A stretch of DNA of 64,000 bases. Source: Candidatus Binatia bacterium. Its GTDB lineage: Bacteria; Desulfobacterota; Binatia; HRBIN30; JACQVA1. The notes beneath the pieces were generated by a model. That model did not search any database. It saw only the letters and a list, made by a program, of their open reading frames with translations, and was not told the origin of the DNA. Position 1 is the first letter of the stretch; each line of letters opens with the position of its first letter. The stretch covers positions 140-64,139 of the forward strand of contig DATKMK010000063.1 in assembly GCA_035541895.1 (NCBI GenBank), given 5' to 3'. The translations under genes were made by a program, and so were the position numbers. Below are positions 1 through 64,000 of the stretch, in pieces.

Positions 1-792
1 GCGCCGTTGGAAGTTGGGCTTGCGTTTCTGGGTGAAAGCGAGCGGCCCTTCCTTCGCATCTTCGGTACGGAAGATCGGCATGCCGACCTCGAAGTCGAAC
101 GCGAGCGCTTCGGCTTCGCTCATACCGTCGGTCTTGTGCAGGGTCTTGAGGATCGCTTCGACGGCGAGCGGACCATTCTCGGCAATCTGCGCGGCGATCT
201 CCTTGGCTTTTCCCAGTGCCTGCCCGTCGGGTACGACGTGGCCGATGAGACCATATTGGAGCGCCTCTGCCGCCGTGATGTGCTTGCCCGTCAGCAGGAT
301 TTCAGCCGCAACCGTGTAGGGGATCTGGCGGCGCAAGCGGACCGCCGAGCCGGCGCCAGGGTAAAGCCCCCAGCGGACTTCGGAGACGCCGAAGCGCGCA
401 CTCTCACCGGCAATGCGGATGTCGGTGCCTTGCAGAATCTCGGTTCCGCCGGCGATCGCGACTCCTTCCACCGCCGCGATCACGGGTTTCGTCGGTCGGT
501 AGTCGCGCAACAAGGCTTTGAGATAGATCGTCGGATCTTGCCGCACCCGGTTGGTGTACTCGCTCGGCTCCTCGTCGACGTCGCCGCTCATCGCGCGCAG
601 GTCCATGCCGGAACAGAAGTTGCCGCCGGCTCCGGTCAGGATGAAGCAACGCACTTCGCGATCGAGCGAACCTTGGTGCCAGGCTTCGAACATCCGCCCC
701 ATCATATCGGGCGACAGCGCGTTCATCCGCTGCGGCCGATTCATGGTGAGGATCATCACGTGGGGTTCGCGTTCAACCAGCAAGTCAGGCAT
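1..792 (-). CDS. enoyl-CoA hydratase/isomerase (crotonase) family protein; 3' end lies outside the window
   Basis: Manual minus-strand translation from ATG (complement of 790-792): [27 protein letters not shown]...[10 protein letters not shown]...[15 protein letters not shown]...[14 protein letters not shown]. It is open to the window edge, so it is absent from the ORF track. The listed 7..1263(+) ORF is its antisense shadow. Confidence 0.85.
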
Positions 793-928
793 GGCGGTCA
801 ACTCCTCGGTCGGGATCTTCAACCGCACACTACAAAACCCGAGCCGAGACGACAATCCAGTCGCGATCCGACGTGGCGTTGCCTGGTTGCGGTAGTTCGA
901 CTACAAGTCCGCGCCGCGAGTGCTCCGA

Positions 929-1606
929 ATGACATCACCGACCGGTCGGCGTCCACGATTCGATATCCACGCGGTCGTCGCCACGCTGCGGCGCGAGTAC
1001 CTAAAGTGGAATGCGCCGGTGGTGACCTTCATCGCCATGCAATCGCGCGACCCGTTTCGCGTGTTGATGTCGTGCTTGCTCAGCTTGCGCACCAAGGACG
1101 AAACCACGGGCCCAGCCTCGCAGCGGTTGTTCGGGTTGGCGGATACGCCGCAGGCGATGCTCAAGCTGACGACGCGGCAAATCGAGAAGGCGATCTATCC
1201 GGTCGGCTTCTATCGCACCAAGGCCAAGACGATCCGCGCGCTGTGCCGTCGGTTGGTCGATGAGTTCGCCGGTCGCGTCCCCGCTGATCTCGACACCCTG
1301 CTGACGTTCAACGGCGTCGGGCGCAAGACCGCCAACCTGGTGTTGATCCAAGGTTTTGGAAAACCCGGCATGTGCGTCGACACCCATGTGCATCGCATCT
1401 CCAATCGCTGGAACTACGTGCACACGAAGAATCCACACGACACCGAGATGGCACTCCGGCGCAAACTCCCGGCCGAATACTGGCTCGACTACAACGACCT
1501 CTTGGTGGCGTTCGGACAGACCATCTGCAAGCCGACGTCACCATTGTGCAGCCGGTGTCCGATTGAAACTCGTTGCCCCAAGCGCGGGGTGACGCGATCG
1601 CGGTAA
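929..1606 (+). CDS. nth: endonuclease III (HhH-GPD DNA glycosylase with 4Fe-4S cluster)
   Basis: LLSLRTKDE, helix-hairpin-helix LTFNGVGRKTANLVL, VDTHVHR, and a C-terminal CKPTSPLCSRCPIETRC cluster (C-x6-C-x2-C-x5-C). GTG at 920 is an alternative start. Confidence 0.9.
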   Translation: MTSPTGRRPRFDIHAVVATLRREYLKWNAPVVTFIAMQSRDPFRVLMSCLLSLRTKDETTGPASQRLFGLADTPQAMLKLTTRQIEKAIYPVGFYRTKAKTIRALCRRLVDEFAGRVPADLDTLLTFNGVGRKTANLVLIQGFGKPGMCVDTHVHRISNRWNYVHTKNPHDTEMALRRKLPAEYWLDYNDLLVAFGQTICKPTSPLCSRCPIETRCPKRGVTRSR

Positions 1607-1686
1607 CGATTTCCGTTGACAAGCCGAGCAGCACGGGACTAGCAGAGAAGCACGGACAGTCGGCACCCGAAGCGCGGAGGGCGCAC

Positions 1687-3381
1687 ATGGCTCGCTACGA
1701 CACGGTGATTCGAGGCGGAATGGTGGTCGACGGCACGCGCATGCCGCGGCGACGCTGCGATGTGGCAATCGTCGACGGACGGATCGCCAAGCTCGGGCAC
1801 ATCAAAGTATCCGAGGCGGCGCGCGTGCTCGACGCGGATGGTCTCATCGTCGCGCCCGGCTTCGTCGATTTGCATACCCACTACGACGCACAGGTATTCT
1901 GGGACCCCTACTGCACGCTATCCGGCTGGCACGGCGTGACCTCGGTGGTGATCGGCAACTGCGGCTTCGGCTTCGCTCCGGTGCGGCCGGCTGATCGCGA
2001 CCGCGCGATGCGGTCGATGACCCGCGTCGAAGCGATTCCGTACAACGCGATGAAAGCCGGATTGCCGTGGGACTGGACGACCTATCCGGAGTTTCTCGAC
2101 CGGCTCGATCGGTTGCCGAAGTCGGTCAACCTGCGGCCGTTCATGCCGGTCAATCCGCTGCTTGTGTGGGTGCTCGGCGTCGAGCGCGCCAAAGCCGGCG
2201 TGATGCCGACCGAGGCCGAACATCGGGAGATCCGACGCTTGCTCCACGAGGCGATGGACCACGGCGCCGGCGGGTGGTCGGCGCAGCGCCTCGAACCGGG
2301 CAGCGGCGTCGAGGTGCAGCGCGACTTCGACGGCTCGCCGATGGTCAGCGATGTGATGCGCGACGAGACCTGCCTGCAGCTTGCTGAGGTGCTGGCCGAG
2401 CGTAACGAGGGCTTCATCCAGATCACATTGGCCAAGAGCGACGGCACGACACTCGATCACATCGCCAAGCTGGCGCGCGTCAGCGGCCGGCCGATTCTGT
2501 GGAACGTCGTCCTGGCGTTCGACAACGCGCCGCACGTGCACAAGGGACAGCTCGCCTGGCTGCGCGAGGTGCACGAGCGCGGGTTGCCCGTGTATGGGCA
2601 GGGGGTCACCACCGACGCCGGGTTCACGTTCTCGTTCGATGAATGGAACCTGTTCGACGAGGTGGAATGTTGGCGTGAAGCGACCACCGGAACGGTGGCG
2701 GAGCGACTGCAAAAGTTGTCTGATCCGACGCGGCGCGCCGCGCTGCGCGCAAATCGGCCGTGGATCAGCCTCAGCGCGATCGAGAAGGTCGTCGTCGCGG
2801 AGACCTTCTGCGACGCGACCAAGCCCTACGTCAACGAGACCATCGGCGATCTCGCCCAACAGCTCGGCAAGGATCCGGTCGACGTGATGCTCGACATCGC
2901 CTGCGCGGACGGGTTGCGCGCGACGTTCTTTTCCTTGCCGGCCAACACTACGCTCGACGGCTTCCGCGATCTCATGCTCGACCCGTTCATCATCCCCGGT
3001 GTCTCCGACGGCGGTGCCCACACTCGTTTCCTCACTGCGGGTCGCTATCCGACCGAGACCATCATTCGCGCGACGCGTGACAATGATATCCTGTCGCTCG
3101 AAGACGTGCACTGGAAGCTGTCGACGTTGCCGGCGTATTGCGCCGGCTTCACCGATCGCGGCACGCTCGAAGAGGGCAAGGCGGCGGACATCGTGGTGTA
3201 CGATTTCAAGCGCCTGGCGATGACGCCGGTGGAGAAGGTCCATGACTTTCCCGCCAACGAGTGGCGCCGAGTCCAGCATGGCGTCGGCTATCGCTACGTG
3301 CTGGTCAACGGTGAAGTCACGATCGAGAACGATCGAGCGACCGGTGTGGCCGCGGGACGCCTGCTGCGGCAGCGTCGGTGA
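1687..3381 (+). CDS. N-acyl-D-amino-acid deacylase (D-aminoacylase) family amidohydrolase
   Basis: MARYDTVIRGGMVVDG...VAPGFVDLHTHYD metal-binding motif. About 560 aa with a C-terminal ...VLVNGEVT beta-sandwich ending. GGAGGG lies 5 nt upstream of ATG 1687. Confidence 0.85.
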   Translation: MARYDTVIRGGMVVDGTRMPRRRCDVAIVDGRIAKLGHIKVSEAARVLDADGLIVAPGFVDLHTHYDAQVFWDPYCTLSGWHGVTSVVIGNCGFGFAPVRPADRDRAMRSMTRVEAIPYNAMKAGLPWDWTTYPEFLDRLDRLPKSVNLRPFMPVNPLLVWVLGVERAKAGVMPTEAEHREIRRLLHEAMDHGAGGWSAQRLEPGSGVEVQRDFDGSPMVSDVMRDETCLQLAEVLAERNEGFIQITLAKSDGTTLDHIAKLARVSGRPILWNVVLAFDNAPHVHKGQLAWLREVHERGLPVYGQGVTTDAGFTFSFDEWNLFDEVECWREATTGTVAERLQKLSDPTRRAALRANRPWISLSAIEKVVVAETFCDATKPYVNETIGDLAQQLGKDPVDVMLDIACADGLRATFFSLPANTTLDGFRDLMLDPFIIPGVSDGGAHTRFLTAGRYPTETIIRATRDNDILSLEDVHWKLSTLPAYCAGFTDRGTLEEGKAADIVVYDFKRLAMTPVEKVHDFPANEWRRVQHGVGYRYVLVNGEVTIENDRATGVAAGRLLRQRR

Positions 3382-3511
3382 TTCCCGTCGCGCTCCATTC
3401 TCACGCGCCGGAATTTCCTCGGAATTTTGAAGCATTTGGTTGGCTCCTGCGTACCGGGGTTGCGTGGCTGGCCGATTGCTCAGCGAACAGGTGAGAGGGA
3501 ATCGAAGCGAC

Positions 3512-3868
3512 GTGGCGCGAGGACGGCGAGACCGAGAAGGCAGAACGATCGCAGCAATGATCGCGATCTTTTGCCGCGATCATCATGGTGGGCGCGTGCT
3601 CTGTGCCGATTGTGCGTCGCTGCTCGCCTATGCTGAGCAACGACTGCAAAAGTGTCCGTTCGGGGAGGACAAGCCGACCTGCGTCAAGTGCCCGGTCCAT
3701 TGCTACAAGCCGGCGTGTCGCGAGCAGGTAAAGGTGGTCATGCGCTACGCTGGACCCCGCCTGTTGTTCCGCCGGCCGATCCTCGCCGTCCGTCATCTGC
3801 TCGATGAGCGCAAGCCGGTACCCGATCAACCGCGGTTCAAGCGACGCGTTTCGACCGATTCCGGATAA
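3512..3868 (+). CDS. ygbA: nitrous-oxide-stimulated promoter (YgbA) family Cys-rich protein
   Basis: QRLQKCPFGEDKPTCVKCPVHCYKPACREQVKVVMRYAGPRLLFRRPILAVRHLLDE closely matches my recollection of E. coli YgbA. Similarity extends upstream of ATG 3557, so a GTG start near 3512 is proposed (uncertain). Confidence 0.7.
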   Translation: MARGRRDREGRTIAAMIAIFCRDHHGGRVLCADCASLLAYAEQRLQKCPFGEDKPTCVKCPVHCYKPACREQVKVVMRYAGPRLLFRRPILAVRHLLDERKPVPDQPRFKRRVSTDSG

Positions 3869-4039
3869 GCTTTCGCGGCCGTCCGCATCGCGTGCGAGTC
3901 TGCCCCTCCAATGAGCACGCTCGCGCAAATTCGCCTGTTGAATGAGCAACCTCGAATAGCCGGCATCTTCATAGCCAACGAGGCGAGGACTCACCTGGTG
4001 GCGTACGCGTTGCTGAGGCATTTGCGCAGGAGGGGCAAC

Positions 4040-4159
4040 ATGCACCAGGAAGCACGCGATCGGATGGAGGACCGACGAGACCGGTTTTGGTATCGAACCT
4101 TTTGGGCCTCACTCGCGGTCTGTGAAGTGCTGGGACTGATCCTGATCCGAAGCTACTGA
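4040..4159 (+). CDS. hypothetical 39-aa protein with one C-terminal hydrophobic helix
   Basis: AGGAGG lies 6 nt upstream of ATG 4040. Sequence is MHQEARDRMEDRRDRFWYRTFWASLAVCEVLGLILIRSY. No family recognised; it sits just upstream of the DUF1624 gene. Confidence 0.25.
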   Translation: MHQEARDRMEDRRDRFWYRTFWASLAVCEVLGLILIRSY

Positions 4160-4174
4160 TCGCCAGGTGAGTCG

Positions 4175-5266
4175 ATGCCGGTGCCGCGCGCGCAACGGCT
4201 GGTGGCCCTGGACGTCTTTCGCGGCATGACCGTCGCCGCGATGATTTTGGTCAACAACCCGGGCGAGTATGCCGCGGTCTACCGTCCGCTACAGCATGCC
4301 GAGTGGAACGGCTGCACGCCCACCGATCTGATTTTTCCCTTCTTTCTCTTCATCACCGGCGTCGCGATTCCGTTCTCGCTGGCCTCGACGAGCGAGAGCG
4401 GTTGGAGACTGCGAGGCCGCATTACGCGACGGGCGCTCGTCGTTTTTGCGCTCGGGATCTTCCTCAACGGCTTTCCAGCATTTACCTGGTCGACGCTGCG
4501 GATTCCCGGCGTCTTGCAGCGGATCGCACTATGTTACGGCTGTGCCTCGCTGGTCGTCCTCGAACTGAGCATCCCAGCGCAGGCTCTAACTGCCCTGTTC
4601 TTCGTGGCGGGGTACTGGTTCGCGATGACGTGGGTGCCTTCAGCGGCAAGTCCCGACGCGAATCCTGCCGCGAGGCTCGACAACTATCTGATGCACGGTC
4701 ATCTCTTGCATGACGCCTGGGATCCCGAAGGCGTGCTCAGTACGTTGCCCGCCATCGCCACCACGCTGTGCGGCGCGCTAACCGGTCATTGGCTGCGCAC
4801 ATCCCATCCGATCGCGGAGCGGATTCGTTTGCTCTGGATCTGGGGCGCGCTCGGTCTCTGTGCCGGGCTCATGGTCGACGACCGCTGGTGGCCGATGAAC
4901 AAGAGCTTGTGGACCGGTTCCTTCGTGTTGTTCACGACCGGGGCGGCACTGCTGATGCTCGGGTTGTGTCTCTGGGTGTGCGAGTTCCCAGGCGGCACGG
5001 CGTGGACCAAGCCGTTCGCGGCGTTTGGCAGCAATCCGATCGTCGCCTACGTGTTGTCGGTGCTGGTGGCCAAGCTCTTGTACCTCTGGCGCATTCCACG
5101 TGCCGACGGATCACTCACCGCCGCCAGTCACTACGTGTTCGAACGGATATTTCTGCCGATTGCAACGCCCTTCGACGCGTCGCTGCTGTACGCGGTCGGC
5201 TATACGCTCCTCTGGCTCCTGGTTTCGAGCTTCCTCTACCGGCGGCACGTGCTGATTCGAATCTGA
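4175..5266 (+). CDS. DUF1624/DUF5009 acyltransferase-like membrane protein (heparan-alpha-glucosaminide N-acetyltransferase-like)
   Basis: N-terminal RLVALDVFRGMTVAAMILVNNPG motif and a polytopic hydrophobic profile throughout. Confidence 0.8.
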   Translation: MPVPRAQRLVALDVFRGMTVAAMILVNNPGEYAAVYRPLQHAEWNGCTPTDLIFPFFLFITGVAIPFSLASTSESGWRLRGRITRRALVVFALGIFLNGFPAFTWSTLRIPGVLQRIALCYGCASLVVLELSIPAQALTALFFVAGYWFAMTWVPSAASPDANPAARLDNYLMHGHLLHDAWDPEGVLSTLPAIATTLCGALTGHWLRTSHPIAERIRLLWIWGALGLCAGLMVDDRWWPMNKSLWTGSFVLFTTGAALLMLGLCLWVCEFPGGTAWTKPFAAFGSNPIVAYVLSVLVAKLLYLWRIPRADGSLTAASHYVFERIFLPIATPFDASLLYAVGYTLLWLLVSSFLYRRHVLIRI

Positions 5267-5417
5267 AGCGAATGCCCTGCTTGTAGGCACCTGACTATCC
5301 GGTCATCAGCGACCGCCCCGCCGGGTCCTCCTGCCGCTGCTCGCCAGCGGTGAGGTCCGGCGAGGCACGCCCTGTGCAGGTCTTGCACTCGCCGCATCGC
5401 ACAAAGGGGGATGCCGG

Positions 5418-6917
5418 ATGCTGTTCGATCGATACGACACCGGGAATTTTTTTGACGAGTCGCTGCTCGCTGACGGCCGGCCGCGGCCGGAGGCTGCGGT
5501 GCTGGTGGAAAAGCTGCGGTCATTTTCGCCTGCGGAGTTGCGGCGGCGCCAGCACACCGCCGAGCGCTTGCTCTTGCAAATGGGCATCACGTTCAACGTT
5601 TACGGCGATACGGCGGGCACCGAACGGATCTTCCCGTTCGACATCGTTCCACGCGTCGTCGCGGCCACCGAATGGGCGATCATCGAGCGCGGACTCAAGC
5701 AGCGCGTCCACGCGCTCAACGCGTTCATCGACGACATCTATCACGAGCAGCGGATCATCAAGGACGGCGTTGTGCCGGCGGAGATCGTGCGCTCGGCGAA
5801 ATCGTTCCGTCAACCGTGCGTGAATCTCCACCCGCCGCGCGGCATTTGGTGCCACATCACCGGCACCGACTTGGTACGCGATCGCGACGGTCAGATTTAC
5901 GTTCTCGAAGACAACCTGCGCTGTCCGTCGGGGGTCTCGTACGTGCTGGAAAATCGGCACGTGATGAAGCGCACGTTTCCCGAAGTGTTCGAGGCCTCGC
6001 ACGTGCTGCCGGTCGACGACTACGCGAGCCGCTTGCTCGACATGCTGCAGTACGTGGCGCCGCCGGCCGGGAGTTCGCCGACGGTGGCCGTGCTGACGCC
6101 GGGCATCTACAACTCGGCGTACTTCGAGCACTCGTTCTTGGCGCAGCAGATGGGCGTGGAGTTGATCGAAGGCCGCGATCTCATGGTCGCCGACGGGTGG
6201 GTGTGCGCGCGCACCACGCGCGGCTTGCAGCGCGTCGACGTGATCTATCGCCGCATCGACGATGATTCGCTCGATCCGCTCGCGTTCAAACCCGACTCGG
6301 TGCTCGGCGTTCCGGGGATCATGGACGTGTACCGCGCCGGCCGCGTGGCGCTGGTCAACGCGCCCGGCACCGGCATCGCCGACGACAAGGTAATCTATGC
6401 CTACGTCCCCAAAATCGTGCGGTACTACGAAGGTGAGGAGCCGATTCTCGCGAACGTGCCGACCTATGTGTGTTGGGACGTCCGCGATCGGCAGTATGTG
6501 CTCGAACACCTCGATCAGGTGGTGGTCAAGGCCGCAAACGAATCGGGCGGCTATGGGATGCTGGTCGGGCCGCACTCGACCGCGGCCGAGCGCGAGGAAT
6601 TCGCGCGGCGGATCAACGCGCATCCGCGGAACTACATCGCGCAGCCGACGCTCGGACTCTCGCGTGCGCCCGTGCTGATCGACGATCACTGCGAAGGGCG
6701 TCACGTCGATCTGCGGCCCTATGTCCTCTACGGCCGCGACATTTACGTCCTGCCCGGCGGCCTGACGCGCGTGGCGCTCAAGAAAGGCTCGCTGGTGGTG
6801 AACTCGTCGCAGGGCGGCGGCAGCAAAGATACCTGGGTCGTCGCGGCGCCGACGCGCGCCTGCGCCGATCAACCCGCGCGGAGCGCCAAATCCACCGCCG
6901 CATCTGTCGCATGCTGA
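5418..6917 (+). CDS. circularly permuted type-2 ATP-grasp protein
   Basis: [14 protein letters not shown]...[10 protein letters not shown]...[11 protein letters not shown]...[13 protein letters not shown]...GGYGMLVG are typical of the CP ATP-grasp family found beside alpha-E proteins. Its stop overlaps the next start (ATGCTGA). Confidence 0.9.
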
Positions 6918-7909
6918 GCCGCGTTGCCGATTCCATTTACTGGATGAGCCGCTACATCGAGCGCGCCGAAAACGTTGCGCGCTGCGTGGAGGTCAACGTC
7001 CATCTCACGCTCGACCTCGCGGCAGCCGCCACCGCGGAGCAGTGGGAGGCCTTGGTCACGACCTCGGGCGACCGAGCGCTGTTCGCCGAACGGTTCGCCG
7101 TGCCGTCGCGGACCAACGTCATCAAGTTTCTCGCCTTTGACGTGGAGAATCCGAACTCGATCCTCTCCTGTCTAACGGCGGCCCGCGAAAACGCACGCTT
7201 GATCCGGGAAGTCATCACCAGCGAGATGTGGGAACAGCTCAACATGTTCTACCTGCTCGTGCGCGATGCCGCGCGTGACGCCAGCGTGCTGGAGGCGCCG
7301 CAGGATTTTCTGACCCACGTCCGCATGGCCAGCCATCTGTTCACCGGCGTCACCGACGCCACCATGTCGCACGGCGAGGCGTGGCGCTTCTGCCGCCTCG
7401 GCCGCAAACTCGAGCGCGCGGACAAGACGACGCGCATCCTCGATGTGAAATACTTCTTGCTGTTGCCGACGGTCGAGGAAGTTGGAACGCCCGCCGACGA
7501 TGTGCAGTGGATCGCCGTGCTGCGCTCCGCCAGCGCGCTCGAAATGTACCGCAAGCGCTACGGGCGCGTGGCGCCCGATCGCGTCGTCGACTTCCTGCTG
7601 CTCGACCGCGAGTTCCCGCGCGCGGTCCACTATTGCCTGATCGCCGCCGACGAATCGTTGCACGCGATCTCGGGCACGCCGATCGGAACGTTCAGCAACG
7701 CGGCCGAGCAGCGTCTCGGTCAGTTGCGGTCGGAGTTGGCGTTCACCGATGTCGCCGACATCGTCGCCGCCGGCTTGCACGAATTTCTCGACGGATTGCA
7801 GCTCCGCCTGAATCGGGTCGGCGACGCGATTCACGAAACCTTCTTCGTGCGATCGATGGAAGCCGATCACGTCGGACCCCGTTTCGCGCTGTGGAGTGCG
7901 GCGCAATGA
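6911..7909 (+). CDS. alpha-E domain-containing protein
   Basis: [29 protein letters not shown] is the hallmark alpha-E N-terminus. The part of the track ORF upstream of 6911 overlaps the ATP-grasp gene and is not coding. Confidence 0.9.
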
Positions 7910-8658
7910 CGTTTTGTCTCGGCATCAAAGTCGACGACGGCCTGGTGAGCATCGCCGACACGTTGATCACCACCGGCAGCGAATGCAGCACGGCGGCGAA
8001 GATCTTCACCTACCAGCACGAGCGCCAGTGCCTGTTCATCATGACCTCGGGCCTGCGCTCGGTGCGCGACAAGGCGCTGACCTACTTCGAAGAGGTGCTC
8101 GACGAAAGCGGCCCGACCTTCGATCGCCTCTTCAAGGCGCTCAATGAGTTCGGCGCGCAAGTTCGGCGTGTCGCCGAGGAAGACAAGGAGGCGCTGGCGG
8201 CGAGCGGCTTGGTGTTCAACATCCACGCCCTGGTCGGCGGTCAATTCGAGCGCGACCGCGAGCACAAGCTCTATCTGTTGTATCCGCAAGCCAACTGGGT
8301 GGAGATCGGCCAGGGGACGCCGTCGCAAATCATCGGCGCCGCCGGCTACGGCAAGCCGGTGCTCGACCGCACCTTGAAGTATCAAGATCCGATGTCGTTC
8401 GCGTTGAAGGTCGGGTGCCTGGCCTTCGATTCGACTCGCATCAGCGCCGCCGACGTCGACTTCCCGATCGACGTGGTGCTCTACGAGCGCAACTCGTTCC
8501 AACTCGTGCAGCAGCGCTACGAGAAGCAGGACCTCGCCGAAATCTCCAATTGGTGGCAGGAACGCCTGCGCAAGTCGGTCAACGAGCTGCGGTCGGATTG
8601 GGCCGAGCCGCTGCTATCGCGACTTCCGTCGCGGCAGGCGGTGGCCGACGAGAGCTGA
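7906..8658 (+). CDS. Anbu-type proteasome-like peptidase (ancestral beta subunit)
   Basis: [24 protein letters not shown] has Thr directly after the initiator Met (Ntn nucleophile position). About 250 aa, with an ATGA overlap with the alpha-E stop. Genomic context is ATP-grasp + alpha-E. Confidence 0.85.
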   Translation: MTFCLGIKVDDGLVSIADTLITTGSECSTAAKIFTYQHERQCLFIMTSGLRSVRDKALTYFEEVLDESGPTFDRLFKALNEFGAQVRRVAEEDKEALAASGLVFNIHALVGGQFERDREHKLYLLYPQANWVEIGQGTPSQIIGAAGYGKPVLDRTLKYQDPMSFALKVGCLAFDSTRISAADVDFPIDVVLYERNSFQLVQQRYEKQDLAEISNWWQERLRKSVNELRSDWAEPLLSRLPSRQAVADES

Positions 8659-8676
8659 CGGATCCTTTTCGCCCAC

Positions 8677-9804
8677 TCACTCGGCGCCGGCCGTCAGTCG
8701 CTGCAGGCGCTCGGTCGCTTCGAGGTATTCTTCCACCAGCGAGCGAATGACTTCTCTGACCGGGCGGATGCTGTTCATTTGACCGACGATCTGACCGACC
8801 GGGTTGAACAGCACCTTCTTCGCCTTGTCGGCGTAACGATGGCCGCGGGCCACGGCGTCGGAGGTCACCATGAACTGGAGCGGCATGCCGAGCGGGCCGG
8901 GCGAGTCGGGGCCTTCCCAGGCTTCGGTCCAATCGTTGCGCAGCATGCGGCAGGGCTTGCCGGTGAACGAGCGCGAGCGGACGGTGTCGCGGCTGGTGGC
9001 GTCGAGCAACTGTTGCATCTGCGCCGGCGGTGCGTCGGCTTCTTGCACCGTGAGCCAGAGCGAGCCGGTCCACACGCCTTGTGCACCCATCGCCAGCGCT
9101 GCGGCGATCTGGCGGCCGGTGCCGATGCCGCCGGCGGCGAGTACCGGCGTTGGCGCAACCGCATCGATGACTTCCGGCCACAGCACGACGCTGCCGATTT
9201 CTCCGGTGTGACCGCCGCCCTCGTAGCCCTGCGCGATGATGATGTCGATGCCGGCGGCCTTGTGCGAGCGCGCGTGTTTCGGCGAGCCGCAGAGCGCCGC
9301 CACCAGCCGTCCCGATCGGTGGATTTCGTCGATGATGTCGGTGGGCGGCGTGCCCAGCGCGTTGGCGATGAGTTTCACCTTGGGATGCTTGAGCGCAACT
9401 TCGACCTGCGGCGTGGCGGTCGCGGCGGTCCAACCCAGCAGTTGCCCGACCGGCCGCTCGCCCTCGGGAAGTTTTGGAACGCCGTGATCCGCGAGGACCT
9501 TGTCGGCGAAGGCGCGATGCTGTGGCGGAACGGAGGCCAGCAGTTGCTCTTCCAATTTCTTCGGATCGATCTCGCCCATGCCTTCGTACTTGCCGGGAAT
9601 CACGATGTCGACGCCGTACGGCCGGTCGCCGATATGTTCGTCGATCCACTTCAATTCGATTTCGAGCTGATCCGGAGGAAATCCGACCGCGCCGAGGACG
9701 CCGAAGCCGCCGGCCTTGCCGACGGCCGCGACCACGTCGCGGCAATGCGTGAAGGCGAAGATGGGGAATTCGATGCCCAGTCGATCACAGAGTTCGGTAT
9801 GCAT
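8677..9804 (-). CDS. nitronate monooxygenase (2-nitropropane dioxygenase/FabK-like) family FMN oxidoreductase
   Basis: LGIEFPIFAFTH...GGFGVLG...IIAQGYEGGGHTG...LAAGGIGTG motifs. Confidence 0.85.
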   Translation of the reverse strand: MHTELCDRLGIEFPIFAFTHCRDVVAAVGKAGGFGVLGAVGFPPDQLEIELKWIDEHIGDRPYGVDIVIPGKYEGMGEIDPKKLEEQLLASVPPQHRAFADKVLADHGVPKLPEGERPVGQLLGWTAATATPQVEVALKHPKVKLIANALGTPPTDIIDEIHRSGRLVAALCGSPKHARSHKAAGIDIIIAQGYEGGGHTGEIGSVVLWPEVIDAVAPTPVLAAGGIGTGRQIAAALAMGAQGVWTGSLWLTVQEADAPPAQMQQLLDATSRDTVRSRSFTGKPCRMLRNDWTEAWEGPDSPGPLGMPLQFMVTSDAVARGHRYADKAKKVLFNPVGQIVGQMNSIRPVREVIRSLVEEYLEATERLQRLTAGAE

Positions 9805-9822
9805 GGAGGGCTCCTTACAAAG

Positions 9823-11058
9823 TCAGGCTTCAACCGGTCCGGGTCGGAAGCGGACGCGCATTTCCTTGACGCCGTTGATAAACGTCGACCGTAGGCGTCG
9901 CGGCGGTTCGGTCAACTCGACGTCGTGCAAACGGGTGACGATGCCGCGGAAGATTTCGTTCAGCTCCATGCGCGCGAGATTGGCGCCCAGGCAGAAGTGC
10001 TCGCCGATGCCGAAGGCCAGGTGATCGTTGGGATGGCGCCGGATGTTGAAGGTGTCGGGGTTCTCGAACACCTCTTCGTCGCGATTCGCGGACGGGTACC
10101 ACATCGTCAGTTTGTCGTCGGGTTTGAGCCGCTGGCCGCGCAACTCGGTTTCGGCGGTGAGCGTGCGGCGGAAGTTATGCACCGCCGGTGCGTAGCGCAG
10201 GATCTCCTCGATCGCCGAGGGCAAGAGTGACAAGTCACTGCGCAGATCGCGCAGCTCGGCGGGATTCTCGATCAACGCGAGCATGCCGTTGGAGGTCACC
10301 GTACGAGTGGTTTCGTTGCCGGCGATGATGAGCAGCAGGAAGAAGAAGTTGAAGTCGTTGTCGCTGAGCCGTTGGCCGTCGAGTTCGGCGTTGACCAGCG
10401 CAGTGGCGAGGTCATCGCCGGGATGCGTGCGGGCCTTCTCGAGCAAGTGGCCGGCGTACATGAACATCTCGGCCGCGGCGGCTTGGCCATCCGTCATCGG
10501 CGCCGGCTTGCCGTCGGGTTGCAGGTCGGGATCGTCGAAACCGACCATGCGATTGCCGATGGCGTAGACGCTGCGGCGATCGGCGTCGGGGACGCCCATC
10601 ATTTCGCAAATGACTTCGAGCGGCAGCAGGGCGGCGACGTCTTCGACGAAATCGCACTCGCCGCGCTCGATCACGCCGTTGATGATCCGCGTGACCATGT
10701 CGCGAATGCGCCCGTGCAGATTGTTGATCATCCGCGCCGAGAAGGCCTTGTTGACCAGCCCGCGATACTGCCGGTGGCGCGGCGGGTCCATGTTGAGCAT
10801 GATCGATTGGATGAACGGCAAATCGTGCGGCAGCGGATCCCGCATGATCGCGCCCTGCCGTTCCGACGAGTAGAGCGCCGGGTTTTTCGACACGTCGCGC
10901 AAGTCGGCGTACTTGGTGACCACCCAGAAGCCGCCGCGGTCGGCCGGCTCCGGGTGCCAATAGACCGGAGCTTCTTTGCGCAGCAGGCGAAACATCTCGT
11001 GCGGTGTGCCGCGTTGGAAGATGTCGGGGTCAGTGAGATTCACGTCGCTCAGTCGCAT
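9823..11058 (-). CDS. cytochrome P450
   Basis: Heme-thiolate loop FGIGEHFCLGANLA, EILR (ExxR) and AGNETT I-helix motif. Confidence 0.92.
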   Translation of the reverse strand: MRLSDVNLTDPDIFQRGTPHEMFRLLRKEAPVYWHPEPADRGGFWVVTKYADLRDVSKNPALYSSERQGAIMRDPLPHDLPFIQSIMLNMDPPRHRQYRGLVNKAFSARMINNLHGRIRDMVTRIINGVIERGECDFVEDVAALLPLEVICEMMGVPDADRRSVYAIGNRMVGFDDPDLQPDGKPAPMTDGQAAAAEMFMYAGHLLEKARTHPGDDLATALVNAELDGQRLSDNDFNFFFLLLIIAGNETTRTVTSNGMLALIENPAELRDLRSDLSLLPSAIEEILRYAPAVHNFRRTLTAETELRGQRLKPDDKLTMWYPSANRDEEVFENPDTFNIRRHPNDHLAFGIGEHFCLGANLARMELNEIFRGIVTRLHDVELTEPPRRLRSTFINGVKEMRVRFRPGPVEA

Positions 11059-11172
11059 GGGCGCCTCGACTCCACGTATGCTGTGGTCACAGAGTTCCGA
11101 ACGAACGTTTGTTTATCAACTTGGCCCACGCGTCGTCAACCAAATTTGTGAGGGTCGGTAAGCCGCGTTTGC

Positions 11173-12033
11173 TTATGTGCGTTCGCCGAATGCCTGCTGC
11201 CACAAAGATTCGAAGTAGCGATCGGCGAAGGGAGTGAAATTGGCGCCCTCGACAGGGGTGGACGCGAATTCGCCGAAGACGCAGCCGCGATCAGTGGCGT
11301 AGCAGTCCACCCGAACATAGGTCTCGTAGGCTGCGCCGAGCCGGCGGGCGCACGTGAGGATGTCGTCGAAGCAGGCCGGCGGGGCGCGCAGATCGTCTTC
11401 CTCCAGCATGGTGTTCATCCGGTCGGGGAATGGCCTCCACGATGGCTCGTAAAAGCGGTGCGTGGCGGGTTTCCGGCCCGCCGGCCGGTGGACGACTTGG
11501 ATCGCACCCACGGTTTCGCCGAACATGTGCAGCTTGTATTCGGTCGGCAATTCATAGGCGCCGGCCTCAGTGCGCACGAACTCCTCGACCAGCAGCGGAA
11601 AGCGCGAGAACCGCCCCAGCCGAGCGATGAGCCGCTGCGCCAGTGCGCGCCGCGTGTAGTGCGTGGCCGTCAACAGGTTCAGGTCGCCGGCCATGACAAA
11701 GACGTTCCTGCGTGCCGCTCCCCAGATCGGGCGGACGACGAAGTGTTCGGGGAACGACTCAATCGGCACCGCCCCGATGTGTCGCCCGGACCAATACAGC
11801 TCCGGGACTTGGCAGCCGTGCCGCAGCGCAAACTCGCGCGCGTTCCACTTGTTGCTCAGGGTGCGTTGCCACAACGAGCAGCAGCGCCAGCGAGTCTCGG
11901 GATCGTTGCGATCCCGCAGCGTGTGATTCTCCTTCAACGTATGTAGCAAGTGCCGGTAGGTGGATGGTCGCTGCCACTTGTTCGGCTTGCCCCACCATAT
12001 CAACCCCCGACGGCGCAATCGCTCGGAGAACAT
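11173..12033 (-). CDS. TupA-like ATP-grasp family protein
   Basis: NKWNAREFALRHGCQVPELYW...FPEHFVVRPIWGAA...VRVDCYATDRGCVFGEFASTP pattern. Start chosen at internal ATG (MFSERL...). The upstream part of the track ORF is Arg-rich and unlikely to be coding. Confidence 0.7.
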   Translation of the reverse strand: MFSERLRRRGLIWWGKPNKWQRPSTYRHLLHTLKENHTLRDRNDPETRWRCCSLWQRTLSNKWNAREFALRHGCQVPELYWSGRHIGAVPIESFPEHFVVRPIWGAARRNVFVMAGDLNLLTATHYTRRALAQRLIARLGRFSRFPLLVEEFVRTEAGAYELPTEYKLHMFGETVGAIQVVHRPAGRKPATHRFYEPSWRPFPDRMNTMLEEDDLRAPPACFDDILTCARRLGAAYETYVRVDCYATDRGCVFGEFASTPVEGANFTPFADRYFESLWQQAFGERT

Positions 12034-12094
12034 GTCACGTGTGGTGCGACGAGAAGTGATCCGCGGTCGTTTGCACCGGCTTGCGGACGGGCGC

Positions 12095-12478
12095 ATGATG
12101 CCGCGCGTGATTCGGCGCCTCGGCCTGACCCTTCCGCTGTTCGTGTGCGTCTTGATGATGCCGGTTGGTCCGGGATGTTCGGACTGTGACCTGCAGATCG
12201 ACACGGCGATGCTCGCCGACGGGACCGTCGGCGCCTCGTATAGCCAAGGGCTGCACTCCGATTGCGGGGGCGACTTCTGGTTTCTTCAAGAGGGCAACCT
12301 GCCGCCAGGGATCGGGCTGTTGGAGCGCGGCGAGCTGCGCGGAACGCCGTCGACTCCCGGCGTGTTTCACTTTACTGTCGGTGTCGTCGATGAAGACAGC
12401 CACGAGACCGCGTTCAAGGGATTCGCTTTGACGGTCAAACCCGGTCCGCCGGCTACCGCATCGCCGTCTGCTTCATGA
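12095..12478 (+). CDS. small putative lipoprotein with an Ig-like (He_PIG-type) domain
   Basis: Signal/lipobox-like LTLPLFVCVLMMPVGPGCS, followed by LPPGIGLLERGELRGTPSTPGVFHFTVGVVD, typical of putative Ig domains. Its 3' end overlaps the convergent amidohydrolase by 26 nt. Confidence 0.5.
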   Translation: MMPRVIRRLGLTLPLFVCVLMMPVGPGCSDCDLQIDTAMLADGTVGASYSQGLHSDCGGDFWFLQEGNLPPGIGLLERGELRGTPSTPGVFHFTVGVVDEDSHETAFKGFALTVKPGPPATASPSAS

Positions 12479-13694
12479 TCTGGCCGTCGCGCATGACCAG
12501 GACGACCTTGTTGGCATCCTGGAGCACGCCGATGTCGTCGAGCGGTTGACCGTCGACGACGATCACATCCGCCAACTTGCCGGGCTCGATGGTGCCGAGT
12601 TGATCGGCCATCCCGAACAGCTCGGCGTTGGCGCGCGTGGCCGAGAGGATCGCGTCGTGGGCACCGAGCACCGACGCCTTGAGCCGCAGCTCCATCGACT
12701 TGAAGGGCTGCATGCTCGACAGCACATCGGAGCCCGAACAGATTGTCAGCCCGGCGGCGCGCGCGACCTTGAGCGATTCGAGTCCGCCGGCCTTGGCCTT
12801 GTTGATCTTGTCGATCATCTTGCGCGGGATCCCCTGCGACTCGCCGTACGCGCTGATGACTTCGTACGTGGTCAGCGTCGGAACGAAATAGGCGCCCGCC
12901 TCTCGCATGGACGCGGCAGACTCCTCGTCGAGAAAGTTGCCGTGCTCGATGCTGCGGACGCCGGCTTCGACCGCATTCATGATACCGCGCGGCGTGTAGA
13001 CGTGCGCCAGCGCGATCTTCTCCACCGCGCGTGCCTCGTAGCAGGCCGCGGCCATCTCTTCGACGGTGAATTGGGTGTGCTCGATCTCGTCGGTGGGCGA
13101 CATGCATCCCCCGCCGGCCATGATCTTGATCCCGTGTGCGCCGGTCCGCAACATCTCACGCGCGGCGCGCCGCATCTCGTCGGGAGAATCGCAGATGCGC
13201 GGCGTGGCGGTCAGCCCGTAGATCCCCTCGATCGGGGCGTGATTGCTGTGCGGCTCGCGCCAATCGCCGTGACCACCGGTCTGCGACAGACACGACCCGA
13301 CGAATAGAATACGCGGGCCGCGCACCAAGCCGCGTTCGGTCGCCTGCGCAAAGCCCCAATCGAGTCCGAACGCATCGCGCACGGTCGTGAATCCGGCCGC
13401 GAGCGTTTGCTCCAACACGTCCTTGATGCGCAAGGCCGCGGTGGCGGGCGAATCGCGCCGAGCTTTCCCGGGATCGGTTTCGATGATGGCCGCGTGGACG
13501 TGCGCGTCGGTTAACCCGGGCATCAACGTGCGCCCGCCGCAATCGATGCGAACGGCGCCGCTTGGTAGCACCGGCTCGCTGCCTCGGACCACCTTTGCAA
13601 TGTGCCCGCCGTCGACGATCACCGTCGAGCGCGGCGCTAGCTCCGCACCGGTGCAGTCGAGCAGCGTACAATTGCGAAAGACCGTCGTCGTCAT
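12453..13694 (-). CDS. amidohydrolase family metal-dependent hydrolase
   Basis: N-terminal beta-sandwich (VFRNCTLLDCTG...VIVDGGHIAKV) followed by MPGLTDAHVHA (HxH metal site). Confidence 0.85.
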   Translation of the reverse strand: MTTTVFRNCTLLDCTGAELAPRSTVIVDGGHIAKVVRGSEPVLPSGAVRIDCGGRTLMPGLTDAHVHAAIIETDPGKARRDSPATAALRIKDVLEQTLAAGFTTVRDAFGLDWGFAQATERGLVRGPRILFVGSCLSQTGGHGDWREPHSNHAPIEGIYGLTATPRICDSPDEMRRAAREMLRTGAHGIKIMAGGGCMSPTDEIEHTQFTVEEMAAACYEARAVEKIALAHVYTPRGIMNAVEAGVRSIEHGNFLDEESAASMREAGAYFVPTLTTYEVISAYGESQGIPRKMIDKINKAKAGGLESLKVARAAGLTICSGSDVLSSMQPFKSMELRLKASVLGAHDAILSATRANAELFGMADQLGTIEPGKLADVIVVDGQPLDDIGVLQDANKVVLVMRDGQIMKQTAMR

Positions 13695-13709
13695 GAGGGT
13701 TCCGCACCG

Positions 13710-14681
13710 CTACGATTGCAATCGCGGCAGGACCTTGCGCTCGAACAACCGCAAACTCTCCCAACCCAATTCGGGCGGGATGCCTCCCATCAACGGGTGC
13801 AACAGGACGCGACCGCACTCCTTGGCTAAGGCGACGCATTCGTCGGGCGTGACCACGCGGTACACGCCGCTGGTCCGAACGTCGTCGATCGATTGCGCCG
13901 CCACATGCACCTGCGACCGCTGCCCCGGCGTTTGCCACGCCGCGTAGGTTTGCGCGTCGTACAGCGCGTGCGGCCCGATGCGTGCCCAGTCGCGCGCGGG
14001 ATCTTCGCTGACGTGCACGAAGCCCGGACCGCCCGGCATCGCGATAAAGCCGCCATGGAAACCGACGCGGGCGCACTCCTCGTTGTAGATCGCGGCCAGA
14101 GCCGGATCGCCGATGGCGGGCGAGAAGCCGCAGTGCAAACGAGCGGCGCGGCGCGCCGCCTTCTCGGTCGAGCCGCCGATCAGAATCATCGGTGGGGTGT
14201 CGGGCTTTGGCGTTACGCGGATGGTGCGCCCGCGCCACTCGAACGGCTCGCCGGTCCACGCCTGGCGCATGACCCCGATCGCTTCTTCGAGCAGTCGCCA
14301 GCGCTGCGTCCGATCGACCCCCGCCATCGCAAATTCTTCGTGCCGATATCCGAGTCCGGCGACGAAGCTGAGGCGGCCGTCGCTCACCAGCGAGACCGTC
14401 GCGAGCTGTTCGGCCAGCCGCACGGGATCGTGCAGCGGCACCAGCACCGCGGCAATGCTGATGGGCAAGCGCGTTGTTCTCCCGGCGATCGCGGCCGCCA
14501 GCGTGATCGGTGCGGGCGAAAAACCGTCATCGACTCCGTGGTGCTCGGACAGCGCCACGAAGTGCAGTCCGAGCTGATCCGCCCACGCGCATTGATCCAA
14601 GCACGCATGATAGGCCGCGGCATGCGTGTTTGGACTGAACGACGGAACGCGCAAGTCGTAACGTAGGCCGATCATGATCAT
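13710..14681 (-). CDS. LLM-class (luciferase-like) flavin-dependent oxidoreductase
   Basis: AWADQLGLHFVALSEHHG...GRLSFVAGLGY motifs. Confidence 0.85.
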   Translation of the reverse strand: MIMIGLRYDLRVPSFSPNTHAAAYHACLDQCAWADQLGLHFVALSEHHGVDDGFSPAPITLAAAIAGRTTRLPISIAAVLVPLHDPVRLAEQLATVSLVSDGRLSFVAGLGYRHEEFAMAGVDRTQRWRLLEEAIGVMRQAWTGEPFEWRGRTIRVTPKPDTPPMILIGGSTEKAARRAARLHCGFSPAIGDPALAAIYNEECARVGFHGGFIAMPGGPGFVHVSEDPARDWARIGPHALYDAQTYAAWQTPGQRSQVHVAAQSIDDVRTSGVYRVVTPDECVALAKECGRVLLHPLMGGIPPELGWESLRLFERKVLPRLQS

Positions 14682-15154
14682 GGTTGTCTCCTTCTTCGCG
14701 TCGCGAAACGGGGCCGGTTGTACGGCGCGGCGTTGCGTACGTCAACGCCGCAGTCGCGGTGGTTCCACCGCTTTGTGTGCGTTCCGGAGAAGAACCGGGC
14801 GCGGTCTACAACTCAGATTCGCGAGCGGTCGCGAGTGACGTGCGTCGCGGCTTGCGGGCTTCGCCCTGCACCCCCAGAGGGAAGGCTCAAACGCCGCCTT
14901 CTCTCGGACTCCCTTCGGCTTCCGCTGCGCTCGGCTATGGGCCGCTGCGTCCCGAGTCGGGCTCACGCGATCGCCGCGCGCCAACAACATCGGGCTGCGC
15001 TGCCAATGACCGGCGGCGAATCGCATCCGACGGCCTCTGGGCTCTGTGAATTGAGGAGCCGCACGTTCCTCCCTTCGGAAGCCGGCCACACCCAGCCGCC
15101 CGGATTCCCCCCGCACCGGTTTCTGATGTAGAGGCGGGTTCACGGAGGTGGAAG

Positions 15155-15640
15155 ATGAACGAACGGTTGCAGTCGCAGATGATCGCACACGGTGCGCTGG
15201 TGTTTCTGGCCGGGTTGCTCGCCGGCTTTCCGTTCGCGTTTCTTTTGCTCGGCAAGATCGTCCTGTGGCCGATCCCGGGGGCGATCGCCGTCGCGATGCC
15301 CGGCGATGTGCGCGGCTGGCGGATGGCGCATCTGGAAGGGATCTTGAACGGCCTCACCCTGATCGGTGTCGCCGCGGTCGGCGCGCGCCTCAGGTTGAGC
15401 GAGCGCGCGCAGCAAACCGTGGCGTGGGCCCTGATCGTCACCGCGTGGGGCAACATGATCGCGTCGATTGTCGGTCCGCTGTTCGGCGGTCGCGGTCTGG
15501 CGTTCGGCGAAGGTATCGCCAATAACCTCATGTATCTGCTGTTCGTCGCCGCGATCGTCGCCGTCGTAGTCGCGATGTGTCTGGTGTTTGCCGGTGCGCG
15601 CCGGAGTGCGCTGTCCGACTCAGAACCGGCACGCCAATGA
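15155..15640 (+). CDS. small 4-TM membrane protein, styrene-oxide isomerase (StyC)-like
   Basis: 161 aa with four hydrophobic helices. QMIAHGALV, MPGDVRGWRMAHLEGILNG and GGRGLAFGEG line up with my recollection of StyC (KMAGHGILM, VPGSPEGWARAHSGPALNG, NRGLTFGPN). The family call rests on memory only. Confidence 0.7.
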   Translation: MNERLQSQMIAHGALVFLAGLLAGFPFAFLLLGKIVLWPIPGAIAVAMPGDVRGWRMAHLEGILNGLTLIGVAAVGARLRLSERAQQTVAWALIVTAWGNMIASIVGPLFGGRGLAFGEGIANNLMYLLFVAAIVAVVVAMCLVFAGARRSALSDSEPARQ

Positions 15641-15650
15641 GGAATGCCCT

Positions 15651-17651
15651 ATGCCCAACACGCTCACTCGATTGGCTGCCCTGATTGCGTGCGCCGCGCT
15701 CGCTTCGTGCGGCAAGCAGCAGGGCATGACGAGTCAGGACTTCGGGCCCGATGCGGATGCCGACGGTCACACGGCGGCGACCCAGTTCACCGCGAGCCAC
15801 AACACCGCGGTCGGTGCGGAGTTGTCGCTCGCCGATCCGGCGGAGTTCGACGACGCCAAGCGTGGGTTTATCGCCACCGACGACCCGCTGGTGGTCAAGA
15901 ATGACGCGGGCGCGGTGATCTGGGATCGCCCCGGCTATGACTTCATCAAAGGCGATGCGCCGCCCAGCGTGAATCCCAGCCTGTGGCGCCAGGCACAGCT
16001 CAACAACTTCAACGGCCTCTTCAAAGTCACCGATCGCATCTTTCAAGTTCGGGGCTATGACATCTCGAACATGAGCGTCATCGAGGGCGATACCGGACGG
16101 ATCCTCGTTGATCCGCTTACCACCGTGTTCACCTCGACCAAGGCGCTGGCGCTGGTCAATCGCACATTGGGCGAACGGCCGCTGGTTGCGATCATTCTCA
16201 CCCACAGTCACATCGACCATTTCGGCGGCATCAAAGGTGTGGTGAGCGCCGCCGACGTGCGCAGCGGCAAAGTGCGCGTCGTTGCGCCGCTCCGATTCAC
16301 GGAGGAAGCCGTCAGTGAGAACGTGATTGCCGGCGTCGTGATGGGCCGGCGCGCTCAATACATGTACGGCCTGCCGCTGGATCGCAGCGAGCGCGGCCAC
16401 GTCGATACCGGTTTGGGCAAGGGGCCGGCGGTCGGCAACATCTCCATCCTCGCACCCACCGACAGCGTCGACCATACCGGTCAAACGATGCGGATCGACG
16501 GCGTCGACTTCGTCTTTCAGTACGTGCCGCACTCCGAGGCGCCGGCGGAGCTGACGTTTCATCTCCCGCAATTCAAAGCCTTCTGTGGCGCCGAGATCGT
16601 CTCCCAGAACATGCACAACCTGTACACGCTGCGCGGCGCCAAGGTGCGCGACGCGCTGTTGTGGAGCGGCTACATCGACGAAGCGATCGACCGGTTCGGC
16701 GCCGACACCGCCGTCGTATTCAACAGCCACCACTGGCCGGTGTGGGGCGAAGCGCGCGTGATCGAATACCTGAAGCAGCAGCGCGACACATATCGCTACC
16801 TTCACGATCAGACGCTGCGCCTCGCCTCGCAAGGGCTTACCCCCAGCGAGATCGCCGACGCCCTGGTGCTGCCCGAGAGTTTGCGCCGATCGTTTCCGAG
16901 TCGCGGCTACTACGGCACCGCGAAACACAATGCCCGCGCCGTCTATCAGTTTTACTTCGGTTGGTACGACGGCAATCCTGCCAATCTCGACTCGCTGCCG
17001 CCGGAAGAGGAGGGTAAGCGCTACGTCGATGCGATCGGCGGTGTCGCAGCCGTGGTCGCCAAGGCGCAAGCGGCGTACGATCAGGGCGACTATCGGTGGG
17101 CCGCCACTCTGCTCAAACACGTCGTCTTTGCCGATCCGGACAACGACACGGCAAAAGGGTTGCTCGCGCGCACGTACGACCAACTCGGCTATCAGGCCGA
17201 ATCGGGTCCGTGGCGCGATGAGTATTTGACCGGCGCGCAGGAACTCCGGCACGGCGTCAAGCCGGTGGGCCCGATCACCGTGGCGGCGGACATTCTGAAC
17301 AACATTCCGCTCGACCAGTTCTTCACCGCCATGGCGACGCGCCTGAACGGGCCGAAGGCCGACGGCAAGCAGATGACGATCAATTTCGTATTCAAGGACG
17401 AAGACAAGACGATCGTCGTGCGCGTCGAGAACGCCGTCCTGCATCACAAAGACGCGCCTGCGGATCCCAACGCGGACGCCACCGTCACGGTAACGCGCGC
17501 CTTCTGGCTGAAGCTGATCACCAAGCAGGTGTCGATCAAGGACCTGGTATTCTCAGACGAGTATCAGGTACAAGGCAGTCGAACCACGTTGCTGTCGTTC
17601 TTCTCGTTGCTCGACGATCCGAATCCGAACTTCGCGATCGTCACGCCGTAG
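15651..17651 (+). CDS. alkyl/aryl-sulfatase (metallo-beta-lactamase fold, SdsA1/BDS1-like), lipoprotein
   Basis: Lipobox LASCG after MPNTLTRLAALIACAA. MBL motif ILTHSHIDHFGG, dimerisation region YFGWYDGNPANL, and a C-terminal SCP2-like tail. Confidence 0.9.
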   Translation: MPNTLTRLAALIACAALASCGKQQGMTSQDFGPDADADGHTAATQFTASHNTAVGAELSLADPAEFDDAKRGFIATDDPLVVKNDAGAVIWDRPGYDFIKGDAPPSVNPSLWRQAQLNNFNGLFKVTDRIFQVRGYDISNMSVIEGDTGRILVDPLTTVFTSTKALALVNRTLGERPLVAIILTHSHIDHFGGIKGVVSAADVRSGKVRVVAPLRFTEEAVSENVIAGVVMGRRAQYMYGLPLDRSERGHVDTGLGKGPAVGNISILAPTDSVDHTGQTMRIDGVDFVFQYVPHSEAPAELTFHLPQFKAFCGAEIVSQNMHNLYTLRGAKVRDALLWSGYIDEAIDRFGADTAVVFNSHHWPVWGEARVIEYLKQQRDTYRYLHDQTLRLASQGLTPSEIADALVLPESLRRSFPSRGYYGTAKHNARAVYQFYFGWYDGNPANLDSLPPEEEGKRYVDAIGGVAAVVAKAQAAYDQGDYRWAATLLKHVVFADPDNDTAKGLLARTYDQLGYQAESGPWRDEYLTGAQELRHGVKPVGPITVAADILNNIPLDQFFTAMATRLNGPKADGKQMTINFVFKDEDKTIVVRVENAVLHHKDAPADPNADATVTVTRAFWLKLITKQVSIKDLVFSDEYQVQGSRTTLLSFFSLLDDPNPNFAIVTP

Positions 17652-17676
17652 CCGGTGAAGCGAAGGGAATCCCGCG

Positions 17677-17871
17677 ATGTTTTGCCAACGGATACAGCGG
17701 CGACTCCAACTTTGGTGGGGAGAGTCGCCGAGCGTTGCGGCGCGCCTCGCCGAAGGGCCGCGTGTCCAGCGCATTTGCCCCGACACGCCCGGCAAGGGAA
17801 GGCTCTTCACTCGCTTCGCCGACGAGGTCTTCGAGCAACTATGGCGCGAGACGTTTCCCGACTCGATTTGA
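17677..17871 (+). pseudogene. possible C-terminal remnant of a TupA-like ATP-grasp paralog
   Basis: TPGKGRLFTRFADEVFEQLWRETF matches the C-terminus of the 11173..12033 protein (TPVEGANFTPFADRYFESLWQQAF). No intact upstream body is present. Confidence 0.3.
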
Positions 17872-17883
17872 TAAGGAGAGCCG

Positions 17884-18768
17884 ATGAGTATCCCCGACGA
17901 GGTTGCGCGGGTGCAGAATGAGTGGTTGCGTCGCGGCCACTTCACTACGCTGGCGGAAGGGCACCGCATCTTCGTGATGCAGGAAGGAAACGGGCCGGAT
18001 CTGGTGCTGGTGCACGGCTTTCCCTCGACGAGTCATGATTTCGCTGCCGCGCTGCCCATGCTCACCTCGCGGTTCCGCGTGACGACGTGGGATCAGTTGG
18101 GCTTCGGATTCTCCGACAAGCCGGTCGATGAGCAGGTGTCCTACTCGTTGCTCGATCAGGGTCGACGAGCCGGTGAGATCGCCCGCGCACTGGGTATCAC
18201 GCACGCCCGCGTGATCGGGCACGACATGGGGTTGACCGTCGCGGTCGAGATGCTGTGCCGGCACCACGAGCATTCGCTCGGATTCACGATCGATGCGTTG
18301 GGTTTGTGCAACGGCAGCCACTTGGTCGAACTGGCGCACCTCACGCCGGTGCAAGAAGCGCTGATGACCGACGAGGGCGCGGCGGCGTTCGCGCAGAACT
18401 ACGATCCCGAACGCTTCGCCGACGGCCTGCGCTTCGTCTGGGCCGACCCGCAGCGGACACCCGCCGTCGATATCCGTGCGATCGCCTACTGGATGCAGCA
18501 CAACAACGGTCTCGCCATCCTGGGCCGCATCGCACGCTACAACATCGAACGCCGGCTATATGCGGAGCGGTGGCGATCGATTCTCGGCCACACCGACGTG
18601 CCGATTCGGGTCGTGTGGGGCGATCGCGATCCGATTGCGGTCATCGAAATCGGCCGGCAACTGAGCACGATGTCCGGCGGAACGCTGTCGGTACTGGAAG
18701 GCGTCGGCCACTACCCGCAAATGGAGCGACCCGCGGCCTGGGTGTCGGCGGTCACGAGCGAGTGGTAG
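17884..18768 (+). CDS. alpha/beta hydrolase with Asp nucleophile (epoxide hydrolase / haloalkane dehalogenase-like)
   Basis: LVLVHGFPSTSHDF and VIGHDMGLTV (nucleophile elbow with Asp). AAGGAGAG RBS lies upstream of the ATG. Confidence 0.85.
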   Translation: MSIPDEVARVQNEWLRRGHFTTLAEGHRIFVMQEGNGPDLVLVHGFPSTSHDFAAALPMLTSRFRVTTWDQLGFGFSDKPVDEQVSYSLLDQGRRAGEIARALGITHARVIGHDMGLTVAVEMLCRHHEHSLGFTIDALGLCNGSHLVELAHLTPVQEALMTDEGAAAFAQNYDPERFADGLRFVWADPQRTPAVDIRAIAYWMQHNNGLAILGRIARYNIERRLYAERWRSILGHTDVPIRVVWGDRDPIAVIEIGRQLSTMSGGTLSVLEGVGHYPQMERPAAWVSAVTSEW

Positions 18769-18782
18769 CTCGGCGATCGCGG

Positions 18783-18806
18783 GGAGCGCGCCCGGAGGCG
18801 CGCTCC
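18783..18806. terminator. GC-rich hairpin between convergent genes (candidate bidirectional terminator)
   Basis: GGAGCGCGCC-cgga-GGCGCGCTCC: a perfect 10-bp stem with a 4-nt loop, located between the stops at 18768(+) and 18816(-). Confidence 0.5.
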
Positions 18807-18815
18807 ACCTGACGT

Positions 18816-20234
18816 TCACTCGAACTTCATCTCGCGGACGTCGCGGGCGATGCGGAGCGGCGCCGCCGTGGCGGCGCGGATGTCGTCGATGGTGACGCCG
18901 GGGGCACACTCGCGCAGCAGGAAGCCGTCGGCGTCGACATCGAGCCAGGCGAGATCGGTGACGACTGCCTTGACGCAGCCGAGCGCGGTCGCCGGGTAGC
19001 CCAAGCGCTCCACGAGCTTCGAACTGCCGTTGCGTTCGGTGTGGTAGCACATGGCGATGATGCGAGCGCCACCGGCGGCCAGGTCCATCGCGCCGCCGAT
19101 GCCGCCGCTGCTGCCTTCTGAGGTGCTCCAATTCGCCAGGTCGCCGTTCTGCGCGACCTGGAATGCCCCCAAGACGATGGTGGTGACGCGGCCGTTGCGG
19201 GCCATCGCAAACGACGTCGTCGAGTCGAAATAGGCCGTGCCGGACACGGGCGTCACTAGTTGACCGCTGGCGTTGTAGAGGTCGATGTCTTCCTCGCCCT
19301 CGGGGGGGAAGGCGCCGTAGCCGAGAATTCCGTTCTCCGAATGCAAAGTGATGTCGCGGCCGGCGATGAAGTTCGACACCAATGTCGGCAGACCGAGTCC
19401 GAGATTCACATACTCGCCTTCGCGCAGCAGCATCGCGGTCTTCATGGCCATGAGGTCCGCCGGCAGCCCGACCGGCCCGCCGTCCCCCAGCGCGCGGCCT
19501 TCCATGTTGTTGACCCGGCCGATCGTCTTGAGGATTTGCCGCAACACACCGACGTCGAGGTGCGTCGTCGTCTTGACCACGCGATCGACGAACACCCCCG
19601 GCGTCGCGACCGTTTCCGGATCGATCGCGCCGAGCGGGACGATTGCTTTGACCTCTGCAATCGTTGTCCTCGCGGCGGTGGCGAACGCCGGACCGAAGTT
19701 GCGCATGCCGCGACGATACGTGAGGTTGCCGGCCGGGTCGGCCTGATGCGCCTGCAGGAGCGCGAAGTCCGCGCGAATCGCGCGCTCGAAGAGATAGCGC
19801 TTGCCGTCGAACACGCGTTCTTCTTTCCCCTCGGCCATCTTCGTCCCGACGCCGGTTGGAGTGTAGAAGCCGGCCAACCCCGCCCCGCCAGCGCGCACGC
19901 GTTCGGCGAGCGTGCCTTGCGGCACCATCTCCAACTCGATCTCCTTGGCCTTCACCATCTCGCTGATCGGCGACGGGATGGTGACCGAGCCGACGTAGCT
20001 GCAAATCAGCTTGCGAATTTGTTTCTTGTCGGCGAGCACGTTGAGCGACGTCGGACCGCCTGCGGGCGTGTTGCAGATGACGGTGAGATTCTTCACGCCG
20101 CGATCGGCGAGCGCGAGCAGACAGTCGGTCGGCCACGCTTGCGGCGGTCCGAAGCTGTGAACGAGAATGGATGCGCCGTCCGGAATGTCGGCCACGGCCT
20201 GGTGTGCGGTCTCACAGATCTGTTTGGTCGCCAT
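18816..20234 (-). CDS. 3-oxoacid CoA-transferase, fused A and B subunits
   Basis: MATKQICETAHQAVADIPDGASILVHSFG (subunit A start) and LHSENGILG (subunit B catalytic Glu motif). ATG at 20252 is an alternative start. Confidence 0.85.
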   Translation of the reverse strand: MATKQICETAHQAVADIPDGASILVHSFGPPQAWPTDCLLALADRGVKNLTVICNTPAGGPTSLNVLADKKQIRKLICSYVGSVTIPSPISEMVKAKEIELEMVPQGTLAERVRAGGAGLAGFYTPTGVGTKMAEGKEERVFDGKRYLFERAIRADFALLQAHQADPAGNLTYRRGMRNFGPAFATAARTTIAEVKAIVPLGAIDPETVATPGVFVDRVVKTTTHLDVGVLRQILKTIGRVNNMEGRALGDGGPVGLPADLMAMKTAMLLREGEYVNLGLGLPTLVSNFIAGRDITLHSENGILGYGAFPPEGEEDIDLYNASGQLVTPVSGTAYFDSTTSFAMARNGRVTTIVLGAFQVAQNGDLANWSTSEGSSGGIGGAMDLAAGGARIIAMCYHTERNGSSKLVERLGYPATALGCVKAVVTDLAWLDVDADGFLLRECAPGVTIDDIRAATAAPLRIARDVREMKFE

Positions 20235-20355
20235 GGCCGCTCCGCATTCCATGCCGAACGCAGGCGGTCAAGTTGGGCGTGTGCCGGCGCGACCAGAGAG
20301 TTGAGATCGCGCCGGCGGCCGGCAGACTGTTGGGGGGCGACGACGGCCGGCTAAT

Positions 20356-21246
20356 TCATTCGGGGCGAAACTGGTCGAGGATCCGCTCGCGCGGCCGCGC
20401 GGCCCCACGGAGCTCTTCGTGGCGCGCGTGCACCAACTCTTCGTAGGTCGGCGAGGGCTCCGGCGTGCGATAGAAAATTCCCGTGTACAGCTCGGTGCCG
20501 TAGGCTTGCGCCAGATCCATCGCGCGCAAGCGGTCGGCGGGATTGTGGCCAAGCTTGCTCAGGCTCTGCATCTTCAGCTTGTGCACCTTGAGTTGCGCGT
20601 CGGGCTCACCGAAGGTGACGCAGGGCGATTGCACGTTGACGAAGGCGAAGCCGGGGAAACGAATCGCTTCCCTGATGATTTGTTCCAAGCCGACCATGTC
20701 GGCCGGCGTGCCCTGCGCGACGAAGCCGGCGCCGTAGCCCAGCACGTATAAGAGCGGGTTCACGGGCGCTTCCAAGCTGCCGAAGCTTGAGGTGACGGTC
20801 TTCAATCCGCGCGGGGATGTCGGGGACAACTGGCCTTTGGTGAGGCCGTAGATCTGGTTGTCCATCACGAGGTAGGTGAGGTCGGCGTTGCGTCGGATGG
20901 CGTGGGCGACGTGCCCGCCGCCGATCGAGAAACCGTCGCCGTCGCCGCCGGCCACCAGAACCAGGAGGCTGGGGTTAGCCAACTTGATGCCCTGAGCGAT
21001 CGGTAGTGCGCGGCCATGGACGGTGTTGAACCCGTACGCCGTGGTGTAACCGGGGATGCGGCTCGAACAGCCGATGCCCGAGACGAATGCGATCTCGTGC
21101 GGCGGGCGGCCAATGGCGGCAAGGGCACGGTAGATCGCGCTCAGCACCCCGAAGTCGCCACAGCCCGGGCACCAAATGGGCTTCAGGTCGCTCTGATATT
21201 CTTTGGGAAGATGTTGCTCGGCTACCGCTGCGGCAACGCTGGTCAT
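20356..21246 (-). CDS. korB: 2-oxoacid:ferredoxin oxidoreductase subunit beta (TPP-binding)
   Basis: WCPGCGDFGVL and GGDGDGFSIGGGH motifs. Start taken at MTSVAAA (GGGAG RBS upstream). The track start at 21282 would overlap korA. Confidence 0.9.
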   Translation of the reverse strand: MTSVAAAVAEQHLPKEYQSDLKPIWCPGCGDFGVLSAIYRALAAIGRPPHEIAFVSGIGCSSRIPGYTTAYGFNTVHGRALPIAQGIKLANPSLLVLVAGGDGDGFSIGGGHVAHAIRRNADLTYLVMDNQIYGLTKGQLSPTSPRGLKTVTSSFGSLEAPVNPLLYVLGYGAGFVAQGTPADMVGLEQIIREAIRFPGFAFVNVQSPCVTFGEPDAQLKVHKLKMQSLSKLGHNPADRLRAMDLAQAYGTELYTGIFYRTPEPSPTYEELVHARHEELRGAARPRERILDQFRPE

Positions 21247-21253
21247 GGATGCT

Positions 21254-23041
21254 TCACTCCCGCGGCTCGGTTTGTGGGACACGACGGCGCTGCAGTGCCA
21301 GCGTCATCTCGCGCGCGCGCGTGAGCACTTCGTCGGCGACAATTGGATTGGAGCCGGCGCGTGCGAACGACTCGATCCCGGCGGGCACGTCGACGAACAT
21401 TCGAATGATGTGGTGGAGCTGGCCTTGATACGACTGCTCGACGATCAGCCCAGCCTGTACCGACGCGAAGAAGTCGGCGTAGATCTCCTCCGCGACCGGA
21501 TACAGCAGCTTTGGAATCAGGAGCTTGACGCGCAGTCCGTCCGCTTGCGCGAGCCGGAGGGCCTCGCGCGCGACGCCGGCAACGCTGCCCCACCCGACGA
21601 GTGCGATCGGCGCATCGGCGGGGCCTTCGATGACGAACAGATCGCGCCGTTGCTTGAGCGGGTGAAATTTCTTCAGCCGCTTCTCGGTCATGCGCGCGTG
21701 CATTTCGCCGCTCGCCGTGGGCGCACCGTGCTCGTTGTGCTCGATACCCGACGCCAAATAGTTCCCACCCGGCTCGCCCGGCTGGCTGATTGGGCTGATC
21801 CCGCTCTCGGTGATGCGGAAGCGCGTGTAGTGCTCCAGTTCGGCAGCGGTCGGGCGGCGGCGCTCGACGATGCGGAACGCGCTGGTGTCGATCGGCCGCA
21901 CGGTCTCTTTGCGTTGCGCGATCTCCTGATCCGAGAGAACGATGACGGGAGTCTGATATTGCTCGGCGATGTTGAATGCCTCGACCGTGATGCCGAAGGT
22001 GTCGGCGACGCTGATGGGAGCGAGCACCGGGCGCACCACATCGCCGTGCGCCGAAAACACCGCTTGCAGCAGATCGGCCTGCTCGCTCTTGGTCGGCAGA
22101 CCGGTTGACGGCCCCCCGCGTTGGACGTTGACGCACACCAACGGCAACTCGGCGATGCTAGCGAGGCCGAGCATCTCGGTTTTCAGCGACATGCCGGGCC
22201 CGGACGTGGCGGTCAGCGCCTTTTTGCCCGCGAACGATGCACCGACCACTGCCCCGATGCCGGCGATCTCGTCCTCGGCTTGCAGTACGGTGCCGCCGTA
22301 TTTCCAAATCTCGCGGCTCAGGAACTGCATGATCTCGGTCGACGGCGTGATCGGATAGCCGCCGAAGAAGTCGCAACCGGCGAAGATCGCAGCAGCCGCA
22401 CACAGTTCATTCCCGTCAACCAGGAGCGGCCTCTCGCCCGCGACGGCCGGAGCCATCTTCCATTCCGTGCGCAACGGGTTGGCCGCCGCATGCGCGATGC
22501 CGGCCGTGAAGGCTCGCTCGTTCGCTGCCAACACTTCCGGAGTCTTCTTCCCGAACTTCTTGCGGATGCCGGCAAGAATGCTGTCACGCGCAATGCCGAA
22601 CCAGCCGGCGAGAAGTCCGAGCACCACGGTGTTCTTCGCTCTATCGGTGCCGGCTGTCTGCTTGGCGATGTCGCCGACGGGTACGGCCACGACTTCGGCT
22701 GGCGAGACGCCGGCGAGTGGAATCCGGTCAGGTGCGACGCCGGTTTTGCTGTCGTAAATCACGACGGTGTGGCCGTTTACCGGTAGCTCAGCGCCGAACT
22801 TCAGGAAATCTTCCCAGTTCAGAGCGATCGCAACGTCGAGCGTGCCGCCGGAATTGAGCACTTCGCGATTTGAGATCCGCAGCCGGCAGGACGACTCGCC
22901 GCCGCGAATCTGCGAGCCGAAGCTCTTGGTCATGATCGCGTGATAGCCTTCGAGGGCAGCGGCGGTGATCAACGATTCGCCGGCCGAGACGACGCCGTCG
23001 CCGCCGGAGCCGGCCATGCCGATGATAAGATCGGTCCGCAT
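21254..23041 (-). CDS. korA: 2-oxoacid:acceptor oxidoreductase subunit alpha
   Basis: MRTDLIIGMAGSGGDGVVSAGE...GGYPITPSTEIM...TSGPGMSLK motifs. Confidence 0.9.
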   Translation of the reverse strand: MRTDLIIGMAGSGGDGVVSAGESLITAAALEGYHAIMTKSFGSQIRGGESSCRLRISNREVLNSGGTLDVAIALNWEDFLKFGAELPVNGHTVVIYDSKTGVAPDRIPLAGVSPAEVVAVPVGDIAKQTAGTDRAKNTVVLGLLAGWFGIARDSILAGIRKKFGKKTPEVLAANERAFTAGIAHAAANPLRTEWKMAPAVAGERPLLVDGNELCAAAAIFAGCDFFGGYPITPSTEIMQFLSREIWKYGGTVLQAEDEIAGIGAVVGASFAGKKALTATSGPGMSLKTEMLGLASIAELPLVCVNVQRGGPSTGLPTKSEQADLLQAVFSAHGDVVRPVLAPISVADTFGITVEAFNIAEQYQTPVIVLSDQEIAQRKETVRPIDTSAFRIVERRRPTAAELEHYTRFRITESGISPISQPGEPGGNYLASGIEHNEHGAPTASGEMHARMTEKRLKKFHPLKQRRDLFVIEGPADAPIALVGWGSVAGVAREALRLAQADGLRVKLLIPKLLYPVAEEIYADFFASVQAGLIVEQSYQGQLHHIIRMFVDVPAGIESFARAGSNPIVADEVLTRAREMTLALQRRRVPQTEPRE

Positions 23042-23170
23042 AGCGAGATCGTTGAGCAAGGGGGATGCCGATGGGTTCTTTTCGGGGCCGCGCCGCACGA
23101 TGGCGAGACAATTCGCGACCGCGTGAGGCGTGACCGTTCCGCTTCGCATCGGCGAGAATCGGCGGGCACC

Positions 23171-23199
23171 TCGACGGCGCCGGCAGACTTCCCTATAAT
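23171..23199 (+). promoter_or_regulatory. candidate sigma70-type promoter upstream of the ParC/GyrA-like gene
   Basis: TCGACG (-35-like), a 17-nt spacer, then a perfect TATAAT at 23194-23199, about 85 nt upstream of the ATG at 23284. Confidence 0.3.
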
Positions 23200-23283
23200 T
23201 CGTTCGAGTGCGGCGGTGGAGCGGTGGATTGGCAGAGCCCGCCGGGTTCCCCGAGCGAATTTCTCGGAACGTGAGTCGAATGT

Positions 23284-25599
<2,316 letters not shown>

Positions 25600-25716
25600 G
25601 AAAATCCTCCGAGGGTCAGGAGGGAGTTGCTTCCGCACCTGGACGCCGGTTGAATTCCCGTCGGCCACTGTGGCAAGGGCAGTTCGTCAGATCGACGACA
25701 TTTGGAGGAGATACGC

Positions 25717-26193
25717 ATGGAACAGATTCGTTTCGATGACATCGAGGGCTTGCGCAAACACGTCAGCGAGGAGTTCGGCGATTGGGGGCCGGAGGTCGAG
25801 GTCTCGCAAGAGATGATCAACAAGTTTGCCGACATCACCGGCGATCATCAGTGGATCCACGTCGACGTCGAACGCTGCAAGCGCGAGAGCCCGTTCAAGA
25901 CGCCGATCGCGCACGGCTTCCTGACCCTGAGCCTGCTCCCGACGCTGCGCTCGGGCGCCAAGTTTGCAATCGCCGGCTACGGCAACGCCACCAACTACGG
26001 CGCCGACAAGCTGCGATTCGTCAGCCCCGTCCCAGCCGGCAGCAAGATCCACGCGCGCTCACGCTTGGTCGCCGCCGATCCCAAGCCGAAGGGAACGCAG
26101 ATCACGCAGGAAGTCGCCGTGCATGTGGTCGGCAGCGATCGGCCTGCGCTGCTCTACACGATGCTGGTACTGTACCACCCAGCGATGAAGTAA
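25717..26193 (+). CDS. MaoC-like (R)-specific enoyl-CoA hydratase / dehydratase
   Basis: FADITGDHQWIHVDVERCKRESPFKTPIAHGFLTLSL hot-dog motif. A GGAGGAG RBS sits immediately upstream of ATG 25717. Confidence 0.85.
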   Translation: MEQIRFDDIEGLRKHVSEEFGDWGPEVEVSQEMINKFADITGDHQWIHVDVERCKRESPFKTPIAHGFLTLSLLPTLRSGAKFAIAGYGNATNYGADKLRFVSPVPAGSKIHARSRLVAADPKPKGTQITQEVAVHVVGSDRPALLYTMLVLYHPAMK

Positions 26194-26208
26194 AGGGTCG
26201 AATGAGAT

Positions 26209-26230
26209 GGGCAGGCACCGGGGCCTGCCC
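26209..26230. terminator. hairpin between convergent MaoC and ald genes (also a REP-like motif copy)
   Basis: GGGCAGGC-accggg-GCCTGCCC: 8-bp stem, followed by CTAC. It abuts the ald stop codon. Confidence 0.5.
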
Positions 26231-27340
26231 CTACACCAACTGCATCACCGGCACGTACTTGACGCCGAAGGTTTCGGCGACGCCCGGATGAGTGACCTGA
26301 CCGCGGAAGGTGTTGACGCCGCGTTGCAACGTGACGTCCGCTTCGAGGGCACGCTTCACGCCCTTGTCCGCCAGCTCGATTGCGTACGACAACGTGGCGT
26401 TGGTGAGTGCGTAGGTCGAGGTGTGCGGCACGATACCGGGCATGTTGGTCACGCAGTAATGCACGATGCGTTCGGCGACGTAGATCGGATCGTGGTGGCT
26501 GGTCGGGCGTGAGGTCTCGGCGCAGCCGCCTTGGTCGATCGCGATGTCGACCAGCGCGGCGCCCGGCTTCATCGCCCGCAGCAGTTTCCGCGTGATCAGC
26601 TTCGGTGCCTTCGCGCCCGGGATCAGCACCGCGCCGATGACCAAGTCGGCGCTCACCAGTTCTTCCTCGATGTTGGCCGCGTTGGACATGACCGTCGTTA
26701 CGTGCCCGCCGAGGATGTCGTGGAGATAGCGCAGCTTCGCCGGGTTCTTGTCGATGATGCTGACATGCGCGCCGACACCGACGGCGACTTGGCAGGCGTT
26801 CGCGCCGGCGACGCCGGCGCCGATCACAACCACCTTCGCCGGCCGGACACCGGAGGCGCCGCTGAGCAGGACGCCGCAGCCGCCGTTTTGCGCTTGCAAG
26901 CACCACGCACCGACCTGAATCGACAAGCGGCCGGCGACTTCACTCATCGGCGCCAGCAACGGCAATGCGCCGTCGTCGAGTTCGATGGTTTCGTATCCGA
27001 TCGCGGTGACACGCTTCTTTTGCAACGTGCGGGTGAGAGCTTCGTCGGCCGCCAGATGCAAATACGTGAACACCACCAACCCGTCGCGCAAGAAACGAAA
27101 CTCTGCGCGTAGCGGTTCCTTCACCTTGAGGATCATCTCGGCGCGGCCCCACACGTCGCGTCGGCTGGCCATCTGGGCGCCGGCTGCACGATAGCGCGCA
27201 TCGGGAATGCCGCTGCCGTTCCCGGCGCCACGCTCGACCAGCACGCGATGGCCGCGCCCGACCAACGCGCTGACGCCGCTCGGGGTAATTGCCACGCGAT
27301 TCTCTTCGGGTTTGATCTCTCTCGGTACGCCGATAATCAT
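26231..27340 (-). CDS. ald: alanine dehydrogenase
   Basis: MIIGVPREIKPEENRVAITPSGV and VVVIGAGVAGANA Rossmann motif; 369 aa. Confidence 0.92.
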   Translation of the reverse strand: MIIGVPREIKPEENRVAITPSGVSALVGRGHRVLVERGAGNGSGIPDARYRAAGAQMASRRDVWGRAEMILKVKEPLRAEFRFLRDGLVVFTYLHLAADEALTRTLQKKRVTAIGYETIELDDGALPLLAPMSEVAGRLSIQVGAWCLQAQNGGCGVLLSGASGVRPAKVVVIGAGVAGANACQVAVGVGAHVSIIDKNPAKLRYLHDILGGHVTTVMSNAANIEEELVSADLVIGAVLIPGAKAPKLITRKLLRAMKPGAALVDIAIDQGGCAETSRPTSHHDPIYVAERIVHYCVTNMPGIVPHTSTYALTNATLSYAIELADKGVKRALEADVTLQRGVNTFRGQVTHPGVAETFGVKYVPVMQLV

Positions 27341-27450
27341 GGCGCGAAGCCTAAAACTTCAACCGCGAAACGTAAAGAGAACCTCATCAATCGAACCGCC
27401 TTCCGAGCGACCTTTACATCACCGCGCCTCCGTTGTACGCGAGGACGACG

Positions 27451-28299
27451 ATGTCTCACATCATCGACGGCAAGGCGGTGGCGGCGGCGGTGCGAGAGGA
27501 AGTGCGCGCTGCGGTGGCGGAGTTGCAGCGCACGCGCGGCATTGTGCCGGGCCTGGCGACCGTGCTGGTTGGTGACGACCCGGCATCGGCGACCTATGTG
27601 CGCAGTAAGCACAAGGCGTGTGCGGAGCTGCAGATCAATTCGATCCGCTACGATTTGCCGGCTACGACCACCCAGGCCGAGTTGCACGCGGTGGTCGTCG
27701 AACTCAATCGACGCTCCGACGTGCATGCGATTCTGGTGCAACTGCCGCTTCCACCGCACCTCGATCCGTTGCCGATCCTCGAGGCAATCGATCCACGCAA
27801 GGACGTCGATGGTTTGCATCCGATCAGCCAAGGCCGCCTGATGTCGGGGCAACCGGGATTGCGTCCGTGTACGCCGCTGGGTGTGATGCGGTTGCTCGAT
27901 TCCACCGGTGTCGATTTGAAAGGTAAGCGAGCGGTGGTGGTCGGGCGGAGCAATCTGGTCGGCAAGCCGGTCGCGTTCCTGTTGCTCGAACGCCACGCCA
28001 CCGTCACGCTCTGTCACTCGCGCACGCGCGATCTCGCCGACGAAGTCGGCCGCGCCGAAGTGCTGGTCGCGGCGATGGGCAAGGCCGAGTTCGTCCGCGG
28101 TGCTTGGATTCGACCGGGTGCGATCGTCATCGACGTGGGCACCTCGCGCCGCGCCGACGGCAAGTTGATCGGCGATGTCGAGTTTGCGGCCGCGCGCGAG
28201 CGCGCGGCATTCATCACCCCGGTGCCGGGCGGCGTCGGGCCGATGACTATCGCCATGTTGTTGCACAACACCGTGACTGCGGCGCAGCGCGTGCGCTGA
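27451..28299 (+). CDS. folD: bifunctional methylenetetrahydrofolate dehydrogenase/cyclohydrolase
   Basis: [12 protein letters not shown]...[16 protein letters not shown]...VQLPLP...DVDG...TPLG...[12 protein letters not shown]...[10 protein letters not shown]. Confidence 0.92.
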
Positions 28300-28312
28300 G
28301 CCGGCACCCCCG

Positions 28313-29398
28313 ATGGCTGTCAAGCGGACGCCGCTCCACGACGCCCACGCGGCCTTGGGCGCGCGCTTCGTCGAGTTCGGCGGCTGGGAAATGCCGGTGC
28401 AGTACAGCGGCATCATCGACGAACACACCGCGGTGCGCACCCGCGCCGGCCTGTTCGACGTCAGCCACATGGGCGAGATCGAGATCGCCGGCCCGGCGGC
28501 ATTCGATACCTGCCAGCAATTGACCGTCAACGACGTCGCGCGCCTGCACGACGGGGAGGCGCAGTATTCGCTGCTGTGTTTGCCGAACGGTGGCGTCGTC
28601 GACGACATCATGGTGCATCGGCTGGCCGTGGATCGCTACCTGTTCTGCGTCAACGCGTCGAACGCCGACGGCGACTTTGGATGGATGCACGAGCATCGCG
28701 GCAACGCCGCGGTCATCAATCGCAGCAACGACTTTGCGCTGCTCGCGTTGCAAGGGCCGCGGGCGACCGCCATCCTCGCTCGCCTCACAACGCTGCCCCT
28801 CGATCGCATTGCGCCGTTTGGGTTCGCCGAAGGCGAGATCACGGGCCAGCACGCGCTGGTGGCGCACACCGGATATACCGGCGAAGACGGGTGGGAGATC
28901 TACTGCGCGCCCGATCGCGTGCGCATCGTGTGGGATCGGCTGCTCGAAGTCGGCGCGAAGGACGGGCTGGTGCCGTGCGGGTTGGGCGCACGCGACACCT
29001 TGCGCCTCGAACGCTGTCTCCCGTTGTACGGCCACGAGCTGACCACCGAGACCACGCCGCTGGAAGCCGGCCTCGGCTGGGTGGTGCGTTTGAACAAGGG
29101 CGAGTTCATCGGCGGCGACGCGTTGCGCGAACAAAAGCGGCGTGGCCTGGCGCGCAAACTCGTCGGGTTTGAGTTGACGGAAGCCGGGATTCCACGGCAA
29201 GGTTATCCAATTGTCGATGACGGAAACGTGATCGGTTGCGTGACGAGCGGGACGAAGTCTCCCACTCTTGGCAAGGCAATTGGACTAGGCTATGTGCCGG
29301 CAGCGTCGGCAAACGTGGGTACCAAGTTGGCCATCGAAATCCGCGGTCGCCGCGTGGCCGCGGTGACGGTTCAGCTTCCGTTCTATCGGCGCTCCTGA
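28313..29398 (+). CDS. gcvT: glycine cleavage system aminomethyltransferase (T protein)
   Basis: KRTPLHDAHAALGARFVEFGGWEMPVQY...HTAVRTRAGLFDVSHMGE. Confidence 0.95.
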   Translation: MAVKRTPLHDAHAALGARFVEFGGWEMPVQYSGIIDEHTAVRTRAGLFDVSHMGEIEIAGPAAFDTCQQLTVNDVARLHDGEAQYSLLCLPNGGVVDDIMVHRLAVDRYLFCVNASNADGDFGWMHEHRGNAAVINRSNDFALLALQGPRATAILARLTTLPLDRIAPFGFAEGEITGQHALVAHTGYTGEDGWEIYCAPDRVRIVWDRLLEVGAKDGLVPCGLGARDTLRLERCLPLYGHELTTETTPLEAGLGWVVRLNKGEFIGGDALREQKRRGLARKLVGFELTEAGIPRQGYPIVDDGNVIGCVTSGTKSPTLGKAIGLGYVPAASANVGTKLAIEIRGRRVAAVTVQLPFYRRS

Positions 29399-29407
29399 GG
29401 AGGCGGC

Positions 29408-29797
29408 ATGGAGTTCCCTGAAGACTTGAAATATTCGAAAGAGCACGAGTGGGTGCTCGTCGAAGGTGACGTGGCGACCATCGGCATCACGGATTACGCG
29501 CAAGAACAACTCGGCGACATCGTGTTCGTCGAATTGCCAGCCGTCGGCGACAAGGCGGGCAAAGACGAAGCCTTTTCGGTCGTTGAATCCGTCAAGGCGG
29601 TTTCGGACGTGTACGCGCCGGTGTCGGGTAAGGTGCTGGAGGTTAACGACGACCTGCCGGACAGCCCCGAGATGTTGAACGAAGATCCGTACGGCGACGG
29701 TTGGATGGTCAAAATCGAGATGAGCGACAAGACCGACCTCGACGACCTCATGACCTCCGCCGAGTACGAGGAATTCGTCGCGCAGGAAAAAGAGTAG
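29408..29797 (+). CDS. gcvH: glycine cleavage system H protein
   Basis: YSKEHEWV...GITDYAQEQLGDIVFVELP...VESVKAVSDVYAP (lipoyl-Lys motif). Confidence 0.95.
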   Translation: MEFPEDLKYSKEHEWVLVEGDVATIGITDYAQEQLGDIVFVELPAVGDKAGKDEAFSVVESVKAVSDVYAPVSGKVLEVNDDLPDSPEMLNEDPYGDGWMVKIEMSDKTDLDDLMTSAEYEEFVAQEKE

Positions 29798-29848
29798 CGG
29801 CTCGCCAGCGACTGGCCGGTGCTTTGCCGGCGCCCTTCCAGTCATCCG

Positions 29849-31186
29849 ATGCGCTTCATTCCACACACGCCTGACGACGTGCGAGCCATGCTCGAAGTCG
29901 TTGGGGTCAACTCGGTGGCTGAGTTGTTTGCCGATGTGCCGGTTGCGCTGCGTGACCGCGCGCACCTGAGCCTTCCCCCGGGCGCGTCGGAGGCGGCGGT
30001 GCGGGCGCGCTTGGAATCGCTCGCCGCGCGCAACCAGGGCGCGCAGTGCCGATCGTTTCTGGGCGGCGGTGCCTACGCGCATTTTGTACCGGCGGTCGTC
30101 GATCAGATTCTGCAGCGAGCCGAATTCTATTCCGCCTATACGCCCTACCAGCCGGAGGTGAGCCAAGGCACGCTCCAGGCCATCTTCGAATTTCAGTCGT
30201 TGGTCGCCATGCTGTTCGATCAGGACGTCGCGAACGCCAGCATGTACGACGGCGCGTCGGCGACCGCCGAGGCGGTGCTGATGGCTTTGCGCGTGCGTCC
30301 CAAACGACCCCGCGTACTGGTGTCGCGCGCATTGCACCCGCACTATCGTCAAACCATTGCGACCTATCTGGCCGGCGCCGGCGATGCCGAGGTGGTCGAG
30401 ATCGGCTTCGACGATTCGGGTGCGATCGACCGCGCGGCGTTGCGTGCGGCGCTCAACCCGCAAACCGCCGCGGTGGTGGTCGGCTACCCGAATTTCTTCG
30501 GTGTCATCGAGCCCCTCGATGACATCGTGTCGGCCGCCCACGCACACGAGACGCTGGTCGTGTCGGCGACGGCCGAGGCCCTCGCGCTCGGTGCAATCAA
30601 GGCGCCCGGCAGCAGCGGTGTGGACATTGCCGTCGGCGAAGGCCAGAGCCTCGGCGTTCCGCTCGCGTACGGTGGGCCGGGTTGCGGTTTGTTCGCGACC
30701 CGCAGCGAGCACGTCCGCTTGATGCCCGGCCGACTGGTCGGCGAAACCGTCGACGGCGGTGGGCGGCGCGGCTACGTGCTGACGCTGGCGACCCGCGAGC
30801 AACATATTCGGCGCGAGAAAGCCACGTCGAACATTTGTACCAACCAAGGCCTCATCGCATTGGCGATTACAGTCTTCCTGTCCACGGTGGGGAAACAGGG
30901 ATTGCGTGACCTCGCGTTGGCGAACCTCCGGCGCGCGCACGGCGCGGCGAGCGCGCTGTGCCGCAGCGGGCGCTGGTGCCGGCGATTCTCCGGGCCGATC
31001 TTCAACGAGTTCGTGATGAGCGGCGGCGATGTACGTGCGGCGATCCGTGCCGCGCAAGATCGCGGCGTGTTGGCGGGTGTCCCGCTCGGTACGTGGTATC
31101 CCGAGCTGGAAGACGCCATGCTGGTGTGCGCGACCGAAGTGAACACCGATGCCGACGTGGCGGCGTTGGTCGAGGCGATCGCATGA
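29849..31186 (+). CDS. gcvPA: glycine dehydrogenase (aminomethyl-transferring) subunit 1
   Basis: MRFIPHTPDDVRAMLEVVG...FLGGGAY.HFVPAVV...YTPYQPE.SQG.LQ. Confidence 0.93.
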   Translation: MRFIPHTPDDVRAMLEVVGVNSVAELFADVPVALRDRAHLSLPPGASEAAVRARLESLAARNQGAQCRSFLGGGAYAHFVPAVVDQILQRAEFYSAYTPYQPEVSQGTLQAIFEFQSLVAMLFDQDVANASMYDGASATAEAVLMALRVRPKRPRVLVSRALHPHYRQTIATYLAGAGDAEVVEIGFDDSGAIDRAALRAALNPQTAAVVVGYPNFFGVIEPLDDIVSAAHAHETLVVSATAEALALGAIKAPGSSGVDIAVGEGQSLGVPLAYGGPGCGLFATRSEHVRLMPGRLVGETVDGGGRRGYVLTLATREQHIRREKATSNICTNQGLIALAITVFLSTVGKQGLRDLALANLRRAHGAASALCRSGRWCRRFSGPIFNEFVMSGGDVRAAIRAAQDRGVLAGVPLGTWYPELEDAMLVCATEVNTDADVAALVEAIA

Positions 31187-32679
31187 GTGGTGCGACCGGA
31201 AAGCAGGCCGGACTTTTGCTCGATGAGCCGTTGATCTTCGAGCGCAGCCGTCCCGGTCGCAGCGCATTCCAACTCGAAGATGATGTTGCGGCCGCGGCCG
31301 AACTGCTGCCGCCGGAGCTGCGTCGCGACCGCATCGACGGATTTCCGGAAGTCAGTGAGCCCGACGCGCTGCGGCACTTCCTCCGCCTCTCGCAGTGGAA
31401 CCTCGGCACCGCGACCACGTTCTACCCGCTCGGGTCGTGCACGATGAAGTACAACCCGGTGCTCAATGAGGCGGTGGCGCGGTTGCCCGGCTTCGCCAGT
31501 TTGCATCCGCTGACGCCCGATGAGTTGGCGCAAGGGCAACTCGAATTGATGTGGGAGCTGGAGCACGCGCTCGCCGAGATCTGCGGCATGGACGCGATCA
31601 GCCTGCAGCCGGCCGCCGGTGCGCAGGGCGAGCTGACCGGGATGAAGATGGTGCGGGCGTACCACGTTGAGCGCGGCCGCAGTCGCAGCAAGGTCCTCAT
31701 TCCCGCCAGCGCGCACGGCACCAATCCCGCCAGCGCGGCGCTGGCCGGTTATCGGGTCGTGCCGGTCGAAGGCAACCGCATCGGTTTGCTCGAAGCCGAA
31801 GCCGTCCGCCGCGCAATGGATGAGGATGTGGCGGCGCTGATGATCACCAATCCCAACACCCTGGGATTGTTCGAACGCGAGATCGCGCAGATCGCCGACG
31901 CGGTCCACGCCAACGGCGGGCTCGTGTATTTGGACGGCGCCAATCTGAATGCGCTGATGGGCGTAGCGAAGCCCGGCCACATGGGCGCCGACGTGTTGCA
32001 ATTCAACTTGCACAAAACCTTCTCGACCCCGCACGGCGGCGGCGGACCCGGTGCCGGCCCGATCGGCGTGCGCGATGTCTTGGTGCCGTACCTACCGACG
32101 CCGCGGCTCGTGCGCGACGATGCCGGGATTCGCTGGAGTGACGCATTCCCGCAGTCGATCGGCCGTGTTCGCTCGTTCTATGGAAACGCCGGCATGCACG
32201 TGCGGGCGTATGCCTACATCCTCGCGCTCGGCGGCGACGGCTTGACCCACGCTACCCGGATGGCGGTGCTGTCCGCCAATTACATTCGCAAGAGTTTGGC
32301 GGCCGACTATCACCTCGCCGCGCCGACGACGTGCATGCACGAGTGCGTGTTCAGCGACAAGGGATTTGAGAATCTGGGGGTGAAGACGCTCGACATCGCC
32401 AAGCGGTTGCTCGACTTCGGTTTCTACGCGCCGACGATCTACTTCCCGTTGGTGGTCAACGGCGCGATCATGATCGAGCCCACTGAAACGGAGAGCAAGG
32501 AGACGCTCGACGAGTTCATCGCGGCGATGCGGACGATCGCCCGCGAAGCCCGCGAGTCGCCCGATACCGTGCGCAACGCCCCGACGCGTACCCCCGTCAG
32601 CCGGCTCGACGAAGCCCGCGCCGCGCGCCATCCGGTGCTGCGCTGGCGGAAGCAGCGACAAGTGATGAGTGACGAGTGA
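31183..32679 (+). CDS. gcvPB: glycine dehydrogenase (aminomethyl-transferring) subunit 2
   Basis: LIFERSRPGR...PLGSCTMKYNP...NLHKTFSTPHGGGGPG (PLP-Lys region). ATGA overlap with the gcvPA stop. Confidence 0.93.
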   Translation: MSGATGKQAGLLLDEPLIFERSRPGRSAFQLEDDVAAAAELLPPELRRDRIDGFPEVSEPDALRHFLRLSQWNLGTATTFYPLGSCTMKYNPVLNEAVARLPGFASLHPLTPDELAQGQLELMWELEHALAEICGMDAISLQPAAGAQGELTGMKMVRAYHVERGRSRSKVLIPASAHGTNPASAALAGYRVVPVEGNRIGLLEAEAVRRAMDEDVAALMITNPNTLGLFEREIAQIADAVHANGGLVYLDGANLNALMGVAKPGHMGADVLQFNLHKTFSTPHGGGGPGAGPIGVRDVLVPYLPTPRLVRDDAGIRWSDAFPQSIGRVRSFYGNAGMHVRAYAYILALGGDGLTHATRMAVLSANYIRKSLAADYHLAAPTTCMHECVFSDKGFENLGVKTLDIAKRLLDFGFYAPTIYFPLVVNGAIMIEPTETESKETLDEFIAAMRTIAREARESPDTVRNAPTRTPVSRLDEARAARHPVLRWRKQRQVMSDE

Positions 32680-32691
32680 TCGGTCGGAGGG

Positions 32692-32714
32692 GACGCGCTC
32701 GTATCCGGCGCGTC
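32692..32714. terminator. hairpin between convergent gcvPB and the proline-rich protein gene
   Basis: GACGCGC-tcgtatccg-GCGCGTC: 7-bp stem. Confidence 0.4.
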
Positions 32715-32726
32715 ACTGATCGATCA

Positions 32727-33836
32727 TCACTCTTTTTTCGGTTCAGCGTCGAGTCCGACGCCGGCCATGCCGTAGTAGCCGGCGCTCGATCGGCCGGTGC
32801 GCGGATCGGTCATGCCCTGCACCATGATGTCGACCAGCAACATGAAGTGAATGTTGCCGTCGCTGGCTTCGGCGCCGGGCGGCGGGTTCTCATCGAAGAA
32901 GATGTCGGGCTGCGTGACCGCGAGTAGCTCGCGGTGCGCCGCGAGACCGCTGTTGCTGTCCTTTTGAACCAAGCGGGCGCTGACCAGGCGCCCCTTCTTG
33001 CTCATGATTGCTTCGACGACTGCAAACTCGCGGCCCGAGCCGACCCCACTGGCGAAGCGGGCGCGGTCGAGTCCCATCGCCAAGTGTTGAAAGATGCGGC
33101 CCGCGACTCGGCGCACGAAGGGCGCGAACAATTCGGCCTTGGTGTTCAGCAAGGTGATATCGCCCTCGCGAATGGTTGGAATGTAGTCGTTGATTCCCGG
33201 GCGCGATGAAAACGCGCCGCCACCTCCACTCGCGAGGAGATTGCGATGGCTCGGCGTGGGTGCGGCTTGCTCTTGCGGCTGGGCGACGACCGCGCCTTGG
33301 CGCACCAAGTCGCCGGCGCGCGGCAGCAATTGATCGAGTTTTGGAAGCGAGGCGACTTGTTCGTTCGCCGACGGCTCGCGTGGTTGGCGCGGCGGTGCCG
33401 GCGCCTTCGGCGGTGCGGCGGCCCGCGCTTCCGCGCGCTGGGCGGGCGGCTTGTTTTCGGGCCCTGCCTCGCCGGGGGCCGGCTGACCGCGACGGATCAT
33501 TTCTTGCGCGACGGTGTTGTCGCGATCGCTGAGAAACCTTGTCTTCTCGGGCGGACGCTCCTCGCCGGCGTCGGGCGGGGTGACGATCTGGCGCTCGGGC
33601 AACAAATTCGGTTGCGACGGCTTGGCATCGGCGACCGCGTCGGGTGGCGGGGCGACGACCTTCGGAGCCGGCGCGGCTGGTTTTGGCAGCGGGAGTTGTG
33701 CGAGATCGACATCGATCGACGGCGGTGCAATCGCGGGCAGCTCGAACTTCCGCAGGATCGGCAGCAACGCGAGCAGCGTCAGGTGCAGCAACAACGAGAC
33801 CGCCAATGCCCACGACAGGCGCGCCTGATCGGACAT
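32727..33836 (-). CDS. membrane-anchored proline-rich protein, TonB-like architecture
   Basis: N-terminal anchor LSWALAVSLLLHLTLLALLPIL, a long Pro/Ala-rich spacer (LPKPAAPAPKVVAPPPD...), and a C-terminal globular part (EFAVVEAIMSKKGRLVSARLVQKDSNSG). The TonB assignment is tentative. Confidence 0.65.
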   Translation of the reverse strand: MSDQARLSWALAVSLLLHLTLLALLPILRKFELPAIAPPSIDVDLAQLPLPKPAAPAPKVVAPPPDAVADAKPSQPNLLPERQIVTPPDAGEERPPEKTRFLSDRDNTVAQEMIRRGQPAPGEAGPENKPPAQRAEARAAAPPKAPAPPRQPREPSANEQVASLPKLDQLLPRAGDLVRQGAVVAQPQEQAAPTPSHRNLLASGGGGAFSSRPGINDYIPTIREGDITLLNTKAELFAPFVRRVAGRIFQHLAMGLDRARFASGVGSGREFAVVEAIMSKKGRLVSARLVQKDSNSGLAAHRELLAVTQPDIFFDENPPPGAEASDGNIHFMLLVDIMVQGMTDPRTGRSSAGYYGMAGVGLDAEPKKE

Positions 33837-33954
33837 GGGCTGATCTTAGCGGTCGCTGCCGCCGGGCCGCAACATCGCCCGCTCGTTGCGCGTGACCGCC
33901 TTGCGCCGGTCGGAGGCGTTCGCGTATAAGTCGTCACCAGGGCGGTGATCGCGC

Positions 33955-34164
33955 ATGTTCGGACTCGGTATCGGCGAGCTTCTGGTGATCTTGGTGATCG
34001 TCCTCATCATTTTCGGAGCGGGACGGTTGCCGGAAATCGGCGAAGGGCTGGGCAAGAGCATCCGCAACTTTCGCCGCGAGGTGAAATCGCCCGACGCGAT
34101 CGACGTCACCCCCAAGGCCGAGGGTGACAAGTCGAAGCGCGCCGATGACGAACCTCACGCCTGA
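33955..34164 (+). CDS. tatA: twin-arginine translocase TatA/E family subunit
   Basis: [40 protein letters not shown]. Confidence 0.9.
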
Positions 34165-35201
34165 CGTTGCACCGCAAGCACTTGGCTGCTGAATTCGGTG
34201 ACCCCGGACGGCGGCTGCATGAAGACGATGACGAAGGTCGATTCTTCCCCTGGTGCGATGCCGAAGCGCTTGGGCGGTTTGAGGTTCTGCAGGATCGACA
34301 CCTCGCGCTGGGTCAACGACCTCAGGATCTTCATCGAGATCACATTGCCGCAGAAGATGGTTTTTTCGTCGAGCTGCCGATTGTCATTGTCGTAGAGGCG
34401 GCCGACGATCTCGATGTTGCGGACGGTCACCGGTGCGTTGTTGAGCGCGCGGCCGGTGATCACGAACACGGTTTGCCCGTCCTTGATTCGCTGGTACACC
34501 CCGCTGACGTCGCTCAGCACGATCTTGCGATTGAGCAGGCGGTCCTCGGTGAGTGAGCTGATGAACGGCAGCTTGCGGAACAGTGAGTCGGCGAGCACCG
34601 GGTTGGCGCGCAAGGTCCACGCAATCGCGGCGTAGGCGCTGACCACAAGCGCCAGAAAGATGATGACGGGGCGAGCGGAAATTCCCTGCGGCATCGTGCG
34701 CGGCTCCTCGAACGGCTCGTCGAACTCGTCGGCAACGTCGTCGAAGCCATTCTCGCCCTCAAAATCCGCGTCGAGCTTGGCCGCTGCCGGCGTCTCGGGA
34801 CCCTTTTGGCGGCGGGTCGGCGCACGGGTCAGCGCGGGTTCGATTTCGTCATCGCCGAACGACTCGCCGAGCGGGCCGGCAGGCGGCGTTTCGCCGCCGA
34901 GCGCCGTCGGCGGCACCACGGGCTCGGTGCCGAGTTCGAACTCCGGCTCCGATTCGTCGATGGTGAGGTCCGATGTCGCCTGCGGCTCCGGCTCTTTCAA
35001 CGTTGGCTTGGAAAAGGTAAACGATAGATTTTCCGGCTCCCGCGGTGGCGCAGTCTCGAGCGGCGCAGTCGCAGGAGTCGGACGACTCGGGCCGGGAAAG
35101 ATGTGACGGCAGCGCGAGCACTTCAACATGGGGTTCGTGCCGGTGAGGCGCGACTCGTCGAGTTGGAAGCGCGTAGCGCAATATGGGCACTGGATGATCA
35201 T
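34155..35201 (-). CDS. MJ0042-type zinc-ribbon protein with DUF3426-like C-terminal domain
   Basis: [19 protein letters not shown]...[10 protein letters not shown] zinc ribbon, an acidic/Pro-rich linker, one TM helix ([17 protein letters not shown]), and a C-terminal beta-rich domain. Confidence 0.8.
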
Positions 35202-35226
35202 CGGCGGATCGTGAGCGCGAGATTGT

Positions 35227-35979
35227 ATGGCGAGTGAGACAAAAAGCAACCCGAACATGGGCGTGGTGACCGAGCTGTCGGTCGTGCTGCCGGCGTACAA
35301 CGAGGAGCCGAACATCGAGCGCGTGGTGCGGACGGTCGCGCCGTACCTCGATTCGTTGGGCCTCGACTACGAATTGTTGGTCGTCGACGACGGCAGCGCC
35401 GATCGCACCGGTGCGCTTCTCGATGGATTGGTAGCGGAGTTTCCGCGCTTGCGCCCGCTGCACCACCCGAAGAATCGCGGCTACGGTGGCGCATTGCGCA
35501 CCGGATTCGCCGCGGCCCGCAAGCGCTTCGTCTTCTACATGGACGGCGACGGGCAGTTCGACATCAAGGACCTGGCGGTGGTGTTGCCGCTCGCCACCGA
35601 CCACCAGAGCATCGTCACCGGCTACCGCATCGAACGGCGCGATCCGTTCATTCGCCGGCTCAATGCCAAACTGTTCGGCGGCTGGCTCGTGCGCATCATG
35701 CTCGGCGTGCGGGTACGCGATCTCAATTGCGCCTTCAAGCTCATTCCCAAGCGCGTGCTCGATGCGATCACGCTGGAGACCGACAGTGCCCTCATCAACG
35801 CCGAGCTCTACGGCCGTGCAGTGCGCAAGGGCTTTGGAATCAAAGAAGTCGGTGTTCACCACTATCCGCGCGAGGCCGGCGTCCAAACCGGTGCCCACCT
35901 GCGCGTGATTCTGAAGGCGTTCTACGACCTCTTCCGGCTGCGACAGAAGATCATCGCCGAGACACGTAACCAGGGTTAG
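35227..35979 (+). CDS. family-2 glycosyltransferase, polyprenyl-phosphate sugar synthase-like (Dpm1/GtrB-type)
   Basis: LSVVLPAYNEEPNIERVV...LLVVDDGSADRT...NRGYGGALRTGF...DGDGQFD motifs; 250 aa soluble type. Confidence 0.88.
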   Translation: MASETKSNPNMGVVTELSVVLPAYNEEPNIERVVRTVAPYLDSLGLDYELLVVDDGSADRTGALLDGLVAEFPRLRPLHHPKNRGYGGALRTGFAAARKRFVFYMDGDGQFDIKDLAVVLPLATDHQSIVTGYRIERRDPFIRRLNAKLFGGWLVRIMLGVRVRDLNCAFKLIPKRVLDAITLETDSALINAELYGRAVRKGFGIKEVGVHHYPREAGVQTGAHLRVILKAFYDLFRLRQKIIAETRNQG

Positions 35980-36163
35980 CGTTCCGACGATCCGCCGCGT
36001 TTTGGATCAGGCGGCGCCCGCAGGTTGCGAGTTCGACATTTGATTTGATTGATGCCGAATCTAGCGCCGGCGGGCAACGGCTCACTGCAATTTTTTGGAT
36101 TGCTTATTCGCCCCTCTTGTTGATTACTGCAATACGCTCATTGCCTGAGTCGAGGGGGACAAC

Positions 36164-37216
36164 ATGGTTGGACATCGGTTGTGCGTCGCGATCGGGATGG
36201 CCGGGGTCGTCTGGTTGGGCAATTGGACGGGTCTAGCGCGTGCGCAGACCACGACCACCGAAGCCGCGTCGGTCCTGGTTTTTCCACGCGTCGTCGTCAC
36301 AGGGTCATGGGACACGATCATTCAGATCGGCAACAATGCGAATCGCCCGGCCAACGCGCGCTGCTACTATGCAAACGGGACGATCTGGGCCCCGACCAAT
36401 TTCTCCCTGGCATTTCACCAGCAGCAGCCGACACACTGGGTGGCCTCACGCGGTCGTGCCCTCGACCCGAACGATCAGGAATGTGGGGTGACGAACAACG
36501 ACTGTGACGGGGCGGGGTTCGATCCTGGCGCAATTCCTGCCCTCGACGCACCATTCGCCGGTGAACTCCGGTGCATCGAGGTCGACGCGTCGGGCGCGCC
36601 ATGGACCGGCAACGCGCTGTCCGGCGTCGCCACACTGATGCATCGGACGTCCGGTGAGATCGTCAAGTATCCGGCGGTCGGCCTGCACGGCTTGGAGACC
36701 AACGACGCGGACACGTCGTTGTGCTTGGGCGGCGACCCGCGCGTCGGCTGCCTGCACGGCGCCGAATATGCCGGTTGTCCCAAGAGCTGGATCGTCTCGC
36801 ATCCGGCCGACTTTGATGACCGCTCGTTTGACGGCGACGCGCGCTCCACCAGCATCACGGTCGTGCCCTGCTCAGAGGACTTTGGAGCGGCGATGCAGAT
36901 GCCGCTGCTGCTGCAATTCCGTCTCACCAACGAATTCGAGGAAACCTTCTCGGCCGCGACGACGATCACCTGTTGGGCCGACCTGCACTTGTCGGACATC
37001 AGCACCGTCTTCCAGCGCGACACGATCGGCAGCAACTGGCTTCAGACGACCGTGCGCGCCGCCGGCGACAACTCGTCGGGTTTTATTCTGACCCAGCAGA
37101 GCACGCGCGAGACCGCCTTTCTCGCCACATTTGCCGCGGCCGGCACCGTCCCGCCACACGAGACTGAGCCGTTGGGCAGCGACATTGTCGGATTGCCCGA
37201 GGAGGTTGGGCAATGA
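36164..37216 (+). CDS. secreted Cys-rich protein of unknown family (paralog 1)
   Basis: Signal peptide ...GLARA/QTTT and GAGGGGGA RBS. It shares SVLVFPRVVV..DTIIQIGN...ARCYY, GELRCIEV and NEFEETF blocks with the next gene. Confidence 0.75.
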   Translation: MVGHRLCVAIGMAGVVWLGNWTGLARAQTTTTEAASVLVFPRVVVTGSWDTIIQIGNNANRPANARCYYANGTIWAPTNFSLAFHQQQPTHWVASRGRALDPNDQECGVTNNDCDGAGFDPGAIPALDAPFAGELRCIEVDASGAPWTGNALSGVATLMHRTSGEIVKYPAVGLHGLETNDADTSLCLGGDPRVGCLHGAEYAGCPKSWIVSHPADFDDRSFDGDARSTSITVVPCSEDFGAAMQMPLLLQFRLTNEFEETFSAATTITCWADLHLSDISTVFQRDTIGSNWLQTTVRAAGDNSSGFILTQQSTRETAFLATFAAAGTVPPHETEPLGSDIVGLPEEVGQ

Positions 37217-39165
37217 CGATCGCAAGAGCATTGTCGTCATTCGTGATCGCTGTGGCGATCGCCTCTTCTCCGTTGCCGTCCGCCGCGCAGACCAGCCCCG
37301 ACGAACCTGCCGCGTTGCTGGTGTATCCGTACGTCGCCGTCGATACCGCGAATGGGACTGATACGCTGATTCAGCTCGGCAACGTGGCCAGCGGGCCGGT
37401 CGATCTACGCTGCTTCTACGAAAACCTCACGCCGCTGTGCATCAACGGACAAGCCGGCGAACGCTGCGGACCGGGACCGGTGACCTGCTCGGGAGCGTGC
37501 GAACCGAGCGTGTCCCGCGTCCCGATGCGAATCCGGGTGACCGCACGGCAACCGTTGGCCTGGTCCGTGAGCGCCGGCCTGCAGAATCTGCCGCTCGACG
37601 GCGTCACACGGATCGGACCGGCGGGGCAGAGCAACCAGTCCTCTGAGATTCCAGGCGTGGGCGGCGGACCATTTGTCGGCACCTTGCGCTGCGTCGTGGT
37701 GTCATCCGACATGTTCCGTCCAGCGCCCGACAACGTGCTGTTCGGTCAGGCCACCATTGTGCGGCGGCGTGGCGCACCGGAAGCATTCGATGACGACGCC
37801 GAATATCGCGCCATCGGCGTCAAAGCGACCGCCAGTACCATCAGCCGCGACGAGTTCCTCAACCTCGGCGGCCCCAGTGCCGAGTACGCCGCGTGCCCGG
37901 ATGTCGTCGAGTTCGAACACTTCTTCGACGGCGCATCCACGCTGCCGGGCTCAATCACCCCGCAGGCAGCAACCACACTCGCGCTGACCAACTGTACCAA
38001 CACCATCCTCTCGAGCATGAACGTCGCGCAGTTTCTGGTCTTCAACGAGTTCGCGCAGCGCTTCACCACGTCGACCCAGATCGGTTTCCAACTGGTGAAG
38101 CCGCTATCGAAAATCGACACCTCACTTGAGAGCCATTCCATTTTCTCATCCGCAATTAACGGGACCTTGACCGGCCGCACAAACATTCACGGCGCCTTGG
38201 GCGGCCTGCACGCGGTAGCAATTGAGTCGCACGGCGACCCGACGACTCCCTACGAAATGCACTCCGACGCCGCCGAGCTACACGGCGCGGGCGTCCGTCT
38301 CGCGGGAGACGTGCTCACCTATCGACTGCCGCAGTGCACCGCCGACTGTAACTTGGACGGCAAAGTGTCCATCGACGAAACGGTGCTCGCGGTCAACATC
38401 GGATTAGGAAATACCTCGCCGGATGCATGTCCGCCCGCCGATCGAGACGGCGACGCGAAGGTGACTGTGGACGAATTGGTCGCGGCGGTCGATAGCGCGC
38501 TCAACGGGTGCCCCGATCCGCAATCGCCGCCGACTCCCGAGGTGACGCCAGTACCGACGGCGACGCCGACGCGTAGCCCGCAAAGCGTCGGCCCGGAGAT
38601 CACTCACTTCGGCATCGCCACGGCTGACGATCGACCGCTGGCGGCTGACTCGACCGATGCGATGGGCCGGCCGATCTACGTGCACCTATTCGGCCAAGGG
38701 ATGACGCTCATCGTCGAAGCGCGTCGCGGTCAGAGCGACAGTCCGGTTGCGACCAGCACCTACTCTGAAACGGGGCAGCTGCCGGATCTGCAAGTGTTGG
38801 TATCTCGTCCCCTCGGCGATGGAATCGCGGACGTGTGCGAGGACGACGGCCACTCGGGAGGCGTTCCCGCGATTCCCACGCTCGACTTCCAGTCCGATGC
38901 TGCTGCGGCGGCGATCAACGATCTCGGTTGCCGCGCCTATGGACGGCAACCGACGGTGTGCACGCGCAAGCTTGGAGTTCCTACGGGCGTCGGGTCGGTC
39001 CAAGGATTCGCTACCGTCGATAGCACGTCTCAGGTGCAGTTCTGCATTCCGATTGCCAAAGCGTGGGCGTTCCCGGTGGGCGACACGATCGTGGCGGCGC
39101 GTGTCCGCGACCAGGCGGGCAACCTTGGTCCGGAGCAGAAAATCGTGGTGCGAGTTGGCGAATAG
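37213..39165 (+). CDS. secreted multidomain protein: paralog-2 N-domain + dockerin-like module + Pro/Thr linker + unknown C-domain
   Basis: ATGA overlap with the upstream paralog; signal peptide ...PSAA/QTSP. Blocks ALLVYPYVAVD..DTLIQLGN...LRCFY, GTLRCVVV and NEFAQRF. Dockerin-like CTADCNLDGKVSIDE...DRDGDAKVTVDELVAAVDSALNGC (38335-38511), then PQSPPTPEVTPVPTATPTRSP. Confidence 0.8.
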   Translation: MTIARALSSFVIAVAIASSPLPSAAQTSPDEPAALLVYPYVAVDTANGTDTLIQLGNVASGPVDLRCFYENLTPLCINGQAGERCGPGPVTCSGACEPSVSRVPMRIRVTARQPLAWSVSAGLQNLPLDGVTRIGPAGQSNQSSEIPGVGGGPFVGTLRCVVVSSDMFRPAPDNVLFGQATIVRRRGAPEAFDDDAEYRAIGVKATASTISRDEFLNLGGPSAEYAACPDVVEFEHFFDGASTLPGSITPQAATTLALTNCTNTILSSMNVAQFLVFNEFAQRFTTSTQIGFQLVKPLSKIDTSLESHSIFSSAINGTLTGRTNIHGALGGLHAVAIESHGDPTTPYEMHSDAAELHGAGVRLAGDVLTYRLPQCTADCNLDGKVSIDETVLAVNIGLGNTSPDACPPADRDGDAKVTVDELVAAVDSALNGCPDPQSPPTPEVTPVPTATPTRSPQSVGPEITHFGIATADDRPLAADSTDAMGRPIYVHLFGQGMTLIVEARRGQSDSPVATSTYSETGQLPDLQVLVSRPLGDGIADVCEDDGHSGGVPAIPTLDFQSDAAAAAINDLGCRAYGRQPTVCTRKLGVPTGVGSVQGFATVDSTSQVQFCIPIAKAWAFPVGDTIVAARVRDQAGNLGPEQKIVVRVGE

Positions 39166-39192
39166 GATCGACTGCAGCGTCAGCGCGGCGGT

Positions 39193-39624
39193 TCAGCCGC
39201 CGCGCGCTTCGACGAGCTGCATGAAGGCATCAAGAATGTCGCTGCGGGTGATGATGCCGACCAAGTGCCCGTCGTCGACGACCGGGAGCGCGCCGATGCG
39301 CTCGCGCCGCATCAGGCGCGCGGTCTCGACGATCGAGTCCTTCGAGCCGGCCGTCAACGTCTGTTGCGTCATCACCGTCTCGACCGGAATGCGAGTCGGG
39401 TCGGTCCCGACGTGTTCGTGCCGGCGATCTTCGCGCGCCGCGTCGAACACCGACGGAAACGCATCACGCAGATCGCGATCGGTGATGATGCCGACCAAGC
39501 GTCCCCCCGCGACCACTGGGAGCTGGTTGACGCGCTGGGCTTCCATCAACTCACGCGCGTGCTGGATCGAATCCAGCGGCTTCACCGTGTGTACTTTGCG
39601 TTTCATCCAGGCTGTGACTTGCAC
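39193..39624 (-). CDS. CBS domain pair protein
   Basis: Two CBS repeats (VHTVKPLDSIQHARELM..QRVNQLPVV..GRLVGIITDRDL and ...ETARLMRRERIGALPVVDDGHLVGIITRSDIL). GTG start with a GGAGGT RBS is proposed; ATG 39606 is the alternative. Confidence 0.85.
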   Translation of the reverse strand: MQVTAWMKRKVHTVKPLDSIQHARELMEAQRVNQLPVVAGGRLVGIITDRDLRDAFPSVFDAAREDRRHEHVGTDPTRIPVETVMTQQTLTAGSKDSIVETARLMRRERIGALPVVDDGHLVGIITRSDILDAFMQLVEARGG

Positions 39625-39772
39625 GGGCCACCTCCACGACTGCGAACTCGGCTCTCTTCTACCAGAAGCCGGCACACGTGCCCATCCATCGCGCGGGTTT
39701 GCGCGGGAGTTTGCCGAACCAAAATGGCAATCAACTTCGTGCTCGTCATTCCGGTTCTTGATCCGATCTGCT

Positions 39773-39804
39773 GTAGGCGCAGGCGCGCAGGCTGAAGCCT
39801 GCGC
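39773..39804. repeat. REP-like palindromic element (GTAGGCGCAGGC + GCGCAGGC-tgaa-GCCTGCGC hairpin)
   Basis: Perfect 8-bp stem with a 4-nt loop at 39785-39804, preceded by GTAGGCGCAGGC. Related motifs occur at 26209-26236 and 61559-61583. Confidence 0.4.
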
Positions 39805-39848
39805 TCTTTGCAGACCCAGCCAAATGTGGTTTTAGCCCGCGAACCCGC

Positions 39849-40739
39849 TCAACGCGGCAAGTCGAGTAGACGCGAGGCCTCCGCGGATGTCGCCACCTCG
39901 CGGCCGACCCGGCGGCAGAGCGCTGCGACTTCCTCCACCAGTTCCAGGTTGGTCGCCGTGCGCGGCCCGGCGTAGTCTTCGAGCCCGACGCGGACGTGGC
40001 CGCCGCGTTCGAGTGCCGCGCGGGCGATGCCCGACTCGACCACGTCGCCGCCGATGACGGCCACCGCCCAAGGCAGATCACAGCCGTCCATCATTTCGAG
40101 ATAGGCGTCCAACGCTTTCACCGTCGGTGGCAAACCGAAGGTCACCCCGGTGGCCCTGCCGCCGAGATAACCTTGATCGCCGCCGAAGTAGAATTTGACG
40201 AACGCGCCGCGCGGCAGTTTGCCGGCGCGGTGATAGACCAGTGCGGTGCGCAAGAAACCGGGTTCGAAGATCGAAATGCTCGGGCCGAGTCGGCACTCGG
40301 CGAGTTGGTTCACCACGTAGCGGATGTCGCCGTAGCCGTTGGCGTAGACGAACTCCACCGGGCCGGGCAGTCCGTCGTCGCCGGCGGCGCCGAGATTGAC
40401 GCTGCCGGGATCGAGCACCCCCATCTTCATCAAGCCCGATTGCGCGAGCGGCGGCACGTGCGCAAACCGCGCATCGACCGATCCGCCGACCGCGACCGTG
40501 CAGTACAGGATCGCGTCGGGTCGCTCGCGCATCACCGGCCGCCAGCCGGCGAGGTACCGCTGCGCGGCCTCGGCGCCGGCAATCGAGAAGTCGTCGATGT
40601 GATTGTGAACGATCGCGGCACCGGCGCCGAAACATCGCAACGCCTCGGCGGCGATTTCCGCCGGAGCCGTCGGCACGTGCGGGTTGCGCGCCTTGGGGGT
40701 GGCACCGTTGATCGCCGCTTCGATGATGACTGGTGTCAT
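39849..40739 (-). CDS. 3-keto-5-aminohexanoate cleavage enzyme family (BKACE/DUF849)
   Basis: MTPVIIEAAINGATPKARNPHVPTAPAEIA...AIVHNHID...HVRVGLEDY motifs. The upstream part of the track ORF overlaps the next gene and is not coding. Confidence 0.85.
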   Translation of the reverse strand: MTPVIIEAAINGATPKARNPHVPTAPAEIAAEALRCFGAGAAIVHNHIDDFSIAGAEAAQRYLAGWRPVMRERPDAILYCTVAVGGSVDARFAHVPPLAQSGLMKMGVLDPGSVNLGAAGDDGLPGPVEFVYANGYGDIRYVVNQLAECRLGPSISIFEPGFLRTALVYHRAGKLPRGAFVKFYFGGDQGYLGGRATGVTFGLPPTVKALDAYLEMMDGCDLPWAVAVIGGDVVESGIARAALERGGHVRVGLEDYAGPRTATNLELVEEVAALCRRVGREVATSAEASRLLDLPR

Positions 40740-40744
40740 GGGAC

Positions 40745-41830
40745 TCACGCGAACCGATACAGCCGCGCGCAGTTGGTCGCGGTGACCTTCTCCACGATCG
40801 CGGCATCGAGTCCGGCAAACGCTTCGGCGACCGCTTCGCGCGAGTGCGGGAAGGTGCTGTCCGGATGCGGGTAGTCGGACGCCCACATGAAGTTGTCCGC
40901 GCCCAGCAATGGAATCAGTTGCGGTCCGAGCGGCTCTTCCTCGAACGTCGCGTAGACTTGCTGATGAAAGATTTCGCTCGGCTTCGCTTTCAGTCGGTAG
41001 TCTTGCGCGTTCGGCACGTGTTTCTTCGCGACTTCGTCCATGCGGCGAACGAAATACGGCAGCCAGCCGATGCCCGATTCCGCCAGCACCAGTCGCAGTT
41101 TCGGATGGCGTTCGAGCACGCCGGAGAAAATCATCATTGCCAGCGGCTCGTCGAGTTGGATCGGGCCGACTGCGGAGAACGCCGCGAGTTCCCAACTGCG
41201 CGGCACCACTCGCACCTGCGAGGTGCCTTTGCCGATGTGAAAGCTCAGCGGCAGGCCGGTCTCCTCGGCGACCGACCAGAAGCGGTCCCATTCGGCGTCG
41301 GTGCAGCGAAACTCGAACGGGCTGATGATGGCGCCGCGATGGCCAAGCCTCGCAACGCGTTGGAGTTCGGCCGTGGACACGTCGGGCGACGACGTCGGCA
41401 ACACGGGCAGCACACACAGACGTTCGGGCGCCGCGCGATTGAATTCCAGCGCCCAGTCGTTGTAGGCCGCCAGCGTCGCGGCTTTCAGCACGGGATCCTC
41501 GATCGGTAGACCGAACAGATTCGGCCCGTAGATCACCGAGGCGTAGACGCCGTCGCGATCCATGTCTTGCAAGCGCAAGGTCGGATTCGCCGCCCGCAAC
41601 CCGTCATCCTCGATGCCGGCGCGGCTGATCGCGCTGTAGTTTCCCATCAGCTTGGTTCCGAAGGGCCCCATCACCGTATTGTCGCAGGTCCACCATGCGC
41701 TGCCGCCTTGCTCGACCACGCGCGGGCCGCGTTCGCGCAGGTTGGCGGGCAGGCGCTCGCCCCACAGATCGCGCGGCAAGTTCCACAGGTCGAGATGATC
41801 GTCGCAGGAATATAGTCGTCCGGTCGTCAT
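40745..41830 (-). CDS. amidohydrolase_2 (ACMSD-like) family metal-dependent hydrolase
   Basis: SCDDHLDLW..., ...MWASDYPHPDSTFP C-terminal motif. Confidence 0.85.
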   Translation of the reverse strand: MTTGRLYSCDDHLDLWNLPRDLWGERLPANLRERGPRVVEQGGSAWWTCDNTVMGPFGTKLMGNYSAISRAGIEDDGLRAANPTLRLQDMDRDGVYASVIYGPNLFGLPIEDPVLKAATLAAYNDWALEFNRAAPERLCVLPVLPTSSPDVSTAELQRVARLGHRGAIISPFEFRCTDAEWDRFWSVAEETGLPLSFHIGKGTSQVRVVPRSWELAAFSAVGPIQLDEPLAMMIFSGVLERHPKLRLVLAESGIGWLPYFVRRMDEVAKKHVPNAQDYRLKAKPSEIFHQQVYATFEEEPLGPQLIPLLGADNFMWASDYPHPDSTFPHSREAVAEAFAGLDAAIVEKVTATNCARLYRFA

Positions 41831-41874
41831 GTGCCGATTCTAGACCGGGTGGTGCCCCACTTGTCCAGCGCTGA

Positions 41875-42762
41875 TCACACCTTCGCGATGACCTCTTCAG
41901 CGAACCGCTCCATGTGCGGAAACAGATGCGTCTCGAACTTCGCCCGCGGGACGAAACCGGGCGCGAAAGCCATCAGACGGTGAACACCGACGTCCTCGAA
42001 ACGGCGCACGGTGTCGAGGTTGAAAGGCAAGTCGCCGCCGATGCCGCAGGTGATCTCGAAGTGAGAGAAGTCGCGGCCGGCCGCCTCGGCGAACGCGCGC
42101 AGTTGCGCGATCACCGGCGTGAGTTGATCGGGCGTGAATCGTGATCCGTACCAACCGTCACCGATCTCGGCCGCCCGCTTGAGCGCGACGCGGGTCTCGC
42201 CGCCAACAATCAGCGGCGGGTGCGGCTTCTGCACCGGCTTGGGATTGAAACCCAGCCGCGGAAAGCTCTGGAAGCGCCCGGAGAACTCCGGCGTCTCTTC
42301 GCTCCACAGCGCCTTCATCATCCGGACGAACTCGCGCGTGCGTGCCGCGCGGTCTTTGAACGGTACGCCCACCGCGTTGAATTCCTCCTCCAGCCAGCCG
42401 ATGCCGATCCCGAACAGCAGGCGTCCGTTCGAAAGCACATCGAGGGTCGCGACGGCCTTCGCCGTCGCTAGGGGATTGCGCAGCGGCAGGACGAACACGC
42501 CGGTGCCCAATTTGATGCGCGTGGTGCAACCGGCGACGAACGCCAGCGCCACCATGGGATCGTGCAAGGCCACGCTCGGGCCGCCGGGGAACTTGCCGTC
42601 GGGCGAGTACGGATACGGGGTTCGCATATCCACCGGGATCACCAAATGCTCGGGAATCCAGATCGATTCGAAGCCCAGTGCCTCGGCCTTCTGCACCACC
42701 TGCTGCAATGCTGCCGGTCGCGCGGTCGAGCCGGTTCCAACCCCGTTCATGGCGAACTTCAT
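41875..42762 (-). CDS. LLM-class F420-dependent oxidoreductase-like protein
   Basis: AEALGFESIWIPEHLVIP...GTGVFVLPLRNPLATAKAVATLDVLSNGRLLFGIGIGWLEEEF. Confidence 0.85.
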   Translation of the reverse strand: MKFAMNGVGTGSTARPAALQQVVQKAEALGFESIWIPEHLVIPVDMRTPYPYSPDGKFPGGPSVALHDPMVALAFVAGCTTRIKLGTGVFVLPLRNPLATAKAVATLDVLSNGRLLFGIGIGWLEEEFNAVGVPFKDRAARTREFVRMMKALWSEETPEFSGRFQSFPRLGFNPKPVQKPHPPLIVGGETRVALKRAAEIGDGWYGSRFTPDQLTPVIAQLRAFAEAAGRDFSHFEITCGIGGDLPFNLDTVRRFEDVGVHRLMAFAPGFVPRAKFETHLFPHMERFAEEVIAKV

Positions 42763-42913
42763 GCGCCCTCCCTTTCAACGCGATTACGCATACTCCGGCT
42801 TGATGCCACCGCGCTAGGAGGTGGCGTGTATCGTTGCGCTCAGGCCGCTTCTTCTCCACCAGTTCTTGACCGCCGTGGCGTGGGCGCCCTATAGCCAAGA
42901 CGCGAAGCACGCG

Positions 42914-44065
42914 ATGACCATCATCGACTCCGATCAACATTTGTACGAATCGCGTTCGCTGTGGCGCGAGCATATCGATCCCGCCATGCGCGATGAGGCG
43001 CTTCGGATCGAAGACGATGCGACCGGCACCCCGCGACTGCGCTGGCGCACCCTCGATATCGGCATCGCGGAGATCCAAGTGCCCGGCCGCTCCGCCGACG
43101 TCGGCGAGCGGCATCGCCGGGCGCGTGACGGTGCGCCGCCGCTCGAATCCTACGATGCGCTGCTGCCGCGCGACTACTGGGAGCCGCGGGCGCGTCTCGC
43201 CAAGCTCGCCGAACTCGCCGTCGACGAGGGCGTGCTGTTTCCGAATTACGGGCTGCTGTGGGAGCGCACCTTGCACCAGTCGCTGCCGGCGCTGCTCGCC
43301 AACATGGCGGCGTGGAACCGCTGGTGCGTCACCGTGGCGCAGGAGGGCAGCGGCCGATTGCATCCGGTGGCGCATCTCAGCCTGCGCGATCCGGACTGGC
43401 TGCGCGCGCAGCTCCGCGATCTCGGGCGCGCCGGAGTGCGGCTGGCGATGATCGCGCCGGCGCTGGTTGACGGCCGTCCACTGTCGCACCGCGACCACGA
43501 TCCGTCGTGGTCGGCGTTCTGCGACGCTGGGATCACGCCCGTCTTCCATGTCGCCGAGCAGCCGCGCGTCTTTGCCGACGCCTGGTACACCGACGATCGC
43601 AATGCGTTCGTGCCGGCGCTCGAAGCCGTCTTTCTCTACATCCCCGCGGCGCTCGCCTGCAGCGATCTCATCCTCAACGGCACGCTCGAGCGGTTTTCCG
43701 ACCTGCGCATCGGCATCGTCGAGCTGTCGGCGATGTGGGTGCCGATGTATCTGATGATGCTCGACGGCGCGACGGCGTTCACCCGCCAGATCAACGGGGG
43801 TTCGGCGTTGCCGACGTTGCCGCTGTCGCCAAGCGACTACTTCCGCCGCCAGGTTCGCGTCTCCTCGTTCGCGTACGAATCGCCCGCAGCGATCGTGCAG
43901 CAACTCGGCGGAACCGATCTGCTGATGTGCTGCAGCGATTACCCGCATTCGGAGGGTACGCTGACGCCGATCCAGGACTACGTCGCCGTCGGTCTCGACG
44001 GCCGCACCGGCGCCGCGCGTGGTTTGTTCAACGACAACATCGCCTTCCTGCTCCGCAAGCGCTGA
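42914..44065 (+). CDS. amidohydrolase_2 family metal-dependent hydrolase
   Basis: MTIIDSDQHLYE... (HxH-like start) and ...LMCCSDYPHSEG C-terminal motif. Confidence 0.8.
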   Translation: MTIIDSDQHLYESRSLWREHIDPAMRDEALRIEDDATGTPRLRWRTLDIGIAEIQVPGRSADVGERHRRARDGAPPLESYDALLPRDYWEPRARLAKLAELAVDEGVLFPNYGLLWERTLHQSLPALLANMAAWNRWCVTVAQEGSGRLHPVAHLSLRDPDWLRAQLRDLGRAGVRLAMIAPALVDGRPLSHRDHDPSWSAFCDAGITPVFHVAEQPRVFADAWYTDDRNAFVPALEAVFLYIPAALACSDLILNGTLERFSDLRIGIVELSAMWVPMYLMMLDGATAFTRQINGGSALPTLPLSPSDYFRRQVRVSSFAYESPAAIVQQLGGTDLLMCCSDYPHSEGTLTPIQDYVAVGLDGRTGAARGLFNDNIAFLLRKR

Positions 44066-44161
44066 CCCGCCCATCCACCGACCGCTTGGTTGGTGCAGCA
44101 TTCCACCGACACAGTGCATCCCTCGTGGTGTCGGCGCTGCTGTGCGCCGGGAGTGTTGTCG

Positions 44162-46885
44162 ATGCACGTTCGAGAAGAGAATCGCCGCGGCCACGCGACC
44201 GCTGCTGCTTGCAATCAAAGACTGAGCACTCGTCATCTGGGGCCTGAGCATCGGTTCGCCTGGCTGCTGACAATCGCTTTCGTCGTGTTGCCGACCATCG
44301 GCCACGCCGCCGGCTACACCGTGATCGGCTGGAACAATCTCGGTATGCATTGCATGGACGCCGACTATTCGGTGTTCGCGTTGCTGCCCCCGTACAACAC
44401 CGTCAACGCCCAGCTCGTCGATCCGCAAGGTCGGTTGGTACGCGACCCCGGAGCGATCACCGTAACCTACCAGGCGATCGCCGATCCCGAGGGATCGATC
44501 AACACCTCGTCCATCGGCAAGACCAACTTCTGGCAATTCGTCGAACCGCTCTTCGGCATCGCGCCGGCTCCGGACGTTGGACTGGCCGGCAGCGCGATGC
44601 CCGGATCGACCAATCAGCCGCAGGCGATGCTGTTGGATGCCGCCGCGGGGTGGTTCGTGGCGGACGGCATCCCGATCACGCCGCGCGACGATGCCGGCAA
44701 TCGCCAGTCGTATCCGCTGATGCGGCTGATCGCCCGCGACGCCAACGGCACCGCGCTCGCCAGCACCGACGTGGTGCTGCCGGTCTCCGACGAGATGGAC
44801 TGTCGCAGTTGCCACGCCTCGGGCAGCAGCCCGAGGGCGCAGCCGGTCGCCGGCTGGGTCAACGATCCCGATCCGCAGCGCGATATGCGGCTCAACATTT
44901 TGCGGCTGCACGATGATCGCGAGGGCGGCACACCCGCATTTCAGCAGGCGCTCACGATGGCGGGATACAATGCGTCGGGGCTGTTCGCGACCGCGACCGC
45001 CGATGCCACGCCGATTCTGTGCGCCCGCTGCCACGCGTCCAACGCGCTGCCCGGCACCGGACTGCCCGGCATCGAGCCGCTGACGCAGGCCATCCATCGG
45101 CGCATGGCGTCGACGGTCGATCCGGCCACCGGCACGCTCCTCAACGACAGCACCAATCGCTCGGCGTGTTACCGCTGTCATCCGGGCGCAGTCACGCGAT
45201 GCCTGCGCGGCGTCATGGGCAACGCCGTCGCGGCGGACGGCACCCGCGCGATTCAATGTCAGAGTTGTCACGGCTCGATGCTGGACGTCGCGGCGACGAC
45301 GCGCGACGGCTGGCTCGATGAACCGGTGTGCCAGAGCTGTCACACCGGCACCGCGGTCAACAACAACGGGCAGATTCGCTACCTCTCGGCCTTCGACACC
45401 AACAACCAACCGCGCGTCGCCGTCGATCAAACCTTCGCGACCGATCGTGACACGCCCGACGCCGGTCACTCGCTCTATCGGTTTTCGAGCGGACACGGGG
45501 GCCTCAAGTGCGAAGCGTGTCACGGCCCAACGCACGCGGAGTTTCCCAGCTCGCACGCCAACGACAATATCCAGAGCATCGCGCACCAAGGACATGTCGG
45601 CGTGCTTGCCGAGTGTTCGGCTTGTCATCCGTCGACGCCGAACACCATCAACGGCGGTCCGCACGGTATGCATCCGATCGGCCAGGACTGGGTGCAGCGC
45701 CATCCCGATGCGTTGGAGGGTAGCCACGATTCGGAAGGCGGCGATGCCGCCGCGAGCAGCGGAACGGCACAATGTCAAGCCTGTCACGGCATCGACTACC
45801 GCGGCACCGAGTTGTCGCGCGCGCAGGCCGATCGCACCTTGCGTACCGAATTCGGCACCAAACAATTTTGGCGCGGCTTCCAAATCGGCTGCTACACGTG
45901 TCATCGCGGTCCGCAGAACGACAATGCCAATCCGAATCGGGCACCGCAGGCCAGCGACGCGGCGGCGGTCACCACGGGGGACACGCCGGTGACGATCACG
46001 CTGGACGCCAGCGATCCCGACGAGAATCCGCTCACGCTCCGCATCGTGTCGCAGCCGAGTCACGGCACCGTCGCCCTCACCGGGGCGCAATCCATCTACT
46101 ATCCCGACAGCGGCTTCAGCGGCGATGACTCCTACACCTTCGCCGCGTGGGATGGCTCGACCAACTCGAACTTGGCCACGGTGTCGGTATCGGTCAGCGA
46201 GGTCGCCGCGGCAGCGGCACCCACTGTGACTGCAACGCCGACGGCCATCGCGACGGCCGCCGCGGCCAGCGCGTCCGATTGCCTTGGCGACTGCGACGGC
46301 AACGGGATCGTGTCGGTCGACGAGCTGGTGCTGGGCGCCAATATTGCGCTCGGGCTGCAACAGCCGGCGAGCTGCCCTGCATTCGATTGCAACCACAACG
46401 GACAAGTCACGGTCGATTGCTTGGTCAAGGCGGTGAATGCGGCGCTGAGCGGCTGCACCGCCACCGCGGCAACTGCGGCGGTCGCTGTCACGGCGACGCC
46501 GACGTCGATTCCACCGACCCCGACACCGACCGCGACGAGTTCCGGCAACTCCGGCGCAACACTCGCCGCGATTCAAACCACGATCTTTGCGAGGTCCTGC
46601 ATCGACGCCGGGTGTCACAGCGGCGCGTTCCCGGCCGGCGGCTTGTCGCTCGAAGCGGGCAAGGCGCACGACCAACTCGTCGGCGTTCAGCCGTCCAACT
46701 TCGCCGCGCTGCAAGCCGGGCTAGTGCGCGTCAAGCCCGGCGATCCGGACGGCAGCTTTCTAGTCGCCAAGGTCAGCGGGCCAACCGCGGCGGAAGGGTC
46801 AGTGATGCCGCTGGGCAAGCCGCCGTTGACGGCGGCGCAGATTCAGTTGATTCGCGACTGGATCACGGCGGGAGCGTTGCCGTGA
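44162..46885 (+). CDS. secreted multiheme c-type cytochrome with Ig/cadherin-like, dockerin-like and PSCyt1-like C-terminal modules
   Basis: Signal-like FAWLLTIAFVVLPTIGHAAG. Nine CXXCH motifs between 44801 and 45904 (CRSCH, CARCH, CYRCH, CQSCH x2, CEACH, CSACH, CQACH, CYTCH). Also ...TITLDASDPDENPLTLRIVSQPSHGTVAL, dockerin-like CLGDCDGNGIVSVDELV...CNHNGQVTVDCLVKAVNAALSGC (46280-46456), and a C-terminal CIDAGCH ... LIRDWITAGA. Confidence 0.85.
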   Translation: MHVREENRRGHATAAACNQRLSTRHLGPEHRFAWLLTIAFVVLPTIGHAAGYTVIGWNNLGMHCMDADYSVFALLPPYNTVNAQLVDPQGRLVRDPGAITVTYQAIADPEGSINTSSIGKTNFWQFVEPLFGIAPAPDVGLAGSAMPGSTNQPQAMLLDAAAGWFVADGIPITPRDDAGNRQSYPLMRLIARDANGTALASTDVVLPVSDEMDCRSCHASGSSPRAQPVAGWVNDPDPQRDMRLNILRLHDDREGGTPAFQQALTMAGYNASGLFATATADATPILCARCHASNALPGTGLPGIEPLTQAIHRRMASTVDPATGTLLNDSTNRSACYRCHPGAVTRCLRGVMGNAVAADGTRAIQCQSCHGSMLDVAATTRDGWLDEPVCQSCHTGTAVNNNGQIRYLSAFDTNNQPRVAVDQTFATDRDTPDAGHSLYRFSSGHGGLKCEACHGPTHAEFPSSHANDNIQSIAHQGHVGVLAECSACHPSTPNTINGGPHGMHPIGQDWVQRHPDALEGSHDSEGGDAAASSGTAQCQACHGIDYRGTELSRAQADRTLRTEFGTKQFWRGFQIGCYTCHRGPQNDNANPNRAPQASDAAAVTTGDTPVTITLDASDPDENPLTLRIVSQPSHGTVALTGAQSIYYPDSGFSGDDSYTFAAWDGSTNSNLATVSVSVSEVAAAAAPTVTATPTAIATAAAASASDCLGDCDGNGIVSVDELVLGANIALGLQQPASCPAFDCNHNGQVTVDCLVKAVNAALSGCTATAATAAVAVTATPTSIPPTPTPTATSSGNSGATLAAIQTTIFARSCIDAGCHSGAFPAGGLSLEAGKAHDQLVGVQPSNFAALQAGLVRVKPGDPDGSFLVAKVSGPTAAEGSVMPLGKPPLTAAQIQLIRDWITAGALP

Positions 46886-46915
46886 GCGTCACCGGCGGGC
46901 CGGTCGGAACCGCGC

Positions 46916-48358
46916 TTACGCGCCGGCTTGTTCGACTGTCAGATACCGGCGGACGACATCGGCCACCTGATTGCCGCCGCGCACCGCGTAGTTGGTTCCG
47001 CGATCTTCGGGATAGAGTTGTGCCATCGATGCGCTGAACAAGCCCGGAACCGGCGTTGCGTACGGCAGCAGACGCTCGCCGTAGTTCACGGTCACGATCG
47101 GCTGCGCAAAGTGGTCGCGCATGATCATCACCTTCTCGATCCAGCTCGCGTCGAACGCCGGATTCACCCGCTTGAAGTGTGGCAGGTAGCGCGCGAGCAC
47201 TTGATCCGAGGATAGGCCGAAGAACTCCTCGTCGGGATAGGTGTAGTGGGACACGTATACGATGTGGCGACCGTTGTAGTGTGAGGGTGGAATGTAGTTG
47301 GTGTGCTCGATCAAGCCCCCGTAAGGCACGGAGACGTCACTGACGTTCATCCAGTAGATCGGTGACAGCGAGCGCTTGAGGATCACGATGGTGCACACCA
47401 CGCCCGAATGATCGAGCGCGTTGGCGGTCTGTCGCCACGCAGCCGGCAGCACCGGCGTCAGGTCGGCGAGCAACACCGGCGCGACGGTGCTGATCACCGC
47501 GTCGAAGGAATACGAGCCGCGACTGGTGTCGATGCGAATCGGTGCGCCGCGGAAACTCGCCCAGTCCGGTCCGCCGTTGCGCGACGCCGCGCGGCGCAAG
47601 TTGGAAATGAACTCCGGAGCGCTTGCGTCCGACGGCAGCAAACGCGTCGGGGTGCTCTCGACCCGTCGGACCACCGCCCCCGGATGGAGCACGCCACCGA
47701 GTGCGCGCACCCGCTCGATCAGGCGGTCGAGCAGTGTTCCAAAACTGCCGCGCACGTAGCCCAGACTCTCCTGCGTCCCGCCCTTGGTGCGCGAGGTGGC
47801 GCGCAGGCGGAATTTGCCCCACATCCACACCATCGCCACCCGCTCGGCGTTGCGGCCGAACTTCACCCGCAACATGGGACCGAAGACCGCATCGGTCACC
47901 GCCTTGCCCGCGTAGCGGCGATACCAATCGACCGCGTTGACCGACTCGAACGGCTTCGGATTGGGAAAGCGTTGGAGAAACACACCGGTGGCGCCGAGAC
48001 GGACGCGGTCAACCACGCTCAACGGCGTGAACCGCAGCAGGTCCGCCGGCGTCGTGAACGGATAGACTCTGCCGCCGTGAAACATGCCCATCGGCGGCGA
48101 CGGCCAATCGATTGCAACCCCCAGCTCGTCGGCCAGCGCGATGATGTCGCGGTCGCTGGTGAACAGATGATGGTAGTACTTCTCCAACCGGGCGCCGCCG
48201 AGCACGTCGACCTCGAAGGTCATTGCCAGCCCGCCGAGCTGATGCGAGCGCTCGAACACCTCGACGTGATAGCCGGCTTGGGCGAGACGGTGCGCCGCGG
48301 TCAGTCCGGTGAACCCGCCGCCGATGATGCCGATCGATGGGGTGCGACGCTCGGCCAT
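46916..48358 (-). CDS. NAD(P)/FAD-dependent oxidoreductase (amine oxidase / phytoene desaturase-like fold)
   Basis: SIGIIGGGFTGLTAAHRLAQAGYHVEVFERSHQLGG dinucleotide-binding motif. Start taken at MAERRT. Confidence 0.85.
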   Translation of the reverse strand: MAERRTPSIGIIGGGFTGLTAAHRLAQAGYHVEVFERSHQLGGLAMTFEVDVLGGARLEKYYHHLFTSDRDIIALADELGVAIDWPSPPMGMFHGGRVYPFTTPADLLRFTPLSVVDRVRLGATGVFLQRFPNPKPFESVNAVDWYRRYAGKAVTDAVFGPMLRVKFGRNAERVAMVWMWGKFRLRATSRTKGGTQESLGYVRGSFGTLLDRLIERVRALGGVLHPGAVVRRVESTPTRLLPSDASAPEFISNLRRAASRNGGPDWASFRGAPIRIDTSRGSYSFDAVISTVAPVLLADLTPVLPAAWRQTANALDHSGVVCTIVILKRSLSPIYWMNVSDVSVPYGGLIEHTNYIPPSHYNGRHIVYVSHYTYPDEEFFGLSSDQVLARYLPHFKRVNPAFDASWIEKVMIMRDHFAQPIVTVNYGERLLPYATPVPGLFSASMAQLYPEDRGTNYAVRGGNQVADVVRRYLTVEQAGA

Positions 48359-48364
48359 TTCGAT

Positions 48365-48464
48365 CGCGTTATAGCGTTCGCGACCACAAAGCAAAACGGG
48401 CCGCAGCCGACGACGCGCCCGAGCGCGACGTTGCAATCGGTGGCGACGCGTTATAGCGTTCGCG
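48365..48464. promoter_or_regulatory. two perfect 18-bp direct repeats in a divergent promoter region (candidate operator pair)
   Basis: CGCGTTATAGCGTTCGCG occurs at 48365-48382 and again at 48447-48464 (82-nt period). The region lies between the starts of the FAD oxidoreductase (-) and the DUF2298 gene (+). Each copy contains GCGTT-ata-GCGTT. Confidence 0.45.
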
Positions 48465-48505
48465 CGCTCAAATCCAACGGACGAGAACGTCTATTCGCGT
48501 TGCCG

Positions 48506-50656
48506 ATGTGGCCGGTGCTTGCTTGGTGGATGATCGTGGAGGGCCTCGGCATGCTGGCCGTCCCAATCACGTTCAGAATTTTCGCCGCCGATGACCGCGG
48601 ATATCCGTTCGCGAAGATCACCGCGGTTCTGCTGCTGACCTACGTGTCGTGGCTGCTGGCATTCGCCGGCGTCCCCTTTCATCTCGCGCTGACGATTTCG
48701 CTGATCGCCCTGGCGGCGGTGAGCGTGGCCCTCGCGGTGCCGCGCCGCGCTGAGTTGAGTGCCTGGCTGAAGGCCGACGGCCGCGTGCACGTCCTCCGTC
48801 ACATGGGGGTGTGGACCGCGGGCTTCCTGTTCTTCGCCTGGGAGCGCTCGCTCAGTCCCGACATCTTCGGCGCCGAGAAGTACATGGACTTCTCCTTCTT
48901 CAATACTCTCACGCGCACCGACGTGATGCCGCCGCAGGATCCGTGGATGTCGGGCAAGCCGTTCAACTACTACTATTTCGGTTACCTGATGTTTGCCAAC
49001 TTGGCGCGGCTGACGCCCGCCCCCAATCACATCGCCTACAATTTGTGTGTTGCCACCGTCGGCGGACTGGCCGCCGGCGGCATCGTAGCGTTGGCGCTGC
49101 GACTCACGCGGCGCTGGCCGTTCGCCTTGCTGGGCGGCGCCATGGGCGTCGTACTCGGCAACCTCGACGGGTTCTTCCAGGTCTGGGAGAAAAACTCGCT
49201 CACCAACATCGACTATTGGCGCTCGTCGCGCGTCGTCGCCAAAGGCGACACCATCAACGAGTTCCCATTCTTCAGCACGATCCACGGCGATCTGCATCCC
49301 CACTTCATGGTGCTGCCGGTCACGATGCTGCTGCTCGGCCTGTTGCTCGACCCGAAGCTGTTCGCGCCGCGAAATGACGACGACGCGAACTCGTGGTCCG
49401 GCTTGCTGCCGTTCCTGCTGATCGCCTTCGTCCTCGGCGCGATGATCGTGATCTCGACGTGGGAGGCGCCGGTCGCCGCCATGCTCGTGTTTCTCTTGGC
49501 CGGCCGTTTTCAGCCACTATGGCCGCTGCTCGCCCGCGCACGCATCACGTTGGCGCTGCGTCTGCTCGGTGCGCTGATCCTCGGGTATGTCTTCTTTCTG
49601 CCGTTCTACATCGGCTTCGTCGCCCCGACTGTGCCCCCCGGACCCAACGAATTCTGCATCGGACCCGCCTGCATCAAGATCGCCCAGACCTCGCTCGCCG
49701 AGTTTCTCACGGTCTTCGGCGGGCTGCTGTTTGCGCCCGCGATACTGATTGCCGCCAACGCCAGCGTGCAGTTGCCGAACAAACCCGAGGCGCGGCACTT
49801 GCTGATCGCCACCGTGGCGTTCGGTATCGTCGCCGCGGGGCTCGCCGGCAATGCCGTCATTCTGCTGTTGGCGGCGCTCGTCATCGCAGGGCTGGCGTGT
49901 GCGTATGGACCCGACACCACCGGAGACCAACGCACGGGATATCTCTTGCTGACAGCGGCAAGCGTGGCATTGTGGGCGTGCGAGGTGTTTTATCTCAAGG
50001 ACCCGTACGGCGATAAGCTCTATCGGATGAACACCGTGTTCAAGTTGTACTTCCAGGCGTGGATTCTCCTGTCAGTCGCCGCGCCGTGGTCGTTGCAGCA
50101 GTTGCTGGCACGTCGATGGTCATGGGCGCCGGCGCCGCGCGCGATTGCCGCGGCGACGGCCGCGTTGCTGATCGCATCGTGTGCCTATCCGTTCGGCCTC
50201 AGCGTCGGCCGCGCCAACTACGTCGGCCGTAACGGTACCCTCGACGGCAATGCGTACCTCGCCCGCGAGCATCCCGACGACTACGCCGCCATCGATTGGC
50301 TCCGCCGCAACGTATCGGGCCTCCCCGTCCTGCTCGAAGCCAGCGGCGATCCCTACTCGTACTACGCACGGTTCTCCGCCAACACCGGCTTGCCGACGGT
50401 GATGGGTTGGGCGAATCACGAAGGCTTGTGGCGCAGTCATGAAAGCGACGTCGAACGGCGCAAGAGCGACGTGCGAAAGATCTACTCGGCCAACAGCCTG
50501 GACGAAGCCCGCGCGCTCCTCGATCAGTATCACGTCGAATACCTGCTGGTCGGTGACCTCGAGCGAAAAGATTTCCCGACCGGCCTCGACAAGTTCGCCG
50601 CCCTTCCGGTTGCGTTCCGCCAGGGCAATACGATCGTCTACCGCCTGAAGAGTTGA
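48506..50656 (+). CDS. DUF2298 (Chlor_Arch_YYY) polytopic membrane protein
   Basis: AEKYMDFSFFNTL, KPFNYYYFGYL (YYY motif), many TM helices, and a C-terminal soluble part ...GWANHEGLWR...YLLVGDLE. The track ORF part upstream of 48506 is antisense to the FAD oxidoreductase. Confidence 0.85.
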   Translation: MWPVLAWWMIVEGLGMLAVPITFRIFAADDRGYPFAKITAVLLLTYVSWLLAFAGVPFHLALTISLIALAAVSVALAVPRRAELSAWLKADGRVHVLRHMGVWTAGFLFFAWERSLSPDIFGAEKYMDFSFFNTLTRTDVMPPQDPWMSGKPFNYYYFGYLMFANLARLTPAPNHIAYNLCVATVGGLAAGGIVALALRLTRRWPFALLGGAMGVVLGNLDGFFQVWEKNSLTNIDYWRSSRVVAKGDTINEFPFFSTIHGDLHPHFMVLPVTMLLLGLLLDPKLFAPRNDDDANSWSGLLPFLLIAFVLGAMIVISTWEAPVAAMLVFLLAGRFQPLWPLLARARITLALRLLGALILGYVFFLPFYIGFVAPTVPPGPNEFCIGPACIKIAQTSLAEFLTVFGGLLFAPAILIAANASVQLPNKPEARHLLIATVAFGIVAAGLAGNAVILLLAALVIAGLACAYGPDTTGDQRTGYLLLTAASVALWACEVFYLKDPYGDKLYRMNTVFKLYFQAWILLSVAAPWSLQQLLARRWSWAPAPRAIAAATAALLIASCAYPFGLSVGRANYVGRNGTLDGNAYLAREHPDDYAAIDWLRRNVSGLPVLLEASGDPYSYYARFSANTGLPTVMGWANHEGLWRSHESDVERRKSDVRKIYSANSLDEARALLDQYHVEYLLVGDLERKDFPTGLDKFAALPVAFRQGNTIVYRLKS

Positions 50657-51339
50657 CCGCCGATCAGGATTACTACCGGGAGCACGGCATCGAGGATGAT
50701 CGCCTCGCGCTGTGGTATTACGCGCGCGTGGTGCGCCACCTGCGCCCCACGGGCGGCCGGCTGCTCGACTTCGGTTGCGGCACGGGCCATTTGCTCCGGC
50801 GACTCTCCGCGCGCTTCGACGCCTGCGGCTACGACGCCTCGGCGTACGCGCGCAGTCAGGCTCGACTGAACGCACCCGACGCCACCATTCTGGAAGAGTG
50901 GGGCTCGCAGCGCACGCGCAGCTTCGACATCATCGTCGCGCTGCACACCCTCGAACACTTGCGACGGCCACCCGCCGTCATGACGCAGCTCGCGCCACTG
51001 CTCACGCCGGGCGGCGTGTTTCTGTTCGTCGTACCGAATACAAACAGCCTCGGACGGCGACTCAAGCGCGACCGCTGGTTCGCGCACCGCGATGCGCATC
51101 TTCACAGTTTGCTGAGTCGCGGCGAATGGGTCGGTCTGGCGCGCGAAGCCGGCCTCGATGTGCAGTGGGTGTGCGGTGACGGTTGGTGGGACGTGCCGTA
51201 TCTCAGGCTTGTCCCGGCGTCTCTGCAGCGGGCGGTGTTCGGCGTCCCCGCCGCCGTGCAGCTTTTCTGGCCGCGCGCACGACCGTTTCTGCCGCCGGCG
51301 TTCGGGGAGTGCTTGATCGTCTCCGCTATCAGATCGTGA
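50653..51339 (+). CDS. class I SAM-dependent methyltransferase
   Basis: LLDFGCGTGHLLRRL (motif I) ... FDIIVALHTLEHL ... GGVFLFVVPN. The TTG start overlaps the DUF2298 stop (TTGA). Confidence 0.85.
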   Translation: MTADQDYYREHGIEDDRLALWYYARVVRHLRPTGGRLLDFGCGTGHLLRRLSARFDACGYDASAYARSQARLNAPDATILEEWGSQRTRSFDIIVALHTLEHLRRPPAVMTQLAPLLTPGGVFLFVVPNTNSLGRRLKRDRWFAHRDAHLHSLLSRGEWVGLAREAGLDVQWVCGDGWWDVPYLRLVPASLQRAVFGVPAAVQLFWPRARPFLPPAFGECLIVSAIRS

Positions 51340-51433
51340 GCGTCGATGACATGGGGAGGACATCGCATTGCGAGATGTCATTGACTGAGCCGAATCAGCC
51401 ATAGTAGTAGCTCCGACTTCGAGCAGAACACGC

Positions 51434-52288
51434 ATGAACCGATTCCGCTCCGTGCTTGTTGGCCTCATGCTTCTGGCCGGTTCGGCGATCCCCGCCCGCG
51501 CCGAGTCCGACGCGCTGGCACTGATCACCGAAACCTGGACCCGCTATCGTAGCGTCAAGAGCGAGCGGGAAGAATGCGAGATTCTCGTCGTCACCGCGCC
51601 CCCGGCGGCGGGCTTCTCGCGGGCGGAAGCCGAAGCGATCGTGCGCGACGGGAAGTCCGGGGTGATTCACAAGCGTGCGGTGCGCCACGTCTTGTATGCG
51701 CCGGACCATCGCGACAAACTGCACCTGTTGTTCTCGCTGCCGGCGGACGACGCCGGTCTCGGCTTTCTGGTGTGGCGGCAGAGCGACTCGGCGCAAGACG
51801 ACATGTGGTTGTTCATGCCGGGCTACCGCGCGGTGCGGCGCATTCCGATGAGCAGCAAGCAACGCCTCGCCGGCACCGACCTGTTGTACGAGGACGTGCG
51901 CGAGTTGGCCGGCGAGCGAACCGATCGGTTCACCTATAAGACCGTTGGCGCCGAAACGGTTGATGGTCGCAGTGCCGACGTGGTGAGTGCTGTCCCCAAG
52001 GCCGACACGGTGACTGCCTACGGCAGCCGCAAGGTGTGGGTCGATACGGAGCGACGCTTTCCACTGAAGGCCGAGTTCTACGACGCCGCCGGCACGTTGT
52101 GGAAAGTGTTGCGTAACAGTGAGATTCACGAGGTCGCCCCAAACGTGTATCGGGCCGACCTCGCCGAGATGCGAGACGTGCAAGCGAACCAGTCGACCGT
52201 ACTCTTGGTCACCAAGCGCAGCATCGGCGCCGAGCTCCCGCCGCAAGTCTTCACCGAAGACTACCTCGTGCATCCGGGCGCCGACTGA
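51434..52288 (+). CDS. LolA-like outer-membrane lipoprotein-sorting family protein (secreted)
   Basis: Signal peptide MNRFRSVLVGLMLLAGSAIPARA/E. ...DDMWLFMPGYRAVRRIPMSSKQRLAGTDLLYEDV... is typical of the LolA_like/DUF1329-related family. Confidence 0.8.
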   Translation: MNRFRSVLVGLMLLAGSAIPARAESDALALITETWTRYRSVKSEREECEILVVTAPPAAGFSRAEAEAIVRDGKSGVIHKRAVRHVLYAPDHRDKLHLLFSLPADDAGLGFLVWRQSDSAQDDMWLFMPGYRAVRRIPMSSKQRLAGTDLLYEDVRELAGERTDRFTYKTVGAETVDGRSADVVSAVPKADTVTAYGSRKVWVDTERRFPLKAEFYDAAGTLWKVLRNSEIHEVAPNVYRADLAEMRDVQANQSTVLLVTKRSIGAELPPQVFTEDYLVHPGAD

Positions 52289-52315
52289 CCGCCGCACGTC
52301 GGAAGCCGTGAACGC

Positions 52316-54880
52316 GTGACCGTCGACATTTTCCGCATGCCGCGCCGCTTTCTGCGCGGCAGCTACGCGCGCCTGACGTTGACCGTGGTCGCGCTCGCGT
52401 GCGGCGTCGCACAGGTGGCGGCGGACGACCTGGTCGGGCGCGAAACTTTGCGGGCATTCGTCGAGATCATCGATACCGTCGCCGGGCGCGCTTCGCTGCA
52501 AGTGACCGCCGGAGAGGGCGTGCCGTTTGCGGACAACGTCGCATCCGCCATTGCCAAGGTGCCGGGCGTCGAGCTGACGGTACCGGTGGTCAGCAGCACG
52601 GCGTTCATGGCCGACGGCAGCGGTGAGTTGCTCACGGTCCACGGCATGGACATCGCCAACGAGAAGGCCGCCGCAGTCTACGAGTTGCGCGACGAAGAGC
52701 GCGGGCTCGACGATCCCAAGTTGTTTCTCGCCGACGCCATCGTGGTTCCGCGCCCCTTCGCCGAGCGCCGCGGCCTGAAGGTGGGTGACGCCTTCACCAT
52801 CGACACCCCGCGCGGGCAGCAGCGCGTGACCGTGCGCGGGATGCTCGACGCCAAGGGCTTGGCGCGCATCTACGGCGGCAACCTGCTGGTGATGGATCTC
52901 GGCAACGCGCAAGACATGTTCGGCCAAGCCGGCTTCGTCAATCGCATCGACGTGGTGGTCGATCGCAACGGCGACGTTCAGCAAGTGGCCCGCGCCGTTG
53001 CGGCCGTGTTACCGGCGGGGTTGCAGGTCGAGGCGCCGGCGCAGCGCAAGGCGGATTTGCAAACCGTGATGCGCTCGTTCCAGGTGCTGCTGTGGGCGCT
53101 CGCGTTGCTCGGATTGATCGGATCGTTTCTGATCGCATTCAACAGTCTGACCACCTTGTTCGAAGGCCGCGCCTGGCAGCTCGGCGTGTTGCGCGCCATC
53201 GGCGTCCGCCCGCGCGTGATGTGGCAGGAGTTGCTGAAGGAAAGCGCGTTGCTGGGCATCGCCGGCGTCGTGTTGGGAATTCCGCTGGGCATCCTGCTCG
53301 CCCGCGTGGTGCTGCCGATGATCACCACGGCGGCGGCGTTGAATTCCAAGGTCGCAACGCCGACGGCGCACTTGGCCGTGCATTGGACGTCGTTGTTGTT
53401 GGCGGCAGGAATGGGACTCGCCGCCGCGCTGCTGGCCGCCGCGCTGCCGGCGTGGCGGGCGACGCGGATGGGCATGGCGCAGACGATGCGCGCGCGCGGC
53501 GTGGAGCAACAAGGCTTGGGCGCCAACGCGCACTACGCCATCCGGGCCCTCATGTTGGCCGTCATCGTCGTCGCGGTGGTGCTCCAATCGGTTACCGGGA
53601 TGGCGTCGTGGGGTCTGTTCGCCACCGGCTTGATCGCAGTGGGGACGGCGCTCGCGGCGCGGCCGACGCTCGAGTTGATCCGGCGGCCGTTGTTGGCCGG
53701 ATTTCGGCTGGTTGCCGGACCGACCGGCGAGTTGGCGATCAAGAATCTCACCCAGAATCCTCGCCGCGCCTCGTTGACCGTCGCGATGCTCGGGGTCGGA
53801 TTGGCGTGCGTCCTGTGGTTGTGGATGGTCGCTCACAGCTTTCAATCGTCGGTGGTCGACGCAGTCAGCGGCGCGATGCGCGCGGATTTGGTTGTCAGCT
53901 CCTCACACATCGAATCGGGCTTCCTCGAAGCGCCGGTCTCGGATTCGCTGGTGGGCGAACTGGCACGCATTCCCGGCGCGACCGTAGTGGTCGGTGAGCG
54001 GGGCGCCGATTGGCAGTACGGTGGCGGGACGATCACCATCGATGCATACGATCCGGCGTACTTCACCAGCCCCGAGTTCGGCCAGTGGCCGTTGGCGGGC
54101 CGCGGGGTGCCGGGTTTGTGGGAAGCGGTGGCGGCTGGCAACGCCGCGGTGGTGTCGAGCAACTTCGCGCGCAACCTGCACACCCAAGTCGGCGACACCA
54201 TCACGCTCGACAGTCCGTCGGGGCCGGTGGCGCTGCGGGTGGTCGGCGTCGTGACCCACTTCGCGTCGCCGCGCGGGACCATCGAGATGAGCCGCGAAGT
54301 CTACCGGCGCATGTGGCGAGACGAGAAGATCACCCGCGCATTCGTGCGCGTCGATCCGAACGCGGATCTCGTCGCGGTCCGCGCCGCGATCGCCCAGCGC
54401 CTGGGGCGCACCTTCAGCTTGCGGATTCTGTCGGCCGCCGAGATTGTCGACTACTTTGCGTCACAGGTCCGCCGCGCATTCGCCGGCGTCTACATCTTGG
54501 CCATGATGGTGCTCGCCGTCGTGCTGGTGGGTATGGCCGACACGCTCGCCGCGGGGGTGATGGAACGCACGCGCGAGATCGGCGCAATTCGCGTCGTCGG
54601 TGTCCGCCGCGGCGCGGTGCGGCGGATGGTCATCATGGAAGGCGTCGTGATGGGGCTGGTCGGGCTCGTGCTCGCCGCCATCGGCGGTCTGACGCTCGGC
54701 CGATTGTGGGTCGACGCCACCTTCCCCGCGTTGCTCGGTTGGGTGCTCGAACCCCATGTGCCCTATGGCCAGGCTGGTACCGTGGCTGCGATCACCGTGC
54801 TGGTGTGCGTCGTCGCCGCGCTGGCGCCGGCGCGCCGTGCCGCGGCACTGGAGCCCGCGGTGGCCTTGCGATACGAGTAG
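52316..54880 (+). CDS. ABC transporter permease with two FtsX modules (MacB/LolCE-like)
   Basis: 854 aa with two 4-TM FtsX-type blocks, each preceded by a large periplasmic domain. GTG start; ATG 52337 is the alternative. Confidence 0.9.
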
Positions 54881-54887
54881 AGCTTGT

Positions 54888-55640
54888 ATGCCCCAGTCTT
54901 CCGCAGTGTATCTCGAAGGCGTCCACAAATGGTACGGCAGCGGCCCGCAAGCGGTCGAGGCGCTGAGCGACATGAACTTGTGCGTCGAGCCGGAAGAATT
55001 CGTCAGCATCGTCGGGCCGAGCGGATGCGGCAAGAGCACGCTGCTGAATCTGATTGCCGGCATCGATACGCCCACGCGCGGACGGGTCTGGGTCGCTGGA
55101 CACGATCTCGCGCAACTGACCGACGATGCGCGCAGCGATCTGCGCCTGCGCCACATCGGCTTCGTGTTCCAAAGCTTCAATCTCTTCCCCACGTTCACGG
55201 CGGAAGAGAACGTGACGTGGCCGCTGGAATTCCTCGGCGTGCACTGGCGTGAAGCGCGCGCCCGCGCCGACGCCGCCCTGGCCGAGGTCGGACTCAACGA
55301 CGGCGCACGGCGCCGGCGGCCGGCCGCGCTGTCGGGCGGCGAGCAGCAACGCGTCGCCATCGCACGCGCGTTGGTCACCAAGCCGCGCCTGTTGGTTGCC
55401 GATGAGCCGACCGGCAACCTCGATTCCCGCACCGGTCAATCGATCTTGGATCTCATGCAGATGCTGAACCGCACCCAGCATCTGACGATCGTATTGGTGA
55501 CGCACAGTGCGGTGGCGGCGGCGCACGGGCATCGCATCATTGAATTGTCGGACGGCCGCATCCTACGTGAGACCCGCCCAAGCCTCGATGCGGCGGCGGC
55601 CGATCGCTGGGAAGATCCCGCGACAAAGGAGGTCGGATGA
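54888..55640 (+). CDS. ABC transporter ATP-binding protein (MacB/LolD-type)
   Basis: Walker [13 protein letters not shown], signature [15 protein letters not shown], Walker [13 protein letters not shown]. Confidence 0.93.
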
Positions 55641-57046
55641 ACCGCACGACGATTCTGGCCATCGGCGTGATCGTAGGCGCCGGCATCGCCCTCAGCGGCT
55701 GCGGGAGCGACAATGACGAGACCCCCACGGCCCCGACCGCCACCAAGGCAGCGACGGTGGCACCGACCCTCTCGCCGACCACCGGTCCGACGCGCACCGC
55801 CAGTCCGTCGGCCACCGTGGCGCCAACGAATACCGCCTTGCCGCCACCGACGTTGACTCAGACGCCGGTGGACACGCCGTCGCCCGCCCCGACCGCGACC
55901 GACACCTCAACGGCGACACCGAGCGAGACGCCCTCTGCCTCGGCAACGGCAACAACAACGCCGACTCAAACGGTCACTGTGACCCGAACGATCACTTTGA
56001 GTCCAACCATCACGCTGACGCCCACGGTTACGGCAACGCCCACGGCGACCAACACGCTCGGGCCGCTGGGGATTCGCCATTTCGTTCTCGACTCGACCCA
56101 GAGCTCCTTCACAGTCAAAATCTCCGGCGGCCTTGAGATCCCAGTCGGTTTCTTCCGCGGTCAAACCAACGGCCAGGACGAGCCGGCGTTCCTCGACCTG
56201 GAAGCCGGTCAGCCCGACGCGAACGGCTTCGTCCGCGTGAACATCGTCGCGGCATCGGAATACCTTTACGTCGATTCCAAACAGTTGGCGGGCTTCGTCT
56301 TCTGTCTCAAACCCCTGGTGCCCGTCATGTCGGCGGGGATCCTCGGCTGCAACGGCGGAACCGACGTCAGTATCTCGCTCAATCAGGACCATCACATCGG
56401 CCAACTCGGCGTCAACGGCTTCACTACAACCAACTGCACCGCGATGCAGGGACACGTTGAAACGCCCTACGCCGCCTGCAGCGCCGGCCTGGTTGGCCAG
56501 GCTTGCGACGTCGATGGCGATTGCGACACCACGCCCGGCGCTGGCGACGGCACCTGCGCACATGTTCCGGCGGCCTGCACCACCGGCATGGTCGGCAAGG
56601 TGTGCCAAACGAACGCGGACTGCAACCAAGGGACGACCGCCGGGCACTGCGGCTTTCACGGCGGTGTCTGCAACGGCCCGCTGGTGCCCGGCTTGGGAAC
56701 CGGGGACTCCGGACCGGGAGAACTATTCATCGCGCCGAATCCGGATCCCAACGTCTTGACCAACGGGATGCCGGTCGAACTCGGATTTGAAAACGCGCTG
56801 CCGTGCGGCGACGAAGGACCGGGCATGCCGTCGCCCTTTGCGCTCACCACCGGCCACTCCAGTTCGTTGGTGACGGACGCCAACAACATGCTCGGTCACA
56901 CCCTCAACTTCGACACTCAGGGCGAAAACTTCGACTGCTACAACTGGCAGAGCAACGACAAAGGCCGGCTGGTGCTGAGTGCGCCGGCGATCGACCAGCG
57001 CACGGTCGGCGACGTGGCAACGATCTTCAACTTCTTCTCGCACTGA
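55637..57046 (+). CDS. lipoprotein with ~113-aa Pro/Thr/Ala/Ser-rich linker and Cys-rich C-terminal domain of unknown family
   Basis: AAGGAGG RBS and ATGA overlap with the ATPase stop. Lipobox IALSGC. Low-complexity linker at about 55718-56056. Duplicated motif AGLVGQACDVDGDCD / TGMVGKVCQTNADCN. Confidence 0.8.
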   Translation: MNRTTILAIGVIVGAGIALSGCGSDNDETPTAPTATKAATVAPTLSPTTGPTRTASPSATVAPTNTALPPPTLTQTPVDTPSPAPTATDTSTATPSETPSASATATTTPTQTVTVTRTITLSPTITLTPTVTATPTATNTLGPLGIRHFVLDSTQSSFTVKISGGLEIPVGFFRGQTNGQDEPAFLDLEAGQPDANGFVRVNIVAASEYLYVDSKQLAGFVFCLKPLVPVMSAGILGCNGGTDVSISLNQDHHIGQLGVNGFTTTNCTAMQGHVETPYAACSAGLVGQACDVDGDCDTTPGAGDGTCAHVPAACTTGMVGKVCQTNADCNQGTTAGHCGFHGGVCNGPLVPGLGTGDSGPGELFIAPNPDPNVLTNGMPVELGFENALPCGDEGPGMPSPFALTTGHSSSLVTDANNMLGHTLNFDTQGENFDCYNWQSNDKGRLVLSAPAIDQRTVGDVATIFNFFSH

Positions 57047-57115
57047 GGAGCGGTCGGGGAAGGGCTTGCAGCAAAACGGCGAGCGACTACGTCACAGAGA
57101 GGCAGTAGCACAACG

Positions 57116-58111
57116 ATGCGCCAACCTTTGAACGTCTTTGCAGGTTGCCGGCGATCGATTTTCACTCTCGCCATCGTCGCCTGCGTGCTTGCAACCGCGA
57201 ACATCCCGCACGCATGGGCGGCCGGCGCGACCCAGGAAGCGCTGCTCGACGTGCTGTTCGGAAACGCACCGGATCCCGGCGGACTCGACGCCAACGACGA
57301 CGGCGTCCTGTCGATCGCCGATATTCTCTTGCTTCCCGCGGCGCCGCCACTCACGCCGACGCCGACCCGCACGCGGACTGCGACGGTCGCGGTCCCGACC
57401 GCAACCAATACACAACCGACTGTGACGCCGACCCTGACCCAGACGGTCACGCTTACGCCGACGCCGTCGCCTACCGCAACACCGGTTGGCTTGCTTTACG
57501 ACGGAACGATCTCGAATTTAACGCCCCACGACGTCGGGGACATGCTGATCTATCGCGTCACCGACCCGACCGGACATGTTACGACCGAAACGACGACCAT
57601 CCCATCGAACGATCCGGGCAGCGGCGCATTCGTGCTCGACGATCTCCAGACCGACGGCCAGCAGGTGATCGTCCACGAGATGCAGTCGTACAGTGACACC
57701 GGCACGCAACTGTTGTTCAACGGCTACACGGATCTGGTTGCCAACGTTCGGACGACCTGCACCCCGCCGCTGCTGCGGCTCACGTCCCCGCTCATCGCCG
57801 GGCAGACCTTTTCGACTACGATCAAGTGCGAGGTGCGGTTTTCCGACTCCGGTGTCTTCGTGGGCTTCGTCAATCGCACCGACACGGTGACGCCGCAGGA
57901 TATCGTCGCGAGCGTCACCGTTCCAGCCGGCACGTACAGCACCGTCATTCATCTCAGCGGCAGCACCAACCAAGGCGGCGAACTGGAGAACGACGAGTTT
58001 TACATCGTCCCGGGGATCGGGCCCATCCTGCAACTGCAAACGTTCACGGGACAGACGACCCGGCACGAGCTGGTCGACGGTACCATCGGCGGCATGTCGG
58101 TGAAGCGGTAG
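57116..58111 (+). CDS. secreted protein with a single dockerin/EF-hand-like loop, Pro/Thr linker and unknown beta-rich domain
   Basis: Signal-like IFTLAIVACVLATANIPHAWA/AG. DANDDGVLSIADILLL (57287-57334), then PLTPTPTRTRTATVAVPTATNTQPTVTPTLTQTVTLTPTPSPTATP. Confidence 0.75.
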   Translation: MRQPLNVFAGCRRSIFTLAIVACVLATANIPHAWAAGATQEALLDVLFGNAPDPGGLDANDDGVLSIADILLLPAAPPLTPTPTRTRTATVAVPTATNTQPTVTPTLTQTVTLTPTPSPTATPVGLLYDGTISNLTPHDVGDMLIYRVTDPTGHVTTETTTIPSNDPGSGAFVLDDLQTDGQQVIVHEMQSYSDTGTQLLFNGYTDLVANVRTTCTPPLLRLTSPLIAGQTFSTTIKCEVRFSDSGVFVGFVNRTDTVTPQDIVASVTVPAGTYSTVIHLSGSTNQGGELENDEFYIVPGIGPILQLQTFTGQTTRHELVDGTIGGMSVKR

Positions 58112-58135
58112 TCGCATCCTACTTCACGATTGAGC

Positions 58136-59431
58136 ATGCCGTCGCGACTTCCTCCACCGTCGGCCGTGGTCGTGTTCTTCGCGCTCGCGGTGCTTGCGGC
58201 AGGCGCCGCAAGCGCGACGCCCCCGACCATCAACGGGCACGTGCAATACGAGACCTTCGGCTATCCCGATCCGGACACGACCGGAGAGCGCTGGGAAAAC
58301 TTCTTCGCTGCGACCCTACGTGCCCACGGCGAGATCAGCCCAGAGCTTACGTGGCAGTTCGAGGGCCGGGCGGTGGCGGACGACGTCGCCTTTACCGCCG
58401 GGGGGTACTCGCTTCGCAACGCAACCCGCCGGCGCCCCTACCTGTCGCTCATTACCGCCGTGCTCGACTACCGCCCGTCGGAGAATCTGCGCGTAAGCGT
58501 CGGCAACCAAGTCGTCAGTTGGAGCATCTTCGACGAGTTGCAGCCGGCCAACTTAATGTCGCCGCGAGACGAGTCCGACCCGTTTCGCCGCATCGATCAA
58601 GGCGTCCCGAGCGTGGCAGCGCACTATGGCAGCGGCGGCGCGTTTGCCGAGCTGGTGGTCGTCCCGCTCGCGTTCACGCCGTCGCGTCTCCCGCAAGGCC
58701 GTTGGGACATCATCCGCAACGAGAATGTGATTCGCCCGCAGGACCAACCGCCGGTGCAACTGGATGAAACGCAAGCCGGTGCGCGCATCGGCGCGCACCT
58801 CGGCCAGCTCGAAGCGACCGTGATCGGTTACGTCGGCCGCGATACCGAGGCCGTGTTCGTCCCCGGCCCGCTCGTGCTGGTCGGCTTCAAGAACGGTCGC
58901 CCGCAGTTCAAAGCGCAGATCATCGATCGCTATCCGCAGTTGCGCGCGGGCGGCGTGACGGCTTCCTATCCGTTCGGCGACCGCGTAATCATGCGAGTGG
59001 AGTCGGTCTACTACAACAGCCCCGATCGCTTCCGTGACGACTTGCTTCAAAGCGTCGCCGGCGTCGAGTACGCCCTCGACGACTGGCGCATCGTCGCCAG
59101 CTACCTGCGTGACGATCAGATCATCGCCGCACCGGAGGAAGTCACGAACAAAGGCGAGCGGCAATTTTTCCAAAGTTTCATCTTCGGTGAGATCCGTTAC
59201 GATGCCGGTGGACGATTGCGTGGACGACTGCGGGGCGGGTATGACGCCACCGGCGACTTCAGCTTGCTCCAATCCGAGCTGTCGTATCGCGTCTGGCAAA
59301 CGGTGTGGATCTCCTTGCTCGGCGAGCAGGTCGACGCCGGCAAACGCTCGTACGAAGACAACAAGACCTCCTACTTCGACACCATCAGCCACGAGGACCG
59401 CCTAGGGACACGCATCGAGTACGACTTCTGA
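58136..59431 (+). CDS. putative outer-membrane beta-barrel protein (DUF1302-like?)
   Basis: Signal peptide VVVFFALAVLAAGAASA/T. Alternating hydrophobic beta-strand pattern. C-terminal ...GTRIEYDF ends in an aromatic residue. The family call is tentative. Confidence 0.65.
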   Translation: MPSRLPPPSAVVVFFALAVLAAGAASATPPTINGHVQYETFGYPDPDTTGERWENFFAATLRAHGEISPELTWQFEGRAVADDVAFTAGGYSLRNATRRRPYLSLITAVLDYRPSENLRVSVGNQVVSWSIFDELQPANLMSPRDESDPFRRIDQGVPSVAAHYGSGGAFAELVVVPLAFTPSRLPQGRWDIIRNENVIRPQDQPPVQLDETQAGARIGAHLGQLEATVIGYVGRDTEAVFVPGPLVLVGFKNGRPQFKAQIIDRYPQLRAGGVTASYPFGDRVIMRVESVYYNSPDRFRDDLLQSVAGVEYALDDWRIVASYLRDDQIIAAPEEVTNKGERQFFQSFIFGEIRYDAGGRLRGRLRGGYDATGDFSLLQSELSYRVWQTVWISLLGEQVDAGKRSYEDNKTSYFDTISHEDRLGTRIEYDF

Positions 59432-59454
59432 ATGCAGCCGAGTTGTCACGAGAG

Positions 59455-60585
59455 ATGTCCACGACACAACCACAGGCGATTTTGCTGACCGGTGTCACCG
59501 GATTCCTCGGGCGGCACCTGCTGTGGGATTGCTTGCGCCGCGACGCCAACGTGACGGTCTATTGTCTGCTGCGTCCAGAGAACCACCGCAGCGCCGAAGA
59601 GCGCCTCGCGGCGCTGATCGCTCGACATCGCGACGTGCTGCCGGACGGCGCGTCCGCGCGTTGCCATGCGGTGTCGGGCGACATCGCCATGCCCGATCTC
59701 GGCCTTGATCCGCGAGCTCGCGAGCGGCTGCTCGGCGAGGTCGATCGCATCGTGCATTGCGCCGCCACGGTCGAGTTCGATACGCCGCTAGCCGAATCCC
59801 GGCGCATCAACGTCGGCGGGACGCAGCAGGTGTTGCACCTCGCCGACGAGCTGCTGGCCCGCGGGCGGCTCGGCCGCGTTGATTACTTCAGCACCGCCTT
59901 CGTTGCCGGCAAGAGCATCGGTCGAGCCTACGAAGACCGATTGATCCCCGCGTCCTTCAACAACACCTACGAACAAACGAAGTGGGAGGCCGAACAACTC
60001 GTCCGCGCGGCGCAGCCACGGCTGCCGATCACCATCTACCGTCCCAGCATCATCGTCGGCGATTCGAAAACCGGATACACGTCGAATTTTCGCGTCCTCT
60101 ACTGGCCACTCAAGGCACTCGCGACCGGCCTGATCATCGCGGTGCCCGCCGATCCGAACGGCGTCGTCGACGTCGTGCCAATCGACCATGTCGTCGGTGC
60201 ATTCGCGGCCCTCAGCAGGAGCGAGCAGACGTTGGGCAAATGCTATCACCTCGCCGCGGGTGTCGACCGGCAGAGCTCGTTCGGCGAACTGCTGCAATTG
60301 ACTTCCGCCTTCTTCGGTGTGCGGGCGCCCTGGACGATTCCGCCGCAGATCTCCTATCGCCTGGTGCGTCCGGTGTTGTACGCCACCGTCTGGGGGAAGC
60401 GGCGCGAGCTGCTGCGCGTCGGGGAAATGTATTTTCCGTACTTCAGCTATCGGGCGTCGTTCGATCGCACCACGGCGCGTGCGGACCTCGACGGCACCGG
60501 CATCGACCCTCCGGCGGTCGCTGACTACTTCCACGCGATCATGCAGTACTGCGTCGACACGGACTGGGGACGCGCGCAGGGATGA
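59455..60585 (+). CDS. SDR-family thioester/fatty-acyl reductase-like protein (NAD_binding_4 type)
   Basis: ILLTGVTGFLGRHLL (TGxxGxxG), VHCAATVEF and YEQTK (YxxxK). Confidence 0.85.
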   Translation: MSTTQPQAILLTGVTGFLGRHLLWDCLRRDANVTVYCLLRPENHRSAEERLAALIARHRDVLPDGASARCHAVSGDIAMPDLGLDPRARERLLGEVDRIVHCAATVEFDTPLAESRRINVGGTQQVLHLADELLARGRLGRVDYFSTAFVAGKSIGRAYEDRLIPASFNNTYEQTKWEAEQLVRAAQPRLPITIYRPSIIVGDSKTGYTSNFRVLYWPLKALATGLIIAVPADPNGVVDVVPIDHVVGAFAALSRSEQTLGKCYHLAAGVDRQSSFGELLQLTSAFFGVRAPWTIPPQISYRLVRPVLYATVWGKRRELLRVGEMYFPYFSYRASFDRTTARADLDGTGIDPPAVADYFHAIMQYCVDTDWGRAQG

Positions 60586-61535
60586 TACAACGGCTGGCCG
60601 ACGATCGTCCGCACGTCGGGGTCCCGCGCGTGGACGAACGGACCTTGTGGTTGGCGTACAACGCCTCGGACGTGACCTTCCGCGTCCTGCGAGCCTTCGG
60701 GTGGGGGCCGATGCTCAACCTCGGGTACTATCCGTTCGGCCAGCCCTTCACGCTGCTGAACTTTCTGATTTCGACCCATTGGTTTCCGCCGTTCTTCCGG
60801 CTGCCGGCGGCGCAGTTGAGCCTGATCAAGCGGGCGATCGCGTTGTTGCCGTTGCACGACGGCCGGCGCGTTCTCGATGTCGGCTGCGGCCGCGGCATGA
60901 GTTCTTACCTCATGGCCAATACCTTTCCGCATCTCGACGTGAGCGGCGTGGATCTGCTCGCCGACCACGTCGCGATTGCACAAACGCTCTTCAGCAACAC
61001 GCCGAATCTGCAGTTCATCCGCGGCGACGCGATGAACCTCGACTTTCCCGACCGCTCGTTCGACCGCGCTCTGTGCGTGGAGGCGGCATTCCAGTTCCCC
61101 GACCGCGGGCGTTTTCTCAGCGAACTCGGTCGCGTGGTCGCGCCGGGTGGGCGGGCGGTGATCGTCGACTTCATGTGGGAAAACGACGACGCGCGCGTCC
61201 GCTGCGACGCCGACGCGCTGCAGGTGGTGCGTGCAACCTGGCAGTTGCGTGACTTCGATTCCGTCGGCCAGTATCGACGCAACGCCGAGACCAACGGCTT
61301 CACGATCGACGCCTGCCTCGATTGGTCCTCGCACGTGACCGCGCCGATCATCACGATCTTCGGCATCGTCGGGGGGCTGGCACGGCGGTCCTGGGGCCGC
61401 GCCTTCTTGCGACGCTTCAACCCGCTGCTGCGTCCCATCAGCGACCTCGATTGGGCGAAGTTCGTGCAGTCGGCTCGCGCCCATCAACGCGTGCACGGCT
61501 GCGCCAAATACATGGTGTTGGTCCTAACCCGCTGA
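60582..61535 (+). CDS. class I SAM-dependent methyltransferase
   Basis: VLDVGCGRGMSS (motif I) ... FIRGDAMNLDFPDRSFDRALCVEA ... GGRAVIVDF. ATGA overlap with the reductase stop. Confidence 0.85.
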   Translation: MIQRLADDRPHVGVPRVDERTLWLAYNASDVTFRVLRAFGWGPMLNLGYYPFGQPFTLLNFLISTHWFPPFFRLPAAQLSLIKRAIALLPLHDGRRVLDVGCGRGMSSYLMANTFPHLDVSGVDLLADHVAIAQTLFSNTPNLQFIRGDAMNLDFPDRSFDRALCVEAAFQFPDRGRFLSELGRVVAPGGRAVIVDFMWENDDARVRCDADALQVVRATWQLRDFDSVGQYRRNAETNGFTIDACLDWSSHVTAPIITIFGIVGGLARRSWGRAFLRRFNPLLRPISDLDWAKFVQSARAHQRVHGCAKYMVLVLTR

Positions 61536-61558
61536 CCGCGACGGCCGCGCCTTGCTCG

Positions 61559-61583
61559 TAGCCACAGGCTTCAGCCTGCGCTG
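61559..61583. repeat. REP-like motif copy (GTAGCCACAGGC-ttca-GCCTGCGC)
   Basis: Shares the 17-mer GCGCAGGCTGAAGCCTG (in reverse complement) with 39785-39801. Located just downstream of the methyltransferase stop. Confidence 0.35.
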
Positions 61584-61720
61584 TCGGGTTTCAACGAGGC
61601 CGAAAAATCGGCGGCGAAACGCGCCCTGAAGGGTGCGGCTACAGTCCTGCAGTATTGGGGGTCCCGATACCGCGTCGGCTCGTTGCAATGCCGATCAAAT
61701 CCAGGTAGCGGCAGACGGCT

Positions 61721-64000
61721 ATGGCGGAGCAGAAGGGCTGGTTCGGGCGGCCGTCGGCCTGGATCCTCGCGGTGGTGGTGTTTGCGGGGCTGGTGCGGTG
61801 CAGCTTCGTCAGTTGGGACCAACATCACTTCTTTCACCCCGACGAGCGCGCGATCGCCGAGGCGGTGCAGCGCATCTCGCTCGGTTGGTCCGACTTCCGT
61901 CTCGACCCCAAATTCTTCGCCTACGGATCGCTGCCGTTCTATCTGACCCGCGCGGTGGTGGACGCGCTCGCGCACGTCGCGCCGCACCTCGCCAGCTACG
62001 ATGGCATCATCGCCACCGGCCGCGTGGTGAGCGGCGTCGCGGGTACCTTGACGGTGGTGGTGTTGATCCTCCTCGGCGCGCGCCTCTACAATCTGTCGGT
62101 CGGTATCCTCGCCGGATTCCTGCTGGCCGCCTGTCCGTTGCACGTTCAAAACTCGCACTTCATGGCCACCGACATCGCGCTGACCCTGGCGGTGCTGGTG
62201 GCGTTGTTCGCGCAAATCAATCTGGTCCGTAGCGGCCGACTACTCGACGCGGTATGGGTCGGCGTCACGTTGGGCATCGCGTTGGCGTGCAAATTCAGCG
62301 CGCTGCCGCTGCTCGCGCCGCTCGCGGTCACGTTGGCGATTCGTGCGCGCACCGACGGGTTCGGTCGCATCGCACTGTATGCTCCGCTGATCTTGTTGAT
62401 CGCCGTCGGCGTGTTCGCGATCGGCGAGCCCTATGCCTTCGCCACCTTCAATCCGATCGCGTTGGTCACGCTGTTCGTGCAAGCCATGCCGCGCGCGCTG
62501 GCGGTGATTCGCAGCACCGATCCCGAGCTGCACGGAGTACGCGGCGCGGTTGAAGTCCTGTTTCGCGCGATCAGTGCGCCGGCGTACGCGAGCTCGATCC
62601 TCGAGCAGAGTCACATGGTGTCGAATGCGGGCCTGCTGCCCTACACCAATCAGTACGTCGGCACGCCGAAGTACGGCTACGAGCTGACGCAAATCGTCCT
62701 GTGGTGCATGGCGCCGCCGCTCGGCCTCGCCGCGGTGTGGGCGACGGGACGGCGCGCGGTCAATTTCTGGCGCGAGCGGTCGGAGGAAATCGTCCTGCTC
62801 GCGTGGGTGGTGCCGTTCTTCCTCGTCAGCGGCTGGTTCGAGGTCAAGTTCATCCGCTATCTCTTGCCGATCTACCCGATCATGATTCTCTTTGCGGCCG
62901 AATGGCTCGTGCGCCTGCGCGCGCGCGGCGGGATGGTGGGGCGCGTGCTGTCGCTGATCGTCACGGTGGGCACGCTGCTCGCGCTGTTCGCGTTCATGTC
63001 GATCTACGCCCGACCGCACACGGTCGTGTCGGCGTCGGAGTGGGTCTACAAGTTCGTCCCCACCGGCAGCAAGATTCTGTCGCAAGATTGGGACGAAGGC
63101 TTCCCGTTCTCGTTTCCGGGCATGGGACCGGAGCGCTACAAGATCACCAACTTCGGCTACTACGAGCCCGACAATCCCACCAAGATACGCAAGCTCGCCG
63201 GCCATCTCGCCGAGAGCGACTACATCGCGTTTCAAACCAAACGGCTGTACGGCGCGCTGACGCAAGCGGCGCAGAAGTATCCGCTCAGCAGCAACTATTT
63301 CTATCTCTTGTTCGCGGGTGACCTCGGCTACACGCTGGTGCACGAGGAGGCATCGCGCCCGAGCGTGTTCGGCATCGAATTCCCCGACGAACTCGCCGAC
63401 GAGTCGTTCACCGTCTACGACCACCCGAAGGTGCTGATCTTCCGCAACGACGGGCGGCTGAGCGCCGACGCGTTGTACGACAAGATCATGAACGGCCTGC
63501 CGTCACGGCCGATGACGCGCAGCGATCTGCTGCGCGCGCGCCCGGGCGCCGAGGTCGGCGGCGCGCTCCGTCCGCCGATTCGTTCGAGCCTGCTGGCGAC
63601 GCTGACGTTCGCGCTGCTCGTCGAGGTCCTCGGGCTGGCGGTCTACGCGCTCGGCGGCGGGTGGCTGATGGGCGCGAGTCCGTACGCCTTGGCGAAGATC
63701 ATCGGCGTGCTGCTGTTCGCGTATGTCCCGTGGGTGCTCGTGCATCTCGGGCAAGTGGAATTCTCCCGCGCCACGTTGGCGGTGTGGGCGTTGGTGCTCG
63801 GCGGCATCGGTGCCGCGGCCGCGCTCCGCACGCGCCGGCGCGCCACCGAATGGGACGTGTCGCCGGCACGCGGGCGCGAGATCGCCGCCACCGAGATCCT
63901 CTTCTGGGGGACGTTCGTCTTCTTCCTGCTCGTCCGAGCCTTCAATCCCGAAGTGTACTGGGGCGAGAAGCCGATGGACTTCTCGTTCCTCAACATCTTG
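61721..64000 (+). CDS. PMT_2/ArnT-like GT-C glycosyltransferase fused to a DUF2298 (YYY) domain; 3' end outside the window
   Basis: Manual translation is open from ATG 61721 to the window end, so it is absent from the ORF track. MAEQKGWFGRPSAWILAVVVFAG...FFHPDERAI (loop-1 DE)...YGSLPFYL...HVQNSHFMATD...ACKFSALP. From about 63590 it parallels the N-terminus of the 48506 protein (YALAKIIGVLLFAYVPWVL; NPEVYWGEKPMDFSFLN). Confidence 0.85.
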   Translation, partial: MAEQKGWFGRPSAWILAVVVFAGLVRCSFVSWDQHHFFHPDERAIAEAVQRISLGWSDFRLDPKFFAYGSLPFYLTRAVVDALAHVAPHLASYDGIIATGRVVSGVAGTLTVVVLILLGARLYNLSVGILAGFLLAACPLHVQNSHFMATDIALTLAVLVALFAQINLVRSGRLLDAVWVGVTLGIALACKFSALPLLAPLAVTLAIRARTDGFGRIALYAPLILLIAVGVFAIGEPYAFATFNPIALVTLFVQAMPRALAVIRSTDPELHGVRGAVEVLFRAISAPAYASSILEQSHMVSNAGLLPYTNQYVGTPKYGYELTQIVLWCMAPPLGLAAVWATGRRAVNFWRERSEEIVLLAWVVPFFLVSGWFEVKFIRYLLPIYPIMILFAAEWLVRLRARGGMVGRVLSLIVTVGTLLALFAFMSIYARPHTVVSASEWVYKFVPTGSKILSQDWDEGFPFSFPGMGPERYKITNFGYYEPDNPTKIRKLAGHLAESDYIAFQTKRLYGALTQAAQKYPLSSNYFYLLFAGDLGYTLVHEEASRPSVFGIEFPDELADESFTVYDHPKVLIFRNDGRLSADALYDKIMNGLPSRPMTRSDLLRARPGAEVGGALRPPIRSSLLATLTFALLVEVLGLAVYALGGGWLMGASPYALAKIIGVLLFAYVPWVLVHLGQVEFSRATLAVWALVLGGIGAAAALRTRRRATEWDVSPARGREIAATEILFWGTFVFFLLVRAFNPEVYWGEKPMDFSFLNIL

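Follow-up and report, generated by a model that had tools for sequence, protein, structure and literature searches.

The locus raises the question of what a secreted protein that carries nine heme-binding motifs, an Ig-like domain and a calcium-type module does for its cell, and whether it is held in place there. It lies in a stretch of 64,000 nucleotides, here called the window, of a Candidatus Binatia genome. The ORF list and the translation give a gene at 44162..46885 on the plus strand, which encodes 907 amino acids followed by a stop codon, has more than 4,800 homologues and is preceded by a Shine-Dalgarno-like GGAG (44150..44153, +) read from the sequence 8 nt 5' of the ATG at 44162. A long antisense ORF (42158-46714, minus strand, 1,518 aa) was discarded as non-coding, being a high-GC shadow of the cytochrome gene. 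The reading that we prefer, with a probability of roughly 55%, is that the product transfers electrons while tethered in the cell envelope or outside the cell, and bears nine hemes and a probable tenth.

Concerning the overall anatomy, most of the domain order had already been proposed in a sequence-only reading of the window, and its elements were recovered. The N-terminus, which was called signal-like, shows a long basic n-region, the hydrophobic stretch AWLLTIAFVVLPTIG and then GHA followed by AG, and is predicted to be a Sec-type signal peptide (residues 1-50, 44162..44311, +). The prediction draws on the homologues as well, in all of which, where the N-terminus is available, a hydrophobic segment with an A-x-A-type site directly precedes the conserved [YW]T[LV][IV]GWNN; a lipobox Cys was looked for in the 907-aa protein and none was found. 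The heme-free N-domain comprises residues 51-212 (44312..44797, +) and is modelled by AlphaFold as a beta-sandwich made mostly of beta strands (pLDDT 92-98), while the nine-heme region, recognised by the CXXCH positions and a match to PF22113, spans residues 213-590 (44798..45931, +). What had been taken for an Ig/cadherin-like repeat is a Big_9 bacterial Ig-like domain (PF17963; residues 592-676, 45935..46189, +; Pfam E 4.7e-13), with AlphaFold pLDDT above 90 and Foldseek matches to Ig/Rib domains at E 2e-5. Two Ala/Thr/Pro linkers, recognised by their composition and with AlphaFold pLDDT below 50 (residues 680-705, 46199..46276, +; residues 766-798, 46457..46555, +), flank a module of two Ca-type loops bracketed by Cys (residues 707-765, 46280..46456, +; EF-hand_1 match, pLDDT 93-97). 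The C-terminal tail, announced as about 110 aa long, comprises the 109 residues 799-907 (46556..46882, +), is classed by profile matches as a PSCyt1/FoxE-like monoheme-type domain and contains the expected CIDAGCH (CX4CH), a candidate attachment site for a tenth heme, at residue 813 (46598..46618, +).

The nine CXXCH motifs lie at residues 214, 287, 336, 366, 390, 450, 485, 538 and 577 (nt 44801-45904), where they had first been placed, and all of them are invariant in an alignment of 120 homologues. They are not a chance occurrence, since only 229 of the 50,700 six-frame ORFs of the genome hold even one. PF22113 (MtrC/MtrF domain II/IV) matches residues 365-582 with 37.6 bits, over its gathering cut-off of 30, and the Cytochrome_C7 and c3_2 Pfam models also match the heme region; together with the predicted export signal, these results bear out the description of the protein as an exported multiheme c-type cytochrome. 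Outside the motifs there are nine conserved His, seven of which are invariant, with H250 kept in 119 of 120 sequences and H63, a candidate distal heme ligand that the N-domain holds beside C64, kept in 115 of 117. With a conserved His as candidate distal ligand for every heme, the hemes, if all sites are occupied, most likely serve as low-spin bis-His centres between which electrons hop. The AlphaFold model of the core by itself is confident (pLDDT 85, pTM 0.87), and yielded no Foldseek match at E<=1e-3, apo multiheme models being poor Foldseek queries; with the full model the Ig domain was the only match, and a PDB sequence search with the whole protein returned nothing below E 0.4. The N-domain matched nothing in Pfam and NCBIfam even at E<=10, and Foldseek found for it only generic Ig-V/p53-like sandwiches at E above 1e-3.

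The core (residues 51-680) is present in at least 581 species genomes of about six phyla, with identities of 53-65%. These include members of Binatia, Acidobacteriota, Myxococcota, Planctomycetota, Verrucomicrobiota and Rhodanobacteraceae, bacteria of soil, sediment and groundwater, and the databases annotate the family only as "Ig-like domain-containing protein". No solved or characterised member of the core family was found, and the literature on Binatia, multiheme/nonaheme and PSCyt1 proteins, on dockerins in multiheme proteins and on peat or Acidobacteriota cytochromes yielded no description of it. The remark that the architecture is not recognisable as characterised was fair; the core is not rare, however, but represents a huge, catalogued but unstudied family. 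A Ferrigenium nonaheme protein, considered as a counterpart, proved to be a different, membrane-anchored protein. The core is a self-contained unit that has spread horizontally across many soil and sediment phyla, and among relatives the C-terminal modules on this same core are interchangeable, being SLH, PKD, CARDB, BACON or the Ca-loop module; these are surface-type modules, as would suit a protein that is tethered or extracellular. The Ca-loop module is found in 64 of the 120 nearest relatives and the tail in 17. The neighbours of the target are amidohydrolases, an amine oxidase, a DUF2298 protein and a luciferase-like oxidoreductase, and no porin, periplasmic cytochrome or other partner gene adjoins it. 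Four contexts read by hand and a clustering of the ORFs around 80 loci gave no recurrent partner (no neighbour family in more than 7 of the 80 loci). The ORF C79_10108_12228 was rejected as copper-monooxygenase-like, since Pfam gave no support for such a reading of its His-rich domain. The genome holds 18 ORFs with at least seven CXXCH, one of which encodes a fusion of a 19-heme part with a membrane domain, so that partners for an electron-transfer chain exist; co-occurrence of the core with the 19-heme membrane cytochrome is weak (8 genomes vs 5 expected, p 0.053).

Such conservation also invites another explanation, namely that the nine-heme core is a redox enzyme and not a passive conduit. 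The N-domain would then form a substrate site beside heme 1, to or from which the remaining hemes would pass electrons, by analogy with NrfA, OTR (octaheme tetrathionate reductase), MccA and MccSep; candidate substrates are an organic polymer or some species of nitrogen, sulfur or metal. Identities of 53-65% across phyla, which extend to the heme-free N-domain, are far above those usual for surface electron-transfer cytochromes and fit a specific enzymatic or binding function better. The gene moreover stands alone, without conserved partners, its distribution in the order is patchy (14 of 41 genomes), as for an accessory gene, and the core occurs in Dokdonella and Rudaea, both known as aerobic genera. 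Within the N-domain the H63-C64 pair is nearly invariant, and there is a precedent in MccSep, where a heme cap and an Ig-like stem form the active site (PMC13510729). Against this, nine conserved non-motif His for nine hemes leave no obviously open heme, C64 is usually paired with C347 (both are lost together in three of the six exceptions), which looks like a structural disulfide, and none of the known catalytic multiheme families in Pfam, NCBIfam and the PDB matches the core. Overall we consider the enzymatic explanation rather unlikely, and electron transfer remains the function that we favour for the core.

The next question is what holds the protein in place. The module, of pattern C-x-GDC-DGNG-IVSVDE...C...FDCNHNGQVTVDC...GC and with two helices in the AlphaFold model, had been described as dockerin-like with two segments, a description that stands in part. 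Segment 1 is canonical (D-C-D-G-N-G-I-V-S-V-D-E), EF-hand_1 (PF00036) is passed when the module is scanned alone (26.6 bits, cut-off 25.4; 18.1 bits in the full-length protein), and hhalign relates the module to the classical dockerins of the genome over both loops (95% probability, E 2e-8). Dockerin_1 (PF00404), however, gives no match to the module alone at E<=10, nor is the module among the 31 matches to this model in the genome at E<=1, and loop 2 has a Cys at position 12, where Asp/Glu is expected, with another Cys at position 2. This Cys pair covaries perfectly across the 61 copies of the module in the genome, replacing the Ca-binding Glu of loop 2 in 14 of them, and four bracketing Cys are invariant in the module. 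On its sequence, the module should rather be called a dockerin-related pair of EF-hands bracketed by disulfides. The 61 copies are found mostly at protein ends, at the N- or C-termini of very different proteins, and all 41 genomes of the order contain the module, in 7-149 copies each. A second copy was located in the window by tblastn, inside the ORF 37213-39165 (38335..38511, +; HMM match 1e-18), while P0122, P0126 and P0137, considered as window proteins, lie outside the window and match only through their modules.

Such a module most likely holds the protein in place through protein-protein binding, and the cohesin-like surface proteins of the genome are possibly its partners. The search for cohesin-like partners that had been suggested at the outset was productive: six cohesin domains exceed the cut-off, including those of a lipoprotein with four cohesin repeats. 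A different role, as a Ca2+/disulfide-stabilised tag for folding, sorting or spacing, would leave the cytochrome soluble in the periplasm or released, and we give it serious weight, although somewhat less than an even chance. In its favour are the position of the module at either terminus of very different proteins, the failure of Dockerin_1, best PDB profile matches that are ordinary EF-hand proteins and not dockerins, the Cys pair in place of the loop 2 Glu, and copy numbers that reach 149 vs 0-15 Pfam-detectable cohesins per genome and show no correlation with them across the 41 genomes (Spearman rho -0.07, p 0.67). Anchoring is favoured, on the other hand, by the alignment of both loops with dockerins of the same genome when profiles are compared, by some copies of the module that reach 13-21 bits on Dockerin_1, and by the presence of the module in 3 of about 9 ORFs that bear cohesins, besides the four-cohesin lipoprotein itself; in addition, dockerins far outnumber cohesins in cellulosome producers too. 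As a doubtful extension of the anchoring role, surface proteins of the order may be assembled in the manner of a cellulosome, through a new class of EF-hand/dockerin modules bracketed by disulfides; each genome would have 7-149 tagged proteins, the anchors would be cohesins with lipoprotein- or MYXO-CTERM-like signals, and the ten-heme cytochrome would be one of the cargoes. In that case the target would be a naturally scaffolded extracellular redox module, and its widely conserved nine-heme core an as yet unrecognised class of environmental oxidoreductase. It should be noted that the missing acid at position 12 of loop 2 and the Dockerin_1 failure, like the lack of a lipobox and of an adjoining partner, were counted against the tethered-conduit reading.

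The tail likely carries a tenth heme, given that profile matches connect it with the heme domains of PSCyt1, FoxE and the SO2930 type. It had been called PSCyt1-like, with an atypical CX4CH, and both the resemblance and the motif are confirmed, whereas formal membership is not: PSCyt1 (PF07635) scores 16.4 bits over profile positions 3-56 of 59 (E 0.014), below its cut-off of 22. TIGR03806 (SO2930-family) matches the domain at E 6.8e-5, far below its whole-protein cut-off, and the tail profile matches FoxE (PDB 5mab) at E 2.8e-4 with both FoxE heme domains aligned. CX4CH and a Met-Pro pair, the latter a candidate distal ligand site in the target (Met882-Pro883, 46805-46810, +), do not vary among the 13 full-length relatives or in five paralogous domains from this genome, and an alignment of 16 domains, distant paralogues included, shows the same Cys, Cys, His and Met-Pro throughout. 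Five of six paralogous domains have CX4CH, one of which, C11, passes PSCyt1 itself (23.3 bits) and is matched by the tail HMM at 4e-11. That the tail is instead a degenerate cytochrome-like fold, kept for binding or structure and empty of heme, so that the protein would have nine hemes in all, we judge improbable. The motif is indeed CX4CH and not CXXCH, the PSCyt1 score does fall short and AlphaFold offers no confident fold (pLDDT below 50). Yet in cytochrome c3 of Desulfovibrio heme c is known to be attached through CX4CH, the NCBIfam family TIGR01904 is named for this motif, the one paralogue with CXXCH aligns with a two-residue gap, and the matches to real heme domains of FoxE and the SO2930 family come on top of the invariant Cys, Cys, His and Met-Pro. 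The poor tail model, the uncorrelated module and cohesin numbers, the weak co-occurrence with the 19-heme membrane cytochrome, the high identity across phyla and a heme core for which no structural relative was found were also counted against the tethered-conduit reading.

Qualitatively, the tethered electron-transfer protein that we prefer could work as follows. The beta-sandwich N-domain would pack against the nine-heme region, the last six heme motifs of which lie in a stretch resembling an MtrC/MtrF pentaheme domain, with the Big_9 Ig domain next. In this Binatia-like lineage, which puts its EF-hand-pair tag on dozens of secreted proteins, flexible Pro/Thr linkers hang the module and the tail on the core. 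The FoxE/PSCyt1-like tail domain, probably with one His/Met heme on CX4CH, may serve as a mobile point of electron entry or exit, and the route would run through the chain of nine presumably stacked hemes plus the tethered tenth. Electrons would pass between the other multiheme cytochromes of the cell and a partner in the envelope or, if the protein reaches beyond the periplasm, outside it, such as metal oxide, humic material or Fe(II).

The tail of the target marks out a CX4CH branch within the PSCyt1/FoxE-like cytochrome domain, which is itself poorly understood. With its lineage-wide Ca-loop tag and its probable extra heme domain on a linker, the protein is also a good one for asking whether docking of redox proteins on surface scaffolds occurs in bacteria other than cellulosome producers. 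A core family so conserved and common, without a known function, leaves a gap whenever extracellular or envelope redox chemistry is read from metagenomes.

Comparison with known systems places each part of the protein near a described one. With type I dockerins (PF00404) and EF-hand pairs the module shares two segments in tandem, each a loop and a helix in about 22 residues and of the pattern D-x-[DN]-x-[DN]-G, the 95% profile match to Pfam-positive dockerins of the genome and the presence there of cohesin-like domains; it differs in having, as EF-hands do, Glu and not Asp at loop position 12, in failing Dockerin_1, and in its four invariant bracketing Cys, with the loop 2 Cys pair standing in for a Ca ligand. 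The tail follows the same order of features as PSCyt1, TIGR03806 and FoxE, i.e. heme site, hydrophobic core, 'pGdP..S.L', Met-Pro and an 'I..WI..GA' C-terminal helix, but has CX4CH where they have CXXCH, stays below the PSCyt1 gathering score and is the single terminal domain of a multiheme protein, not an N-terminal PSCyt2/PSD domain or a diheme protein. The pentaheme polysulfide reductase MccSep (ExtKL) carries an Ig-like beta-sandwich after its multiheme cap (PMC13510729), an order that the target resembles by analogy only, since MccSep has five hemes, selenocysteine and a His/Cys heme; it was absent from the PDB sequence and Foldseek matches of the target, and its entry may post-date the PDB copies searched. 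OcwA of Thermincola potens, a nonaheme protein for which a terminal role in electron transfer at the cell surface has been proposed (10.1101/641308), shares nine c-type hemes in one chain with the target, which has in addition the N-domain, the Ig domain, the Ca-loop module and the tail. The PDB sequence and Foldseek searches of the target brought up no multiheme cytochrome, nonaheme or other, above noise. From MtrC, OmcA, MtrF and UndA, finally, the target is set apart by the lack of a lipoprotein signal, of mtrA/mtrB-type neighbours and of a PDB sequence or Foldseek match, by far higher conservation across phyla, and by its layout of one beta domain, nine hemes and one Ig domain in place of beta-barrel, pentaheme, beta-barrel, pentaheme. 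Nevertheless, PF22113 links it to them above the gathering score at residues 365-582, both combine a beta-sandwich with a multiheme domain in which all hemes are likely bis-His, and the accessory modules of the target point, like these proteins, to a role at the cell surface.

The cytochrome gene lies on the forward strand at 44162-46885, from which a stop-free translation of 907 residues is obtained. The longest version of its frame opens at a TTG at 44090, a GGAG is found 8 nt upstream of the ATG at 44162, and the database cluster representative of the protein shares the Met start at this position. A scripted motif scan places nine CXXCH motifs at residues 214, 287, 336, 366, 390, 450, 485, 538 and 577 (nt 44801-45904), and a single CX4CH motif, CIDAGCH, at residue 813, identical to the positions given by the sequence-only reading. 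The Ig-like repeat seen there corresponds to a Pfam Big_9 domain at residues 592-676 (E 4.7e-13), and the multiheme assignment is borne out by a match to MtrC/MtrF domain II/IV at residues 365-582 (37.6 bits, cut-off 30), as well as by Cytochrome_C7 and Cytochrom_c3_2 matches. We regard this anatomy as firm and infer the mechanism. A 1,518-aa antisense ORF on the reverse strand (42158-46714) was rejected as a gene, being a high-GC shadow of the cytochrome gene; the G+C content of the window is about 65%.

Concerning the gene neighbourhood, the cytochrome gene stands alone. Three homologue gene contexts have nothing in common, and no family recurs in more than 7 of 80 loci when all ORFs of 100 aa or more lying within 6 kb are clustered. 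Around it, the window contains genes for a second amidohydrolase_2 (42821-44065, +), for a luciferase-like oxidoreductase and a beta-keto acid cleavage enzyme (BKACE), and for an amine oxidase (46916-48436, -) and a DUF2298 membrane protein (longest ORF 47408-50656, +). The longest versions of the last two overlap by about 1 kb, so their true starts must lie further in. The genome as a whole is rich in multiheme cytochromes, with 18 ORFs showing at least seven CXXCH motifs and up to 19 motifs per ORF, and their genes are clustered on contigs C1 (64-92 kb), C39 (2-19 kb) and C31 (40-45 kb). In one of them a 19-heme part is joined to a multi-helix membrane domain; the presence of this protein across genomes overlaps weakly with that of the nine-heme core (8 genomes versus 5 expected, one-sided p 0.053).

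The nine-heme core, i.e. the N-domain, the heme region and the Ig domain (residues 51-680), is a very large, unstudied family. A word-indexed protein search yielded at least 4,875 relatives. The top 120 of these show 56-69% identity across N-domain, hemes and Ig domain, are named only "hypothetical" or "Ig-like domain-containing protein", and come from Binatia, Deltaproteobacteria, Acidobacteriia and Kryptonia MAGs. When the 50%-identity representatives were searched exhaustively, 3,672 matches were obtained at E<=1e-30, a count inflated by giant Big_9-repeat proteins, with dozens of representative clusters covering residues 45-587 or 45-680. In a scan of one genome per species, at least 581 genomes encode a core relative at 53-65% identity, distributed over Binatia, Acidobacteriota (Thermoanaerobaculia, Holophagae, Terriglobia), Myxococcota and "delta" MAGs, Planctomycetota, Verrucomicrobiae and Gammaproteobacteria (Rhodanobacteraceae, Dokdonella, Rudaea). 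Within the order to which the window belongs, the full-length core is patchy: 14 of the 41 genomes have it, at 1-4 copies per genome. The core behaves as an accessory gene, probably spread by horizontal transfer.

All nine CXXCH motifs are invariant in 120 sequences, and the core alignment contains nine conserved His outside the motifs. Seven of these never vary (H312, H445, H458, H478, H501, H504 and H514), H250 is retained in 119 of 120 sequences and H63 in 115 of 117, so that all nine hemes could have bis-His ligation. Positions 64 and 347 both hold Cys in 111 of the 120 sequences and lose it jointly in three of six exceptions; C64 and C347 may form a disulfide joining the N-domain to the heme region. 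AlphaFold models, computed without hemes from the 120-sequence alignment, reach a pLDDT above 90 for the N-domain, which folds as a beta-sandwich, for the Ig domain and for the Ca-loop module (see below), 60-90 for the heme region, and below 50 for linkers and tail; the core alone (residues 51-590) scores a pLDDT of 85 and a pTM of 0.87. Foldseek against the PDB matched the full model only at the Ig domain and gave no match for the core model at E<=1e-3, while a PDB sequence search returned nothing below E 0.4, hence neither approach found a solved relative of the core. The very high conservation of the core, together with the conserved N-domain, would also fit a redox enzyme rather than an electron conduit, a less likely reading. 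MccSep provides a precedent for enzymatic activity in a protein that combines an Ig-like stem and a heme cap (PMC13510729).

The best pointer to where the family works is indirect, and is given by its variable C-termini. Among relatives, the same core is followed by SLH, PKD plus Ig, CARDB, BACON or Ca-loop modules, all typical of surface or extracellular proteins, which suggests that the family works at the cell surface or outside the cell. The nearest 120 relatives carry the Ca-loop module in 64 cases and the tail in 17.

The Ca-loop module (residues 707-765) consists of two loops bracketed by Cys. It had been read as a dockerin-like module, an assignment that does not hold at the level of Pfam: scanned alone, residues 703-768 pass EF-hand_1 (26.6 bits, cut-off 25.4) but stay without a Dockerin_1 match up to E 10, and the copy in the cytochrome is absent when the whole genome is scanned for Dockerin_1 (31 matches at E<=1). 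Dockerin_1 does exceed its cut-off in 11 places of the genome, the best 10 of which, once translated, all display the classical GD-x-N-x-DG...AADL pattern with no bracketing Cys (C21:41332-41475, C11:71272-71454 and C122:152177-152326 are examples), so that two dockerin-like classes coexist in the genome. With an HMM derived from the module of the cytochrome, 61-69 Cys-bracketed copies (61 strong) are retrieved that show the pattern C-x-GDC...VDELV...C...D-x-N-x-DG...VDELV...GC and sit at either terminus of widely differing secreted proteins; about 36 of the 61 are C-terminal and about 17 directly follow a signal peptide. All 41 genomes of the order contain the module, in 7-149 copies each. 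A second copy in the window (38335-38511) is internal to ORF 37213-39165 (+), whose 650-aa secreted product matches no Pfam family; this ORF shows translational coupling with a paralogue at 36164-37216. On Dockerin_1, several of the Cys-bracketed copies reach 13-21 bits, below the Pfam cut-off, and the best PDB matches of the module profile are ordinary EF-hand proteins. Comparison of the Cys-bracketed and classical dockerin profiles with hhalign (95.3% probability, E 2e-8, 51 columns, both loops) indicates that the two classes are related at the profile level. At positions 2 and 12 of loop 2, 14 copies, including that of the cytochrome, show Cys/Cys and 45 show X/Glu, with a single Cys never seen; since the pair is never split, a disulfide would replace the bidentate Ca ligand in the copy of the cytochrome.

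A genome-wide look for cohesin-like proteins, as the sequence-only reading suggested, finds possible partners: Pfam Cohesin matches in 12 places, 6 of them above cut-off, and cohesin repeats occur on contigs C84, C15, C13, C94, C49, C11 and C20. The 1,190-aa product of C84:41486-45055 (+) is predicted to be a lipoprotein (lipobox LIAGC); its four cohesin repeats are set apart by long Pro/Thr linkers, and it resembles a scaffoldin, here in a Binatia-like genome that is non-cellulolytic. Three single-cohesin proteins (C13:31134-32216, C94:24637-25482 and C49:121737-122693) have a C-terminus made up of Gly-Cys, a hydrophobic helix and an Arg-rich tail, which we take to resemble MYXO-CTERM-type sorting signals, and three proteins hold both a cohesin and the Cys-bracketed module. 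The cohesins are hence candidate partners of the module, with caution urged by the lack of correlation between cohesin (0-15) and module counts across the 41 genomes (rho -0.07).

The C-terminal tail (residues 799-907) had been described as PSCyt1-like. The alignment indeed spans positions 3-56 of the 59 of the profile, although its score, 16.4 bits, stays below the cut-off of 22. The tail also matches the second heme domain of the SO2930 diheme family (TIGR03806, E 6.8e-5), and a profile of 16 tail-type sequences matches both heme domains of FoxE (PDB 5mab, E 2.8e-4). Five further ORFs of the genome contain a tail-type domain. In a 1,858-aa protein the copy, with CTNLSCH, passes the PSCyt1 cut-off (23.3 bits), and in an SO2930-type protein the heme motif is CAHCH. 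The two Cys, the His, a Met-Pro and an R..WI motif are invariant in all 16 aligned domains, and the CXXCH paralogue aligns to the CX4CH domains with a two-residue gap. CX4CH binds heme in Desulfovibrio cytochrome c3. We conclude that the tail represents a CX4CH branch of the PSCyt1/FoxE-like cytochrome fold, with a probable tenth heme under His/Met ligation. Another of the five ORFs, C66:82636-83802 (-), encodes a predicted lipoprotein (about 328 aa) with two tandem CX4CH tail-type domains and a Pro/Thr linker; it resembles FoxE in its diheme layout and could be a redox partner of the cytochrome. The remaining two, C79:10108-12228 (-) and C79:3791-5644 (-), pair tail and module. In one, this pair forms the N-terminus and a His- and Cys-rich domain of some 430 aa comes after it; in the other, the additional domain measures about 210 aa. 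Neither domain has a Pfam match.

Cohesin-dockerin systems outside cellulosomes are known, e.g. in ANME archaea (PMC9012536), and our literature search found no described multiheme cytochrome with a cohesin-dockerin-type tag. In its probable way of working, the protein comes closest to MtrC/OmcA and OcwA, multiheme cytochromes of the cell surface. Unlike the Mtr system, however, it has neither a lipobox nor a porin or periplasmic partner, and its domain plan is different; it is not a member of that system.

Follow-up and report, generated by a model that had tools for sequence, protein, structure and literature searches.

We found that a co-directional cluster in the window (the whole 64,000-nucleotide stretch of DNA analysed) encodes a predicted outer-membrane barrel, a LolA-like protein and a MacB/FtsX-type ABC transporter, and that barrel, LolA-like protein and pump remain linked in Binatia and in remoter lineages. 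On balance, we lean towards reading the cluster as a system that spans the cell envelope and handles a lipid or a hydrophobic small molecule, with the ABC transporter replacing an HAE3/MMPL RND pump. The best reading of its activity, again only somewhat favoured, would be ATP-driven export, for which we infer the direction, the cargo and the contacts among the proteins. Barrel and LolA-like carrier systems are known and poorly understood, and are thought to carry greasy molecules across the cell envelope. Those built from DUF1302 and DUF1329 proteins normally pair with a proton-driven HAE3/MMPL RND pump. To our knowledge, none of these has a known substrate, and the role of the LolA-like partner in them is unproven.

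The sequence-only reading had described six co-directional genes with tiny gaps, and all six open reading frames were recovered (Table 1), with successive gaps of 27, 7, -4 (an ATGA overlap), 69 and 18 nt from G1 to G6. The run did not end there as supposed, and goes on through G7 and G8 (spacings of 23 and -4 nt). GC3 was 0.80-0.87 in each gene in a host genome of 65% GC, which fits real coding sequence, and homologue searches returned dozens of conserved homologues for each of G1-G6, excluding chance open reading frames. The sequence is a metagenome-assembled one, from an uncultured Candidatus Binatia.

Table 1. Genes of the cluster, in window coordinates
Gene	Position	Strand	Product
G1	51434-52288	+	periplasmic LolA-like protein (PF17131/DUF1329)
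G2	52316-54880	+	fused double FtsX/MacB-type (type VII ABC) permease, 854 aa
G3	54888-55640	+	ABC ATPase, LolD/YbbA/FtsE/MacB-NBD group
G4	55637-57046	+	lipoprotein, Pro/Thr tether + Cys-rich domain
G5	57116-58111	+	secreted, calcium loop + YmcC-like soluble beta-barrel domain
G6	58136-59431 (alternative TTG start 58130)	+	outer-membrane beta-barrel
G7	59455-60585	+	stand-alone thioester/acyl reductase (NAD_binding_4)
G8	60582-61535	+	SAM-dependent methyltransferase

The G6 product, earlier suspected to be a beta-barrel from its C-terminus (...RIEYDF), was confidently modelled by AlphaFold2 as an all-beta barrel of about 18-20 strands (pLDDT 88.9, pTM 0.82), and a Foldseek search with this model returned porins and AlgE (E ~1e-10, TM ~0.5). 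Searched with its own sequence, G6 matched nothing in Pfam or NCBIfam and reached no DUF1302 score. A G6 profile search found relatives above the Pfam DUF1302 threshold, and hhalign aligned G6 with these relatives over its full length (383 columns, probability 100%, E 4.6e-55). Transitive and profile-profile homology place G6 in the DUF1302 superfamily as a divergent member. G1 matched Pfam LolA_like PF17131 (1.7e-42) and DUF1329 (7e-18), and carries a signal-peptidase-I type signal (…PARA/ES) with no lipobox Cys. Its nearest solved relative is LolA3 of P. gingivalis (9tp6, 3e-20), and it shares 38% identity with the LolA_like protein adjoining the DUF1302 barrel in the outgroup locus L016.

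G2 matched Pfam FtsX (1.2e-28) and MacB_PCD (5e-27) over two stretches each, giving two MacB_PCD plus FtsX units with both MacB_PCD domains periplasmic and about 10 hydrophobic segments. Its matches to the NCBIfam lolCE and ADOP models were far under the cutoffs, and those to the solved YtrF, MacB, LolF and LolC were distant (1e-8 to 1e-5). G3 matched Pfam ABC_tran (5e-39) and, under the curated cutoffs in both cases, NCBIfam LolD (1e-63) and YbbA (1.4e-62). The Pfam and NCBIfam profile searches thus bore out the domains first proposed for G1-G3.

With G6 in the DUF1302 superfamily and G1 in DUF1329/PF17131, the two correspond to the pair that AmeABCD-type systems have in the outer membrane and periplasm (PMC6394551; bioRxiv 10.1101/072470), so the combination, which the sequence-only reading could not match to a described system, is of a described kind. 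Such systems occur in Castellaniella defragrans, Shewanella (Sama_1588-1591) and Pseudomonas (PP_0765/0766 with PP_2018/2019), and there too a DUF1302-superfamily barrel, a periplasmic DUF1329/LolA-like protein and an inner-membrane pump are encoded together. The strand count of the G6 barrel is similar to that reported for DUF1302, its AlgE-like Foldseek neighbours at TM ~0.5 are the same, and a DUF1302-DUF1329 complex has been predicted with ipTM 0.84 (PMC13499233). AmeABCD (DUF1302, DUF1329, COG4447 and HAE3 RND) provides tolerance to monoterpenes and efflux of dyes (PMC6394551), and DUF1302, DUF1329, BNR and RND genes show cofitness (bioRxiv 10.1101/072470). Unlike these systems, the present cluster has an ATP-driven MacB/FtsX-type ABC transporter in place of a proton-motive-force RND pump, lacks a COG4447/BNR beta-propeller, and has G4 and G5 (the YmcC-like barrel with its calcium loop) as extra parts; its barrel is also shorter (~430 aa versus ~550-600 aa) and too divergent for a direct PF06980 match.

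The pump itself varies among relatives. In L036, the G5, G6 and G1 families are present and an 824-aa MMPL protein lies between the barrel and LolA-like genes, and in L016, DUF1302 and LolA_like are accompanied by TetR, a thioesterase and three MMPL pumps. The AmeABCD-type MMPL/RND pump is thus still used by relatives of the window family, and the presence of MMPL in place of ABC in L036 indicates that RND and ABC serve the same outer module and that the energiser is interchangeable.

Gene order was then compared among loci. The exact order of the window recurs in L018, a metagenome contig, and in 10 of the 11 distinct loci with enough flank the barrel gene has a LolA-like gene no more than 6.3 kb away. 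The LolA-like gene immediately adjoins the barrel gene in L011, L025 and L030 and is 287 nt away in L016; in the distant loci L011, L025 and L026, G1 is directly adjacent or within ~1.1 kb. An independent G1-G3 ABC/LolA-like unit lying by chance beside a separate G4-G8 cluster would agree with the opposite-strand arrangement of the two blocks in most relatives: their orientation is co-directional in the window and in L018, convergent in L002, L005, L006, L013, L019 and L021, and in L001 barrel and LolA-like genes are divergent. L003, which has the G4-G7 genes and no G1-G3 within 10 kb, would agree as well. However, the linkage survives in at least four different arrangements and is still seen where barrel identity has fallen to 46-50%, which argues for a common function, and DUF1302-DUF1329 pairing is independently known (PMC13499233; 10.1101/072470). 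Conserved linkage therefore largely refutes chance juxtaposition, which we consider very improbable, and supports the earlier proposal of one inner-to-outer-membrane module. That proposal had named three outcomes as counting against it (no barrel prediction for G6, no related genome with the six-gene order, and membership of G4 and G5 in well-characterised families unrelated to the envelope), and none of the three was observed.

The proposal had also cast G4 and G5 as possible cargo or partners. As first described, the G4 start overlaps the G3 stop by 4 nt (ATGA), with its own AAAGGAGG just upstream. The reported LSGC lipobox and 113-residue tether were seen as A-L-S-G-C22 followed by 114 residues of 54% Pro+Thr, and the remainder is a ~330-aa Cys-rich domain with repeated C-x4-DCD-x5-GDG-x-C modules and no Pfam or NCBIfam match. 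Alignment of the family (87 homologues) showed two N-terminal forms, one with a lipobox and PT tether, the other with a signal peptide and a double dockerin-like module. G5 consists of a signal peptide, an EF-hand/dockerin-half calcium loop, a PT linker and a ~210-aa beta-barrel domain, again with no Pfam or NCBIfam match. The dockerin-like loop noted earlier stood up, its D-x-N-x-D-G...D motif (D58-N60-D62…D69) being conserved, with D58, N60 and D62 invariant in the alignment of 34 homologues. The C-domain was modelled by AlphaFold2 at pLDDT ~97, and its best Foldseek matches were 4fvs (3e-6) and 3fzx ('YmcC-like fold', 1e-5), both at TM ~0.58, followed by DUF1849, YmcC and nitrobindins; G5 resembles soluble barrels of the closed kind, among them several binders of hydrophobic ligands. 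Wherever there is upstream flank and barrel identity is 55% or more, G5 lies directly 5' of the barrel gene; it does so too in four remoter loci (L008, L025, L026 and L028; 48-51%), and it is missing from L001/L009, L011 and L027.

Taken as a dedicated route for lipoprotein sorting or surface display, Lol- or Slam-like, as the sequence-only reading had suggested, the cluster would work by G2/G3 extracting the acylated N-terminus of G4, and perhaps G5, with G1 as carrier and G6 inserting or exposing the protein at the surface. The canonical lipobox, the long tether and the start overlap with the ATPase gene speak for such a route, as do the shared superfamilies of G2, G3 and G1 with LolCE, LolD and LolA, a similar proposal for the Borrelia BBJ23-29 cluster (PMC13078400), a Cys at an L-L-A-C-like signal-peptide position in many G5 homologues, and a PT-tethered lipoprotein just 3' of the barrel gene in distant L009. 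However, the in-cluster G4 orthologue of L035 has a signal peptide and dockerin-like module instead of the lipobox, making a Lol-type cargo role unlikely; G4 is absent from L006, L007, L008, L025, L026 and L028, which retain barrel, G5 and LolA-like or ABC genes; and G4 paralogues occupy unrelated genomic contexts. In G5 homologues, the signal-peptide Cys is not conserved and a signal-peptidase-I type AxA site is consistent, so a cargo role is unlikely here too. The same outer module also pairs with MMPL/RND pumps (L016, L036), which are not known as lipoprotein extractors, and LolA3 does not pair with LolB (PMC13103446). G4 is a clade-restricted accessory. G4 and G5 may yet prove to be substrates and not parts of the system, and we regard the sorting route as unlikely.

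Compared with LolCDE-LolA-LolB, the cluster shares a type VII ABC permease, an ATPase and a LolA-superfamily periplasmic protein, and a hydrophobic moiety would likewise move from inner to outer membrane. It differs in having one fused 854-aa double unit instead of LolC plus LolE or LolF, in missing the NCBIfam LolCE and LolD equivalog thresholds by wide margins (a further point against sorting), in G1 belonging to PF17131 and not LolA PF03548, in lacking LolB, and in having a large beta-barrel as outer-membrane partner with no conserved lipoprotein cargo. Borrelia BBJ23-29, itself a computational proposal, likewise joins a MacB-like ABC transporter, a LolA-like fold (annotated as an outer membrane lipoprotein-sorting protein) and an outer-membrane barrel in one cluster (PMC13078400), whereas its barrel is Omp85/BamA-like and not DUF1302-like, its permease is of the 4-TM homodimer type and not a fused double unit, and TPR proteins take the place of G5 and G4. 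MacAB-TolC shares the FtsX transmembrane fold, the MacB_PCD periplasmic domains and presumed mechanotransmission, but here the NBD forms its own polypeptide, and the cluster encodes neither a membrane-fusion adaptor (MacA) nor a TolC-type duct, their places being taken by a LolA-like protein and a porin-like barrel. LolA3, from the PG1175-81 operon, is encoded alongside an MMPL pump, ABC ATPases and TetR (PMC10434189), and LolA2/LolB2 of the Flavobacterium flexirubin locus are LolA-like proteins from a locus for a pigment or lipid, thought to carry a hydrophobe that is not a protein (PMC11885536); unlike here, no DUF1302-type barrel is reported for either, and their proposed functions are also unproven.

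Downstream of the barrel gene, G7 matched Pfam NAD_binding_4 (9.5e-63), TIGR01746 (2.5e-46) and, in the PDB, the MxaA reductase domain (3e-34). G8 matched Pfam Methyltransf_25/11 (~1e-19) and CMAS (8e-7), with weak sub-threshold likeness to the fatty-acid O-methyltransferase Mtf2 and a PDIM methyltransferase. Both G7 and G8 are tailoring enzymes of the lipid type, and G7 probably makes or modifies the cargo. Most close relatives have a G7 gene after the barrel gene, 16-111 nt 3' of it in L002, L003, L004, L006, L012, L013, L018, L019, L023 and L032, and G8 adjoins the barrel gene or G7 in L002, L005, L013, L019, L021, L032 and L034. G7 is absent from L005 and L007 and G8 from several loci, so the cargo-enzyme link does not hold for all loci.

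The flanks of the cluster hold a thioester reductase, methyltransferases and DUF2298 membrane proteins, and no catabolic genes. This bears on the idea that barrel and LolA-like protein take up or handle hydrophobic growth substrates (alkanes, terpenes, fatty esters), with the ABC system as a detoxifying efflux valve or substrate handover. DUF1302/DUF1329 genes do belong to islands for the catabolism of phenanthrene, p-cresol, steroids and monoterpenes and give fatty-ester phenotypes (10.1101/072470; 10.1101/2020.07.04.188060; PMC6394551), the latter in P. putida (bioRxiv 10.1101/2020.07.04.188060), and TetR and a thioesterase neighbour the L016 barrel. Besides the lack of flanking catabolic genes, it counts against this idea that MacB/FtsX-type (type VII) ABC transporters and HAE3 RND pumps are known for export or extraction and not for import (PMC5985334), and we judge uptake quite unlikely.

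Under the export reading, ATP hydrolysis by G2/G3 in the inner membrane would move the two periplasmic MacB_PCD domains (mechanotransmission), and this motion would expel a hydrophobic substrate, taken either from the periplasm or from the inner membrane's outer face. Soluble G1 would shield the substrate across the periplasm or dock on the barrel, and the DUF1302-type barrel G6 would hand it into or through the outer membrane. G5, with its flexible tether and calcium loop, would be a barrel-associated accessory, maybe a second hydrophobic-ligand holder or plug, and G4 may be a tethered, disulfide-rich accessory of one clade. G7 and G8 probably serve to produce or tailor the cargo, which could be, for instance, a methylated lipid derived from a fatty aldehyde or alcohol. 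The DUF1302 and DUF1329 pair is already known, and the cluster would represent a variant of it with a MacB/FtsX-type ABC transporter in the pump position.

The open reading frames of the window showed that the cluster consists of eight tightly spaced plus-strand genes (G1-G8) rather than six. The intergenic spacings from G1 to G8 were, in order, 27, 7, -4, 69, 18, 23 and -4 nt, and GC3 was 0.80-0.87 across all eight genes. The run of six genes described in the sequence-only reading was confirmed by the ORFs, by the ATGA overlap of G3 and G4 and by AAAGGAGG 5' of G4, but the unit does not stop at six, since G7 and G8 extend the co-directional run to eight. The G7 product matched NAD_binding_4 (9.5e-63), TIGR01746 (2.5e-46) and the MxaA reductase domain (3e-34), and G8 showed weak, sub-threshold similarity to lipid O-methyltransferases. 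A promoter and terminator scan of 50.5-62.5 kb returned a number of sites not above that in shuffled sequence and did not inform the operon boundaries.

Positions of the cluster genes and neighbouring features in the window
Feature	Position	Strand	Product or remarks
Cytochrome gene	44090-46885	+	931-aa secreted multihaem cytochrome
FAD/amine-oxidase gene	46916-48436	-	506 aa, phytoene-desaturase-like
DUF2298 gene, one bracket of the cluster	48449-50656	+	DUF2298/chlor_Arch_YYY-type large membrane protein (GT-C-like)
Methyltransferase gene	50653-51339		methyltransferase
G1	51434-52288	+	LolA-like protein
G2	52316-54880	+	fused double FtsX + MacB_PCD permease
G3	54888-55640	+	ABC ATPase
G4	55637-57046	+	lipobox, Pro/Thr tether and Cys-rich domain
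G5	57116-58111	+	signal peptide, calcium loop and YmcC-like C-domain
G6	58136-59431, alternative TTG start 58130	+	beta-barrel
G7	59455-60585	+	stand-alone thioester reductase
G8	60582-61535	+	SAM methyltransferase
DUF2298 gene, other bracket	61718-64000, running off the window end	+	DUF2298/chlor_Arch_YYY-type large membrane protein (GT-C-like)

The DUF2298 proteins were rejected as core parts of the system: they flank the cluster, yet L033, which is the window itself, was the one related locus that the DUF2298 query matched. The FAD/amine-oxidase gene lies between the first DUF2298 gene and the cytochrome gene. The cytochrome carries about nine CxxCH motifs, with matches to MtrC/MtrF domains II/IV and cytochrome c7; a Big_9/cadherin-like domain and a dockerin-like module (DCDGNG…DCNHNG) are also present, as are Pro/Thr linkers. 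These features suggest putative extracellular electron transfer hardware that shares the tether and dockerin architecture of G4 and G5.

We compared the products of G1-G3 with known carriers and pumps. G1 scored 145.6 bits on PF17131 (LolA_like; cutoff 30, 1.7e-42) and 65.4 bits on PF07044 (DUF1329; cutoff 23.1, 7e-18). Its significant Pfam matches were PF17131, DUF1329 and MucB_RseB, the canonical LolA family not being among them, and its signal peptide is of the signal-peptidase-I type. Features of the type VII (MacB/FtsX) superfamily were present in the pump: FtsX and MacB_PCD each matched two stretches of G2, which has about 10 hydrophobic segments, and the ATPase G3 matched ABC_tran. The results showed that neither protein reaches equivalog level with LolCDE, as G2 scored 88.7 bits on TIGR02212 lolCE (cutoff 362) and G3, placed in the LolD/YbbA/FtsE group under every equivalog cutoff, scored 214.9 bits on LolD TIGR02211 (cutoff 307.75). 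The solved type VII permeases YtrF, MacB, LolF and LolC were all remote from G2 (1e-8 to 1e-5), LolC and LolF matching at just 1e-5 to 1e-6. The closest solved relative of G1 is P. gingivalis LolA3 (9tp6, 3e-20), which does not bind LolB (PMC13103446). No LolB-like lipoprotein was found in the cluster. A MacAB-TolC-like arrangement was also rejected, as the cluster products contained no HlyD, MFP or OEP domain and G6 resembles porin/AlgE barrels, not TolC. In one Binatia locus (L007 3724-11395, minus strand), the genes for the LolA-like protein and an 850-aa permease occur beside the barrel in two tandem copies with a single ATPase gene, which may represent a duplicated or heteromeric pump.

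The family of the barrel G6 was not evident from direct searches. Pfam and NCBIfam scans of G6, as of G4 and G5, gave no match, and a direct Pfam scan of G6 and 38 close homologues detected no PF06980 (DUF1302) match even at E<=1, these 39 proteins showing just weak porin-type matches. G6 has an identical counterpart, annotated as hypothetical, in a Candidatus Binatia MAG. The AlphaFold2 model of G6, built with the 39 homologues, was all-beta with about 20 strand segments (strand count about 18-20; pLDDT 88.9, pTM 0.82), and Foldseek returned only generic porin and AlgE barrels (E ~1e-10, TM ~0.5, 10% identity). A Slam-like barrel was rejected on these grounds: Slam has a TPR N-domain and a 14-strand DUF560 barrel and is encoded beside its surface-lipoprotein substrate, whereas G6 has no DUF560 or TPR match and a higher strand count. 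A profile search with G6 against 1.8 billion representatives then recovered 743 relatives. The closest outgroup proteins matched at E 2e-33 down to about 1e-20, and DUF1302 was matched by 8 of 16 such proteins, with relatives exceeding the PF06980 cutoff of 23.2 bits at 38.9, 35.4, 34.7, 32.6 and 29.5 bits. Alignment of the G6 family to the DUF1302-passing set by hhalign gave a probability of 100% (E 4.6e-55, 383 columns), and the motifs GKQI-x-SWG…NP-x-D and FTPSRLP…RW occur in the two sets alike. By profile comparison, these results support membership of G6 in the DUF1302 superfamily, as a branch that is divergent and shortened, rather than a direct family match. The DUF1302 barrel has been described as having 18 strands and a TM of 0.55 to AlgE, and a DUF1302-DUF1329 complex has been predicted at ipTM 0.84 (PMC13499233). 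Five distant barrel relatives of 600-1240 aa (P0253, P0272, P0284, P0285 and P0299) have a C-terminal barrel behind long N-terminal extensions, which contain TPR repeats in P0253 and a double zinc ribbon in P0285.

The closest described systems are those of the AmeABCD type, which have four parts: DUF1302, DUF1329, a COG4447 propeller and an HAE3 RND pump. As in these systems, a DUF1329/LolA-superfamily protein (G1) is encoded near the barrel. Homology and linkage mark the cluster as a variant of these systems. The window differs in having an ATP-driven type VII ABC pump in place of the RND pump, no MMPL/RND gene being present in the cluster, and in lacking the propeller: no BNR/propeller (COG4447, Ycf48-like) domain was found in G1-G8, and G5 was modelled as a soluble barrel of 12 strands, not a propeller. 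It also differs in having G5 as a new constant partner, a clade-specific G4, and an attached thioester reductase and methyltransferase. Both pump types were found beside related barrels. In the outgroup locus L016, genes for TetR and a 4HBT thioesterase occur with those for three MMPL/RND pumps, DUF1302 and a PF17131 protein 38% identical to G1. In L036, which lies inside the G5-G6 clade, a G5-like gene and the barrel are followed by a gene for an 824-aa protein over the Pfam MMPL cutoff and then by a LolA-like gene. The outer module is therefore coupled to an RND pump in some genomes and to a MacB-type ABC pump in the window and its close relatives. In Castellaniella, AmeABCD provides tolerance of monoterpenes and efflux of dyes (PMC6394551). 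Genes of the AmeABCD type show cofitness in several Proteobacteria (bioRxiv 10.1101/072470) and are important on fatty esters in P. putida (bioRxiv 10.1101/2020.07.04.188060). A combination of MacB-like ABC, LolA-like protein and barrel has been put forward before, with a different barrel family, in the Borrelia BBJ23-29 proposal (PMC13078400).

We mapped the window genes by tblastn and HMM searches in 36 loci from genomes and metagenomes. Wherever upstream flank was available and barrel identity was at least 55%, G5 lay directly 5' of the barrel; it did so too in four more distant loci (L008, L025, L026 and L028; 48-51%), and was missing from L001/L009, L011 and L027. The LolA-like G1 was located at most 6.3 kb from the barrel in 10 of the 11 distinct loci with enough flank, the exception being L003, and directly beside it or within about 1.1 kb in L011, L025, L026 and L030. 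G7 was immediately 3' of the barrel in 10 loci. The co-directional order G1-G2-G3-G4-G5-G6-G7 of the window was repeated in L018; a common arrangement was G4-G5-G6-(G7)-(G8) convergent with G3-G2-G1 (L002, L005, L006, L013, L019 and L021), and in L001 the G1-G3 block was divergent. Linkage kept through such rearrangement, down to 46-50% identity, argues for the barrel, LolA-like and pump genes forming one functional system.

The 34 G5 homologues in our alignment share an AxA-ending signal peptide, a calcium loop, a linker and a C-domain. The calcium loop, an invariant D-x-N-x-D-G…D within a helix-loop-helix, corresponds to half a dockerin or one EF-hand, and the Pro/Thr linker varies in length and is absent from some homologues. 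The C-domain of about 210 aa contains two invariant cysteines and was modelled as a 12-strand all-beta soluble barrel (pLDDT ~97). PDB sequence and profile searches with G5, as with G4, returned nothing meaningful; by Foldseek, the best matches of the C-domain were the Bacteroidales 'YmcC-like fold' structures 4fvs (3e-6) and 3fzx (1e-5), both with TM ~0.58, followed by DUF1849, E. coli YmcC and nitrobindins, with LolA, LolB and LprG matching weakly. No function of the YmcC-like neighbours emerged from the literature on TP0789/PF17131 or on the genomic surroundings of BF2203, BDI_3050 and PG1178-80. Closed soluble barrels of the YmcC/nitrobindin-like class often enclose hydrophobic ligands, and by analogy G5 may do the same. 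By eye, about two-thirds of the homologues have a Cys at an L-[LV]-A-C-like position within the signal peptide, before the conserved AxA site (G5 57116-57220, alignment columns ~55-75), and some G5 proteins might be lipoproteins. A common origin of G4 and G5 was rejected, as hhalign similarity was confined to the linker and dockerin region and did not extend to the C-domains.

In the window, G4 has the lipobox ALSGC22, a 114-residue tether of 54% Pro+Thr, and a domain of about 330 aa with 14 cysteines in repeated C-x4-DCD-x5-GDG-x-C modules. The alignment revealed two forms of N-terminus in this family, either a lipobox and Pro/Thr tether or a signal peptide, a double dockerin-like (EF-hand pair) module and a linker. 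Such alternation inside one protein family implies that the dockerin-like module would be an alternative cell-envelope attachment in Binatia. G4 was found only in the clade with barrel identity of about 66% or higher and is a clade-specific accessory; no barrel occurs near its more distant paralogues (42% and 34% identity), which follow either a LytTR two-component system or an ECF sigma/anti-sigma pair. In the 'delta proteobacterium' MAG of 7 Mb that contains L009, the barrel is followed 3' (11278-13150, plus strand) by genes for a Cys-rich secreted protein and an LVGC-lipobox lipoprotein whose tether is rich in Pro/Thr/Ala. Neither protein shows detectable relationship to G4 or G5. Still further downstream lie a WD40 propeller and a 914-aa protein that has a long PT linker. 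Tethered lipoproteins may be a recurring theme beside this barrel family.

These results bear on a Lol-like route in which G4 is the cargo of G2/G3, G1 and G6. Although G4 has a lipobox, as Lol-type cargo would, this explanation is weakened and appears improbable, because the lipid anchor is replaced by the dockerin-like module in the in-cluster orthologue P0095 (L035 4340-5794, followed by G5 and then the barrel start), G4 is missing from distant loci that keep the system, and RND pumps can serve the same outer module. The sequence-only reading, a trafficking or surface-display module with G4 and G5 as cargo or partners and no described counterpart, is therefore partly supported: it holds as to the module, but its cargo assignment is not supported, and a counterpart exists in the DUF1302 + DUF1329 pair of AmeABCD-type systems.

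The most likely mechanism, one we consider somewhat probable, is that the system exports a lipid or hydrophobic small molecule. G2/G3 would move the hydrophobic cargo from the inner membrane, G1 would receive it from them, and G6 with G5 would take it from G1. We infer the transport direction, the physical contacts between proteins and the cargo. A more specific version, which we offer tentatively as a doubtful possibility, is an ATP-driven lipid export route, not described before, from a MacB-type ABC extractor through a LolA-like carrier to a DUF1302 barrel with tethered G5 receiving. The lipid would be endogenously made, its acyl part reduced and methylated by the adjoining thioester reductase and methyltransferase, and would reach the outer membrane or cell surface. 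Such a route, if true, would be the counterpart of Lol or Lpt for small molecules. The linkage of G7 and G8 to the system suggests a testable cargo class.

DUF1302/DUF1329 systems are widespread, with clear phenotypes in Pseudomonas, Shewanella, hydrocarbon degraders and ESKAPE pathogens, and to our knowledge no substrate, structure or mechanism has been described for them. The cluster adds G5 to these systems as a constant partner of YmcC-like fold. The coupling to either pump type shows the barrel and LolA-like pair to be a self-contained outer half that accepts different energisers, which constrains the possible mechanisms. If the lipid export route is true, the exchange of ABC for RND would be a first mechanistic handle on the family, and confirmed lipid export would open it to mechanistic study. 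The cluster also illustrates the envelope biology of Binatia, an uncultured phylum in which Pro/Thr tethers and dockerin-like calcium modules appear interchangeable with lipid anchors.
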